A DNA stretch of 64,000 nucleotides, taken from positions 8,558,001-8,622,000 of the forward strand of contig CM075992.1 in the NCBI GenBank assembly GCA_038087875.1, in the 5' to 3' direction. The notes under the pieces were generated by a model. It was not told the DNA's origin and made no database searches. It worked only from the letters and a program-made list of their open reading frames with translations. This DNA comes from Malacoraja senta. Its lineage: Eukaryota. Below are positions 1 through 64,000 of the stretch, piece after piece; the stretch's first letter is position 1, and every line of letters starts with the position of its first letter. Made by a program: the position numbers and the translations under genes.

Positions 1-1551
1 AAATCCCCTGGGCCTGGTGGTCTGCATCCCAGGGTACCTCAGGAGTGGCTCTAGATATCGTGGATGCATTGGAGTTCATTTTCCAATGTTCTACAGATTC
101 ACGATTAGTCAATGTGGATTGAAGGGTAGCTAATATTATGCTACTTTTTAAGAAAGGTGTGAGAGACGAAACAGGGAATTATAGACTAGTTCGCCTGACA
201 TCGGTGGTGGGGATGATGCTGCAGTCAATCATAAAAGGTGAAATAGCGGCACATTTGGATAGCAGAATGGGTCTGAGTCAGCATGGATTTACAAAGGGGA
301 AATCATGCTTGACTAATCTTCTGGAATGCTTTGATGATGTTACAAGGTAAATGGGCGAGGGGGGGCAGTGGATGTAGTGTACCTCGACTTTCAGAAAGCA
401 TTTCATAAGGTCCCACATAGGAGATTAGTTGGAAAAATTAGGGCACATGAAAGAAAGAGTAGGGATTAACGGGTCTCTTTCAGAATGTCAGGCAGTGACT
501 AATGGGGTACCGCAAGGCTTGGTGCTGGGACTGTAGCTATTTACAATATACATCAATGATTTAGATGCAGAGATTCAAAGCAACATTAGCAATTTTGCTG
601 ATAACACAAAACTGGGTGTCAGTGTGAACTGTGAGGAGAATGCTATGAGAATGCAGGGTGACTTGGACAGGTTTGGTGAGTGGGCAGATGCATGGCAGAT
701 GTAGCTTAATGTGGATAAATGTGTGTTTATCCACTTTGGTAGCAAAAACAGGAAGGCAGATTATTCTCTAAATGGTGTGATGTTGGGAAAAGGGGAAGTA
801 CAACGGGACCTGGGGGGGCTTTGTTCATCAGTCAATGAAATTAAGCATGCAGGTACAGCAGGTAGGGTCTCAACCCGAAACGTCGCCAGTTTCCTTCTCT
901 CCATAGATGCTGCCTCACCGCTGAGTTTCTCCAGCATTTTTGTCTACCTTTGATTATCCAGCATCTGCAGTTCCTTCTTAAACATGCATGTACAATAGGC
1001 AGTGAAGAAAGCGAATGGCATGTTGGCCTTCATATCAAGAGGAGCAAAGAGGTACTTCTACAGTTGTATAGGGCGCTATTGTGTGCAGTTTTGGTCGCCT
1101 AATTTGAGGAACGACATTATTGCCATTGAGAAAGTGCAGCGTAGGTTCACAAGGATAATTCCCGGGATGGCGGGACTGTCATATGCAGAGAGAATGGAGC
1201 GGCTGGGTTTGTGTACTCTGGAATTTAAAAGGATAAGAGCGGATCTTATTGAAATATAAGATTATTATGGATTTGGACATGCTAGAAGCAGGAAACGTGT
1301 TCTCGATGTTGGGGGAGTCCAAAACCAGGGGCCACAGTTTAAGAATAACGGGTAAGCCATGTAGAACGGAGATGAGGAAACACTTTTTCACAGAGAGTTG
1401 TGAGTCTGTGGAATTCTCTGCCTCAGAGGGCGGTGGAGGCCCGTTCGCTGGACACTTTCAAGTGAGAGCTAGATAGGGCTCTTGAAGATAGCGGAGTTAG
1501 GGGATATGGGGAGAAGGCAGGAACGGGGTACTGATTGTGGACGGTCAGCCA
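1..1551 (+). mobile_element. CR1 LINE fragment (RT region to 3' end), decayed; part of the defensin segmental duplication
   Basis: Broken ORFs with CR1 motifs (QHGFTKGKSCLTNLL, YCVQFWSP, RTRGHSL); colinear with 8835-13250. Confidence 0.93.
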
Positions 1552-1743
1552 TTAACTAGATTCTATTCATTCCGTTGTAATGGTGAACAAGGGGAAGGGT
1601 TATTAAGATGCTATTAGTCACCAGGAGTTGTGTTTTCCGCATTGCACACAATATGTTATTCAACGTTTCCATAGTATTTCGCTGCATATGTAAATAAAAT
1701 GATTTCCCGACTGTTTATTCAGCTTCTATTTTCTGCCGTACAG

Positions 1744-1859
1744 CGCATTGCAGAAGAAAGCAAGGAGTGTGTAGGGTGGGTTGACGCAACAACTTTGAGG
1801 AAATCGGAACTTGCACCTACAAGATGAAATGTTGCAGAAGACGTTTTGGACATCGGTAA
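1744..1859 (+). pseudogene. Beta-defensin mature-peptide exon, type B copy 1, with in-frame TGA at the Cys3 position: AHCRRKQGVCRVG*RNNFEEIGTCTYKMKCCRRRFGHR*
   Basis: Same acceptor context as 8272 (ttttctgccgtacag). Spacing C-x6-C-x3-[TGA 1782-1784]-x9-C-x5-CC. TAA 1857-1859 overlaps AATAAA 1858-1863. Flanks are paralogous to about 8082-8535. Confidence 0.85.
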
Positions 1860-2016
1860 TAAAGTGTGCATAAATAAATAATAGTTGCATTATCACAGTT
1901 TCGCTTTTCCTTGCTTCTCTTTTGAGGTAATCCTGCTGGAAGTAACGTTTATCAGGAAAGAAGCGGAAATCGGCAACAGCTGTCAGAAAAGGCTGCAGTA
2001 CAGCATCTTCACACTA

Positions 2017-3535
2017 GACTTTGCCAAGAATATAAAGGAGGATAGTAAAAGCTTCTTTTGGTATGTGAAGAGGAAAAAGTAGTTAAGACCAAAGTTGGAC
2101 CCTTGAAGACTGAAAAAGGGTGAATTTATTATGGGGAATAAGGAAATGGCAGATAGGTTGAACAGGGACATTGGATCCATCTTCACTAAGGAGGACACAA
2201 ACAATCTTCCTGATGTACTATTGGCCAGAGGATCTGGGGTGGCGGAGGGACTGAAGGAAATCCACATTAGGCAGGAAATGGTGTTGGGTAGACTGATGGG
2301 TCTGAAGGCTGATAAATCCCCAGGGCCTGGTGGTCTGCATCCCAGGGTACCTCAGGAGTGACTCTAGATATCGTGGACGCATTGGAGTTGGTTTTCCAAT
2401 GTTCTACAGATTCACGATCAGTCAATGTGGATTGGAGGGTAACAAATATTATCCTACTTTTTAAGAAAGGTGTGAGAGAGCAAACAGGGAATTATAGACC
2501 AGTTTGTCTGACATCGGTGGAGGGGAAGATGCTGCAGTCAATCATAAAAGTTTAAATAGCGGCACATTTGGATAGCAGAATGGGTCTGAGTCAGCATGGA
2601 TTTACAAAGGGAAAATCATGCTTGACTAATCTTCTGGAATGTTTTGAGGATGTGACTAGGAAAATGGACAAGGAAGAGCCAGTGGATGTAGTGAACCTGG
2701 ATTTACAGAAAGCATTTCGTAAGGGTCCACATAGGAGATTAGCGGGCAAAATTTTCGCTCAGGAAAGAAAGAGTAGGGATTAACGGGTCCCGTTCAGAAT
2801 GGCAGGCAGTGACTAGTGGGGTACCACAAGGCTCAATGCTGGGACTGCAGCTATTTACAATATATATCAATGATTTAGATGAAGGGAATCAAAGCAACAT
2901 TAGCAATTTTGCAGATGACACAAAACTGGGGATCGGCGATGAGTGTGAACTGTGATGAGGATGCTATGAGAATGCAGGGTGACTTGGACAGGTTGGGTGA
3001 GTGGGCAGATGCATGGCAGATGTAGTTTGATGTGGACAAATGTGAGGTTACCCACTATGATAGCAAAAACAGGAAGGTAGATTATTATTTAAATGGTGTC
3101 AAGTTGGGAAAAGTAGAAGTACAACAGGATCTGGGGGGGTCCTTATTCATCAGTCAATGAAAGTAAGCATGCAGGTACAGCAGGAAGGGTCTCGACCCCA
3201 AACGTCGCCTATTTCCTTCGCTCCATAGATGCTGCCTCACCCGCTGAGTTTCTCCAGCATTTTTGTCTCCCTTCTATTATCCAGCATCTTGCAGTTACTT
3301 CTTATACATGCAGGTACATCAGGCAGTGAAGAAAGCTTATGGCATGTTGGCCTTCATATCAAGAGGAATCGAGTATAGGAGCAAAGAAGTACTTTGTATA
3401 GGGCGCTAGTGAGACCACACCTGGAGTATTGTGTGCCGTTTTGGTCGCCTAATTTGAGGAACGACATTATTGTCATTGAGAGAGTGCAGCGTAGGTTCAC
3501 AAGGTTTATTCCCGGGATGGCAGGTCTGTCATATG
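2017..3535 (+). mobile_element. CR1 LINE fragment downstream of defensin exon B1
   Basis: KSPGPGGLHPRV, NYRPV, QHGF motifs; same 5' junction (gactttgccaagaatataaagg) as at about 8537. Confidence 0.92.
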
Positions 3536-4176
3536 ATTCTCTTCTCTTTAGGACCTCTCTAATGATATCTGTCATTGATGTATCTTGACGATGAACATGC
3601 CGACAGACGGAGTGTACAGTTAACGAGTAATATTACACAATCAGAGACACAAACACGGCTGGCACGTCGGTCGAGAGGGAGATCACTAGTTGTATTAACT
3701 AAATCACAGAACATCCGTACAGTTTATGGATCATCTCCAGTGCACAAACCTCCTATAAATCTACCTTCAGTATTTACCCGTGAACAAAGAAATGTTCCAA
3801 GTGGCAATTCAGTTTTCCTCCTTCAGTGACAATATCACACCAACATAAACTTCGGAGGAAATTCAAACATGAGGGCGAAATACACTTTCGCTGACGCGAA
3901 CTCAATACCGATCGGGCGCAGAAATTTTAGATAATTACATAATTGTTATTGTTTTTGTTTTTATATTAACAGATCAGGAGAAACAAAGAATCTGGTAATG
4001 TTCCGGAATGCAGGATATAGTGAGAGGCAGGACGGAGTGAAATCAGTTTTGGCAAGAAAATGACACAAGGTCTCGATGGACGAAGAACCACTGGGACCAG
4101 ATAATCTTTCGGCCTGTGCACTAAATTCAGGGCCCCCCAAAATAAATCATACCATGACGTGTTTCCGCAGCGTTCA

Positions 4177-5720
4177 TTAACATTTTAGGTCATGAGAGAC
4201 GTCATGCCATTCGGCCCATCTAACGTGATCCGCCATTCCATCATGGCTGATCTGTTTTTCCTCCTCAACCCTTTCCCCTTGCAATCTCGCCAAAACGTTG
4301 GCACCGTTCCTAATGGGAAAAAACGAACTCCGCTTTAAATTTACCCAACGACTTGCCGCCGACAATTGGATTCCATAAATTCACCCGTGCTCTGGCTAAA
4401 TATATTCCTGCTCTTTTACATTCTAAACACAAGTAACTTTGTTTTGTGTCCACTGGCCCTAGATTCTCCCACGACTGGAAATATCATCTCCACATTCTAT
4501 CCATCCAGGTATTTCCTTATTCCGTAGGTTTCAATGCGGTGCCCCCTCATCCTTCTAATCTCCAGCGAGTACAGCGCACCGCCACAAATCACACCGCATA
4601 CGTTAACCCAGTCATCCCTCGAATCTTTCTCGTAAACTTCCCCTGGACCCTCTCCAACACCAGCACAGGTTTCCTCAGAGGGGGAGATTGGACTTTATTA
4701 CCTTCCATTACTGTGAGGAATGTGGAGAGCCGCTGTGGTGGATGTTTATGTTAAATTTTATTTGATGTGGTTGTGTGTCATACTGCTTTTCACTTGGATT
4801 GGCCGTATAGTGACTCGAATTTCACAGTACATTAATTGGTACATCTGACAATGAACCGATCTTGAATGTTGAATATGCTGCTCGAAACATCTCACAATAT
4901 GTCTGCCTCCTGATGCTTGGGTATATGTGCCCTGACCACCGCCTCATAAAGCATCAGCATTGCATTCTTGCTTTTATGTTCTAGTCCTCTCAAAATGAAT
5001 GCTAAATTTCCTTTCTGCCGGCCCAACCTATATATTTACCAAAGGTACACAAAAATGCTGGAGAAAGTCAGCGTGTGCAGCAGCATCTATGGAGCGAAGG
5101 AAATAGGCAACGTTTCGGGCCGAAACCCTTCTTCATTTGGGAATCCTTCACTAGAACCCCAATCCCATTGTACCTTCGATTTACGTCATTTAAAAATACG
5201 TCTTAGCTTTTCTTGCTGCTAAGAATGTGCAGATTGGCACACTTTGCTGCTTTGTATTCTCCTGCCACATCTGTGACCACTCTCCGAACCTGTGCAATAC
5301 CCTCAATAGACTGCCACCTACATCGACATCACCTGACCCTCCAGCTAGCTCTATCGGATCCGCAAACGGTCACAGCCATCACGTCCACCATCCAGATCAT
5401 GAACACACAACGCAAATGGTAGCGGACCCAACACCGACCGTCTGTGGAACACCACTGCGCACATGCAGCCAACTAGAAGGGGATCCCTTTTATTCCCATA
5501 CTTTGCCTTCTGCCAGTCACCCAATAGACTATCAATGCTGGTAATTTGCCTCCAATACCACGGTCTCCTTTGTTTCAAAGCCTCAAGTGCGTAAAATCTA
5601 AATAAACAACATCCAATGTCTCTCTTTCGTCTGTCCTTCTTGATACTTTGTCAAAGAATTCCAACAGATTTGTCAGGCAAGATTTGCCTTCAACATTGGC
5701 CCACTTCATGTCAGTTACGA
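4177..5720 (-). mobile_element. Old, fragmented CR1 LINE
   Basis: Minus-strand GKSCLTNLLEFF..VYLDF, SVLGP and CR1 3'-end similarity; heavily degraded. Confidence 0.7.
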
Positions 5721-5807
5721 CGTGGTCCATAAAAGACTGCCTTGGTTTTTGTTCATAGCCGTGAGGCCAAGAAGAATTTGGTAAAGTGAGGAACACAGGC
5801 ATGGTTA

Positions 5808-6605
5808 GTTTAAGAAGAAACTGCAGATGCTGGAAAAATCGAAGGAAGACAAAAAATGCTGGAGAAACTCAGCGGGTGAGGCAGTCTTGGAGCGAAGGAA
5901 TAGGTGACGTTTCGGGACGTGACCCTTCTTCAGACTGATGTGGGGGTGGGGGGACGGGAAGAAGAAAGGAAGAGGCGGAGACGGTGGGCTCAGGGAGAGC
6001 TGAGAAGGGGAAGGGAAAGAGGGAGAAAGCAAGGACTACCTGAAATTGGAGAAGTGAACGTTCATATCACTGGGGTGTAAACTACCCAAGCAAAATATGA
6101 GGTGTTGCTCCTCCAATTTACGGTGGGTCTCACTCTTACCATGGAGCACATGACAGAAAGGTCGGATTCGGAATGGCGGGGGGGGGGGGGGGGGGGGTTG
6201 AAGTGCTGAGCCACCGGGAGATCAGGTTAGTTGTTGCAACTGAGCGGAGGTGTTGGGCGAAGCGATCGCCAAGCCTACGCTTGGTCTCAACGATGTAGAG
6301 CAGCTGACACCTAGAGCAGCGGATGCAATCGATGAGGTTGGAGGAGGTGCAGGTGAACCTCTGCCGCACCTGGAAAGACTGCTTGGGTCCTTGGATGGTG
6401 TCAAGCGGGGAGATAAAGCGACAAGTGTAGCATTTCCTGCGGCTGCAAGGGAAAGTACCAGGAGAGGGGGTGGTTTTGGTGGGAAGGGACGAATTGACCA
6501 GGGAGTAACGGAGGGAGTGGTTTTTGGGAAAGCCGACAGGGGAGGAGATGGGAAGATGTGGCCAGTGGTGGGTTCCCATTGGAGGTGGCGAAAATGGGCA
6601 TGGCG
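5808..6605 (-). mobile_element. Penelope-like element fragment (GIY-YIG endonuclease end + terminal repeat)
   Basis: FTCTSSNLIDCIRCSRCQLLYIVETKRRLGDRFAQH matches the Penelope GIY-YIG region. Confidence 0.88.
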
Positions 6606-7471
6606 GTAAGTTGGGAAACTTATAAACCTGGCAGGTATTCAACATGACAGCTTTAATTAAAGGTTGGGAGGGTTGCGAAAGTGCGAAAGATTGGTAACTG
6701 GAAAACAGAGAGTGAGGGGTAGTGGGGGCAGCCATTCTCACCCCACTTGGGCCGACCACTGGAAGTGCCAAACCATAGCACTGCGGATCAAGTGCTAGTA
6801 AATAGGACCGCAGCAGAAGGAAAGTTATCATGGCCTTGGAATTGTGAGCCAATCGGCCACTTTCTGTGCACTTCGTGGCTCTCACTGTATGTTATTTAGT
6901 TTGAAACACACTGGCAATACATCTGACGATTGGAAACACGTGTACGATAAACACAAGCGGAGAAGTACTGCTAAAGAATGCACATCTTTGGCCTAAAGTC
7001 CTTTGCAAATACAATGCAATGGGAAGTAAGCTACGTTTTATGTACTGCTGTATGAATTGAGAACAGTTCTAATATTCTTGTTGAAGATCTAATTCATTGC
7101 GCATGGACACGTTGTAAGAATCACGTGGACACGAATGCCGTGTGGAAGGTGTCGTGTCTGGAAATTTGACATGCGGGTTTTTTTAGCGACTGGAGTCGCT
7201 GTGACGGGCCAATCTTGGAATGGGGAACAAGGACACATATTTATTGATGACCAGTTTATGTCAGCTAGGTAAACCATGCTCGCATCTGCTCGGTGTTCCT
7301 GTGCTGATGAGGAATAGTCAGACTGGCGGGCGCTTTCTGGAACAAATCAACCACACGCGTGCACCACCATGCTCGCCAACACAAGGCACCGCCTCACAAT
7401 ACATACAGAGCAAAGTCTACCATCAGACACTATATCTCCGCGCATTATTTGATCCTGATCGGGAAGCGAAG

Positions 7472-7544
7472 ATGACATCCGTGCTTCTTTTAATCTTTGC
7501 AGTGTTGCTCCTGACTCATCGGTTCGCAGAGGGATATGACTTCG
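7472..7544 (+). CDS. Beta-defensin exon 1 (signal peptide MTSVLLLIFAVLLLTHRFAEG + YDF)
   Basis: 24 codons + 1 nt, followed by a strong GTAAGG donor; hydrophobic core LLLIFAVLLL. Confidence 0.85.
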
Positions 7545-8381
7545 GTAAGGGACGATAAACATTTGTGTACACATACTCCACACATCGATGGTGTTTGGAG
7601 GGTGTTGATTTAAAGCTGTGCTCTTTAATATTGTGTGCAGTCCATGAAAAGAGCGTTCAAGGCCCTACCACACACACACACGCACACACACACCAACAAA
7701 TAAACACATACATGGAGGCCTAATTGGTTCAGTGTGGAACGTGAAAGGGATTACTGGATTCACATCACTCAAAAGCGGACGGAACCGTAGAGAAGAGCTG
7801 GGCAAACGTGCACGTGTCCACATAAGCATAATATATTACAATTCCATGCAATTTAAGAAAGATAATTGTTTTATATTTTCATTTCAAAGGGCGACTGGGC
7901 GACTGGGGTGCAAAGGAACGCATCCATCTCTCTTAATACAGATACTGTATCATTCCAGTGAATGTTCCCCGAACAGTATCAAAATATTTCCTCCTTCGCT
8001 GAGACATTCGCTGAGACTTTCTGCCAAATACAGCCGTCCTTTCCTTTGGACCTTCAAGAACAAATGCAAACATTCTACATTGACTAGATTCTATTCATTC
8101 CGTTGTAATCGTGAACAAGGGGAAGGGTTATTGAGATGCTATTAGTCACCAGAAGTTGTGTTTTCCGCATTGCACACAATATGTTATTCAACGCTTCCAT
8201 AGTATTTCGCTGCATATGTGCATAAGATGATTCACCGACTGTTTATTCAGCTTTTATTTTCTGCCGTACAGCGCAGTGCATACGAAGGCATGGATATTGT
8301 AAGATGGATTGCCCCCACCACTATATCCCAATCGGAGCTTGCGACGACTTAAGATGTTGCAAATATGTTGGACCGGTATAG
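7472..8381 (+). CDS. DEFB: Beta-defensin precursor, intact two-exon gene (exon 1 7472-7544, exon 2 8272-8381), 60 aa: MTSVLLLIFAVLLLTHRFAEGYDF/AQCIRRHGYCKMDCPHHYIPIGACDDLRCCKYVGPV*
   Basis: ATG at 7472 has a purine at -3 and starts a hydrophobic signal peptide ending A-E-G. Phase-1 donor G|GTAAGG at 7544/7545; pyrimidine tract and CAG acceptor at 8269-8271. The spliced product is in frame with C-x6-C-x3-C-x9-C-x4-CC spacing and GxC motifs. Stop TAG 8379-8381, AATAAA 8389-8394. Confidence 0.88.
8272..8381 (+). CDS. Beta-defensin exon 2 (mature six-cysteine peptide, type A)
   Basis: Acceptor ttttattttctgccgtacag; (G)CG CAG TGC ATA CGA AGG CAT GGA TAT TGT ... TGT TGC AAA ... GTA TAG. Confidence 0.9.
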
Positions 8382-8535
8382 TATTGGTAATAAAGTGTGC
8401 ATGAATAAATAATAGTTGCATTATCACAGCTTCGCTTTTCCTTCCTTCTCTTTTGAAGTAACCTGCTGGAAGTAAAGTTTATCAGGAAAGAAGCGGAAAT
8501 CGGCAACAACAGTCAGAAAAGGCTGCATTCACACT

Positions 8536-11500
8536 TGACTTTGCCAAGAATATAAAGGAGGATAGTAAAACGTTCATTAGGTATGTGAAGAGGGAAAAAG
8601 TAGTTAAGACCAAAGTTGGACCCTTGAAGACTGAAAAAGGGTGAATTTATTATGGGGAACAAGGAAATGGCAGATTAGTTGAACAGGGACTTTTGATCCA
8701 TCTTCACCAAGGAAGACACAAACAATCTTCCTGATGTACTATTGGCCAGAGGATCTGGGGTGGCGGAGGAACTGAAGGAAATCCACATTAGGCAGGAAAT
8801 GGTGTTGAGTAGACTGATGGGTCTGAAGGCTGATAAATCCCCAGGGCCTGGTGGTCTGCATCCCAGGGTACCTCAGGAGTGACTCTAGAAATCGTGGATG
8901 CATTGGAGTTCATTTTCCAATGTTCTACAGATTCACGATTAGTCAATGTGGATTGGAGGGTAGCTAATATTATCCTACTTTTTAAGAAAGGTGTGAGAGA
9001 CGAAACAGGGAATTATAGACTAGTTTGCCTGACATCGGTGGTGGGGAAGATGCTGCAGTCAATCATAAAAGATGAAATAGCGGCACATTTGGATAGCAGT
9101 AACAGGATCGATCTGAGTCAGCATGGATTTACAAAGGGGAAATCATGCTTGACTAATCTTCTGGAATGTTTTGATGATGTTACAAGGTAAATGGGCGAGG
9201 GGGAGCCAGTGGATGTAGTGTACCTCACCTTTCAGAAAGCATTTCATAAGGTCCCACATAGGAGATTAGTTGGAAAAATTAGGGCACATGAAAGAAAGAG
9301 TAGGGATTAACGGGTCCCTTTCAGAATGTCAGGCAGTGACTAATGGGGTACCACAAGGCTCGGTGGTGGGACTGTAGCTATTTACAATATACATCAATGA
9401 TTTAGATGCAGAGATTCAAAGCAACATTAGCAATTTTGCTGATAACACAAAACTGGGTGTCAGTGTGAACTGTGAGGAGAATGCTATGAGAATGCAGGGT
9501 GACTTGGATAGGTTTGGTGAGTGGGCAGATGCATGGCAGATGTAGTTTAATGTGGATAAATGTGTGGTTATCCACTTTGGTAGCAAAACAGGAAGGCAGA
9601 TTATTATCTAAATGGTGTCAAGTAGGGAAAAGGGGAAGTACAATGGGATCTGGGGGGTCCTTGTTCATCAGTCAATGAAAGTAAGCATGCAGGTACAGCA
9701 GGAAGGGTCTCAACCCAAAATGTCGCCAGTTTCCTTTTCTCCATAGATGTTGCCTCACCCGCTGAGTTTCTCCAGCATTTTTGTCTACCTTTGATTATCC
9801 AGCATCTGCAGTTCCTTCTTAAACATGCATGTACAACAGGCAGTGAAGAAAGCGAATGGCATGTTGGCCTTCATATCAAGAGGAGCAAAGAGGTACTTCT
9901 CCAGTTGTATAGGGCGCTAGTGAGACCACACCTGGAGTATTGTGTGCAGTTTTGGTCACCTAATTTGAGGAACAACATTATTGCCATTGAGAGAGTGCAG
10001 CGTAGGTTCACAAGGATAATTCCCGGGATGGCGGGACTGTCATATGCTGAGAGAATGGAGTGGCTGGGCTTGTGTACTCTGGAATTTAGAAGGATAAGAG
10101 CAGATCTTATTGAAACATATAAGATTATTATGGATTTGGACATGCTAGAAGCAGGAAACACGTTCTCGATGTTGGGGGAGTCCAGAACCAGGGGCCACAT
10201 TTTAAGAATAACGGGTAAGCCATGTAGAACGGAGGCTCAGTTACAGGTTGGTAGATATGACATTGTGGGGATTACTGGGACGTGGCTGCAGGAGAATCGG
10301 GCCTGGGAACTTAATATTCAGGGTTATACATCCTATAGAAAGGACAGGCAGGTGGGCAGAGGAGGGGGGGTAGATCTGCTGGTGAAGGATGGAATTCAGT
10401 CCCTTGCGAGGGAAGACATAGGGACTGACGAGGTAGAGTCAGTGTGGATTGAGTTGAGGAATTGTCAAGGCAAGAAGACATTAATTGGTGTTATTTACAG
10501 ACCCCCAAATAGTAGCCCGGATGTAGGGTGTAAGTTGCAGCAGGAGTTAAAACTGGCATGTAACAAAGGTAATGCCACTCTGGTGATGGGAGATTTCAAT
10601 ATGCAGGTAGACTGGGAAAATCAGGACCCCAAGAAAGAGAGTTTGTAGAATGCCTCTGAGATGGATTCTTAGAGCAGCTTGTAATGGAGCCGACCAGAGA
10701 AAAGGCAATTCTGGATTTAGTGTTGTCCAATGAACCAGATATGATAAGAGAATCCGAGGTAAAGGAACCGCTTGGAGGTAGTGATCATAATATGATTAGT
10801 TTTAACCTGCAATTTGAGAAGGAGAATGTTAAATCGGAAGTGGCAGTGATGCAGTTGAACAAAGGGGACTATGAAGGCATGAGAGGGGAGCTGGCCAAAG
10901 TAGACTGGAAAGGGATCCTAGCAGGAATGACGGTGGAACAGCAATGGCAGGAATTTCTGGGCATAATCCGGGAGATGCAGGATCATTTCATTCCAATAAG
11001 GAAGAAAGATTCTAAGGGGAGTAGGAGGCAACCATGGCTGACAAGAGAAGTTAGGGATAGAATAAAACTAAAAGAAAAGATGTATAACACAGCAAAGAGT
11101 AGCCGGAAGCCAGAGGATTGGGAAACCTTCATAGGACAACAGAAGGAAACAAAACGGGCAATACGGGCTGAAAAGATGAAGTACGAGGGGAAGCTGGCCA
11201 GGAATATAAAGGACAGTAAAAGCTTCTTTAGATATGTTAAGGGAAAAAGAGTTGCAAAGTCAAATGTGGGACCCTTGAAGGCAGACACGGGCGAAATTAT
11301 TATGGGCAACAAGGAAATGGCAGAAGAGTTGAATAGGTACTTCGGATCTGTCTTCACTAAGGAAGACACAAACAATCTCCCAGATGTACTGGAGGACAGA
11401 GGATCTAAGGGGGTAGAGGAACTGAAAGAAATTTTCATTAGGCGAGAAATAGTATTGGGTAGGCTAATGGGACTGAAGGATGATAAATCCCCTGGGCCTG

Positions 11501-13250
11501 ATGGTCTGCATCCCAGGGTCCTCGGGGACGTGGCTCTAGAAATATTGGACGCATTGGTGATCATTTTCCAATGTTCAATAGATTCAGGATCAGTTCCTGT
11601 GGATTGGAGGATAGCTAATGTTATCCCACTTTTCAAGAAAGGAGCGAGAGAGAAAACGGGGAATTACAGACCAGTTAGTCTGACTTCGGTGGTGGGAAAG
11701 ATGCTGGAGTCAATTATTAAAGAGGTAATAATGGGGCATTTGGATAGCAGTAAAAGGATTAGTCCAAGTCAACATGGATTTATGAAAGGGAAATCATGCT
11801 TGACTAATCTTCTGGACATTTTTGAGGATGTGACAAGTAAAATGGATGAAGGGGTGCCAGTGGATGTAGTGTATCTAGACTTTCAGAAAGCCTTTGATAA
11901 GGTCCCGCACAGGAGACTGGTGACTAAAATTAGAGCACATGGTATTGGGGGTAGGGTGTTGACATGGATAGAAAATTGGTTGGCAGACCGGAAGCAAAGA
12001 GTAGGAGTGAATGGGTCCTTTTCAGAATGGCAGGCAGTGGCGAGTGGACTGCCGCAAGGCTCGTTGTTGGGGCCGCAATTGTTTACCACATATATTAATG
12101 ATTTGGAAGAGGGGATTAGGAGCAACACTAGCAAGTTTGCAGATGACACAAAGCTGGGTGGCAGTGTGAACTGTGAAGAGGATGTTAGGAGGTTGTAGGG
12201 TGACCTGGACAGGTTGAGTGAGTGGGCAGATGCGTGGCAGATGCAGTATAATATAGATAAATGTGAGGTTATCCACTTTGGCGGCAAAAACAAGGGGGCA
12301 GATTATTATCTCAATGGGGTTAGGTTAGGTAAGGGGGAGGTACAGCGCGACCTGGGTGTCCTTGTACACCGGTCACTGAAAGTTGGCGTGTAGGTACAGC
12401 AGGCAGTGAAGAAAGCTAATGGAATGTTGGCCTTCATAACAAGAGGATTTCAGTATAGGAGTAAAGAAGTTCTTCTGCAGTTGTATAGGGCTCTGGTGAG
12501 ACCACATCTGGAGTATTGTATACAGTTTTGGTCTCCTAATTTGAGGAAGGACATCCTTGTGATTGAGGCAGTGAAGCGTAGGTTCACGAGATTGATCCCT
12601 GGGATGGCGGGACTGATATATGAGGAAAGATTGAAACGACTAGGCTTGTATTCACTGGAGTTTAGAAGGATGAGGGGAGATCTTATAGAAACATATAAAA
12701 TTATAAAAGGATTGGACAAGCTAGATGCAGGAAAAATGTTCCCAATGTTGGGCGAGTCCAGAACCAGGGGCCACAGTCTTAGAATAATGGGGAGGTCATT
12801 TAAGACTGAGGTGAGAAATAACTTTTTCACCCAGAGTTGTGAATTTATGGAATTCCCTGCCACAGAGGGCAGTGGAGGCCAAATCACTGGATGGATTTAA
12901 GAGAGAGTTAGATAGAGCGCTGGGGGCTAGTGGAGTCAAGGGATATGGGGAGAAGGCAGGCACGGGTTATTGATAGGGGACGATCAGCCTTGATCACAAT
13001 GAATGGCGGTGCAGGCTCGAAGGGCCGAATTGCCTGCTCCTGCACTAATTTTCTATGTTTCTATGTTTCTATGAGGAAACACTTTTTCACAGAGAGTTGT
13101 GAGACTGTGGAATTCTCTGCCTCAGAGGGCGGTGGAGGCCCGTTCTCTGGACACTTTCAAGAGAGAGCTAGATAGGGCTCTTAAAGATAGCAGAGTTAGG
13201 GGATATGGGGAGAAGGCAGGAATGGGGTACTGATTGTGGATGGTCAGCCA
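8536..13250 (+). mobile_element. Older CR1 fragment (8536-10234 and 13071-13250) interrupted by a younger CR1
   Basis: gtagaacggag|atgaggaaacac is contiguous in the paralogous copy near 1361-1382 but is split here. Confidence 0.9.
10235..13070 (+). mobile_element. Younger 5'-truncated CR1 LINE (endonuclease + RT ORF2, few lesions) with (TTTCTATG)n tail
   Basis: GITGTWL, GVIYRPP, MGDFN, SDH endonuclease motifs; 504-aa ORF 10684-12198 with KFADD; absent from the paralogous site. Confidence 0.95.
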
Positions 13251-13442
13251 TTTACTAGATTCTATTCATTCCATTGTAATCGCGAACAAGGGGAAGGGTT
13301 ATTAAGATGCTATTAGTCACCAGGAGTTGTGTTTTCCGCATTGCACACAATATGTTATTCAACGTTTCCATAGTATTTCGCTGCATATGTAAATAAAATG
13401 ATCTCCCGACTGTTTATTCAGCTTTTATTTTCTGCCGTACAG

Positions 13443-13612
13443 CGCAGTGCAGAAGAATGCAAGGAGTGTGTAGGGTGGGTTCACGCAACAACTTTGAGGA
13501 AATCGGAACTTGCACCTACAAGATGAAATGTTGCAGATTCACCACCGTCAGACTAAAGAAATCCCTCCTCATCTCCTTCCAAAAGGAACGTCCTTTTATT
13601 CTGAGGCTGTGA
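13443..13612 (+). CDS. Beta-defensin mature-peptide exon, type B copy 2: five Cys (Cys3->Ser), C-terminus read through into an antisense CR1 fragment; functional status uncertain
   Basis: Acceptor AG 13441-13442; AQCRRMQGVCRVGSRNNFEEIGTCTYKMKCCR then FTTVRLKKSLLISFQKERPFILRL* (TGA 13610-13612). Near-identical to the 1744 copy up to 13537. Confidence 0.7.
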
Positions 13613-14919
13613 CCGCTAGTCCTAGACTCTCCCACTAGTGGAAACATCCTCTCCACATCCACTCTATCCAGGCCTTTCACTATTCGGTAAGTTTCAAGCG
13701 GTCCACCCTCGTCCTTCTAAAGTGTTGATCGGCGCTATGTAAATGCAAGTTCAGTATCAGTGAATCTCTATCAGAATCGTATGTGGTGCTTTCACCCAAA
13801 GTGTGCGGTGCAAACTGACAGACAGACACAGGGATGTAATGCTGAGGCTCTATAAGGCGCTGGCAAGGCGGCATTTGGAGTATTGCGAGCAATTTTGGGC
13901 ACCATATCTGAGGAAGGATGTGCTGGCTCTGGAGAGGGTCCAGAGGAGAGTCTAGGACTAGAGGTCATAGCCTCAGAATTAAAGGACGTTCCTTTAGAAA
14001 GGAGACGAGGAGGAATTTCTTTAGTCAGAGGTTTCAAAGGTCGTTTATTGTCACATGTACCAATCAAGGTACAGTGATATGTAAATTACCATACAGCCAT
14101 ATGGGAAAAAAGCAACAAGACACACAACTACATAAAAGTTAACATAAACATCCACCACAGCAGATTCCCCACATTCCTCACTGTGATGGAAGGCAAAAAA
14201 GTACACTTCTTTCTCTTTATTCACCTGTCCTGTCCCTTTGAGTTACTCCAGTATTATTTCTCAATTTCCACTCCAGCAATGCAGCAGTCCAGAACATTCT
14301 TTTGGTAATGAGATGAAGAGGAATTTCTTTAGTCACAGGGTGGTGAATCTGTGGAATTCATTGCCATAAAAGGCTGTGGAGGCCAAGTCAGTGGATATTT
14401 TTAAGGCAGAGATAGATAGATTCTTGATTAGTACTAGCCCTTGTCATTTCCACCCTGGGGAGAAAGGTTCTGACTGTCTACCCTATCTATGTGTAGGAAG
14501 GAACTGCAGATGCTGGTTAAACTGAAGATAGACACATAATGCTGGAGTAACTCAGCGGGACAGGCAGCATCTCTGGAGAGAAGGAATGGGTGATGTTTCG
14601 GGTCGCTGCCTATTCTGCTGAATCACTCCAGCTTTTTGTGTCTATCTTCGGTGTAAAGCAGCATCTGCAGTTCCTTCCTCCATTCTGGTAAACCTCCTCT
14701 GCACCCTCTCCAGCGCCTCCACATTCTTCCTGTAATGGGGGTGACCAGAACTGCACACAATACTCCAAATGCAGCCTGACCGAGGTGCTATGAAGCTGCA
14801 AAGTGTTAAAGAGACGTGTTGCTCATTGCCAGCGTTGGTTTACCCTGCTGTCTGATGTTTAAAAATAGCATTTGAGTCCCAGTCCGACTCATCTTCCTGC
14901 GTTCCTGTTGCTCTGACCT

Positions 14920-15663
14920 AGATACATAGATACATAGAAAATAGGTGCAGGAGTAGGCCATTCGGCCCTTCGAGCCTGCACCGCCATTCAATATGATCAT
15001 GGCTGATCATCCAACTCAGTATCCCGTACCTGCCTTCTCTCCATAACCCCGATCCCTTTAGCCACAAGGGCCACATCTAACTCCCTCTTAAATATAGCCA
15101 ATGAACTGGCCTCAACTACCCTCTGTGGCAGAGAGTTCCAGAGATTCACCACTCTCTGTGTGAAAAAGTTTTTCCTCATCTCGGTCTTAAAGGATTTCCC
15201 CCTTATCCTTAAGCTGTGACCCCTTGTCCTGGACTTCCCCAACATCGGGAACAATCTTCCTGCATCTAGCCTGTCCAACCCCATAAGAATTTTGTATGTT
15301 TCTATAAGATCCCCTTCAATCTCGTAAATTCTAGCGAGTATAAGCCAAGTCTATCCAGTTTTTCTTCATATGAAAGTCCTGACATCCCAGGAATCAGTCT
15401 GGTGAACCTTCTCTGCACTCCCTCTATGGCTATAATGTCCTTCCTCAGATTTGGAGACCAAAACTGTACGCAATACTCCAGGTGTGGTTTCACCAAGACC
15501 CTGTACAACTGCAGTAGAACATCCCTGCTCCTATACTCAAATCCTCTTGCTATGAAGGCCAACATACCATTCGCTTTCTTCACTGCCTGCTGCACCTGCA
15601 TGCCTACTTTCAATGACTGGTGTACCATGACACCCAGGTCTCGCTGCATCTCCCCATTTCCTC
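14920..15663 (-). mobile_element. CR1 LINE 3' fragment
   Basis: ORFs 15302-15649 and 14997-15284 encode the CR1 ORF2 C-terminus; 3' UTR and short tandem tail. Confidence 0.92.
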
Positions 15664-17561
15664 AACCCATCCAGTGTCTGAGAGCGTCGCTGGTATCCAG
15701 GATCAAGATCAAGCTAGTGCCATAGAGTCATTGAGCCATACAGCACAGAAACAGGCCCTTTGGCCCAACTTTGCCATGCTAACCAAGATGCCCTAACTAT
15801 GTTTAAGAAAGAACTGCAGATGCTGGAAAAATCGAAGGGAGACAAAAATGATGGAGGAACTCAGCAGGTGAGGCAACATCTCTGCAGAAAAGGAATAGGT
15901 GACATTTTGGGTCGGAACCCTTCTTCAAACTGTTGAGTAACTCAGTTTATCAGGTAGTAACTTCTATAAACACTTTATAAGATTATAAGAATATAAATGT
16001 GATAGGAGCAGAATTAGGCCATTCGGCCCATCAAGTCCACTCCACCATTCAATCATGGCTGATCTATCTCTCCCTCCTAACCCCATTCTCCTGCCTTCTC
16101 CCCATAACCTCTGACACACGTACCAATCAAGACGTAGTCCTTCCTTCCCCTCCCCTACTGGCATGGTTAATTGGCTTGGTAAAATTGTAAAATGTTCCCA
16201 GTGTGTGTAGGAGAGTGTTAATGTACGGGGATCGCTGGTCGGCGCCGGCTCGGTGGGCCAAAGGGCCTCTTTCCACACTGTATCTCCAAAGTAAACTAAA
16301 ATATGGACTTCTCTCTGAGTGAAAAAGTTGCCCTGAAGTCCCTCTTAGATCACTCCCCTCACCGTAAGCCCAAACACTCTAGTTTTAGAATCCTCTGCCC
16401 TCGGAAAAAGAATGTTACCGTTCAATTTATTCATACCCCTCATGATCTTGTACACCTCAATAAGGTCACCCCTCATCCTCCTACGCTCTAATGAACAAAG
16501 TCCCAGCCTATCCAACCTCTCCCTGTATCTCAAGCCCGCAAGTCCAGGTAACACCTTGGTGAATCTCATCTGCACCCTTTAAAACTTAATGACATTTTTC
16601 CCATAACTGGGTGACCACAAATACACACAGTACTCCTCGAGTGACCTCAGCGGCAACTTTTTCTCTCAGAGCGTAATCTGTATCTGGAGTGAGCTGCCAG
16701 ACGCAGCTTAGATTAGTTTAGTTTTCAGATACAGCATGGAAACACGCCCTTCAGCCCACCAAGTCCATGCCGTCCAGCTATACTAAAAGGCCTGTCTCAC
16801 GAATCTGCGGTCTATGGCGGCGAAACGGGAGGAATCTGCCGCCATAGACCGCGCACTCGTGAGAAAGTACAATTCCCGGGCCGTGCGTCGGTGTTCCCAA
16901 CACCGCGCGGTGCTAAAATAAATTCTACACTGTCCAAAACTGAATACTCACCGCACAACCTCCACCAGTGATGCACGAGTGCGCACGGCCGCTCGCACGG
17001 GCCGCCGCCAGTATGGCTCGAGCGCCGTGCGTCAAGCCTCCACTGCCACAGCCTCCGCCAGTGAGGCACGTGCCGCCGCCAGTGACGCACGTGTGCTGCA
17101 CGGCCGCAGGCACAGCCACCACTGCAGCGCCGCGATCTGGACGGCAGCCGCCACAGCCCATCAGATTCAAAATGACGTCATCGCAGTCGGCCCGCCCTTT
17201 TTCTTTGCTGTTCACGTCCAAACCACGCGAGATCTGAGACTTCAACAGTGTAGCATTTTTACCGCGTTTTTCAAACGGAGTATTTTGACAGTTGACTAGC
17301 AACATGAGGAGAGCAAGGAGTGTGAAGAGATCGCTGCAGGATAAAGTACAGAATATTAGTATGGGAAAAATTCAGGTGCTGGAGGGTCCAGCCACTGGCC
17401 CTGCCCCTGCCCCTGCCCCTGCCCCTGCCCCAGCTTCATTACCTGTCCCATCTCCTGCCCCATCTCCTGCCTCAACTGCTTCCACATCTGCTGTCCCATC
17501 TGCTTCTCCATCTGCTGGTCCATGTCCTACTCCAGCTTATGTCCCTGCATGGGTGCGGACA

Positions 17562-18062
17562 TAGGGTTGCCAACTTTCTCACTCCCAAGTAAGGACAAAG
17601 GTCAAAATACAGGACCAATTCCCGACGGCAATTCGTTGACCGACTCGGCCATGGCTGGGTGAATGATGAGTTGGCCCGGGTGCTGGACTGCACATAAAGC
17701 CCAACCGGCTGGTTAGCTGAGGAGTTTTGGCCCTGGCCGCGTGACGTCACGCGCAAAGTCCAGCACCCCAACCAAATCATGAACCGATGATCGGCCATGA
17801 GAAGGAGGGGTGGTGGTGTCGGCGGTAAGCGAAGGGTGGACAGCTGGCTGGGCTGCCGACCGACGGGGCTACGGGCGAGGTGCTGCTGCTGCACTACGTC
17901 GGGACGGGTGAGGCGTGGCCGGACGCGGCGCTCCGACCCGACAGTCCCCTCGACCCGAGTAGTAGCAGTCAAATACGGGACAAGGTCGGTCCCGTACGGG
18001 ACAAACCAATTTAGCTCTGTATACGGGATGTCCCGGCTACTACGGGACAGTTGGCAACCCCA
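17562..18062. mobile_element. hAT-type MITE (TAGGGTTGCCAAC termini), copy 1
   Basis: TIR TAGGGTTGCCAAC at 17562 and GTTGGCAACCCCA ending 18062; similar throughout to 29101-29597; no clear TSD. Confidence 0.8.
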
Positions 18063-18688
18063 CCTGCACACGAACGCAATCCTACATACTCGGGACAATT
18101 TACAATGATACCAAGCTATTTTAACCTACAAACCTGTACATTTTTGGGGTGGACTGAAGTTGTAGATATAATGATGACATTCAAAAGACATTTGGACAGA
18201 TATACTGTATAGTTAAACACAAAGAAACATATTCTGATCCTATTTTAAAAGACTAAACTAAACTGATCTGCTGAGTTACTCCAGCACTTTGTGTCTATCT
18301 AAACCAAACTAAATTACTGTATCTATTTTTCCAGTTCTATTTTTCCTACAAAACTGGATTGTGTTACTGCATTCCGTCATTATATGGGAAATAAGAATGG
18401 CCCAGGTCGGCAACAGTTAACAAAGCATGTTTACTGGATGTAGAAACCCCCGACATCAGTCTGAAGAAGTGTCTCGACCTTCAACTTCGCCTATTCCTTC
18501 TCTCCAGAGATGCTGCCTCACCTGCTGAGTTACTCCGGCAGATGCTGAGTTACTGCAGATGCTGTTGTTTAAGAACAGCATCTGCAGTTCTTAAACAAGG
18601 AACTGAAAATGCTGGTTTATACCAAAGATAGACACAAAGTGCTGGAGTAGCTCTTCGGGTCAGGCAGCATCTCTGGAGAACGTGGATT

Positions 18689-18724
18689 GGTGACGTTTCG
18701 GGTCGGGACCCTTCTTCAGACTGA
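18689..18724 (-). ncRNA. Minimal type-I hammerhead ribozyme-like motif in a Penelope-derived terminal repeat
   Basis: Minus strand reads CAGT-CTGAAGA-A-GGGTC CC GACCC-GAAA-CGTC-ACC: CUGANGA/GAAA core, stem II, palindromic ACGT, GUC triplet; helix I is weak. Confidence 0.6.
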
Positions 18725-19963
18725 TATTCAGATCCCAATCACTCAAACCAAAACATTTACTTGTCAGTCTCACCCCATCAAAGATATTTCCTTCATTCCT
18801 CCCACCCCTCTGCCCGATTTCTTGACGACTAACTTGGTTTCCGCCTCTCACCAGCTCTGAAGCTGGCCCTGAAACTTGAAGTGTGTAGGAAGGTGTAGAT
18901 GATGGTTTACACCGAAAATAGGCACAAAATGCTGTGGTGACTCCGTGGGACAGGCAGCATCTCTGGAGAAAAGGAATAGGTGATGTTTCTGGTCAAGAAC
19001 CTTCTTCAGACCTTGAAGCATGATCTCTGTTTCTCTCTCCATGGCGTCTGCCTGACCTGCTGTGTGTTTCCACCATGTCATAGAGTGATACAGCGGGGAA
19101 ACAGGCCCTTCGGCCCAACTTGCCCACACCGACCTACATGTCCCATCTACACTAATCCCACTTGCCTGCACTTGGTCCATATCCCTCTAAACCTGTTCTA
19201 TCCATGTACCTGTCTAAATGTTTCTTAAACATTGGGATAATCCCTGCCTCAACTACATCCTCTGGCAGCTTGTTCCATACACACACAACCCGTTGTGTGA
19301 AAAAGTTACCCCTCAGGTTCCTATTAAATCTTCCCCCCCTCACCTTAAACCCATGTCCTCTGGTCCTCGATTCACCTACTCTGGGCAAGAGATTCTGTGC
19401 GTATACCCATCTATTCCTCCCATGATTTTATACACCTCTATAAGATCACCCCTCATCCTCCTGCGCTCCAAGGAATAGAGTCCCAGCCTGCTCAACCTCT
19501 CGCTATAGCTCACACCCTCTAGTCCTGGCAACATCCTTGTAAATCTTCTTTTTTTTTTTTTTTTTTTTAAATTTGTATTTATTAGAAGTACATTACATTA
19601 CAACCACATACATTAATACTCGTCATTTATATCTTCTTACAATTAATGTACTCCCTTTATTTATTTTTTTACACTAGAAAAAGAAAAGATTGAAAGAAAG
19701 AAGAAAGTGAAGGAAAAAGTGCAAGTGTAGAAAAGTGTAGAAAATGTAACAACAAAAAAGGACGAAGACCCTATAAGAGCGAAATTAAAAACAAAAAGAA
19801 AAAGAGTTAAGAAATAGGCCCTAAGAAAAGAAAAGAGAAAGAGAAAAAAAGAGAAACAAATGTTTTTTTTTGAGCATCACGTAAATAGGACATACCAACT
19901 CTTCAACTATCATCCCCCCTTACCTGACCTCAATTTTTTATTTTTTTAAAGTACTTTTGCACC

Positions 19964-22900
19964 CTATGTTTGTAATAATTCTATAAATGCAGACCACGTC
20001 AGGTGGAAGTGATCTGGTTTACCTGCTAGGAGGAGTCTTATCTCTTCTAGGTGTAATGTTTCAAACATATTTGAAATCCACATATTTATAGTTGGTATTG
20101 GAGCCTTCTTCCAAAATTTTAGAATTAGCTTTTTTCCAGTTATTAACCCATAGTCCATTAATTTCTTTTGAAACACATTTAGTTCTGGATCATCTTCCGT
20201 TATTCCGAAGATAATCCATTCTGCTTTGGGTATCAGTCTTGTTTTAAATAACTTTGTAAAGATTTCAAAAATTTCATTCCAAAATTTTTGAATTTTTGTA
20301 CAGAAGACAAATGAGTGCGCTATAGTTGCTTCTTGGGATTGACGTTTATCACAAATAGATGATACGTTTGGGAAAATTTTATGAATTTTAGTTTTCGAAT
20401 AATATAATCTATGTAAAATTTTAAATTGTATTAAAGTGTGTCTTACATTAATCGAGCATTTATGCACGTTTAATAAGTATTCATTCCAACTTTCCTTTGA
20501 AATGTTAATAGCTAACTCTTGTTCCCAGTCTCTTCTGATACCCTCCGTAGGTGGTATTTGTACATTTAAAATAATATTATACAAATATGATATTAAGTTT
20601 GCTGATTCCGCTTTTATCTGCATTGCCTCGTCCAATACATCTACTGGATTATTATAATGATCCAAATAGTCGCATATTTGAAAATATTTAAAATATTGAT
20701 TATTTCCGAGTTTATATTTTATTTGTAATTGTTGAAATGAAAGTAATTTTCCAGTTTCATACAAGTCACCAAGCGTTTTAATTCCTAGTCTATCCCATTG
20801 TGTATAAGCTTTATCTATAATAGAAGGACTAAACGAAGGGTTATTGACTATAGGTAATAAAAGTGATAAGTTTCTTAATTTTAAATTTTGTTTTATTTGT
20901 TTCCAAATACGGATTGTACTATGAATAATTGGGTTCTTATTATAGTTTATGTTATTCAGTTTCATTGGAGAGAGGAGGATCGCTCCAATGTTTCTAGAGG
21001 AGCAATCCTCTTTCTCCATTACAATCCAGTCTACTTGCTGGGCGGAGTTATCCATCAGTTGAATCATGTTTTTAATATTTACTGACCAATAATAATACAT
21101 AAAATTAGGTAGTGCTAGACCCCCCAATACTTTAGGTTTATTCAGATGGGTTTTTTGTATTCTATGTGATTTATAGTCCCATATAAAATTAGTGATATCT
21201 GAGTCGAGTTTTTTAAAAAACTTCTTAGGTAAGTATATAGGAATTGATTGAAATAGGTATAAAATTTGTGGTAAAAAGATCATTTTTATTGCGTTTATTC
21301 GGCCTATTAAAGACATCGGGAGCGTTTTCCAGAATTTAATTAATGTATTTAGTTTATTAAGTAGGGGGTCAAAATTTGCCCTGAACATACCTTGATATGT
21401 TCTGGTAATTTCGATTCCCAAATATTTAAATTTTTCTGTAGCTATTTCAAAAGGGAATTTTAAAAGATGTGTTGAATCTTTCGGTTTTATTGACATAATT
21501 TCACTTTTATTCCAATTTATTCTATATCCAGAAAAAGATCCGAAGTCTTCAATTAAATTTAATATGTTTGGTATAGTGATTTGGGGTTTTGTAATATACA
21601 ATAATATATCATCCGCGTATAAAGATATTTTATTATATGAGTCTTTAGTATTATATCCATGAATATCAGGGTGTATTCTAATTTTTTCTGCTAGCGGTTC
21701 AATAATGAGAGCAAACAGCTGTGGTGATAATGAGCATCCTTGTCTATTTCCCCTTGATAGTTGAAATTTCGAGGATAATATGTTATTAGTAAGTATTCTA
21801 GCTGTAGGTTTGTTATATAGTAACTTAATCCATAAAATAAAATTCTCTCCCAGTTGAAATTTTTGTAATACTTTATCCATATAATTCCATTGTACTTGAT
21901 CAAATGCTTTTTCAGCATCCAGCGAAATAATTGATAATTCTTGATCTTCAGATTTGTGTGAGTGCATTATGTTGAGTAGACGTCTCATATTATTAGAAGA
22001 GTATCTCTTAGGGATAAACCCTGTCTGATCTGGGTTTATTAATTTACTAATGTATTTACTTAATCTTCTAGCTAATGTTTTCGCTAATATTTTTTGATCT
22101 GTGTTTAACAATGCTATAGCTCTATATGAGCCAGGTTCTTCTAAATCTTTATTTTTCTTAGGTATTAATGTAATCGTTGATTCCGCTAATGTATCAGGTA
22201 GTATTCGTTTTTTAAAAGCGTATTGGTACATTTTTTGTAATCTTGGTATTATTTTATCATAAAAGCTTTTATAAAATTCATTAGTAAATCCATCAGGGCC
22301 TGGTGTTTTTCCATTTTTTAATGAGTTTATTGTATCTTCTAATTCCTTAATTGAGATTTGTGCACCCAGTTCCTCTTGTTCCTTCAGCTCTAACTTTGGA
22401 AGATTACAGGTATCCAAGAACTTTGTGATATTATTGGAATCAATTATCGTTTTAGATGTATACAAATTCTCGTAAAATTGCGCAAATCTTTTATTAATAT
22501 CCTTCGGTGTTGTTAATAATTCCCCTTTATCTGATTTGATCTTTGGTATAGTATGTTCCTTTTCTCGTTTTTTTAGCTGGCGAGCCAAAAGTTTATGCGG
22601 TTTATCCCCAAATTCAAAGTGCTCTTGTTTTGTAATTTGAAAAAGTCTTATAAGTTTGGCAGATAATAATTTATTTAATTTAAATTTTAAAATTATTATT
22701 TTATTATGTTTATCTATTGATGGATCTTTAGCATTATCTATATCCATTTGTCTAATAAGTTCTTCTAACTGTCTTTGTTCATTCTTATTCTTTTTATTTT
22801 GAAAAGCTTGATATGAAATTATAATACCCCTAATGTATGCTTTAAAAGATTCCCAAAGTAAAGTAGGCGATATATCTGAAGTATCATTTGTTTGAAAAAA

Positions 22901-23740
22901 GACCTCCATTTGTTCTTTTAAATATATACTCGCTTGTGGATCTTTTAAAATTTGAGAGTTAAATCTCCAGAATGATTTATTCTTAGACAATCCTTCCAGT
23001 TTTAAAAAGAAAGTTAGTGGAGAATGGTCTGAAATTGAATTTGTATGGTATATTGCATTAGATGTTTGGGGGATTAATTTTGTATCCAGCCGAAAGTAGT
23101 CTATACGTGAGTATGTCTTATGTACCATTGAGTAAAACGAGTATTCCCTGCCAGTTGGATTCACAATTCTCCAAACATCTGCTATATTAGTGTTATTTAT
23201 ATAGGTATTGAGGAGTTCCCCAGTTTTCGATTTCATATTCCCTCTCTGTTTTTGACTTGATTTATCTAAGTACGGATCTAAAACACAGTTAAAGTCTCCG
23301 CCTATTATAACATTTTGATAGTTTGACTCTGCAATTATATTGAAGATTTTATTGAAAAAGTGGGGGTTATCAAAGTTAGGGGCATATATATTTACCAAAG
23401 TAAGTGGAGTGTCATGGATTTCTCCATTAACTATTAGGTATCTCCCTTCTATATCTGTTATAATATTCTTTGCTTTAAATGGTATACCTTTTCTTATGAT
23501 AATTGACGTGCCTCTAGATTTTGAAGTAAATGAAGAGTGGTATGTTTGACCTATCCATTTCGCCCTCAGCCTAACTTGGTCCTGAGGTTTTAGGTGTGTT
23601 TCTTGTAGGAAGGTAATGTCAGAATTATACATTTTTAGCTGAGCTAATATCTTACCCCTTTTGATAGGTTCGTTAATACCTCTTATATTCCAACTACAAA
23701 ATGAGATTCCTCCTAGGTTCTTTTGTGTGGTGTCATGCAT
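19964..23740 (-). CDS. L1 ORF2: APE endonuclease + reverse transcriptase (1258 aa, uninterrupted)
   Basis: SWNIRG, LQETH, GGDFN, SRIDY, SDH (endonuclease); [22 protein letters not shown] (RT); C-terminal CDKR..H..C knuckle with the second Cys replaced by Arg. Confidence 0.95.
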   Translation of the reverse strand: MHDTTQKNLGGISFCSWNIRGINEPIKRGKILAQLKMYNSDITFLQETHLKPQDQVRLRAKWIGQTYHSSFTSKSRGTSIIIRKGIPFKAKNIITDIEGRYLIVNGEIHDTPLTLVNIYAPNFDNPHFFNKIFNIIAESNYQNVIIGGDFNCVLDPYLDKSSQKQRGNMKSKTGELLNTYINNTNIADVWRIVNPTGREYSFYSMVHKTYSRIDYFRLDTKLIPQTSNAIYHTNSISDHSPLTFFLKLEGLSKNKSFWRFNSQILKDPQASIYLKEQMEVFFQTNDTSDISPTLLWESFKAYIRGIIISYQAFQNKKNKNEQRQLEELIRQMDIDNAKDPSIDKHNKIIILKFKLNKLLSAKLIRLFQITKQEHFEFGDKPHKLLARQLKKREKEHTIPKIKSDKGELLTTPKDINKRFAQFYENLYTSKTIIDSNNITKFLDTCNLPKLELKEQEELGAQISIKELEDTINSLKNGKTPGPDGFTNEFYKSFYDKIIPRLQKMYQYAFKKRILPDTLAESTITLIPKKNKDLEEPGSYRAIALLNTDQKILAKTLARRLSKYISKLINPDQTGFIPKRYSSNNMRRLLNIMHSHKSEDQELSIISLDAEKAFDQVQWNYMDKVLQKFQLGENFILWIKLLYNKPTARILTNNILSSKFQLSRGNRQGCSLSPQLFALIIEPLAEKIRIHPDIHGYNTKDSYNKISLYADDILLYITKPQITIPNILNLIEDFGSFSGYRINWNKSEIMSIKPKDSTHLLKFPFEIATEKFKYLGIEITRTYQGMFRANFDPLLNKLNTLIKFWKTLPMSLIGRINAIKMIFLPQILYLFQSIPIYLPKKFFKKLDSDITNFIWDYKSHRIQKTHLNKPKVLGGLALPNFMYYYWSVNIKNMIQLMDNSAQQVDWIVMEKEDCSSRNIGAILLSPMKLNNINYNKNPIIHSTIRIWKQIKQNLKLRNLSLLLPIVNNPSFSPSIIDKAYTQWDRLGIKTLGDLYETGKLLSFQQLQIKYKLGNNQYFKYFQICDYLDHYNNPVDVLDEAMQIKAESANLISYLYNIILNVQIPPTEGIRRDWEQELAINISKESWNEYLLNVHKCSINVRHTLIQFKILHRLYYSKTKIHKIFPNVSSICDKRQSQEATIAHSFVFCTKIQKFWNEIFEIFTKLFKTRLIPKAEWIIFGITEDDPELNVFQKKLMDYGLITGKKLILKFWKKAPIPTINMWISNMFETLHLEEIRLLLAGKPDHFHLTWSAFIELLQT

Positions 23741-24543
23741 TTTGAATAATTATAGTACCTTTGAATCTTGTGGTGCGTCCATGTCCCAGGTCTTTAGGTA
23801 TTGGGGGAGTTTTTGAATTATTAACTTTTGCTGGTATGTCCATTTTACTCTTATCACTAAACACAAAACACAAACAAGTGATTTTATGTGATAAAAAAAA
23901 ACTAAAAAAGTGAGGCTACAGTGTCTGATATAGTCGGCACTGTAGCAAGTGTCCCACCTGTAGGTGGGAAAAAACCTTGTTTTGACTTCCATTGCGTTGT
24001 TACTCAAATAGCTCCACTCTCTTAGTTAATCATAACATATTAAAATATTAAAACGAGGCCTCACATTCAGATATATAATACAATTTTACCCTGATATTTC
24101 CTTATAACATATATATATATATCAGAGTTTAATTATTAAACCAATATTTTTGATTTCAATAAGAATCAACTGTTGGTTGAAGGGGTTAACGAGACGTGGT
24201 CCTGGACATAAGCCAGGAGCTCGTTTCTCATCCCCTCCTCCCGCTTATAGACAAGGTTACAATTTATTAAAAATTCATATTAGTATGTTAGTTCATTATT
24301 TTTTTTTGTTAGTATTCTAATCTAACCTGCATAACTTTTAAAGTTGTTAATAGGATAAGTTCTTACAATTGGTTATGATATTTTAATCAATAAGCAATTA
24401 TTTTCTGATTCATATTCCAACTGTTAAGTTGTTTACACGTTTTGAACAGAAAATGTCCTTGATTCAACATTCCAGAGATAACAGTGTAACTATCCCCAGA
24501 CAAAACATAGCTGAGAATTGTTCGGATCTGCCAAAGCTCCCTT

Positions 24544-25149
24544 TCATTTCTGTTTTTCAACGATCGTTTGGGCATATTTGAATGCGTCTTCAGGCTTAAC
24601 AAATGACTTTTCAAGACCATTAAAGGAAATACGCATTTTCGCGGGATAAAAAACCCCAAATCTGACCCCTTCTCTCCCTCTTAAAAGATCTTTAACCTTA
24701 TCAAATTTGTTTCTTTTTTGCACAATTTCATACGGGTAGTCCCTGAATATCTTAATAGTGTCCTTGTCCAGCCGCAATTGTACACCATATTTGATTTTAC
24801 TCATAACATATTCCAGTTCTGCAGTATCTCGAAATTTCACTATAATATGTCGTGGATAAGCTTTTCCCGCACCAGATCTTTTTCCAAATCTTGGGACACG
24901 ATGAGCCACTTCGATTTTCGGTTCCTTGGAAAGATTCAACAGTTGTTTCAACAAGCCCATGGCAAATTCACGTACCTGTTCCCCTTCTGCCCCCTCTGAA
25001 ACACCAAGAATTCTCAAATTCTGGCGTCTAGAACGAGCTTCCAGGTCCAGGCATTTGACTGAGACTTTCTCTAATTGAGTCCCCATTTGTAGTGACGCTT
25101 GTTCGTTTTCTCGCCTCATTTGCTCATGTTCTTGCCTCAATTTCGCCAT
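24544..25149 (-). CDS. L1 ORF1 C-terminal part (coiled coil / RRM / CTD)
   Basis: DLEARSRRQNLRILGVSEG, AHRV, IKIFRDYP, FYPAKMRI motifs typical of L1 ORF1p. Confidence 0.88.
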   Translation of the reverse strand: MAKLRQEHEQMRRENEQASLQMGTQLEKVSVKCLDLEARSRRQNLRILGVSEGAEGEQVREFAMGLLKQLLNLSKEPKIEVAHRVPRFGKRSGAGKAYPRHIIVKFRDTAELEYVMSKIKYGVQLRLDKDTIKIFRDYPYEIVQKRNKFDKVKDLLRGREGVRFGVFYPAKMRISFNGLEKSFVKPEDAFKYAQTIVEKQK

Positions 25150-26036
25150 GTCTTCAACCAGTCGAGCCGTGTTTTTCTCCTATCCTTGTAAATCTTCTCT
25201 GCGCCATTTCCAGCTTGACAACATATTTCCTGTAACACGGTGCCCAGAACTGAACACAGCACTCTAAATGCGGCCTCACCAACGTCTTGTACAACTGCAA
25301 CATGACCTCCCAACTTTGCTCAATGCCCTGATGGATAAAAGGTCAATGAACCAAAAGCCTTTTTGACCACCCTATCTACTTGTGGCCCCACTTTCAAGGA
25401 ACTATGTACCAGTAGCATGCCTGTCAAACAGTCTGAAGTAAGGCTCTCGACACGAAACGTCACCCATTCCTTCTCTCCGGAGATGCTGCCTGTCCCGCTG
25501 AGTTACTCCAGCATTTTGTGTCTACCTGCACTACCAGTCCCCCCTGCTCTACACCCTCCCCAGAGCCCTACCATTCACTGTGCAGCTTCTGCCCATGTTA
25601 GTGCTCTGGGTTTATGCTGGAATTTAGTTTTTAACTGTGGTCAGATCAAGAACTTCAGCATCATCGGTCGACCAAAACATCGTCACTCATTGAGCGAGTT
25701 ACCTCAGTGATAACAACTTGAAGCTTTGTGGATGGTACACACTCCAACGAAAGAGACGACGGGCGCTTTCAGCTTCCAGAAGCTTCCGACGACGGTGTCT
25801 TCTCGTTACTTCTGCGGTGGGGTAGGAGTGCAGCTTCTAGATGCTTCCAGAATGATCGAGAAGCAGCACATAGTGTGACGGGACGATATCTCTCGAGCCG
25901 GACTTCCCTGCGGTGAAATGGTTGGAGATTCGTTCAGGTCTTGCCTGCAAAGCAGAAGTGGGCGAGAGCGTTAATCTCATGAATGCGTCAAGAGATAAAG
26001 GAAATAGTGATGCTCTACAAACAACTCCAACAGGCA

Positions 26037-26450
26037 AGTCAAGTCAAGTCAAGAGAGTTTATGGTCATGTGTCCCAGTAAGGACAATGAAATTCTTGCTT
26101 GCTGCAGCACAACAGAATATTGTAAGCATAAATACAGAAATATCAGTGTGTCTATATAGCATAGACCGTATATACACACACATAAATAAACGGATAAAGT
26201 GCAATAGGCTGATATAGTTCAGTTTGTTTGATGGCGAGTTTACTAGCCTGATTGCTGTGGGGAAGTAGCTGTTCCTGAACCTGGATGTACCAGATTTCAG
26301 GCTCCTGTACCTTCTTCCTGATGGCAGCGGAGAGATGAGTGTGTGGCCAGGATGGTGTGGGTCCTTGATGATGTTGGCAGCCTTTTTGAGGCAGCGACTG
26401 CGATAAATCCCTTCGATGGTAGGGAGGTCAGAGCCGATGATGCAGGAGAG
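26037..26450 (-). mobile_element. Rex1/Babar-like LINE 3' fragment with (TTGAC)n tail
   Basis: IIKDPHHPGHTLISPLPSGRRYRS...RFRNSYFPTAIRL C-terminal motif; caagt repeats at 26035-26053. Confidence 0.75.
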
Positions 26451-26512
26451 GGAGAGGGAGGTGGTTGGGAGACAGAGGCCGTTAGGTGATAGGTGGTTAG
26501 GCCACATATAGA

Positions 26513-27442
26513 GTATTGCTCGAACACCTCCGTTCAGTTCACAATAACCAACCTGATCTCCTAGTGGTTCAGCACTTCAACTCCCCCTCCCATTCCGAAT
26601 CTGACCTTTCTGTCCTGGGCCTCCTCCATGGCCAGAGTGAGGCCCACCGCAAATTGGAGGAACAGCACCTCATATTTCGCTTGGGTAGTTTACACCCCAG
26701 CGGTATGAACATTGGCTTCTCCAATTTCAGGTAGTCCTTGCTTTCTCTCTCCTTCCCCTCCCATTCCTAGCTCTCCCACAGCTTACTGTCTCCGCATCTT
26801 CCTTTCTTTTACCCGCCCCCCCCCTCCCCCGACATCAGTCTGAAGAAGGGTCTCGGCCTGAAACATCACCTATTCCTTCGCTCTATAGATGCTGCTTCAC
26901 CCGCTGTTCTTCTCCAGCTTTTTTGTCTACCAATGGGATCCCACCACTGGCCACATCTTCCCATCTCCTCCCGTCGGCTTTCCGCAGAGACCGCTCCCTC
27001 CGTAACTCCCTGGTCAATTCGTCCCTTCCCACCCAAACCACCCCCTCTCCTGGCACTTTCCCTTGCAACCGCAGGAAATGCTACACTTGTCGCTTCACCT
27101 CCCCCCTTGACTCCATTCATGGACCCAAGCAGTCTTTCCAGGTGTGGCAGAGGTTCGCCTGCACCTCCTCCAATCTCATCTATTGCATCCTCTGCTCTAG
27201 GTGTCAGCTGCTCTTCATCGGTGAGACCAAGCGTAGGCTTGGCGATCGCTTCGCCCAACATCTCCGCTCGTTTCGCAATAACCAACCTGATCTCCTGGTG
27301 GCTCAGCACTTCAACTCCCCCTCCCATTCCGAATCCGACCTTTCTGTCCTGGGCCTCCTGCATGGCCAGAGTGAGGCCCACCGGAAATTGGAGGAGCAGC
27401 ACCTCATATTTCGCTTGGGCAGTTTACACCCAAGCGGTATGA
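26513..27442 (+). mobile_element. Penelope-like fragments, partial tandem arrangement
   Basis: GIY-YIG motif (NLIYCILCSRCQLLFIGETKRRLGDRF..H) and a repeated terminal segment. Confidence 0.88.
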
Positions 27443-27509
27443 AAATTAATGAATCCTCCAATATCAGCCCACTGTTCTTTGAATTATTTTACAGTTTAAG
27501 TTTAGGCGA

Positions 27510-28540
27510 CTATCACAGTTGGCAGACCAATTTCCCTCCTGGGAAGGCATTTCCTTCCATTGCTACGCGGACGATACACAACTCTATCTCCCCCTAAAGC
27601 CCCAAAACCGATCAAATCTGCTTAACCTTATCCGCTGCCTCGAGGATATAAAGTGTTGGATGGCCCAGAACTTCATCCAACTAAACGAGAGTAAGTCTGA
27701 GGTCAACCTTCTCGGCCCCTTGGACTCAATCAAAATGATAGCAGGCAGCCTTGGAAGCCTTACCCCATTACTCAAACCTCACGTCAAAAACCTTGGCGTG
27801 ATATTTGACTCAGCACTGAAATTTGACAAACAAGTCAATGTCGTGGTAAAAGCTAGCTTCTTCCAGCTTCGGACAATAGCTAAAATAAAACAATTCCTCC
27901 AGTTTGATGACCTCGAAAAGATCACCCACACATTTATCTCCTCCCGCCTAGATTACTGCAACTCTCTCTTCACTGTCATCAGCCAATCTTCCCTGTCCCG
28001 CCTGCAACTGGTCCAAAACGCCATAGCGAGACTCCTGACGGGCACCCGAAAAAGGGACATCACCCCGATTCGGGCCTCTCTCCACTGGCTCCCTGTGCGG
28101 TTCCGAATAAATTTCAAGATCCTCCTTTATGTCTACAAACCCTTAACGGGCTTGCCCCTACCTACATCAAAAGTCTGCTTACCCACCACACCACCTCCAG
28201 GTCCCTCAGATCGGCCGACTTGGGGTTACTGAATATCAGCATAAGCTCAGGGGCGACCGCGCCTTTGCAGTTGCAGCTCCTAGACTGTGGAACAGCATCC
28301 CTCTTCCCATCAGAACTGCCCCCTCCATCGACCCCTTTAAGTCGAGACTTAAAATTCATCTTTACTCTCAAGCCTTTCTTGACGTCCTCTGAGGGCCATA
28401 TGTATGTATTGATGTATGTACGTAATCTATGAACCAATGTTATATAACGTTAGTACCTCCACCAATGTAAAGCACTTTGGCCAACGAGAGTTGTTTTTTA
28501 AATGTGCTATAGAAATAAAAGTGACTTGACTTGACTTGAA
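27510..28540 (+). mobile_element. L2 LINE 3' fragment
   Basis: HCYADDTQLY, SRLDYCNSL, LQLVQN, LHWLPV motifs; (TGACT)n tail at 28522-28538. Confidence 0.9.
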
Positions 28541-29100
28541 ATAAAGTTCTATCGTATCATATTGTGTGATTCCTGTCTTAAATTCGGGCTGCCAGTCTGA
28601 TTAATCGTGTCTACGTTACATAATTGTAGAGTTAGATGCAGCCCATTCATACTAACGGTAATTGTTCTAATTCTTCCGTTTTTAGAAATTGGGATCAAAC
28701 GTCAGATTATTGTTTCAGAGCCTCTGATATTGTTGGTGATGGGCAACACTGTTGAGGTGGACGCAGCCATACTGTCGGGAATGCGACCTGGTAAATGATT
28801 CAATGGTTCTGCATTATCTTCCTTCCTACACCATAGTTCACTGAGACCGCATGCAAGAGCCGCCATGTTTTGCCGCTGTTTCCAAAGTCCAGTCCGGTCT
28901 GCCCGCTGGGTCTCCTGAAGCGGGGCCCGATCCAAGCGAGCCCCAGGCAGCTGCTGGGCCTCCTGCCATTGCCCCCATCTGGAGTATCCAGCGAACTGTC
29001 GTTCCTCTCCTCGCCCACCCGCCCACCTTCAGCCTTCGTGCCCCAGGGGAATGTAATGACTCGATAGCACGCAGCAAAAAGCTTTTCACTGTACCTCGGT

Positions 29101-29597
29101 TAGGGTTGCCAACTTTCTCACTCCCAAATAAGGGACAAACGGTCAAAATAAGAGTCAAATTCCCAATGGCAATTCGTTGACCGACACGGCCGTGGCTGGG
29201 TGAATGATGAGTTGGTTCGGGTGTTGGACTGCACACAAAGCCCAGCCGGCAGTCCAGCTGAGGAGTTTTGGCCCAGGCTGCGCGCAAAATCTGGCACCCC
29301 ATCCAACTCATGAACCGATGATCGGCCATGAGGAGGGGTAAGCGAAGGTCCGAAGGTCGGACAGCTGGCCGGGCTGCCGACCGACGGGGCGACGGGCGAG
29401 GCGCTGCTGCTGCACTCCATGGGCTGCACTATGTCGAGACCGGTGAGGCGGGGCCGGACGCGGCGCTCCGACCCGACAGTCCCCTCGACCCGAGTAGTAG
29501 CAGTCAAATATAGAACAAGGTCGGTCCCGTATGGGACAAACCAATTTAGCCCAATATACGGGATGTCCTGGCTAATACGGGACTGTTGCCAACCCTA
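29101..29597. mobile_element. hAT-type MITE copy 2 with 8-bp TSD
   Basis: TIRs TAGGGTTG...CAACCCTA; TSD ACCTCGGT at 29093-29100 and 29598-29605. Confidence 0.9.
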
Positions 29598-29883
29598 ACC
29601 TCGGTACACGTGACAATAAACTAAACTCAATTATACTAAACTACCCTCGGCATGGGTAACAAAAAAGCTTTTCACTGTGCCTCAGTATACATGGCAATAA
29701 CTGACTAGCTGACTAACCAACTAACTAACCATGTGTAGGAAGGAACTGCAGATGCTATTTTAATCCGAAGATAGACACAAAATGCTGGAGTAACTCAGCG
29801 GGACAGGCAGCATCTCTGGAGAGAAGGAATGGGTGACGTTTCAGGTCGAGACCTAACTAAATAATTTGTTTAACCTAACTAAC

Positions 29884-30750
29884 TATTTGTTTAAGAAGGA
29901 ACTGCAGATGCTGGAAAATCAAAGGTAGACAAGTGCTGGAGAAACTCAGCGGGTGCAGCAGCATCTATGGAGCGAAGGAAATAGGCAACGTTTCGGGCCG
30001 AAACCCTTCTTCAGACGATGTAGGGTGGGGGGGGAGAAGAAAGGAAAAAGGAAGAGGAGGAGCCCGAGGCTGAGGGAGAGCTGAGAAGGGGAGGAGACAG
30101 CAAGGGCTACCGGAAATTGGTGAATTCAATGTTTATGCCGCTAGGGTGCAGACTGCCCAAGCGGAATATGAGGTGCTGCTCCTCCAATTTCCGGTGGTGC
30201 TCACTCTGGCCATGGAGGAGGCCCAGGATAGATAGGTCGTATTCGGAATGGGAGGGGGAGTTGAAGTGCTGAGCCACCAGGAGATCAGGTTGGTTAATCC
30301 GGACCGAGCGGAGGTGTTCGCCGAAACGATCGCCAAGCCTACGCTTGGTCTCACCGATGTAGATCAGCTGACATCTAGAGCAGCGGATGCAATAGATGAG
30401 GTTGGAGAAAATGGCAGGTGAACCTCTGTCGCACCTGGAACGACTGCTTGGGTCCTTGAATGGAGTCGAGGGGGAGGTAAAGCGACAAGTGTAGCATCCC
30501 TTGCGGTTGCATGGGAAAGTGCCGGGGGAGGGGGTGGTGCGGGAGGGAAGGGAAGAATTGACCAGGGAGTTACGGAGGGAGCGGTCTTTGCGGAAAGCAG
30601 ACAGCGGGGGAGATGGGAAGATATGGCGAGTAATGGGGTCACGTTGGAAGTGGCGAAAATGACGGAGGACTATTTGATGTATGTGACGGCTGGTGGGTGA
30701 AAGGTGAGGACTAGGGGGACTCTGCCCTTGTTACGAGTGGGGGGGGGGGC
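29884..30750 (-). mobile_element. Penelope-like fragment
   Basis: Same GIY-YIG and terminal-repeat sequence as 5808-6605. Confidence 0.85.
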
Positions 30751-31140
30751 TCTAGAGCCCTCTGTGAACGCTGGTCGTCACAGGGGGTCGAACGCATTGT
30801 AGATCAAAGATGACACGATTGTATTATAATGAATGCCTGATGTAATGTGACTATTGAACGTTTTGTGGAACACTGTAAAATGCAAATACTGAATAAAGTC
30901 CTTGTTACGAAGGGAAAAACAAAAGAGTGCAGTGTGACTGACTGTGTGTCTGTCGTGTGCCCACAGGAGCTGTTAGCCGTGTTTGAGGTGGAGATAATCA
31001 CATCCGTGGGTCTGAGCGCCTCTGCTCTGCCTGCTGCTGGCCATCGCCACCTTCTACATCTGCCCCTCCCTGAAGTCACTCGCTGCTCCATTCCTCACTC
31101 TCTCACTCCCCCCTCACTGACCCCCTGCCCTCTCAACCCC

Positions 31141-31268
31141 CCCCCCTCCCCGCAGTCCTGACCCCCTCCCGCTGTCCTGACCCCCTCCCCGCTGTCCTGA
31201 CCCCCTCCCCACTGTCCTGACCCCCTCCCCGCTGTCCTGACCCCCTCCCCACTGTCCTGACCCCCTCC
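31141..31268. repeat. 20-bp minisatellite (CCCCCTCCCCRCTGTCCTGA)n, about 6 copies
   Basis: Direct reading. Confidence 0.9.
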
Positions 31269-31552
31269 TCTCTCCGTTGCCCCCACAGGTTCTGTGCGCA
31301 GTGATCACCGCGACGCTGCACTATCTGTTCCTGGCGGTCTTCGTGTGGATGTTTCTAGAAGGCGTGCAGCTCCCCCTGCTGGTGGAGGTTGTGTTCGCCA
31401 CCAAGGTCCCGCTCGAGCGCCACATCTACTGGATCAGCTACGGACCGCCCGCCGCCGCCATCGTCGCCACCTGTGCCGGCGCCAACGGGCGCGGATTACG
31501 GCACCCACCACCACCGCGTTTGTACCTTCCCTGGGAACCATTTATCCACGGT

Positions 31553-31860
31553 GGACGGCACGGTGGCGCAGTTGTAGAGTTGCTGCCTCACAGCGCCAGA
31601 GACCCGGGTTCAATCCTGACTACGGGCGCTCTCTGTACGGAGTTTGTACTTTCTCCCCGTGACCTGCGTGGGTTTTCTCCGAGATCTTCGGTGTCCATCC
31701 ACTGTACAAAGACGCACAGGTTTGTAGGTTAATTGGCTTCGGTAAAGTTGTAAATTGTCCCTAGTGGGGTGTAGTGTTAATGTGCGGGGATCGCTGTTCG
31801 GCGCGGACCCGGTGGGCCGAAGGGCCTGTTTCCGCGCTGTATCTCTAAACTAAACTAAAC
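31553..31860 (+). mobile_element. tRNA-derived SINE (HE1/V-SINE type); further copies at about 34575-34866(+), 43519-43818(-), 51825-52008(-), 58490-58785(-), 59523-59738(+)
   Basis: A box GTGGCGCAG, B box GGTTCAATCC, conserved central domain, CR1-like 3' tail and (TAAAC)n. Confidence 0.85.
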
Positions 31861-32614
31861 ACATAAGGCAGGGTGGGGGCATGGTGGTAGATGAGGGGTT
31901 TGAAGGGGAGGGGAGGGGTACAGGGCAGTGCCAGCTGGTGCCCATGGTCCTGACCATCTGATGCCCTCTCGTTGCAAGTGCTGGATCTCAACGCAACGTT
32001 ACTTCACCTGCAGTTTCTTTGTGCCAGCTATCCTCATCTGCGTCATAAGTTGTACCCAAATGCCAACTACCATGACCGTCCCTGTGTGCTGGGCACGTCG
32101 GCTGAGGGGACGGGGCGAAGGGACGGAGGGTTTAGAGGGTTCGCTGGAGGGGGGGGGGGCAGGAGAGGGCAGAGGGGCATTCGGAACACGAGGCTGAGAC
32201 GGCAGAGAGGGTGAGTGTGAAAGAGAGCGAGGGAGAGTTGCGGCCGGTGGACATAGGGGCGAGGGGAGGGATGGAGTGAGGGTGACGAGGAGAGGCGGTG
32301 GATGGTGTGGGATGGAGGGAGGGTGACGGAGGAAGACGGAGAGAGGGAGCTCGGTGGAGGGAGACAGATGGAGCGGAGAGAGAATGGGGGGAGGGAGGTG
32401 GGAAGCAAGGAATGGAGGGAGAGTGGTGACGGGAGGAGAGGGAGTGAAGGTGATGGGGGGGAGAGGTGGAGGGACGGAGGGAGGAAGTAGGGGCGAGAGT
32501 GGGGATGTGGGGAAAGGGGTTAGAGGTGCGCTGGTGGTGGGGGGAAGGGGGTGGGGAACAAGGGGGACAGAGAGAGGGGGAGAGGGGATTGAGGGGGATT
32601 GGGGAGAGAGATAG

Positions 32615-33373
32615 CTCAGGACCTACACAGTAAATGGTAGGCCTCTGGGTAGTGTTGTAGAGCAGAGGGATCTAGGAGTACAGGTGTATGGTTTCTTGAA
32701 GGTGGAGTCGCAGGTAGATAAGGTGGTCAAATAGGCTTTTGGCACTTTGGCCTTCATCAGTCAGAGTATTGAGTATAGAAGTTGGGAGGTCTTGTTGCAG
32801 TTGTACAAGACGTTGGTGAGACCGCATTCAAAATATTGTGTTCAGTTCTGGACACCATGTTATAGGAAAGATATTGTCAAGCTTGAAAGGGTTCAGAAAA
32901 GATTTACGAGGATGTTGCCAGGACTAGAGGGTGTGAGCTATGGGGAGAGGTTGAGTAGGCTAGGCTGGATCTCTATTCCATGGAGCGCAGGAGGATGGGT
33001 GATCTTATAGAGGTGTACAAAATCACGAGAGGAATAGATCGGGTTGATGCACAGAGTCTCTTGCCCAGAGTAAGGGAATCGAGAACCAGAGGACATAGGT
33101 TCAAATTGAAGGGGAAAAGATTTAATAGAAATCTGAGGGATAACATTTTCACACAAAGGGTGGTGGGTGTATGGAACAAGCTGCCAGAGGAGGTAGTTGA
33201 GGCTGGGACTATCCCATCGTTTAAGAAACAGTTAGACAGGTACATGGATAGGACAGGTTTGGAGGGATATGGACCAGGCGCAGGCAGGTGGGACTAGTGT
33301 AGCTGGGACATTGTTGGCCGGTGTGGGCAAGTTGGGCCGAAGGGCTTGTTTCTATACTGTATCACTCTATGAC
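32615..33373 (+). mobile_element. CR1 LINE 3' fragment
   Basis: LQLYKTLVRPH..YCVQFW, RTRGH, FTQRVV motifs and 3' tail. Confidence 0.9.
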
Positions 33374-33834
33374 TAGTAGGGGGATTTAGGACCCACCAAC
33401 ACCTCCCCAGTGCCCTTGCTGGTGGGCCATTGAGACCCTACCTCTGCCTTCAGCCTGACCTCCCACAGCAATCATTGTAAATTGGGGGTCGCTGGTTTGG
33501 GATGTCTCTGACCATTTATATTTATTTTCTCTGCAGGTTAACCTGATCATCTTGTGCCGAACGCTGATGAAATTGCCACACGTTATTTCAGACCAGCCAA
33601 AATTGAACAAGAACAGGTAAATTGTAGACACTACAAAGAAAGACACAAAGTGCTGGAGTAACTCAGCGAGTCAGGCAGCATCTCCGGAGGACGTGTATAG
33701 GTGACGTTTGGGGCCGGGACTCTTCTTCAAGCTGATTGTAGGAGGGGGAGAAAGCTGGGAGAGAGATGGGGGCGGGACAAAGCCGGGTAAGTGATAAGTG
33801 GATCCAGGTGAGGGGTTGTGATTGTAAATATGGA

Positions 33835-34230
33835 GATGAGAGTGTGATTGCAAGTTTGACAAGTGTGAGTGCGATTGTAAGTGTGTGAGTGCGAGTGTGA
33901 TTGTAAGCACGCGAGTGTGTTTGTACGAGTGTGAGTGATTGTGTGTAAGTGTGATTGTGTAAGTGTAATAGAGTGAGGGTGTGTGTTTTTGAAAGTGATA
34001 TAACCACATGAGTGTGATTATAAGTGTGTGTGAGTGATTATAAGTGTGTGATTATAAGTGTGTGTGTGTGTGTGTGTGTGATTATAAGTGTGAATGATTA
34101 TAAGTGTGAGTGATTATGTGTGGAAGTGTGAGTGTGATAAGTGTGTGTGATTATAAGTGTGAATGTGGTTATAAATGAGTGTGATTATAAGTGTGAGTGA
34201 TTATAAGTGTGAGTGTAATTATAAGTATGT
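33835..34230. repeat. Compound TG / TGATTATAAGTG simple-repeat tract
   Basis: Direct reading. Confidence 0.85.
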
Positions 34231-34293
34231 GGAGTGTGATGTTCACCTGTTTTCTGACCATGGACCATTGAGTGCGTGCGTGTCTGTTTACAG

Positions 34294-34462
34294 AGTGTTT
34301 ACCCTGACTGCCCTTGGGCAGCTGGTGATTCTGGGCTCCACCTGGATATTCGGTGGATTATTCATTGAAAACGCAACCGTCCCGATGATGTACATCTTCA
34401 GCATCCTCAACAGCTTCCAGGGGATGTTCATCTTCATCACGCACTGTCTCATGAGGAAGAAG
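34294..34462 (+). pseudogene. ADGRE-like TM6-TM7 exon (169 nt) of the + strand pseudogene
   Basis: cag|A GTG TTT ACC CTG...AGG AAG AAG|gtatgg; same length and phase as the intact paralogous exon 60276-60444. Confidence 0.88.
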
Positions 34463-34932
34463 GTATGGCCACAATCCCTTGAGTCAACTCTCATGCGTTG
34501 CTTCCACACCAAGGCGACGGCTCTACTGGGCTTTCGTGGCCAACTGCAGCTTGGTCTGTAAAATGGCGCCATGTGGGTGGCACGGTGGCGCAGCGGTAGA
34601 GTTGCTGTCTAACGGCGCCAGAGACCCAGGTTCCATCCTGACTACAGGTGCTGTCTGTATGGAGTTTTGTACGTTTTTCCCCGTGACCTGCATGAGCTCC
34701 CCACATTCCAAAGACGTACAGGTTTGTAGATTAATTGGCTTTGGTAAAATTGTAAATTGTCCCTTGGGTGTGTAAGATAGTGTTAGTGTGCGGGGATCGC
34801 TGGTCGGTGGGACGAAGGGCCTGTTTTGTGCTGTATCTCTAAACTAAACTAAATAAACTGAACTAAATGGAGCATCTTGTGTATGGACTCAGTGGGCTGT
34901 TGTGTACATTCTGTACTAACTGGTGCCTTTTT

Positions 34933-37900
34933 AAATTTAAAAAAAAATTATTTGAAGCATATGCATATCATAATCCAAACCAACACAAACTTTGTTTAAC
35001 AATTACATATTATCAGTATCCAGGATTCCAGGGACCCAGCTACCAAAGTAGCTGGCGTCCTCATTTATCGGTTACATATTAACATTGCCTCTAATTGTTT
35101 ATGTATATTTATAGATAGAAGAAATAAAGAGAAAAAAAGAAAATTAGAAAAATAGAATAAACTGTCAATAATACAACTTAGGAAATAGGTCCGTAGGTCA
35201 GAGAACATAACTATTCATCTAGTCCTGGATTCAAGTTTCAGTCAGGCTTCCGCGCCGGCCCAATCTACCCCTTCAAATAATCTATAATTGGAGACCATAT
35301 TCTAGTAAATAATTCTGGTTTGTCAATTAAGACAAATCTCATTTTTTCTAAATGTAAGGTCTCCGACATCTCCATAATCCACATTTTGATTGTGGGGGTT
35401 GCTGGGTTTTTCCAAAATTTTAATATTAATTTTTTCCCAATTATTATACTATAATCAAGGAAATTTCTTTGGTTTGTTGTAAGTTTTAGGTATTGTTCTG
35501 ATATGCCAAATATTATTAATTTAGGATCGGGATCCAGTTGGTTATTAACAACTGCGGAAATAATTTTTAAAATATCCATCCAGAATTTTTTTAATTTTTA
35601 TGCAATTTACAAAAGTATGGGTTAAATTAGCCGCTGAGTATTGACATTTGTCACAGACAGGAGAGATATTAGGAAAAATTCTATTTAATTTTATTTTAGA
35701 ATAATGCAGTCTATGTAGTACTTTAAATTGTCTTAAAGAATGTCTGGCATTTAATGAACATTGATGTATATGTTGTAGACTTTCATCCCAAATATCTTTC
35801 ATTAAAGGGTGAGCTAATTTATTTTCCCATGCTAGTCTATCTAATTCCGTCGATGGAATCTCACTGTCTAAAAGAGTATTATAAATGTAAGATATTAATT
35901 TGACTATTAGGGTGTATTAGAAACATTCATCTAGAATCTCTGGCTCTCTAGTTCTGTATTCTTGTGTATGTGATTTAACATAATCTTTTAAGTTGTAAAT
36001 ATCTAAAAAAAATATTTGAATGTAATCCATAATTCTGTTGTAACTCCTGAAACGAAAGAATAATACCTTTTCTATAAAGATGTCCCATCTTTTTAATTCC
36101 ATAATTTTTCCATTGTACAAAACCTTTATCCAACACTGAAGGTTTAAATGAAGGATTATTTGCAATGGGGAGAGAAAGTGATAAATTATCCAATTTTAAT
36201 GTATTATTTAGTTGTTTCCAAATTCGAATACCACTGTATATTATAGGATTTTCACTATAGATTTTGTAATTCAATTTTGTGGGAGCTAACAGAATCGGAC
36301 CAATTTTAAAAGGCAGACAATCTTCCTTTTCCATCTTTAACCAGTCTGGTTGTTGATCCATATCTTCCAACCAAAAATTCATATTTTTGACATTGACTGC
36401 CCAAAAGTAGAATAAAAAATTTGGTAAAACTAATCCTCCTTTCGTCTTGGATTTACATACGTGTTTTTTGCTTATTCTATGATTCTTATAATCCCAAATA
36501 AAACTTGTGACAATAGAATCAACTTTTTAAAATATTTTTTTTGGGAGATATATCAGAATTGATTGAAAAAGGTATAGTAATTGCGGAAGGAAAATCATTT
36601 TTATAGCATTAATTCTACCTAGCATTGAGATGGGAAGTGTTCTCCAATATTGAATATTCTTATGCAGTTTATTAAGTAAAGGCGGGAAATTTGATTTAAA
36701 TAAAGAAGTATATTTCTTGGTCACGTAAATTCCTAGGTATTTAAATTTTTCATTGACTATTTTAAAAGGTGATTGTTGCAATAGGTATAAATTTGGTTCC
36801 GTTATTGGCATAATCTCACTTTTATTCCAATTAATTCTATATCCCGAAAATAAACCAAATTGAGTTATAAGATTTAACAAGTTTGGAATGCTGATTTCTG
36901 GATTTATAATATATAGTAGTACATCATCTGCATATAGAGAGATTTTATTAACTGTATTTTTAGTATTATACCCATATATTTCTGGATGTGCTCTAACACT
37001 TTCTGCTAATGGTTCGATAGCAAGGGCGAATAATAACGGGGATAACGGGCATCCTTGTCTGCAACCTTAGATAAATCAAATTTTGTTGATAACATTTGAT
37101 TTGTCATTATTCTAGCTGTTGGGTTAGTATATAAAAGCTTAACCCATGTGCAAAACTTCTCACCCAGTTGAAATTTTTCCATCACCGAGAATAAATAGAG
37201 CCATTCCACTTGATCGAATGCTTTCTCAGCATCTAGCGAGATGACTGCTAGATCACATTAGCTATTCTATTTGAGTATATAATGTTAAATAATTGTCTCA
37301 GATTATAATATGAATAGCCTTTTGGAATAAAGCCTGTTTGATCGGGGTGTATTAATTTATGGATCACTAAACTTAATCTATGGGCTAACATTTTGGTTAA
37401 TATTTTCTGATCAGTGTTTAAGAGAGCAATTGCTCTATATGAACCTGGGTCTTCAGGGTCCTTATCCGTTTTGGGTACAAGTATTATTGTTGATTCATTT
37501 AAAGTTTCTGATAGTTTCTGTTGCATGAAGGCATGAGTATATAATGTCTATGGGCGTGGGGAGATCAGATCATGAAATGTTTTATAAAATTCACTATTTA
37601 AACCATCAGGGCCAGCAGCCTTTCCGTTTTTTAAAGATCTAATAGATTCTTCAATATCTTTTACTGATATCTCAGCCCCTAATAATTCCCTCTCTTTCAG
37701 ATCTAATCCTGTAAGATTACATTTCTGTAAAAATGATTCCATTCCTGCAGGACACACTGTCGTTTTGGTTGATAGTTTTGAGAAAATCTATCATTAATAT
37801 CCTTGGGTAATGTTAGTATTTCTCCCGTATCTGATCTGATTTTATAAATTGCTTTTTTCCCCTTCCTGTTTCCGGAGTTGACGTGCTAGTAGTTTTTGTG

Positions 37901-40900
37901 GTTTATCACCGAACTCAAAGTGTAGTTGTTTAGTATTTTGATAAAGTTTTATGATTTGATCTGGATATATTTGGTTTAACTTATATTTGAGTGCAGCAAT
38001 TTTATTATGTATTATCGTAGAGGGCACAATTGCATTTTCCATATCTAATTGCCTTATTTCCATTTCCAATACCTGTTGTTTGGCACGATTCTCTTTATTA
38101 CGAAAGGCTTGCGCGGAGATTAACGCTCCTCGTATAAATGCTTTAAATGTTTCCCAAAGGAGGGAGGCAGATATTTCAGGGCAGTCATTGATCTCGAAAA
38201 ACATATTATCTGTGTGATAAGATATTCGTAACATGCTTTATCATTTAAAATTTGAGGATTAAGTCTCCATTGTGTCTGCTTCTCAGTCATTCCACTTAGT
38301 TTGATCATAAATGTTAAAGGAGCATGGTCCGAAATTATAATATTATGATATTTCAAATTATAAGTAAATGGGACAAGTTTAGAGTCTACTAAAAAGTAGT
38401 CTATCCTTGAATAAGTTTTATGTACCGGTGAGTAGAATGAATATTCCCTTCCGAATGGGTTTTCAATTCTCCAAACATCTTTGATATTAGTAGTATTAAT
38501 GTATGAATTTAATAATTTGCTTGTCTTGGATTTTACTTTTCTTTGCCTTGATGATCTAACCAGATAAGAATCTAGTGTACAATCTAAATCTCCACCAATT
38601 ATCAAATTATGTTGTGTGAGTTCCAGGATAGTATTAAGTGTATTCTTAAAAAACAAAGGGTTGTCAAAATTTGGTCCATAAACATTGAGAAGAATCACTT
38701 GTTTTAGATATAATTCACCCACTAGTATATATCTACCATTAATGTCCGCAATAGTTGATATGTGTTTAAAAGGTATACCTTTACGGATTAAAATTGCGAC
38801 CCCTCTGGCCTTATGGGAGAATGAAGAATGATATGTTTCAGTAATCCATTTTGCTTTCAATCTATGTTGTGCTTCGTTTTTAAGGTGAGTTTCTTGAAGA
38901 AATTTTATATCCGCATTGAGTGTCTTTAAGTGTGCTAATACTTTACCTCTCTTGATTGGTTCATTAATTCCCTTAACGTTCCAGCTACAAAAAGTAATTC
39001 CTTGACCCCCGTTTTTTCTATTGACATCTTGCATCTTACGGTTAGGGTAGTCTATAAAAGAGCAGATAGCTCAGCACAGTAAACCAGACATTCCAGCCGA
39101 ACACAAGACAGATGTGTTTTAAATCTAATAAATCTTCTTCCCGGACATATCTCCATAAATAATACTCATAATTCAATTCAAGTTTAAGATAGTAATTAAG
39201 TAAAAAATAAAGAAATTAAAAAAATAAAGGGTTAGTAAAGTGCAAGAAAAAAAATAAACTACATCTACAATTAGTGTAGTTAGTGATAGCCACACTAGCG
39301 TGGCTGGCCATCTAAGGACTTCCGTAAGGCTACATCCAGTAGCCTTAGAAAAAATTATTAGTAGCTCCACGCTATAGTAAAAAAAAAAATTCAATAAATG
39401 TAATTTATGGGATCGATAATAGAACTATTTTGGTCCAAAAGATTAGTAATCATGTAATGAGAAACTATTACTCTCTTGGCTAAGTATTAGTCAAATGTTA
39501 GACTGATTTAAAAAGAAAAGAAAAAACATACGAAATTTTTATTAATAAAATAACTAGATTATACATTGTTTACAATTTCTAACAATAATAACAATTATTC
39601 TTAATAATTAGTAATTGTTAGTAATAAATAGTACTAAAATATTAAAATAATATGTCCGTAGCAAGAAGGTTTGCTCAGCTGTCGTTATCAGCTTTCATTA
39701 GTCCTTGAGTAAAGCGGTTTAAAGTTCTGTTTATTCTCAGCAAGATGAAGATATCATATGAATATTATTTAATCATCACTCGAGTCCACGATATTCTGGG
39801 CAAACGCCAATGCCTCCTTGTGATCACTGAAAATATGTTCCTTCTGCTTATAGGTGACTCAATCTTGCAGGGTACAGCAGTCCATATCTCAAGTTGTCTG
39901 TCTTCTTAAGAATCCCTCTTGCCTCGGTAAATAATGCTCTCCTTCTGACCACCTCTGCAGGATAATCTCTAAATATGCTAATTTTGTCTCCCTCAAACAG
40001 AAGATTTCTGGTGCCAGCAATTTTTTTCATGATATCATCCAAAACATGATCGAATTGCACCTTCACTATCAGTTGCCTTGGGGGGGGGCGTTCGGGTCTG
40101 GACGACGTCCCAGAACTCTGTGTGCCCAGCCTAATAAAGGCTTTTGATCTAAATTCAAGACTTTTTAAAATAAGTCTGCGGCAAAGTCACGAAGATCTTT
40201 AGTTCCTTCTTTACCTTCTCGAACGCCAACAATTCTTAAATTCTGACGTCTCTGACGTCCCTCCAAGTCAATACATTTTTCAGTTACTTTATGCAGTAAG
40301 TCTGATAAACGCTTGTTCTCGGCGAGAAGTGTATTTGTAGTGTCAGAGCTCGTTTCGGCAATTGACTCCAATTGAGTTATGGCTTCAGTTTGTTGATTTA
40401 TTGCGGTGAAGGCAGGATCCAACCTAGCATTAAGGTTGGATTCAATCGACTTAATTTTCACGTTTACTTCTTTGATTTGTAAATCGAGATTTGCAGACAT
40501 TTCATCCTTCATGTAGCCAGTTCTTCACGGACAAAATTAGTGATTTTATCTTCAAAATCTGAGAGTTCTTTAATTTCTTTTAAAAAACATTTCAGTATTT
40601 CTTTAATGTTCATTTCTTTTTTAAAGTTTATCAATTTTTCTCTTATACTTGCAGTTTCCTTTGAGATAAGGATGCAAAGTTCCTCCATTTCACTTTTCTT
40701 TGTCTTTGTCTTCTGGCCCTTTGAAACAGTTATAATGGGTGACTTCAATCTACATATAGATTGGGTGAATCAAATTGGCAGGGGTGCTGAGGAAGAGGAT
40801 TTCTTGGAATGTATGCGGGATAGTTTTCTAAACCAACATGTAGAGGAACCAATGAGAGAGCAAGCTATTCAAGACTGGGTATTGAGTAATGAGGAAGGGT

Positions 40901-43504
40901 TAGTTAGCACTCTTGTTGTGCGTGGCCCCTTGGGCAAGAGTGACCATAATATGGTTGAGTTCTTCATTAGGATGGAGAGTGACATAATTAATTCAGAAAC
41001 AAGGGTTCTGAACTTAAAGAAAGGTAACTGACGGTATGAGACGTGAATTGGCCAAGATAGACTGGCAATTGATTCTTAAAGGGTTGACGGTGGATATGCA
41101 ATGGAAGGCATTTAAAGACTGCATGGATGAACTACAATAATTGTTCATCCCAGTTTGGCAAAAGAATAAATCAGGGAAGGTAGTGCATCCGTGGATAACA
41201 AGGGAAATCAGGGATAGTATCAAAACAAAAGATGAAGCGTACAAATTAGCCAGAAAAAGCAGCCTACCAGAGGACTGGGAGAAATTCACAGTCCAGCAGA
41301 GGAGGACAAAGGGCTTAATTAGGAAAGGGAAAATAGATTATGAAAGAAAACTGGCAGGGAACATAAAAACTGACTGCAAAAGTTTTTATAGATATGTGAA
41401 GAGAAAAAGATTAGTTAAAGCAAATGTAGGTCCCTTGCAGTCAGAAACAGGTCAATTGATCATGGGGAACAAGGACATGGCAGACCAATTGAATAACAAT
41501 TTTGGTCTGTCTTCACTAAGGAAGACATAAATAATCTGCCGGAAATAGCAGGGGACCAGGGGTCAAATGAGATGGAGGAACTGAGTGAAATCCAGGTTAG
41601 CCGGGAAGTGGTGTTAGGTAAATTGAATGGATTAAAGGCCGATAAATCCCCAGGGCCAGATAGGCTGCATCCCAGAGTACTCAAGGAAGTAGCCCCAGAA
41701 ATAGTGGATGCATTAGTGATAATTTTTCAAAATTCTTTAGATTCTGGAGTAGTTCCTGAGGATTGGAGGGTAGCTAATGTAACCCCACTTTTTAAAAGGG
41801 AGGGAGAGAAAATGGGGAATTACAGACCAGTTAGTCTAACATCGGTAGTGGGGACAAATGCTAGAGTCAGTTATTAAAGATGGGATAGCAGCACATTTGG
41901 AAAGTGGTGAAATCGTTGGACAAAGTCAGCATGGATTTATGAAAGGTAAATCATGTCTCACGAATCGTATAGAATTTTTCGAGGATATAACTAGTAGAGT
42001 GTATAATGGAGAACCAGTGGATGTGTTATATCTGGACTTTCAGAAGGCTTTTTGACAAGGTCCCACATAAGAGATTAGTATACAAACTTAAAGCACACGG
42101 TATTGGGGGTTCAGTATTGATGTGGATAGAGAACTGGCTGGCAGACAGGAAGCAAAGAGTAGGAGTAAACGGATCCTTTTCATAATGGCAGGCAGTGACT
42201 AATGGGGTACCGCAAGGCTCAGTGCTGGGACCCCAGCTATTTACAATATATATTAATGATTTGAACGAGGGAATTGAATGCAACATCTCCAAGTTTGCGG
42301 ATGACACGAAGCTGGGGGGCAGTATTAGCTGTGAGGAGGATGCTAGGAGGCTGCAAGGTGACTTGGATAGGTTGGGTGAGTGGGCAAATGCATGGCAGAT
42401 GCAGTATAATGTGGATAAATGTGAGGTTATCCACTTTGGTGGCAAAAACAGGAATGTAGACTATTATCTGAATGGTGGCCGATTAGGAAAAGGGGAGATG
42501 CAACGAGACCTGGGTGTCATGGTACACCAGTCATTGAAAGTAGGCATGCAGGTGCAGCAGGCAGTGAAGAAAGCGAATGGTATGTTAGCATTCATAGCAA
42601 AAGGATTTGAGTATAGGAGCAGGGAGGTTCTACTGCAGTTGTACAGGGTCTTGGTGAGACCACACCTGGAGAATTGCGTACAGTTTTGATCTCCAAATCT
42701 GAGGAAAGACATTCTTGCCATAGAGGGAGTACAGAGAAGGTTCACCAGACTGATTCCTGGGATGTCAGGACTTTCATATGAAGAAAGACTGGATAGACTC
42801 GGCTTGTACTCGCTAGAATTTAGAAGATTGAGGGGGGATCTTATAGAAAGTTACAAAATTCTGAAGGGGTTGGACAGGCTAGATGCAGGAAGATTGTTCC
42901 CGATGTTGGGGAAGTCCAGAACAAGGGGTCACAGTTTAAGGATAAGGGGGAAGTCTTTTGGGACCGAGATGAGAAAAACATTTTTCACACAGAGAGTGGT
43001 GAATCTGTGGAATTCTCTGCCACAGAAGGTAGTTGAGGCCAGTTCATTGGCTATATTGAAGAGAGAGTTAGATGTGGCCCTTGTGGCTAAAGTGATCAGG
43101 GGGTATGGAGAGAAGGCAGGCACGGGATACTGAGTTGGATGATCAGCCATGATCATATTGAATGGCGATGCAGGCTCGAAGGGCCGAATGGCCTACTCCT
43201 GCACCTATTTTCTATGTTTCTGTTTCTATGAAACGTCCTCCTGGGACGACGTTAAAAGTGAGCCCAAGGCTTCAGTCGGGCCTGCTTCTTCCACCGGTTG
43301 TTTGCCCTTTCGGGGTTTTTTAGCCAGTCCCTTTGAGGGGGAGTGCTATACCGACATTGGATCTCCGGAGTCGCGGTCTGATGACGTCACTCAAGCTGCC
43401 AGTGCGATCTCTGCAGGTCAGTCCTTTATTTTTCTCCCGTTTTCTCGGATTTTAGCGTGGAGCTAGCTGGCGCACACCTCTACTCCACCATTAGCCCCAC
43501 CGGA
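34933..43504 (-). mobile_element. Near full-length decayed L1/Tx1-clade LINE (5' end about 43504; ORF1 fragments about 40.7-39.8 kb; ORF2 fragments 39034-35265), interrupted by CR1
   Basis: SWNVKG, LQETH, SRIDYF, GPDG, CDKC..H..C motifs with many frameshifts; TSD-like TGGTGC(C/T)TTTT at 34921 and 43505. Confidence 0.88.
40728..43228 (+). mobile_element. 5'-truncated CR1 LINE nested in the L1 ORF1 region, 6-bp TSD
   Basis: MGDFN, SDH, KFADD motifs; (TTTCTATG) tail; TGAAAC at 40722-40727 and 43229-43234. Confidence 0.93.
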
Positions 43505-45275
43505 TGGTGCTTTTTTTTAGTTTCATTTAGAGATACAGCACAGAAATAGGCCATTCGGCCCACTGAGTCCACGCTGTACAGGGACCACCGATCCCTGTAC
43601 TCTAACACTATCCCACACACACTGGGGACAATTTACAATTTTACCAAACCAATTAACCTACAAACCTGCACGTCTTTGCAGTGTGGGAGGAAACCGGAGC
43701 ACCCGGAGAAAACCCACGCAGGTCACCGGGAGAATGTATACACTCCGTAGTCAGGATGGAACCCGGGTCTCTGGCGCTGTGAGGCAGCAACTCTACCGCT
43801 ACGCCACCGTGCCACCCTCTTATGGTGCAATGGTTAATTGCTGTCGAGTATGCAGTGCATGGTGAAATTCTTTAGCACAATCCACAGATGCATAGTCGCC
43901 ATATTTTGGTGAGGTTTACAAACGAAAATGTCCAAATTCCAAAGTCGGGTTGACGTGCTGGAAGTACTGGAACCCCCCCCTGATCCAGGTAAGCCCAGGT
44001 ACCTTACCTAGGCTTTACCTGGGCTTACCTGTATTACCTGGGCCAGGTAAAATCATGAGAGGAATAGATCGGATAGACGCACAGAGTCTTCTACCCAGAG
44101 TAGGGGAATTGAGGACCAGAGGACATAGTTTCAAGGTAAAGGGGAAAGGATTTAACAGGAATCCGAGGGGTAACTTTTTCACACAGAGGGTGGTGAGTGT
44201 ATGGAACAAGCTGCCAGAGGAGATAGTTGAGGCTGGGACTATCCCTTCGTTTACGAAACATTTGGACAGGTACATGGATAAGACAAGTATGGAGACCCCA
44301 CATCCCTCTCCTCGCCCGACCAATGTCCGGTGCTAGTCTAGCTGATCTGCGCCTATCTACTTTGTGATTATTGGCATGAAAGCCCATTGTTAACGGAACA
44401 TAAATATGAAGCTGAGGTCAGGATGGCTGGCCAGAGCCTGCCTGGTGTTTGTTGGCGGCTCCACTATGAACCCTGTGTGTCTTTCTACCGACAGGTAAGA
44501 GGGTGCTACCAGCGTGGCTTCACGAAGTGCTTCGCTCGGCTGGTTAGATGGACACCAGTCGCTGCCTCCACCTCCTCCTCCAACCTGGTACAAGCTCTAA
44601 GGCTCTTGGTGCGGGAGATCTTTGGAGACTCAGCCATTTCCTTGATTAGTACGGGTGTCGGGTTACGGGGAGTTGGGAGGAGAATGGGGTTCGGAGGGAG
44701 AGATAGATCAGCCATGATTGAATGGCGGAGTAGACTTGATGGGCCGAATGGCCTAATTCTGCCCCTATCACATGAACATGTCTTGTGTATAGATTTCTGG
44801 ATTTGAGGGGCTTTGTGGGAGTGGGGGTTGTGCAGGGAAATAGTGTGCTTGTGGAAGATGAGCCATGATCTTGGTGAATGGACTGGATCAGCCACGATTG
44901 AATGGCGGAGTAGACTCAATGGGCCGAATGGCCTAATTCTGCTCCTATCACCTATGACCTTATCCATCTTTCTGTTCCCCTTGTCATCGCCAAGGCTTGT
45001 ATTGAGGCCGAGGGCAGACGCAAAATGCTGGAGTAACTCGGCGGGACAGGAATCTTGCTGCAAGTAAGAATGCTTTTTAACAGAGAGGATTTTAGAAATC
45101 GGCAGGAAGAAGTCGACTGGGCTTATATTCACCAGAATTTAGAAGGATGAGAGGATATCTTAAAGAAACATGGAAAATTCTTACGGGATTGGACAGGCAT
45201 TAGATGCAGGAAAAATGTTCCCCATGTTGGGGGAGTCCAGAACCAGGGGTCATACACTTTACGAATAAGGGTCTT

Positions 45276-45477
45276 TGTAGATGACATGTGCATCTACCTT
45301 TAACATAGTGACCTCACCACTACTAACCACTCCCCACATCACTAGTATAATTACAACCTTCCTACCCAGTGCTCTCTCTCTGGTTCCGGTGACAGACCAC
45401 GAACAGCTAGGGCAGTAAAGTATGTGTGTCATGAATAAACAGTAGCAAAGACACAGTGTGTTATGATCCTCTTTACA
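45276..45477 (+). repeat. Gypsy 5' LTR
   Basis: About 6 substitutions + 1 indel versus the 3' LTR. Confidence 0.93.
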
Positions 45478-48400
45478 TGGTGTCAGCATCGTACCTTTGC
45501 GCCTCCAGTTTACCGGGTTTTCTTTCCTTTGACCCGTTTCCCCATTGTGTTTTTTTATCTCCCGTGCCATGGCTACTTCTTGCCGTAAACCCGATATGCT
45601 GGTCTTCGACTCGGAAATTGCCCATCGGTGGGGTGTCTTTAGACGTGACTTCCAACACTACGTCACGATCGCCCATCCTGCTGCCACCCATGCTACACGG
45701 GCTTCTCTGCTTCTCAACCTGGCTGGTCCCGATGCCCTGGAACGGGCTGAGTCATTTGTCTATGGTGCAGGTGAAGATGCTCGGGACCCGGTATGTCTTA
45801 TGGCTAAGTTTACCGCAATGTGCGACATCCCCACTAACTGCATTCTAGAGCGTTTTAAAATGTTCACCCGGCGTCAGATCTCTGGAGAGTCAATCGATAA
45901 CTATATCGCAGCGTTGCGTCACCTGGCCAGGCGTTGCAGCCTGGACACACTGACCCCCGATCAACTGACCCGGGACATTTTAGTGTATGGTCTTCAAGAT
46001 GAAAAACTAAGGGCTGAACTTCTGCGGAAGCACGACCTGTCTTAACCGAGGCTCTGCAAAACTCCCGCATGGCTGAGGCTGTCGCCTCGGCGGTGTCGTC
46101 TGCTGATCATGACATTAACTTTGCCAGTGTTGCTGGCCGCCGCGGGGGTCCCCTGCACCCGGTGGTAGCAGCCCACAGCGGTGCCCCAACTGCAACTTTA
46201 CCTCCCATCAGTCTAATGTGTGCCCTGCACTGGGAAAAAGTGCAACTTTTGCAGGAAATTGAACCATTTCTCTGCCGCCTGTCGCTCCCGTGGGAAGCCA
46301 ATTCCTGCTCCTCGCCGAATGTTAAACAACCTTGCTCGAGCTGATGAACTCCTTTTGTCTGATACAAGTTCCTCCCAGGGGGAGACCAGCATATTTTCGG
46401 TGTTGGATGCACCTGCACTGATAACGGACCCTTCGGTTCGCGTTACTGTCAACGGCTCGACCTTCACCGCCAAACTCGACACGGGGGCCGTGACCAATGT
46501 AATGTCAATAAGCCTCTTCAAGAAGATAAGGACTGATGAGAAAGTTACTTCCGATAACTCCCTGTTGCATGCCTACGGGGGAAGCGTGCTTGTTCCGGTG
46601 GGAGGGCTACCCTGCACTGCATGCCTCTCGGCCCCTCACTTTTTATCTACTGGATACTAACAACATCACCCTGTTGGGTGCCCGGGCGTGCCAGGACCTC
46701 GGCTTGGTCTCTTTCCACCGTGATATCCACCAGGTGCGGACCCTTATGGACCCCCTGCGCGAATACCCTGACCGTTTTGATGACAAGCTGGGCAAGCTGC
46801 CCTGCAGCTACAAGATTGTTGTCGACCTCGGTGTTGAACCTATGATCCGTCCACCACACCGCGTCTCCTTCGCCATGAAGGACAAGGTGGAGTTAACGCT
46901 GCTCAACATGGTTACCATGGGCATCCTGAAGGAGGTGAGCGAACCCACCCGGTGGGTCTCAACCATGGTTGTTGCTGCAAAAAAGGACAAAAGTGAAATT
47001 CGCATTTGCATCAACCCCAAAGACCTGAACCATGCCATCAGACGCCCTCATTACCCCATGCGAACAGTGGAGGACGTCGCTGCACAGGTTGGCCCGGCCA
47101 CTGTCTTCTCGGTTCTCGATGCCAAGAGCTCCTTCTGGCAGATACCGCTGGACGAGCGGTCCTCCTACCTGACTACCTTCAGCACGCCCTTCGGCAGGTT
47201 CCGATTCCTCCGCATGCCATTCGGGATCAACTCTGCCAGCGAGGTCTTCCAGCGGACGATGGAGCAGCTGTTCGCCGGTCTGCCGTGTGCCATCATCGTT
47301 GATGACATCCTGGTCTACGGTAAGGACGTTGCTGAGCACGATCTCCACCTCCGTCAAGTCCTGGACCGGGCCCGTGAAATCAACCTCAAACTAAACCCAA
47401 AGAAGTGCCGTTTCCGCGTCCCGGAGGTCACCTATGTGGGCCACGTCTTTATCGCATCGGGGCTGAAGCCTGACCCACAGAAGACGGCTGCGGTCTCCGG
47501 GATGTCTTCACCCACCGACGTGCCCAGCCTGCAGCGTTTCTTGGGCATGGTTAATTACTTGGGGAAGTTCATCCCCGACCTCAGCGAGCTGAGCGCGCCC
47601 CTGAGGGAGTTGATCAAGAAGGACACTGCCTGGGCCTGGTTCCCGCATCACCAGAAAGCTTTTGACGTTCTGAAGTCCAGGCTGGCCAGTACACCCACTC
47701 TCCAATTCTTCGATCTGCAGCGTCCCATTGTTCTTACCTGCGACGCCTCCAAGTTCGGTCTTGGTGCTGCTTGCCTGCAGCTCCACGATGGCCTGCAGCT
47801 GCCTGTTTCCTACGCGTCCCGCACCATGGCCCCTGCCGAGCAGTGCTATGCTCAGATAGAGAAGGAACTGCTTGCTCTATCCAAGGTCAAGGACTATATT
47901 CTGGGCAACAGCTTCACGATCGAGACCGACCATCAGCCGCTGGTCTCTATCCTCAACAAGCCGATCCACGTTGCCTCGTCCCGTTTGCAGCGCATGATGC
48001 TGCAGCTCCAGCGTTTTACGTTCAAAATTGTATATCGCAAGGGCAAGGACATGTTCGTGGCCGACACGTTGTCCCGCGCACCGCTAACGTCCACCGATCG
48101 CCATCCATATGAATCGTCTGACCTGATGGTGTGCCTTCCCAGCAGATGCAGTCCCTGGTCAGCAACACTGCCAAGGATCCTGCCCTGCAGCAGCTTGCCG
48201 ACGTCATCAGGCATGGCTGGCCAGACCGTCGTTCATCCTTGCCGGAGTCGTGCCCTACTTCCTGGTCCGTGACGAGCTCGTGCTGCACGACGGCGTGGTC
48301 GTAAAGGGACACAAGATCGTTGTGCCTGCTGCCCTGCGGGACCAATACTTTCAGACCGCCCACCGCGGTGATCCTGGGGCCGAGGCCACCCTGTCTCAGG

Positions 48401-49612
48401 CCCAGAGTTTGTTCTACTGGCCCAGCATGGCCCAAGACATCCGGGAGAGGGTCTCCGCTTGCTCTGTCTGCAATAGCCTCGCTCCCCATCAGCAACGGCA
48501 GCCGCTTCTGCAACAGCCTGCCCCCGAGCTGCCCTGGATGACCGTCGCCGCTGACATTTTTGAGTGGCGTGGCAAGCATTTCCTGGTTCTTGTGGACTCG
48601 TACTCCAGCTGGTTCGAGGTTGACCAGCTGCACTCCCTCACCTCTTCGGCCGTTATCGGGAGGCTGCGCCGCCACTTCGGAACCTTTGGCACCCCGGCAA
48701 GTCTTCAATCGGACAACGGCAGCCAGTTCTCGAGTGCCGAATTTCGGAGTTTCGCTGCCAGCTGGAACTTCCGACACTATACCAGCAGCCCCGGAGTACC
48801 CTCAAAGCAACGGCTTGGCAGAGCGCGCTGTCCGCAGTGCTAAGGACTTGCTGGAACATTGTAGACTGTCCCATTCTGACTTTTACCTGGCCCTCCTCAA
48901 CCTTCGAAACATTTGCCGCGACACTGCCTTGGGCTCCCCAGCACAACGGCTGATGTCTCGCACTACGAGACCTCCGATCCCGGTGACCCAGCGGTCCCTC
49001 GTTCCCTCTGTTCTCCAGCCCGCTGCTGTCCAGGAGCGCATTGCCCTCAAACATGATAACCAAAAGCGCTCCCACGACAAGTCCTGCCGTCCCCTCCCGC
49101 CTCTGTTCCCTGGCCAAGTCGTCCGGATGCAGTCCCCCTCCGGTCACCCCAGGCTTGCCATCGTCGTCGGTACTGCTGGTTCGCCGCGGTCCTATCTAGT
49201 CGACCATGACGGTACTATTTACCGCCGGTCCCGCCAACATCTGCAGCTTGTTAACGAGCCCCCACCTCCGCCTGCAGACCCCTTTTCCCCCCCACAGTCT
49301 GCCACGTTGCCTGCCCCTCCAGCCAGTTCTCCCTCGCCTGCCCGTCTTCCCGCTACTGCTCCTGCCTCCCCTGCTCCGTCTCCGTTTTCTCTTTCTCCTC
49401 CCGATTCCCCGGTTCTCTCACCCGCGCCTGCTCCTACTCATGTTCCTCCTGCAGAGGGGGGAGATGGCGAGCTGCGTACCCGGCCCGGGCGGGTGGTCAG
49501 GCCGCCTGTCCGTTATGGTGATTTTGCTTAACTGTTTGCTCACCTGCTCGTAGCGTATGAGATGTGGTCGCCCTGTCACTACGGTATTGCTTTTTATTTC
49601 CATGGGGAAAGA

Positions 49613-49815
49613 TGTAGATGACATGTGCATGTACCTTTAACATAGTGACCTCACCACTACTAACCACTCCCCACATCACTAGTATAATTACAACCTTCCC
49701 ACCCAGTGCTCTCTCTCTGGTTCCCGTGACAGACCACGAACAGCTAGGGCAGTAAAGTATGTGTATCATGAATAAACAGTAGTAAAGACACAGTGTGTTA
49801 TGACTCCTCTTTGCA
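49613..49815 (+). repeat. Gypsy 3' LTR
   Basis: Preceded by the PPT, followed by TSD GTCTT. Confidence 0.93.
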
Positions 49816-49820
49816 GTCTT

Positions 49821-52508
49821 CCATGGGAAGGAGTCCTCGCCCCCCCAGTGATGACCCCCTCCTCTTGGACGCCCCCTCATGGCCATCTACCAGCTTTAGA
49901 CCTTTTTATTTTAAACTGCCGGCGGGACATCAACCGCCTCAACTTCTCCACTCCCCTGTCTCACTCTAACCTCCCTCCCTCTGAACGTACAGCCCTCCAC
50001 TCACTCTGCAACAACCCAGACTGGGTGATCAAACCTGCCGACAAGGGAGGTGCTGTGGTAGTCTGGCGTGCTGATCTCTACAAGTCTGAGGCCAGGGCCG
50101 GATTTAGATGAAGAGAGGCCCTAAGCTGTTCCACTTGCGAGGCCCCTCACAATCCCCCATCCCCACGACTAGAGGAAGATAGTCCACCAGATTGATACCG
50201 ATTTGCAGCCGAGCATGGCCAATGAGATAAGGGGCTGGAAAGCTGTGTTTATTTATTTATTTATTGCCAGTGCTAGTGTCGAATTATTGGCTTAAAACAC
50301 TATTATTCTGAAATGGAGGGCAAGGAAAATTACTGAAGGGTTCTTTAGAGACAACAGTACGTTGTGACAGCATATGTAAGAAAGGCCCATGTCAGGGTCA
50401 AAAATATTATACACCTTGCAGGGCTCTCACTTAATTTTTTTCTCTGTTGTCAGCCGGGCAACCTTGGCAGCTTTTTAAGTTGCCAAATGACAGTTTAGGT
50501 GGTCATTTAAGACGGTTTGCATGACGTGTGCGATAATGTGCTCGGACGAAGTGCGTAGTTACCAGTCGGAATTATGCTCAATGTTCACATATTATTTCTG
50601 CTTCAAATAAAGTCACATACTAAACATATTCACCAATCAAGACATGATATATCCCACAATGACATGCAGCAAAATTATAATACAGTATCTCAACTCTTTT
50701 TACACATTGCAATGAATGCAATTTCTATTATTTCTTTCCACTTCCAAACAAAAATGTGGTTGGATTATTCAGCGTATGATCAACCTCGGTGAGACCAAGC
50801 GCAGGCTTGGCGATCGCTTCACACAACACCTCCACTCAGTTAGCAATAACCAACCTGATCTCCCGGTGGCTCAACACTTCAACTCCCCTTCCCATTCCGA
50901 ATCTGATCTTTCTGTCCTGGGCCTCCTCCATGGCCAGAGTGAGGCCCACTGCATATTGGAGGAGCAGCACCTCATATTCGCTTGGGTAGTTTACACCCCA
51001 GCGGTATGAACATTGGCTTCTCTAATTTCAGGTAGTCCTTGCTTTCTCCCTCCTCCCCCTCCCATTCCCAGCTCTCCCACAGCCTACTGTCTCCGCTTCT
51101 TCCTTTCTTTTTCGTGTGTCCCCCCTGACATCAATCTGAAGAAGGGTCTCGACCCGAAACATCATCTATTCCTTCGCTCCATAGATGCTGCCTTACCCGC
51201 TGATTTTCTCCAGCTTTTTTGTCTACCAATGGGATCCCACCACTGGCCACATCTTCCCATCTCCTCCCCTGTTGGCTTTCCGCAGACAGCTCCCTCCGTA
51301 ACTGCCTGGTCAATTCGTCCCTTCCCACCCAAACCAACCCCTCTCCTGGCACTTTCCCTTGCAACCGCAGGAAATGCTACATTCCCTTGCAACCGCAGGA
51401 AATGCGATCGCTTAGCCCAACACCTCCGCTCGGTCCTCAATACCCAACCTCCCATTCCGAATCCGACCTTTCTGTCCTGGGCGTCTGCCATGGCCAGAGT
51501 GAGGCCCACCGCAAATTGGAGGAGAAGCACCTCATATTTCGCTTGGGCAGTTTACACCCCAGCGGTATGAACATTGACTTCTTCAATTTCAGCTAATCCC
51601 TGCTTTCTCCTCCCCTTCCCAGCTCTCCCTCAGCCCACTCACTCCGACTCTTCCTTTCTTCTTCCCGTCCCCCCTACCCTCACATCAGTCTGAAGAAGGG
51701 TCTCGACCCAAAACGTCGCCTATTTCCTTCCCTCCATAGTTGCTACCTCACACGCATAGTTTCTCCAGCATTTTTGTCCACCCATTCACACAAGTTCTGT
51801 TATCCCACTTTCCTCACCCACTCCCTACACATTAGGGGCAATTTTACAGAGACAAGTTAACCTCCAAAGCCAATGCGTCTTTGGGATGTGGGAGGAAACC
51901 CACATGCTTGTAGGGAGATTGTGCAAATTTAGCACATACAGTGCCGAGGTCAGGATCGAACACAGATCTCTGGAGTGTGAGGCAGCAAGTCTATCAGCTG
52001 TGCCACTATATTTTGTTTTCCAACACATAAAATTATACGTTGATAACTTTGGTTACTAAAAAAATTAAAATATCCATTTTCAGTTTTAAATTTCCAAGTG
52101 ACGCTATGTCCTGCTTTACTGTATGTTTTAATTAAGTTCAAGACTATGGGGCAGTACATTGGCCATACAGTTGCTGCCTAAAAGTGCCAGAGACTCGGAA
52201 TTGATCCTGAATATGGGTGCTGTCTGTATGGAGTTTACTCCTTTTCCCTTTGATCGCATGGGTTTTTACCGGGTGTTCTTGTTTCCTTTCACATTCCAAA
52301 GGTGTGCAGGAGCCTATTTCAGGCCCAACCCAAAACATAATATTTTCCTTTTGTCCAGAGATTCTGTCCGACCTGTTGAATTACTCCAGCTTTTTGTGTC
52401 TATCTTCAGTTTAAACCAGCATCTGCAGTTCCTTCCTGCACACACGATACTATACGATAGAACGTTATTAATCCCAGGAGGGAAATTGTGTGTGGGTATA
52501 TATATTAT

Positions 52509-52546
<38 letters not shown>

Positions 52547-53579
52547 TTATACAGTTATACATATATAAATATACACCGTTTCGTTTTCTCGTTTATAACA
52601 TTGTTTACAGAGTACTATGTTTACATATTCTGTTGTGCTGCTGCAAGTAAGGATTTCATTGTTCTAACTGGGACGTGAGAGAATAAAACACTCTTGACTT
52701 ACTCCGCTAATATGTGGGATAGAACTAGTGTACGGGTGATCGGTGGTCAGCGTGGACTCGGTGGGCCGAAGGGCCTGTTTCCACGCAGTATCTTTAAATT
52801 AAATTAAAAACATTAAATCCAGAGGGAGTCTAAAGAAGGGTCTACCCGAAACGTTACCCAATTTCTTCTGTCCAGAGTTGCTGGCTGCTCCATGGAGTTC
52901 CCCCGCACAATTAAAGAATGGAATAGTCTTCACCCTCCCATAGTTACCCAACCAGACGCAACTAAATTTAAAGTACCTCTTTTTTCCCCAAGAACCCATT
53001 TTTGCTTAAGTGCAAGTTAATAGTCAAGAGAGTTTTATTGTCATGTGTCCCAGAAATTCTTGCTTGTTGCAGCACAACAGAATATGTAAACATAATACAG
53101 AACATGAGATAAAAGTTCAGTGTGTTTATATACACAATAAATAAACAGATAAAATGCAGTAGGACGTTATTGTTCAGCCCTCCACCACCTCCAGTTTAAA
53201 TTCCATTTAGAATATTTATGGAGGACCAGGAAACCAGAAGCAAGTGTTACTCCAGGGAGTTACTCCAGATCCACGGTCAGGGAGTGATTCTGCCTTGGTT
53301 TTCAGTGGTCGCGGCGAGGAGGTGACTGAACAGCAATGGCGGCCATATCTCCCACAATTCAAAGCAAGGGAGAAAGTGCTCATCGCCGACCAGTTGCCGT
53401 GGCAGTGCGCATGCGCAGGGCGGCCGATGATGTGCTGGCCGTGGTTGTGCGCATGTGCAGGGGGAGGATGTGCTGGCCGTAGTAGTGCCGGCAGATGAGG
53501 AGCGAGCGGAGAGCGGAGACCTGGCAGCCCGGACACGGATATGGATGGCGGGCGGAGACGGAGAGTGACGGAGAGTGAC

Positions 53580-53610
<31 letters not shown>

Positions 53611-54781
53611 GGGGAGCCCGCCCAGAGTTGAACGGCAGATGTCCTGCCTTGGCCAGAGCCCGCCTAGATTTCGAGGCCCTAGGCTTCACCCTATTAAGCC
53701 TAGTGGTAAATCCGGCTCTGCGAGGCCCCCTAGATCTCGAGGCCCTAAGCTTAAGCTTGTCAAGCTTATACGTAAATCCGGCCCTGTCTGAGGCCACGCG
53801 CCAACTCTCAGACACCTACTTATCCTTGGACCATGACCCCACAGATGAGCACCAGGCCACTATCTCTAGCACCATCACTGACTTCATCAACTCCAGCTCC
53901 CTGCCCTCCCAAGCCTCCAACCGCATTGTTCACCAGCCCCGCACGGCCCGATTTTACCTTCTCAAAATCCACAAACCTAACTGTCCTGGCAGACCCATTG
54001 TTTCAGCGTCTTCGTGTCCTACCGAACTTATTTCCACATACCTCGACTCCATCCTATCCCCCCTGGTTAAATCCCTCCCTACCTATGTTCAAGACACCTC
54101 ACATGCTCTTCGTCTACTCCAGGACTTCTGTTTTCTAGGTCCCCATTCCCTCATCTTCACCATGGATGTCCAGTCACTCCACACATCCATCCTCCACCAC
54201 GAGGGTCTTAAAGCCCTCTGTTTCTTCCTCGACCGCAGAAACAACTAATCCCCGTCTACTGATACTCTCCTCCGCCTAAATACCCTAAATAATTTTTTGT
54301 TTGATTCCTCCCATTTCCTCCAAAAACAAGGCATAGCTATGGGCACGTGCATGGGCCCCAGCTATGCCTGCCTCTTTGTAGGGTACGTTGAACAATCCTT
54401 GTTCGAGGCGTACCGTGGCCCTATCCCAGAACTCTACCTCCGTACATCGATGCTACCTACTGCACCCACACACTAATCATTGACTGCATCCATTTCACCA
54501 CTAACTTCCATCCGGTACTCAAATACACCTGGACCCTTTCCGACATTCCCCTACCAATTCTAGACCTCACTATCTCCATCGCAGGTGATATTCTACTGAC
54601 CGACATCTACCATAAACCCACTGACTCCCATGGCTATCTGGACCACACTTCTTCCCACACTGCTTCCTGCAAGGACTCCATCCCCTACTCCCAACACCTC
54701 AGTCTACGTCGCATCTGCACCCAGGATGAGGTGTTCCAACCCAGGGCATCGGATATGTCCTTTCTTCAGGGAACGGGGGTT
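49821..54781 (+). mobile_element. Penelope-like RT fragment (49821-50092 and 53795-54781) split by a hAT insertion
   Basis: IKPADKGGAVVVW, LKIHKP..PGRPIVS, FTMDVQSL, GIAMG motifs; the element continues across the TSD. Confidence 0.85.
50093..53786. mobile_element. Non-autonomous hAT-type DNA element, 3.7 kb including nested insertions
   Basis: TIRs CAGGGCCGGATTTA / TAAATCCGGCCCTG; 8-bp TSD TCTGAGGC at 50085-50092 and 53787-53794. Confidence 0.9.
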
Positions 54782-56383
54782 CTGTGGCAAAGAAGAAGTT
54801 CATAGGCCATTCGGCCCATCAAGTCTACTCCGCCATTCAATCATGGCTGATCTAGCACATTCACCAAGATCATGGCTCATATTCTACAATCTTTCTCTCC
54901 CTCCTAACCCCATTCTCCTGCCTTCTCCCCATAACCTCAGACAGTTCTGTCTGAAGAAGGGTCTCGACCCGAAACATTACCTACTCCTCTCCATAGATGC
55001 TGCCTCACCCGCTGAGTTTCTCCAGCATTTTTGTCTACCTTCGATTTTTCCAGCATCTGCAGTTCTTTCCTAAACATAGACAAACCAGGATAGCTTTAGT
55101 TTAGTTTATTGTCACGTGTACCGAGGTACAGTGAAAAGCTTTTTTGTTGCGTGCTATCCAGTTAGCGAATAGTCTGTACATGATTACAATCAAGCCGTCC
55201 ACAGTGTACAGATACAAGATAAAGGGAATAATGTCCAATAAAATATATACTGAGTATCTCCAATAAGGTAGATGGTAGGTCAAGACCGTTTTCATCTTTC
55301 TCAGTAAACGGTAGGTTTCTGGGATGGGTTGTGGAGCAGAGGGACTTGGTAGTACATGTATATACAATACAATACAATAATACTTTATTAGCCAAGTATG
55401 TTTTGCAACATATGAGGAATTTCAGTTGCCATAGTCATACCAATAAAAAGCAACAGCACACAAAATACATTTCAACATAATTATCCTCCACATTCCTCAC
55501 TGTGATGAAGGCGAAAAAAAAGTTCAATCTCTTCCCTTCTTTGTTCTCCCGTGGTCGGGGGCCTCAAGCCTTCCGTTAACAAGATTCCAGCATCTGCACT
55601 TCCTTGTGTTTGTGTGGTCAATTGAATGGAAGCTCAGGAGAAGCCGAGGAGGAGATTAACCAGGTAAACCTACAGTTAATGAACCACACCAAAGCTGGGG
55701 AATCTGTGGGATTCATCGCCACAGACGGCAGTGGAGGCCAAGTCAATGGATATTTTTAAGGCAGAGATAGATTCTTGATTAGTACGGGTGTCAGGGATTA
55801 TGGGGACAAGGGAAGAGATAGATCAGCCACGATTGAATGGCGGAGTAGACTTGATGGGCCGAATGGCCTCATTCTGCTGCTATCACTTATGAATTTATGA
55901 AACCACCCTTTCACACCATGAGGATTAATAAACAAGATGGCTTCAGAAAATCGCACGGAACACCAGGATCCTGAGGGAATGATCACTCAGGAATTGGCTC
56001 CACGGACTTTCGGGATACTGAGGGAATGATCGCTTGGGAATGGACTCTAGGGAATGCCAGGATACAGAGGGAACGCTCACTCAAGGTACCAGCCCGTCGC
56101 TCCAGCAACACAAGAGCAGGCCATTAATTTAAACCTGTCTGAAATAAACACTGAACATTCTGGGATTACTCAGCAAGTTAGTCAGCATCTCTGGAGAGAG
56201 AGAGAAACGGGGGGAGGTGGGGAGAGAGCGTGAGAGAGAGAGAGAGAGGTTGGAGGGGAGAGAGAGAATGGGAGAGAACAAGAGCGAGAGATTGAGAGGG
56301 AGAGGGGAGAGAGACGAGGGGAGAGAGAAAGACAGAGTGAGAGACAAAAGAGAGGGAGCGAGGGTGAGCGAGAGAGATTGATA

Positions 56384-57743
56384 TAGGCTGTGGGCCGAGC
56401 ATCAAAAATGTCTAGCAATCAACTTTCGTGACCCATGTCTCGGAACTACATAAAATTTTGCACAAACTTAGATAAAATATAATTGAGAAGGAAGTCATAA
56501 CTCGTCAGTGCCAAATGTTGCACATTAATTAATTAAACTAATTAGAAAATTAAATCAAAAAAGTGGTGGTGCTGGCTCGAAGAGCCGAATGGCCTACTCC
56601 TGCACCAATTGTCTATTGTCTATGCACCATCTAGTGTCCAATGCCCATATTACACCATGGGGAGCCTATTTCCGTGTTGCAGTCTATTTAAACTATATAT
56701 TATACTATATATATATCATATGTGAATATGACTGTCATCATAAATAATTATGTATAATTATATTATATTAAAATAATATAATTAATATAATTGTGTGTGT
56801 TTTTTTGAATGAGACTGCCGTAGAAGTCCTGAAGCAGCCTAAATAATGGGTGAGGGCAGTTCTTCTGGGTTCCCCCGTTTACTGAACCCCACTGACTGCC
56901 AGTGTGCAGAGTGGGGGTCATGGCCCAAGTACGACTTGGGGCAGTGCCAGGCTGGGGGAAGGCTAAGGCATCTTCCACTGAGAGGAAAATGCCTAACCCT
57001 ATACTAACCCTAACTCGCCCCCCTTCCAGAGCTGCCCACGGCTGGAGCTGGTTTGGGACCGGCTGCGGGCTCTGTACGTGTGGCCGCTCAGTGAGTCCAC
57101 CTCCGCCAGCATGCCCTTCTGGATCATCGTTGTGATTATGGTGGTGAACAGCACTGCCCTGCATGCTGCCCGGGCCGCCTTCAGCACCCCCATAGCGCCA
57201 ACTCCGTCAGTCCGCCCGCTCACTGCAACACCGGCCGGCCAACAGCTCGACCGACCCCTCGCAGCACTCACCGGACTTCCGACACCCCATCTGATCCTGA
57301 CCCTAACACTAACCCAGCTGTACATTTGTTATTTATCATTTTTATTTAACAGTTCACATCGTTACTTTATAAAGATAAATCAATTCAAAAACAAAATGAT
57401 CAGCAAGGTGAGCATTACCTTTATCCTTGGAAACCTTGTTATTGCTACTGATGTAATGAGGAGGCAGCCATGATCCCAGGGTCCTCGCTGTCTTACGACC
57501 ATAAAACAAAGCGCGGGATTGGTCAATTTGCGTCCGACCTCAATGTCAAACGTGCATTGATAGGACAATTACTACTAGGAAAATTGTTTTTTTTATCATA
57601 TTTAAACAAAATGTGCAGGTTTTGTTCTTGACGAGTTTCAGGTATGATTTATATAATATTTTTACACAGTATGAGAAAAATGTAGGTAGTTCCGTGAGTT
57701 GGGTCACGAACCTAAACGAAAAAGCTCCTCGGCCCACAGCCTA
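56384..57743. mobile_element. Non-autonomous TIR DNA element (TAG...CTA termini, apparent 3-bp TSD ATA); superfamily uncertain
   Basis: Perfect 16-bp inverted repeats TAGGCTGTGGGCCGAG (56384-56399) and CTCGGCCCACAGCCTA (57728-57743). Confidence 0.75.
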
Positions 57744-58054
57744 ATAGGAATGATTTAGATTGAGAAAGATAATTGGGCAATTGGGACGATCTTAGATAGG
57801 GCATCTTGGTCAGCATGGATGAGTTGGGCTGAAGGGCCTGTTTCCATGCTGTATGACTCTATGAAGAGTCTTCAACCTGAAATGATAACCTTTCCTCTTT
57901 CTCCAGATGCTGCCTGACCTGTTGAGTATTTCCGGTGTTTATTTCAGACTTGCTGTATCTGTAGGTTTACATGAACTCCGTGGGCTTCACGGATGGTTGG
58001 CACAAAATGATGATTCACTGCTGGAAGAGTCTGGTGCTGAAGACGCTGACTGGC

Positions 58055-61000
58055 TCATCCTTCAGAGCCCATATTCACCCACTGAATGTCCGACTGAGTT
58101 GTCTGACTATCCACAGTCTTCGAAACCTGAGAATAAAACCAAATATGTGTAAGAAAGAACTGCAGATGCTGGTTTAAACATTAACTTCTCTAACTTCAGA
58201 TTGCCCTTGCTTTCTCTCTCCATCTCCATCCCCTTCCCCTTCGCAGTTCTCCCACCAGTCTTACAGTCTCCACCTACATTCTATCTTTGTCCTGCCCCCT
58301 CCCCTGACATCAGTCTGAAGAAGGGTCTCAACCTGAAATGTCGCCCATTCCTTCTCTCCAGAGATGCTGCCTGTCCCGCTGAGTTACTCCAGCATTTTGT
58401 GTCCACCTTCTAATAAAACCAAATAACAGACTTTACCTGCCATGTCCAAACATCATAATAATCTGAGCACAGAGAAGATTTACGAGGATGTTTAGTTTAG
58501 AGACAGCGCGGAAACAGGCCCTTCGGTCCACCGGGTCCGTGCCGACCAGCGATCCCCCTACACTAGCACTATCCACACACTAGGGTCAATTTACAATCTT
58601 TTACCAAAGCCAATTAACCCACGAACCTGCACGTCTTTAGGATGTGGGAGGAAACTGGAGCACCCAGGGAAAACCCACGTGTTCACAGGGAGAAAATGCA
58701 AACTCTGTACAGACATCACACTAGTCAGGATGGAACCCGGGTCTTTGGCGTTGTGAGGCAGCAACTCTATCGCTGCGCCACGGTGCAGGAAGGGGAGGAA
58801 GGCATGGAGCGGTGTGTTGGAGCATTGGAGAGGGGGCACCAGTGCAGCACATGCCACAGCAGCTGGCTGGGGTTCGCTGTGGCGATGCACCATGCGCGTT
58901 TGGTCCTCGGCACTCACCGTCACCTGGGAGATGGCGATGGGGGAGGAGGTGTCTGCCGCCTCTGCCTTCTTCCTCCGGCACATGCGGTTGAACCAGTTGC
59001 AGTATTCTCTCCTCACCTGCCCACAGAAGGCAACGTAAATAAACAAATCAGCACAAAAACATCACCACGAGACCTTACACTGACGACGTGAAAACGAACT
59101 GTAGATTATTAATGTTCTTTAGTTTTGTATTTAGAGATACAGCGCGGAAACACCCAGTCCTTGTCACTTGAAAATCGGAGTCCTTGTGTCATCCTACCTA
59201 CATTGCCACTGTATACTTCCAAAGTATTGATTCAGAATTAAAGGACGTTCCTTTAAGAAGGAGATGAGGAGGAATTTCTTTAGAGGGTGGTGAATCTGTG
59301 GAATTCATTGACAGAGACGGCTATGGAGGCCAAGACATTGAGTATTTTTAAAGCAGAGAATGACGGATTCTTGATTAGTAGGGGCGTCAAAGGTTATGGT
59401 GAGAGGGCAAGAGAATGGGGTCAAGAGGGAAGACAGATCAGCCATGAGTGAATGGTAGAGTGGACTTGATGGGCCGAATGGTCTAATTCTGTTCTCATGA
59501 ACATGACTTCTCTTGTCGGTGAAGGGCGGCACGGTGGCGCAGCTGCGGTAGAGTTGTTGCCTCACACGACAGAGACCCTGGTTCGATCCTGACTACAGGT
59601 GCTGTCTGTACATTTTCCCCGTGACCGTGTGGGTTTTCTCCAGGTGCTCCCGTTTCCTCCCACACTCCAAAGACGTACAGGTTTGTAGGTTAATTGGCTT
59701 AGGTAAAAAATGTAAATTGTCCCTAATGTTTAGGATAGAATCAGAGAGTCATAAAGTGACAGAGTTTGGAAACAGGCCCTTCAGCCCAACTTGTCCACAC
59801 CGGCCAACATGTCCCGGCTACACTCGTCCAACCTGCCCGTGTTTGGTCCATATCCATGTCAATAGACAATAGGTGCAGGAGTAGGTCATTTGGTCCTTCA
59901 AGCCAGCATCGCCATTCAAGGTGATCATGGCTGATCACAATCAGTACCCCGTTCCTGCCTTCTCCCCATATTCCCTGACTACACTATCTTTAAGAGCCCT
60001 ATCAAGCTCTCTCTTGAAAGCATCCAGAGAACCGGCCTCCACCGCCCTCTGAGGCAGAGAATTCCATAGACTCACAACTCTGTGTCCTATCCATGTAATG
60101 CTAGGATAGTGTTGATCGCTGGTCAGCGTGGACTGGGTGGGCCGAAAGAAAATACTATTTTTGCGCTGTATCTCTAAACCGACTAAACTAACGCTGTAGA
60201 ATGTACTGAACAATGTACCGAATGCTGTGAATGTTGCGGTCAGAGCAGAATAGCGTGAGGGTGAGAGCAGATTACCTGCTGGTTCAGCAGGCAGTGGACC
60301 AGGAAGATGAACACTCCCTGGGCGCTGTTTACAATGGTGAATATGTACGACAACACAATGGTGTCCTTGTTCAGCTGGAAAAGTCCAACGACCCATGAGC
60401 AGCCCAACACAACGAATTGGGCCATGGCCTTGAAGGTCCGTATCCTGGTGATGTACAAAGACAGGGTGAGGACCTCAACTCAGCAGTGAACCAGGCCCAA
60501 TTTCCCCCCCGTCCCCCTACATTCCTTCCCCTCTCCCTGACTATCAGTCTGAAGAAGTGGTCACATACACAAAGTATGAAGAAGGATCTCGACCCGAAAC
60601 ATCACCCGTTCCTTCTCCCCAGAGATGCTGCCGATCCCGCTGAGTTACTCCAGCATTTTGTGTCTAACTACTATCTATCTCACTGGTGACTCTCGGACTA
60701 TCCTTGATCGCACATTGCTGGCTTTACCTTGCACTAAACGTTATTCCCTTATCTGTATCTGTACACTGTAAATGGCTCGATTGTAATCACGTATTGTCTT
60801 TCCGCTGACTGGATAGCACACAACAAAAGTTTTTCACTGTACCTCAGTACACGTGACAATAAACTAAACAGAACTGGGAACATGAGGGAAGGAACTGCAG
60901 ATGCTGGTGTAAACCAAAGATAGACACAAAAAGCTGGAGTCACTCAATGGATCAGGCAGCATCACTGGAGAGAAGGAAACAATGGCTTGTTTCCTTTATC

Positions 61001-61830
61001 ATCATTACTTTTTTGCATATCATTCATTTGTTCTAATTATTTTTAAGAAAGAACTGCAGATGCTGGAAAACTCGAAGGTAGACAAAAATGCTGGAAAAAC
61101 TCAGCGGGTGAGGCAGCATCTATGGAGCGAAGGAACAGGCGACGTTTCGGTTCGAGACCCTTCTTCAGACTGATGTGGGGCGGGGGGAGGGAAAAAGAAA
61201 AGAGGTGGAGACAGTAGGCTGTGGGAGAGCTGGGAAGGGGAGGGAAGGAGGGAGAAAGCAAGGACTACCTGAAATTGGAGGTCAATGTTCATACCACTGG
61301 GGTGTAAACTACCCAAGCGAAATATGAGGTGCTGCTCCACCAATTTGCAGTGGGACTCACTCTGGTCATGGAGGAGGCCCAGGACAGAAAGGTCACATTC
61401 GGAATGGGAGGGGGAGTTGAAATGCTGAGCCACCGGGAGATCAGGTTGGTTATTGCGAACTGAGCGGAGGTGTTGGGCGAAGCGATCTATATATGTTTTA
61501 TATCTCTTTACATCACCGTCTATATCTCTTGTTTCCCTTTCCCCTGAATCTGGGTCTGAAGAAGGGTCTTGACTTGAAACGTCACCTATTCTCTCCAGAG
61601 ATGATGCTTTACCCGCTGAGCATCTCCTCAGTTATTGTTGGCTAGCAATCAATATCCTCACTGCAGCTGAGTGGACCCAGCAACCCTATGATAGTTGATC
61701 TCTGTCTCCCCCTGTTTCTTCTGAGGTTTCATACGTACCTGGAATCCTTGATGGTTGAAACATCGGCGTTCAGGGCAGTCATGCTATTCCTCAAGATCCA
61801 GATGATCATGACAAACAAAACCGTGTTAAC
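58055..61830 (-). CDS. ADGRE: Adhesion GPCR (ADGRE/EMR-like), last four coding exons: 61739-61830, 60276-60444, 58918-59016, 58055-58126; gene continues beyond the window end
   Basis: VNTVLFVMIIWILRNSMTALNADVSTIKDSR / IRTFKAMAQFVVLGCSWVVGLFQ..YIFTIVNSAQGVFIFLVHCLLNQQ / VRREYCNWF..ISQVT / VSKTVDSQTTQSDIQWVNMGSEG*. All junctions AG/GT with consistent phases (2,0,0); candidate AATAAA at 57938-57943(-). Confidence 0.88.
61040..61487 (-). mobile_element. Penelope-like terminal fragment
   Basis: AQHFNSPSH..EQHLIFRLGSLHPSGMN motif and terminal repeat. Confidence 0.85.
61551..61588 (+). ncRNA. Minimal type-I hammerhead ribozyme-like motif
   Basis: TGGGT-CTGAAGA-AGGGTCTTGACTT-GAAA-CGTC-ACCTA; helix I TGGGT/ACCTA can form 5 pairs. 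Confidence 0.55.
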
Positions 61831-62134
61831 CTGCAACACAGCAGCAACGTAATTATAGTTCCAACTAGATTAAGTGGGACCCGTTGGGAGGGCTGGTCCC
61901 CCAATGCAATATTCCACCTCTCCACCAATTCTAATATTGGTCGTCAGTTTGGGGGGGGGGGGGTGTTTCTGGAATGCTAGTATGGGTGTTGTGGGCTGAA
62001 GGGACAGGTTTCCATAGGGCTAGTATGGACATTGTGGGCCGAATAGATACTTGGGCTGGCAGCTCAGTCTGGTGTGCTGGCAGCACTCACTCATGGCTGG
62101 TGGGCTGGCAGCTGACTCATGGCTATTCCTTGAA

Positions 62135-64000
62135 ATACCATTTGAAGCAGGATGCCAGGCCACGAAATACAAATGCAGTCTCATACCATTTCAAGCAGGG
62201 TGCAAGGCCACCAAATTCAAATGCTCTCATACCATTTCAAGCAGGCTGCAAGGCCACCAAATTCAAATGCAGTCTCATACCATTTCAAGCAGGGTGCAAG
62301 GCCACCAAATGAAAATGCAGTCTCATACCATTTCAAGCAGGCTGCAAGGCCACCAAATGTGTCTCATACCATAAAAAGGAGGGTGCAAGGCCACCAAATT
62401 GAAATGCAGTCTCATACCATTTCAAACAGGGAGCAAGGCCACCAAATTGAAATGCAGTCTCATACCATTTCAAGCAGGGTGCAATGCCACCAAATTGAAA
62501 TGCAGTCTCATACCATTTCAAGCAGGGTGCAAGGCAACCAAATTGAAATGCAGGCTCATACCATTTCAAGCAGGGTGCAAGGCCACCAAATTGAAATGCA
62601 GTCTCATACCATTTCAAGCAGGCTGCAAGGCCACCAAATTCAATTCCAGTCTCATACCATTTCAAGCAGGCTTCAAGGCCACCAAATTGAAATGCAGTCT
62701 ACCATTTGATGTAGGCTGCAAGGCCAACAAATTCAAATGCAGTCTCATGGCATTTCACGCAGGCTGCAAGGCTACCAAATTCAAATGCAGTCTCATACCA
62801 TTTCAAGCAGGCTGCAAGGCCACCAAATTGAAATGGAGTCTCATACCATTTCAAGCAGGTGCAAGGCCACCACATTGTAATGCAGTCTCTTACCATTTCA
62901 AGCAGGATGCAAGGCCACCAAATTGAAATGCAGTCTCATACCATTTCAAGCTGGCTGGAAGGCCACCAAATTCAAATGCCGTCTCATACCATTTCAAGCA
63001 GGGTGCAAGGCCACCAAATTCAAATGCAGTCTCATACCATTTCAAGCAGGCTGCAAGGCCACGAAATTCAAATGCAGTCTCATACCATTTCAAGCAGGGT
63101 GTAAGGCCACCAAATTCAAATGCAGCCTCCTACCATTTCAAGCAGGGTGCAAGGCCACCAAATTCAAATACAGTCTCATTCCATTTCAAGCAGGCTGCAA
63201 GGCCACCAAATTCAATTCCAGTCTCATACCATTTCAAGCAGGCTTCAAGGCCACCAAATTGAAATGCAGTCTACCATTTCATGTAGGCTGCAAGGCCACC
63301 AAATTCAAATGCAGTCTCATGGCATTTCACGCAGGCTGCAAGGCTACCAAATTCAAATGCAGTCTCATACCATTTCAAGCAGGCTGGAAGGCCACCAAAT
63401 TCAAATGCCGTCTCATATCATTTCAAGCAGGGTGCAAGGCCACCAAATTCAAATGCAGTCTCATACCATTTCAAGCAGGCTGCAAGGCCACGAAATTCAA
63501 ATGCAGTCTCATACCATTTCAAGCAGGGTGTAAGGCCACCAAATTCAAATGCAGCCTCCTACCATTTCAAGCATGGTGCAAGGCCACCAAATTCAAATAC
63601 AGTCTCATTCCATTTCAAGCAGGCTGCAAGGCCACTAAATTCAATTCCAGTCTCATACCATTTCAAGCAGGCATCAAGGCCACCAAATTGAAATGCACTC
63701 ATACCATTTCATGTAGGCTGCAAGGCCAACAAATTCAAATGCAGTCTCATGCCATTTCATGCAGGCTGCAAGGCTACCAAATTCAAATGCAGTCTCATAC
63801 CATTTCTTGCAGGCTGCAAGGCCACCAAATTCAAATGCAGTCTCATACCATTTCAAGCAGGGTGCAAGGCCACCAAATTCAAATACAGTCTCATACCATT
63901 TCAAGCAGGGTGCACGGCCACCAAATTCAAATGCAGTCTCATACCATTTCAAGCAAGGTGTAAGGCCACCAAATTCAAATGAAGTCTCATAACATTTCAA
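62135..64000. repeat. 48-bp tandem satellite (TGCAGTCTCATACCATTTCAAGCAGGSTGCAAGGCCACCAAATTSAAA)n, about 39 copies, runs off the window end
   Basis: Direct reading; the 16-aa periodicity in the ORF track matches the unit length. Confidence 0.95.

Follow-up and report, generated by a model that had tools for sequence, protein, structure and literature searches.

Does the single signal exon of this beta-defensin locus serve two alternative last exons, so that one promoter can make either a near-neutral peptide (from exon A) or a strongly cationic one (from exon B)? This was proposed in a preliminary description of the locus. The window that we analysed is a stretch of 64,000 nucleotides (G000:C16:8558001-8622000); local positions below count from its first letter, and all parts of the locus itself lie on the plus strand.

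The first part of the locus is, judged by its sequence anatomy, an intact and ordinary two-exon beta-defensin gene. The coding part of exon 1 (7472..7544, 73 nt) starts with ATG, specifies a 24-codon signal/pro segment and ends at the phase-1 donor GTAAGG. Exon A (8272..8381), an intact six-cysteine beta-defensin exon, begins at a phase-1 acceptor at 8272 and ends with its stop at 8381; its cysteines are spaced C-x6-C-x3-C-x9-C-x4-CC, and it has 5 K/R, 3 D/E and 3 H. When joined through GT/AG in phase 1, the two exons give an open frame of 60 codons with six cysteines. Exon A scored 22.9 bits against PF00711, above the cut-off of 21, and its top Atlas matches, used as a lead only, were PF00711 at 0.84. 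Two AATAAA signals (8389..8409, at 8389 and 8404) directly follow its stop, and transcripts starting at exon 1 would be expected to splice to A and terminate at this pair. The PDB entries nearest to the defensin query were gallinacin-2 and spheniscin-2, with weak E-values. Protein databases gave no candidate relative for exon A or for the second exon, B2; the representative-set search returned one match, a 512-aa repetitive protein that carries no defensin family and was judged spurious.

The defensin-homologous part of B2 occupies 13443..13537, with a phase-1 acceptor at 13443. The preliminary description had B2 preceded by the intron tail and acceptor of exon A, and this proved correct: the first copy of the duplicated unit begins with the tail and acceptor at 8078..8271, its counterpart at 13249..13442 has an intact AG, and the two are 93.8% identical over 194 nt. 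Both acceptors are phase 1, and the 37 nt preceding them are identical (by our own estimate, chance would give this with a probability of about 0.09 at 6% divergence). No signal exon was detected between A and B2 by nhmmer, by a broader exon-1 profile or by an ATG...GT scan, which upholds the earlier deduction that B2 could be expressed solely through exon 1. The -38 yUnAy branch-point motif is absent from B1 (the upstream copy of this exon) and from B2, and also from the intact exon C.

As had been described, the interval between A and B2 consists of the short flank of A and LINE sequence, the latter with domain matches to RVT_1 and Exo_endo_phos; we take the first-unit LINE to be CR1 or CR1-like, a presumptive label and not a tool result. 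This LINE is 5'-truncated (8543..10235), has within it (about 9702-9826) a short interspersed repeat and resumes at 13072-13248. Nested in it is a second LINE (10236..13071) with endonuclease and RT remnants and a TTTCTATG tail, an insertion found only in the present copy of the locus.

B2 has five cysteines. The codon for the third (13481-13483) reads TCA (Ser), and the exon, which lacks the six-cysteine motif, scored 16.9 bits against PF00711, under the cut-off. Its similarity to B1 stops at 13537, beyond which antisense LINE sequence replaces its own end, the 3' UTR and the AATAAA pair. The last 24 codons of the open frame (13538..13612, stop at 13612) are read from this antisense LINE, and the whole frame counts 13 K/R and 3 D/E in 55 residues. 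The nearest polyadenylation signals downstream are an ATTAAA at 13978, 366 nt past the stop, and an AATAAA at 16917.

Eight close copies of the exon were found in the genome, spread over five genes. Three of these genes are local: G1 (exon 1 and A'), G2 (exon 1, C and the orphan B1) and G3, the present locus (exon 1, A and the orphan B2); the exon 1 sequences of these three are 91-98% alike. The other two, at a distance of about 1.5-1.7 Mb, are G4 (exon 1, D and the orphan B3) and G5 (exon 1 and a B-type exon, B4). The preliminary description had regarded a B exon with its own signal exon as evidence against a switch. Such an arrangement does occur, in G5, which is a paralog in the same genome rather than a gene of a related species and is frameshifted by a one-base insertion in B4. 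B1 (1550..1878, comprising the tail, the exon from 1744, and AATAAA at 1858 and 1873) is the second unit of G2; exon 1 and exon C of that gene adjoin the window's left edge on the outside. As reported before, B1 keeps its AATAAA signals and the same flank-to-LINE junction as A.

A novel junction between the LINE 3' region and the intron tail, with CATT microhomology, lies at 13244..13263 and is identical before B1 and B3. It connects the LINE that follows the first exon 2 with the position lying 194 nt ahead of the second exon 2's acceptor. The junction pattern had three matches in the genome, exactly before B1, B2 and B3 (a control pattern had none), and three identical junctions imply that the junction arose once and that all three orphans stem from one old event. 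The block of exon 1, X, LINE and B is accordingly present three times, with C, A or D as X. Alignment of G4 with the single-unit G5 gave one unit, a second unit and then common downstream DNA, collinear on both sides. This fits well the duplicated unit that the preliminary description had named: intron tail, exon, 3' flank and LINE. A single microhomology-mediated tandem duplication may have created the orphan arrangement; loss of the DNA between two genes in tandem would leave an indistinguishable junction. We rejected a clean LINE insertion or a 3' transduction because the junction falls about 100 nt short of the LINE tail and B1 holds DNA past its poly(A) signal.

None of the three orphan B exons is free of lesions. 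B1 has an in-frame TGA at Cys3 (1782-1784, codon 13 of 37), B2 has Ser at Cys3 and a lost 3' end, and in B3, where the frame is still open and AATAAA is retained, Cys4 is replaced by Arg. The Cys3 codon is TGC in B3 and B4, TGA in B1 and TCA in B2, so that on the shortest path a stop was gained and then lost in B2. The cationic charge once quoted for B1 (11 K/R versus 2 E) is arithmetically correct; the count, however, crosses the TGA, and B1 therefore cannot make that peptide. This stop, the five cysteines of B2, its LINE tail and the missing AATAAA pair had all been overlooked.

Assembly error was ruled out as the source of the lesions because short-read contigs carry the same changes: the TGA of B1 (0 differences) and the TCA of B2 in both runs, and the B3 change in X1 only. 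The two runs come from one study and possibly from the assembly's own sample, so that the contigs check the accuracy of the assembly and not the spread of the changes in the population. Aligned to positions 1200-14200, the runs (kind unrecorded) covered intron and intergenic DNA, and among the 15 of about 3800 joints that were listed only repeat-driven ones were seen.

The fate of G1 (C16:8546620-8550700) also bears on the question. It has an A-type exon, yet its 3' LINE and flank are of the B1 type, the LINE being 0.3-1.4% from that of B1. G1 is a chimera, in which unequal crossover of first and second units removed B and the gene stayed intact; in other words, B was lost from an intact sister gene.

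The orphan exons differ from one another no faster than their intron tails. Exon and tail differences were 3/93 versus 6/194 for B1/B2, 7/93 versus 11/194 for B1/B3 and 8/93 versus 11/194 for B2/B3 (p 0.45-1 over the three pairs). The distal exon thus has the rate of its tail, with the proviso that the counts are small and come from paralogs of one genome. There is no synonymous excess among the B copies (0-1 synonymous versus 3-7 non-synonymous changes per pair); 0 synonymous of 11 B changes (p 0.10) would also fit past positive selection on B, the counts being small (9-11 changes). The untouched AG acceptor of the orphans is expected by chance (p 0.86).

The exons that are linked to an exon 1 behave differently: 23/90 versus 7/191 for A/C, 33/90 versus 19/194 for A/D and 27/93 versus 15/191 for C/D (exon versus tail, p 1e-5 to 1e-7). 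They diverged 3.7-7 times faster than their own introns with all six cysteines kept, and the changes are mainly non-synonymous (A-C pN 0.30, pS 0.03). This pattern in A', C, A and D is a strong signature of positive selection. Cysteine-destroying changes numbered 0 in at least 50 among A, A', C and D, and B1-B3 showed 2 such events in at least 9 changes (Fisher p 0.021), a comparison that is partly circular, since the four exon-1-linked exons were chosen as intact and the frameshifted B4 was left out of the group. The neutral expectation for such events among B1-B3 is 1.5. As an observation in its own right, A' (C16:8547416), C (8557429), A (8566272) and D (10107113) show 25-37% exon divergence versus 4-10% in the intron tail.

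The ancestral exon is likely type B, which survives in dead copies, with A, C and D as its fast-evolving live descendants, because B4 is only 5-7 of 93 nt from the orphans while the promoter, tail and LINE of G5 group with D (bootstrap 94 and 92), an exon 18-21 nt away. The promoter-proximal exon would then have diversified under positive selection, and the orphan would have retained the ancestral B sequence while decaying neutrally.

We conclude, with a probability of about 0.78, that B2 is a partial copy of the last exon that is now dead, either unused or used at noise level, and the locus is likely ordinary birth-and-death debris, not a working two-peptide switch. The proposal that one promoter alternates between a neutral A and a cationic B fits poorly with lesions in 3/3 orphans, divergence at the intron rate, a B2 with no AATAAA nearby and a sister gene that has lost B.

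It is unlikely that the cassette once worked with an intact founding B and fell out of use separately in the B1/B2 and the B3 lineages, in which case relatives may keep intact versions. The ancestor of B1-B3 had six cysteine codons, an intact acceptor and AATAAA, its integrity being indicated by lesions that differ between lineages, and the block was retained through two further duplications. However, every fresh duplicate is intact at birth, and exon and tail rates are equal on all B branches, so that no period of constraint is visible.

About equally unlikely is that B2 is used today, exon 1 skipping A to give a five-cysteine, strongly cationic peptide with a LINE-derived tail. The phase-1 acceptor that matches that of A over 37 nt, the lack of any other exon 1 at hand, a frame open to 13612 with ATTAAA 366 nt past the stop, and the apparent loss of the stop at Cys3 (TGA to TCA) would all suit this reading, and the available parts of two sources offer precedents, namely shared-signal defensin isoforms (PMC4494069) and an active five-cysteine defensin (PMC2883079). 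Against this, the exon's own end and both its AATAAA are deleted while the two of A sit 5 kb upstream, B2 has diverged from the stop-bearing B1 at the intron rate, it falls below the PF00711 cut-off, and with 3 differences in all, a hit in one particular codon is nothing unusual. A spliced B2 would mean that a defensin switch with a LINE-derived tail had arisen recently and independently. We regard as very improbable the fuller version in which B2 was resurrected, the TGA at Cys3 turning to Ser, the antisense LINE supplying a cationic 24-residue tail and a 3' end, and exon 1 skipping A; if true, it would be an independent, recent origin of a DEFB110/119-type switch in a ray.

The large beta-defensin cluster to which B2 belongs spreads over C16:8.53-8.57 Mb and 10.09-10.87 Mb, C3249 and C1162. 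Our survey took in 800 kb of G000 in 80 stretches plus the window, leaving out C16:10650001-10790000 and most of C1162 and C3249. The stretches read hold 22 exon-2 copies and some 25 exon-1 regions; two copies on C1162 are probably the result of duplicate assembly. Among the 21 exon-2 copies that could be evaluated (for one, the upstream DNA lies outside the fetched region), 4 are without their own exon 1, every one of them lesioned; in these stretches each of the 14 intact copies has its own exon 1, and several exon-1 copies are broken or without a detected exon 2. Orphan halves are common debris in the cluster. An intact exon at C16:10865888 was considered as a fourth orphan and rejected, as an exon-1 region of its own came to light 3 kb upstream with the broader profile.

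Charge varies among the exons of the cluster: exon C is anionic (4 K/R, 6 D/E), whereas others are strongly cationic. Many members are broken. Eight-cysteine defensin exons with two extra N-terminal cysteines occur at C16:10374817-10374956 (-), at 10442401-10442537 (-) and in copies on C1162; their first intron is long (7.5-12.7 kb), and one copy has a stop at the centre of the cysteine motif. Elsewhere in the window, an adhesion GPCR E-like exon (7tm_2 region) at about 31286-31495 (+), which looks degraded on its 3' side, has its nearest named relatives in the batoids Narcine, Pristis and Mobula, which makes it likely that the host is a ray. A 1261-codon open frame at 19964-23749 (-), with another frame upstream at 24544-25179 (-), is presumably an L1/Tx1-like LINE ORF2 with its ORF1-like partner. 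Broken LTR-retrotransposon-like frames at 45533-49531 (+) are, we assume, gypsy-like (gag, RT, integrase-like), and a 48-bp tandem satellite at 62087-64000 continues past the window's end.

The databases searched contained no close protein relative of the cluster defensins. A literature search, with subscription papers and supplements outside it, found no account of a beta-defensin cluster in elasmobranchs, none of alternative last exons in the defensins of fish, and nothing on DEFB110/DEFB111 with a common first exon; the available part of PMC2373304 has nothing on splicing. The cluster therefore looks undescribed in the literature searched. Antimicrobial peptides have been studied less extensively in sharks than in teleosts, according to the part of PMC6795676 available, and the cluster is a putative source of ray antimicrobial peptides.

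In its general layout the locus resembles vertebrate beta-defensins (PF00711): a signal exon and a six-cysteine exon, a tandem cluster, fast change at the amino-acid level and many members that are broken. Birth-and-death evolution is the concept applied to such clusters. Beta-defensins are further characterised by 1-5, 2-4, 3-6 disulfides and by antimicrobial or chemotactic activity. The locus differs from the known vertebrate beta-defensins in that the host, judged by the nearest named relatives of the neighbouring GPCR exon, is a cartilaginous fish and no close protein relative was found. The mouse Defr1, a five-cysteine allele of Defb8, can be active, according to the available text of PMC2883079. 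The frames of B2 and B3 likewise miss one canonical cysteine, but Defr1 is a whole gene whose activity was tested, whereas B2 has neither its own exon 1 nor its own 3' end. As a likely dead exon, B2 itself matters little, being an orphan in a fast-turnover defensin cluster. The locus nevertheless offers a clean natural control, in which the ancestral peptide is preserved, fossil-like, in dead copies and the live sisters diverge.

The closest comparison is with human DEFB110 and DEFB119, for which a shared signal with an alternative last exon is a mechanism already published, as far as the accessible part of PMC4494069 goes: the signal peptide is shared, alternative splicing at the 3' end exchanges the Cys-rich domain, both exons are given as spliced isoforms, and the pattern is conserved between paralogs duplicated in amniotes. 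The present locus similarly has one signal exon upstream of two homologous last exons of the same phase. Unlike in DEFB110 and DEFB119, however, the second exon here is young (about 6% from the sister tail), lesioned in all three copies, evolving neutrally and known from DNA alone. Conserved cysteines and an open frame in both last exons are not found (stop in B1, Ser in B2, Arg in B3), and the distal exon B2 is without its own 3' end, which B1 and B3 retain. What the locus shows is the raw material from which cassettes of the DEFB110/119 type could be made.

Follow-up and report, generated by a model that had tools for sequence, protein, structure and literature searches.

Accelerated evolution of exon 2 after gene duplication is textbook knowledge for beta-defensins. 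Mature-peptide exons that change faster than their introns within a fixed cysteine frame are also found in snake phospholipase A2, conotoxins and frog skin peptides, and a mutator explanation has been proposed for conotoxins. In the mammalian clusters (human 8p22-p23 and the orthologous mouse locus), fast second-exon divergence after duplication has been attributed to positive selection, and the genes, as described there, have two exons, a near-static signal-peptide exon and a rapidly diverging exon 2 (PMC1156880). The family of the skate Malacoraja senta presented here has the same features. However, its duplicates are young (flanks 2-12% apart), with intron, UTR and LINE sequences usable as a clock, four dead copies serve as an internal neutral control, and the species belongs to the cartilaginous fishes, a little-studied group. 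Zebra finch AvBD cluster B resembles the skate family in its recent lineage-specific duplicates; its signal peptides are reported to be identical, and sites in its mature peptides to be under positive selection (M2a omega class 3.67; PMC3161384). The avian genes in that account have four exons and no stops or frameshifts, whereas the skate genes have two coding exons and lesions in 6 of 18 copies. In a 2019 review, the section that deals with the antimicrobial peptides of fish mentions no beta-defensin from sharks or skates (PMC6795676, section 14). The process is already known; the novelty lies in the skate family, with a pseudogene control built into it.

Gene structure and beta-defensin identity

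The window, i.e., the whole 64,000-nucleotide stretch that was analysed (GCA_038087875.1, contig CM075992.1, positions 8,558,001 to 8,622,000), contains gene A and the orphan exons B1 and B2 (Table 1). The exons of A and B2 are two members of a beta-defensin family that numbers at least 18 exon-2 copies in the skate genome, 12 of them with an intact six-cysteine exon. Exons of the A type and of the B/E type are also present in contigs from three other organisms. A complete gene, C, is located just before the window (G000:C16:8556.5-8557.6 kb). The order of a hydrophobic leader of 21 codons, a phase-1 GT-AG intron and a mature-peptide exon is, judged by sequence, the same in five complete copies. 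In gene A the leader is the predicted signal peptide, with its cleavage site placed by eye, and is followed by three hypervariable codons and the phase-1 donor at 7545. Intron positions 8078-8271 form the tail in common with the orphan exons, and the 3' UTR region is conserved across copies (2-11% different). An assembly error in exon 2 of gene A is excluded, because its region 8251-8415 showed 0 differences in contigs of the public run X1, which may itself be the source of the assembly.

Table 1. Positions of the defensin-related features in the window
Feature	Positions	Strand	Description
Gene A exon 1, coding	7472..7544	+	24 aa open; 21-codon hydrophobic leader ending A-E-G, then YDF
Gene A intron	7545..8271	+	GT...AG; splicing predicted from consensus sites and frame
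Gene A exon 2, coding	8272..8381	+	Six-cysteine beta-defensin; stop TAG 8379-8381
Gene A 3' UTR region	8382..8540	+	AATAAA at 8389-8394 and 8404-8409
LINE-type repeat, A to B2	8543..13248	+	Self-alignments; older fragment split by second LINE copy
Orphan B2 intron tail	13249..13442	+	Intact acceptor; abuts LINE DNA; without exon 1
Orphan exon B2	13443..13537	+	Third Cys to Ser (TCA, 13481-13483); repeat DNA from 13538
Orphan B1 intron tail	1550..1743	+	Duplicated; 2.3 kb downstream of gene C
Orphan exon B1	1744..1859	+	In-frame TGA at third-Cys position (1782-1784)

The cysteine spacing of gene A, C-x6-C-x3-C-x9-C-x4-CC, agrees with the beta-defensin motif given as C-X4-8-C-X3-5-C-X9-13-C-X4-7-C-C (PMC515299). 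Genes A (22.9 bits) and C (40.1 bits) both scored above the cut-off of 21 for Pfam Defensin_beta (PF00711), and a profile of the skate family matched mBD-7, hBD-6 and mBD-8 among PDB sequences. The fold model of gene A (pLDDT 89) has three strands, as expected of the three-stranded antiparallel beta-defensin fold, and its five best fold matches were all beta-defensins (Z 4.3-4.9, rmsd 0.9-2.3, 30-35 residues), the low Z being due to the small size of the peptide. Cysteine spacing, GxC motifs and three-strand fold are as in mBD-7, hBD-6, hBD-2 and crocodile CpoBD13. The disulphide pairing of beta-defensins is C1-C5, C2-C4 and C3-C6, and the skate products would be secreted three-disulphide host-defence peptides. 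Net charge across the family ranges from +9 to -2; the exon-2 peptides of A (+2, with 3 His), A2 (0) and C (-2) are near neutral and not strongly cationic, which suggests a role different from simple membrane lysis. In this charge, and in that no relative was found in protein collections, A, A2 and C differ from solved beta-defensins. When outgroups F, G and H were used for rooting, the root fell between A/A2/C and D/E/B, but its support of 79-92 was too weak to set the direction of charge change.

Searching protein collections with gene A alone gave no candidate relative, and an alignment of 11 family rows gave 6 candidates, none of them scored; these searches were word-based, size-limited and insensitive for 35-residue peptides, and the family may still be annotated. 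Two long cysteine-repeat proteins matched by the family alignment were disregarded because they cover only part of the profile. A literature search on chondrichthyan defensins, with subscription journals outside its reach, returned no title on the subject. Amniote beta-defensin clusters have conserved neighbours, e.g., cathepsin B. None of 21 papain-family matches was on the contig carrying the skate genes (C16), the PF08127 profile had no match anywhere in the genome, and the PF00494 match was NDUFAF6, not FDFT1.

Divergence of the mature-peptide exon and its flanks

The preliminary description, made from the window alone, had claimed that the intron tails of A and B2 differ at about 11 positions (about 94% identity) and the exons at about 29 nucleotides, with about 20 amino-acid changes and one purely synonymous change. 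These counts were reproduced closely. The tails differ at 12 of 190 positions (93.7% identical; 8082-8271 versus 13253-13442, ungapped, the earlier start of 13252 being one base early), and the 30 codons (8274-8363 versus 13445-13537) at 29-31 nucleotides according to gap placement, 29 being obtained with the best placements of the one-codon gap (Fisher test of tail versus exon, p = 1.6e-8). The amino acid changes in 20 of the 30 codons, and five Cys, both GxC glycines and IG are common to the two exons, the third Cys being Ser in B2. The wording that change was almost entirely non-synonymous holds in that only one codon (CGA/AGA) is purely synonymous, but about 3 synonymous steps lie inside multi-hit codons. 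With dN 0.47 and dS 0.23 (Nei-Gojobori; ratio about 2) and a pairwise maximum-likelihood (ML) omega of 6.2 (p = 0.04), this pair alone is only marginal evidence of selection. A and B2 are not each other's closest relatives; the distance between them arose on the stems to A and A/C and on stems common to B and complete genes.

Eight close copies were used in the selection tests. The mature-peptide exon of intact copies was 25-37% different, whereas the upstream, intron and UTR sequences and 1.5 kb of LINE differed by 2-12% among the eight; exon-2 differences were 23/90 for A-C, 33/90 for A-D, 27/93 for C-D and 29-33/90 for A-B. In exon 1, 7 of 9 sites in codons 22-24 were variable, whereas the leader had 6 variable sites out of 63 (p 3.5e-5). 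The hypervariability is therefore found on both sides of the intron and keeps to the boundary predicted for the mature peptide.

The earlier proposal of diversifying selection after duplication was borne out for the subfamily. In an alignment of 31 codons with only about 16-17 synonymous sites, the codon-only omega was 3.0-3.3 (p 0.003-0.006) on two topologies. It was 3.55 for the five complete genes, a value reached in 0 of 332 simulations (0/172 neutral and 0/160 neutral with doublet mutation). When the flanks were added as neutral reference (the same description had suggested the intron), omega was 8.0-8.9 on intact and 0.7-1.1 on broken lineages, with a value of still 3.3-3.5 (p 0.003) when intact exons were given their own rate, and two classes fitted better than one (p 1e-9 to 2e-8), the classes being defined by lesions, an independent criterion, but assigned after the distance table was known. 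The omega of the broken class did not differ from 1 (p 0.42-0.74), with low power when flanks are left out. The contrast between intact and broken copies rests on the flanks, as the codon-only model does not separate them (p 0.57-0.97). The excess of non-synonymous change was on branches leading to complete genes, and the terminal branch of gene A had an omega of 0.1-0.3. Pairwise ML analyses gave p above or near 0.1 in 6 of 12 pairs; neither A-A2 nor C-D was significant alone, and for A-B1, A-C and C-B1, with no synonymous change, omega was at its bound and is informative only as p (0.001-0.008).

Duplication history and the broken copies

The copies B0, B1, B2 and E each carry a disabling lesion. 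A cysteine was lost by a different route in each orphan, i.e., the third to Ser in B2, the third to a stop in B1 and the fourth to Arg in B0, while E is a frameshifted gene. Assembly error was rejected as the cause of the E frameshift, which was found in contigs of two public samples. Copy I, as assembled, shows a similar frameshift in an A-run. A selenocysteine reading of the B1 TGA was dropped, the sister copy having Ser; Rfam (including SECIS) gave no match over 1700-3600 at E <= 1. In B2, homology stops at 13537, and the 3' end, stop and poly(A) signal are replaced by repeat DNA; no exon 1 was found between A and B2, and the Pfam score of 19.2 bits is below the cut-off. B2 lacks what a functional gene would have, namely six cysteines, a signal-peptide exon of its own and a complete 3' end. 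Its closest relatives are B1, E and B0 (3, 7 and 8 differences per 93 nt), and all four broken copies differ mutually at 3-8/93 in exon 2, which is no more than their flanks do (exon versus flanks for E-B1, p = 0.37).

A partial tandem duplication of the 190-bp intron tail, exon 2, UTR and LINE may have given rise to the orphan, and the gene-plus-orphan unit would later have been copied as C+B1, A+B2 and D+B0. In the repeat between A and B2, which we take to be LINE/CR1, an older fragment (8543-10234 and 13072-13248) is part of the duplicated unit, and a second copy interrupts it at about 10235-13071. Unequal crossing over within the LINE probably shuffled the units and made A2 a chimera: its 5' part is A-like (24/1129 differences), while its LINE differs from A at 118/1491 positions and from B1 by about 1% (p 1e-11). 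Similarly, C and B1 differ by 4.0% in tail plus UTR and by 7.9% in the LINE (p 0.011). The E+B clade preferred by exon 2 was rejected by the flank data (AU p 0.003), and the flank tree was not rejected by the exon data (AU p 0.14 and 0.054).

Selection and its alternatives

We hold with good confidence that A belongs to a tandem two-exon family in whose complete copies the mature codons changed several-fold faster than the flanks, that diversifying selection is the likely reason and that B2 is likely to have decayed neutrally. The gap would arise differently if exon 2 were older than its flanks, having escaped the conversion and unequal crossing over that homogenised them, so that the intron is a false clock. 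The mosaic flanks described above suit this reading, as do the synonymous rate of intact exons, for which the best fit was 2.3-2.7 times that of the flanks (p 0.07-0.14), and the pair D-E (18/93 differences, omega 0.96), which it fits best. We nevertheless consider it improbable. Omega exceeds 1 without any flank data, non-coding sequence within the subfamily diverges by about 12% at most (measured over 3 kb), and 29/90 exceeds this (p 4e-7) and even 20% (p 0.004). The 18 copies include no closer donor for the exon of A or C, variation also peaks in the three exon-1 codons 730 bp away, and conversion that repeatedly spared mature-peptide codons alone would imply selection. Against selection, a model without it, in which the exon is 7-fold faster or older on intact lineages, was only 2.7-3.3 log-likelihood units below the selection-only model. 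Flank conversion had been named in advance as what could overturn the claim of selection, and it is borne out in part. The flanks have indeed recombined, one gene being a chimera. This may make the intron-based ratio too high and the 94% tail identity understate the age of the split, but too little to abolish the signal, and it cannot explain the gap between exon and flanks.

Locally hypermutable exon 2, through a targeted mutator or an intrinsic hot spot and with no selection, would account for the frequent adjacent differences (A-A2, 9 in 6 clusters; A-B2, 29 in 21) and for the lower share of transitions in the exon (9/29) than in the flank (9/12). This is extremely improbable, as four broken copies of the same exon, in the same surroundings, mutate as fast as the flanks do, Cys, Gly and Ile codons are spared by the changes, and 0 of 160 doublet-mutation simulations came near omega 3.5; a transcription-dependent mutator is the version still compatible with these data. 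The mutator explanation proposed for conotoxins is here disfavoured by the dead copies, and nothing points to a venom role. The preliminary description had also argued that the orphan was not dead on arrival. An orphan B exon once or still functional, and itself selected, as alternative last exon joined to the leader exon of the upstream gene or as donor cassette giving its peptide to complete genes, would explain why acceptor and phase are intact in 3 of 3 orphans, why the gene-plus-orphan arrangement is retained in three units and why gene E has a B-type exon 2 within D-type flanks; about 7 changes on the E/B shared stem of the exon tree occurred in an orphan or a complete gene. However, each B lost a cysteine, the 3' end of B2 is gone, omega on orphan-specific branches is 0.14-1.7 against the flank rate, and use would require splicing to bypass the proximal exon 2 together with its poly(A) signals. 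The B/E sequence may be merely ancestral, with which the exon data are compatible. The argument is therefore not sustained, and we regard such selection on the orphans as very unlikely. A related and improbable proposal is that leaderless orphans 2.3 kb behind complete genes act as silent cassettes, recombined in or spliced as alternative last exons; E and, as a crossover product, A2 might then be cited as examples. If true, recombination with silent cassettes would feed selection-driven diversification in an undescribed skate family.

Under diversifying selection of the complete genes, the surface loops and net charge would have been retuned against changing microbial or receptor targets, and the overall mode would be birth-and-death evolution. 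Selection for new peptide sequences likely acted on working genes only, because the broken copies changed no faster than their surroundings, and exon B2 is likely an orphan copy that decayed neutrally. The four dead copies are an unusually clean natural control for selection versus local hypermutation, a matter long argued for cysteine-rich peptide families. The peptides of the skate family are open to synthesis and assay, and the family extends beta-defensin expansion and adaptive diversification to the oldest jawed-vertebrate lineage.

Gene A and the family to which it belongs

Gene A, a complete two-exon gene, scored above the Pfam Defensin_beta cut-off (22.9 bits vs 21), and a profile from 11 family members matched mouse and human beta-defensins among PDB sequences. 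For the fold predicted for its product (pLDDT 89), the top five of 48,161 chains were beta-defensins (Z 4.3-4.9). The source organism is a skate, as one housekeeping exon from its genome matched a skate protein at 100% identity and those of rays and sharks at 88-91%. Genome searches returned 12 matches with the tail (the ~190-bp intron end before exon 2) plus exon of A, and 19 with its exon 1. At least 18 exon-2 copies were obtained from 24 genomic stretches, 17 on contig C16 and one on contig C3249, a lower bound, with several exon-1 matches having no exon 2 within the stretch examined. Twelve copies had six cysteines and an open frame, four had five cysteines (the orphan exons B0, B1 and B2, and the more distant F) and two were frameshifted (E and the distant I). 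Cysteine codons were nearly fixed by position across the 18 copies, distant paralogues included (TGC, TGT, TGC, TGC, TGT, TGC), which is reminiscent of the bias in cysteine-codon use in conotoxins.

A young subfamily comprises eight of the copies, namely the complete genes A, A2, C, D and E and the three orphans. Each orphan consists of the 190-bp intron tail and exon 2, behind a LINE and downstream of a complete gene, at a spacing of 2.3 kb in C+B1 and D+B0 and of 5.2 kb in A+B2, wider because of a second LINE insertion. Given these gene-plus-orphan units, A and B2 are therefore not sisters; the sister of B2 is B1.

Locations of defensin copies and of other features (unprefixed coordinates are window positions; C16 is a contig of the same genome)
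Feature	Location	Strand	Description
A exon 1	7472-7544		73 nt, first coding exon, hydrophobic leader (leader codons 7472-7534)
A intron	between 7472-7544 and 8272-8381		phase-1, GT-AG
A tail	8082-8271		
A exon 2	8272-8381		six cysteines
B2 tail	13253-13442		
B1	1550-1859		orphan
A2	C16:8546.5-8549.2 kb		stretches L014/L015, upstream of window
Exon-2 copies	C16, 8.55-8.57 Mb and 10.1-10.9 Mb		
I	C16:10099.1 kb		L016
E	C16:10250.0 kb		L008
Leader exon	C16:8529052-8529165	minus	L013; diverged defensin type, 75% to A's; no exon 2 within 11 kb downstream
Further exon-1 matches	10.52-10.81 Mb and C3249		no clear exon 2
Open frame	19964-23749	minus	1261 codons, endonuclease and reverse-transcriptase domains; with the next, apparently an intact L1-type element
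ORF1-like frame	24544-25179	minus	upstream of the 1261-codon frame
Lone fragment	31241-31500		secretin/adhesion 7TM family match (PF00002, E 4e-12)
LTR-retrotransposon-like pol	45500-49600		several frames; RT and RNase H domains
Tandem array	62087-64000		48-bp unit, past window end; long open frames in two phases

Divergence of exon 2 and of its flanks

The preliminary description had reported that the A and B2 exons diverged far faster than their introns, almost entirely non-synonymously, and its counts were borne out. The tails differ at 12 of 190 positions and the exons at 29 nt in 30 aligned codons (29-31 across five gap placements; Fisher p 1.6e-8), with 20 amino acid changes and a single purely synonymous codon. 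A 165-base contig from public run X1, possibly the assembly's own source, had zero differences from A exon 2. Path-averaged counting gave ~3.2 synonymous steps over ~16 synonymous sites (dN 0.47, dS 0.23) and pairwise maximum likelihood a dN/dS (omega) of 6.2 (p 0.04); with so few synonymous steps and this p value, the pair on its own is suggestive, short of decisive.

Non-coding DNA across the eight segments was 1-12% different in every pair. Exon 2 differed among complete genes at 23/90 (A-C), 33/90 (A-D), 27/93 (C-D), 9/90 (A-A2) and 18/93 (D-E) positions. When A or A2 was compared with the B/E copies, the count was 29-34/90, but among B0, B1, B2 and E it was only 3-8/93. These four mutually close copies are the broken ones: B1 has a stop at the third cysteine, B2 a Ser there and a 3' end truncated by a repeat, B0 an Arg at the fourth cysteine, and E a +1 frameshift that contigs of two public samples also carry. 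Both I and E show a one-base gain in a run of A residues, mid exon 2. When adjacent differences were scored as one event, the excess of exon clusters over expectation persisted in A-C (17 vs 3.6), A-B2 (21 vs 4.6) and C-B1 (20 vs 3.5), was weak in A-A2 and D-E (p 0.02-0.03), and was absent in E-B1 and E-B0 (5 observed vs 9 expected).

Exon 1 gave separate evidence: across the five complete genes, 6/63 leader sites were variable vs 7/9 in the last three codons (p 3.5e-5; non-coding background 137/873), which lie beyond the predicted cleavage site. Variation follows the mature peptide rather than the exon. All 6 variable sites of the 21 leader codons, in A and four paralogues, were amino-acid-changing and none synonymous.

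Selection, recombination and the fate of the orphan exon

Codon models were run with our own MG94-type code on 31 codons and two topologies. From the exons only, omega was 3.0 and 3.25 for the eight copies (p 0.006 and 0.003 vs 1) and 3.55 for the five complete genes; this value or its test statistic was reached in 0/172 neutral simulations and in 0/160 with 20% doublet mutations. In a joint model, with branch lengths set by ~1,200 flank columns, omega was 8.9 or 8.0 on intact-gene lineages and internal stems and 0.7 or 1.1 on broken-copy branches, and two classes were better than one (p 1e-9 and 2e-8), these classes having been set only after the distance table was known. Per-branch values were ~24 (A+A2 stem), 11 (A2), 5.6 (C), 3-7 (D) and 0.1-0.3 (A terminal) for intact lineages, and 0.14-0.34 (B1+B2 stem), 0.4-0.7 (B1), 1.3-1.5 (B2), 1.6-1.7 (B0) and 0.02-0.56 (E) for broken copies. 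Intact and broken branches were not separable in the exon-only model (p 0.57 and 0.97), and pairwise omega lacked significance in D-E (0.96), C-D (1.9) and A-A2 (2.7). When intact exons were given their own rate (multiplier 2.3-2.7, p 0.07-0.14), omega dropped to 3.3-3.5, still with p 0.003; a rate-only model was 2.7-3.3 log units below the omega-only model. The dN/dS tests, both from the exons only and with the flanks as reference, upheld omega above 1 for the subfamily; for A-B2 alone the evidence was marginal.

Conversion of the flanks, which the preliminary description had raised against the intron as a neutral reference, has to be considered here. Recombination among copies is real. A2 is chimeric, A-like through exon 2 and then ~1% from B1's downstream LINE, with the switch at window-equivalent ~8540-8570 (p 1e-11), and looks like an unequal crossover product that took out the orphan exon. 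Moreover, segment-to-segment divergence was uneven (C-B1 p 0.011, A-C p 0.005), the flanks rejected the E+B grouping obtained from the exons (AU p 0.003), and the flank groupings were not rejected by the exon data (AU p 0.14, 0.054). Therefore the intron-based omega (8-9) is best taken as an upper value, and the conservative estimate is 3-3.5. However, the 29/90 of A-B2 is significantly above a reference divergence of 12% (p 4e-7) and also above one of 20% (p 0.004). The excess divergence of exon 2 in the skate is real.

The suggestion that the orphan exon was not dead on arrival is unsupported and unlikely, since branches belonging to orphans alone had no excess change in either tree. Either the B/E sequence is the state from which the subfamily started, preserved in dead copies, or it evolved on stems in common with the complete genes D and E. 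As far as a single genome shows, the ~7 changes on the E+B stem could have arisen in an orphan or in a gene. A-type and B/E-type exons are present in public contigs from other organisms and these lineages are therefore older than the species; B0-like copies with an altered last cysteine codon occurred in two of them (organisms C and D) among the best 40 of 71 matches.

Probable mechanism and known systems

Unequal crossing over in LINE-rich DNA probably generates duplicate copies, of which the complete genes would encode secreted three-disulphide peptides; selection would alter the loops between cysteines, and failed copies would then drift. The net charge of exon 2 is +9 in B1, +5 in D, +2 in A, 0 in A2 and -2 in C. 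Some mammalian beta-defensins have chemotactic or reproductive roles, and such a role would fit low peptide charge. Host defence is the default role by family membership (PMC515299, also the source of the cysteine motif).

First-exon stasis with fast second-exon divergence after duplication was described in primate and rodent beta-defensins (PMC1156880), and zebra finch duplicates share the pattern (PMC3161384). For cartilaginous fish, the fish section of the review PMC6795676 names no beta-defensin and our literature search found no paper on one, though supplementary gene lists of shark and skate genomes could mention these genes. The mechanism is thus already known; it is the skate family and its dead-copy control that carry the interest.
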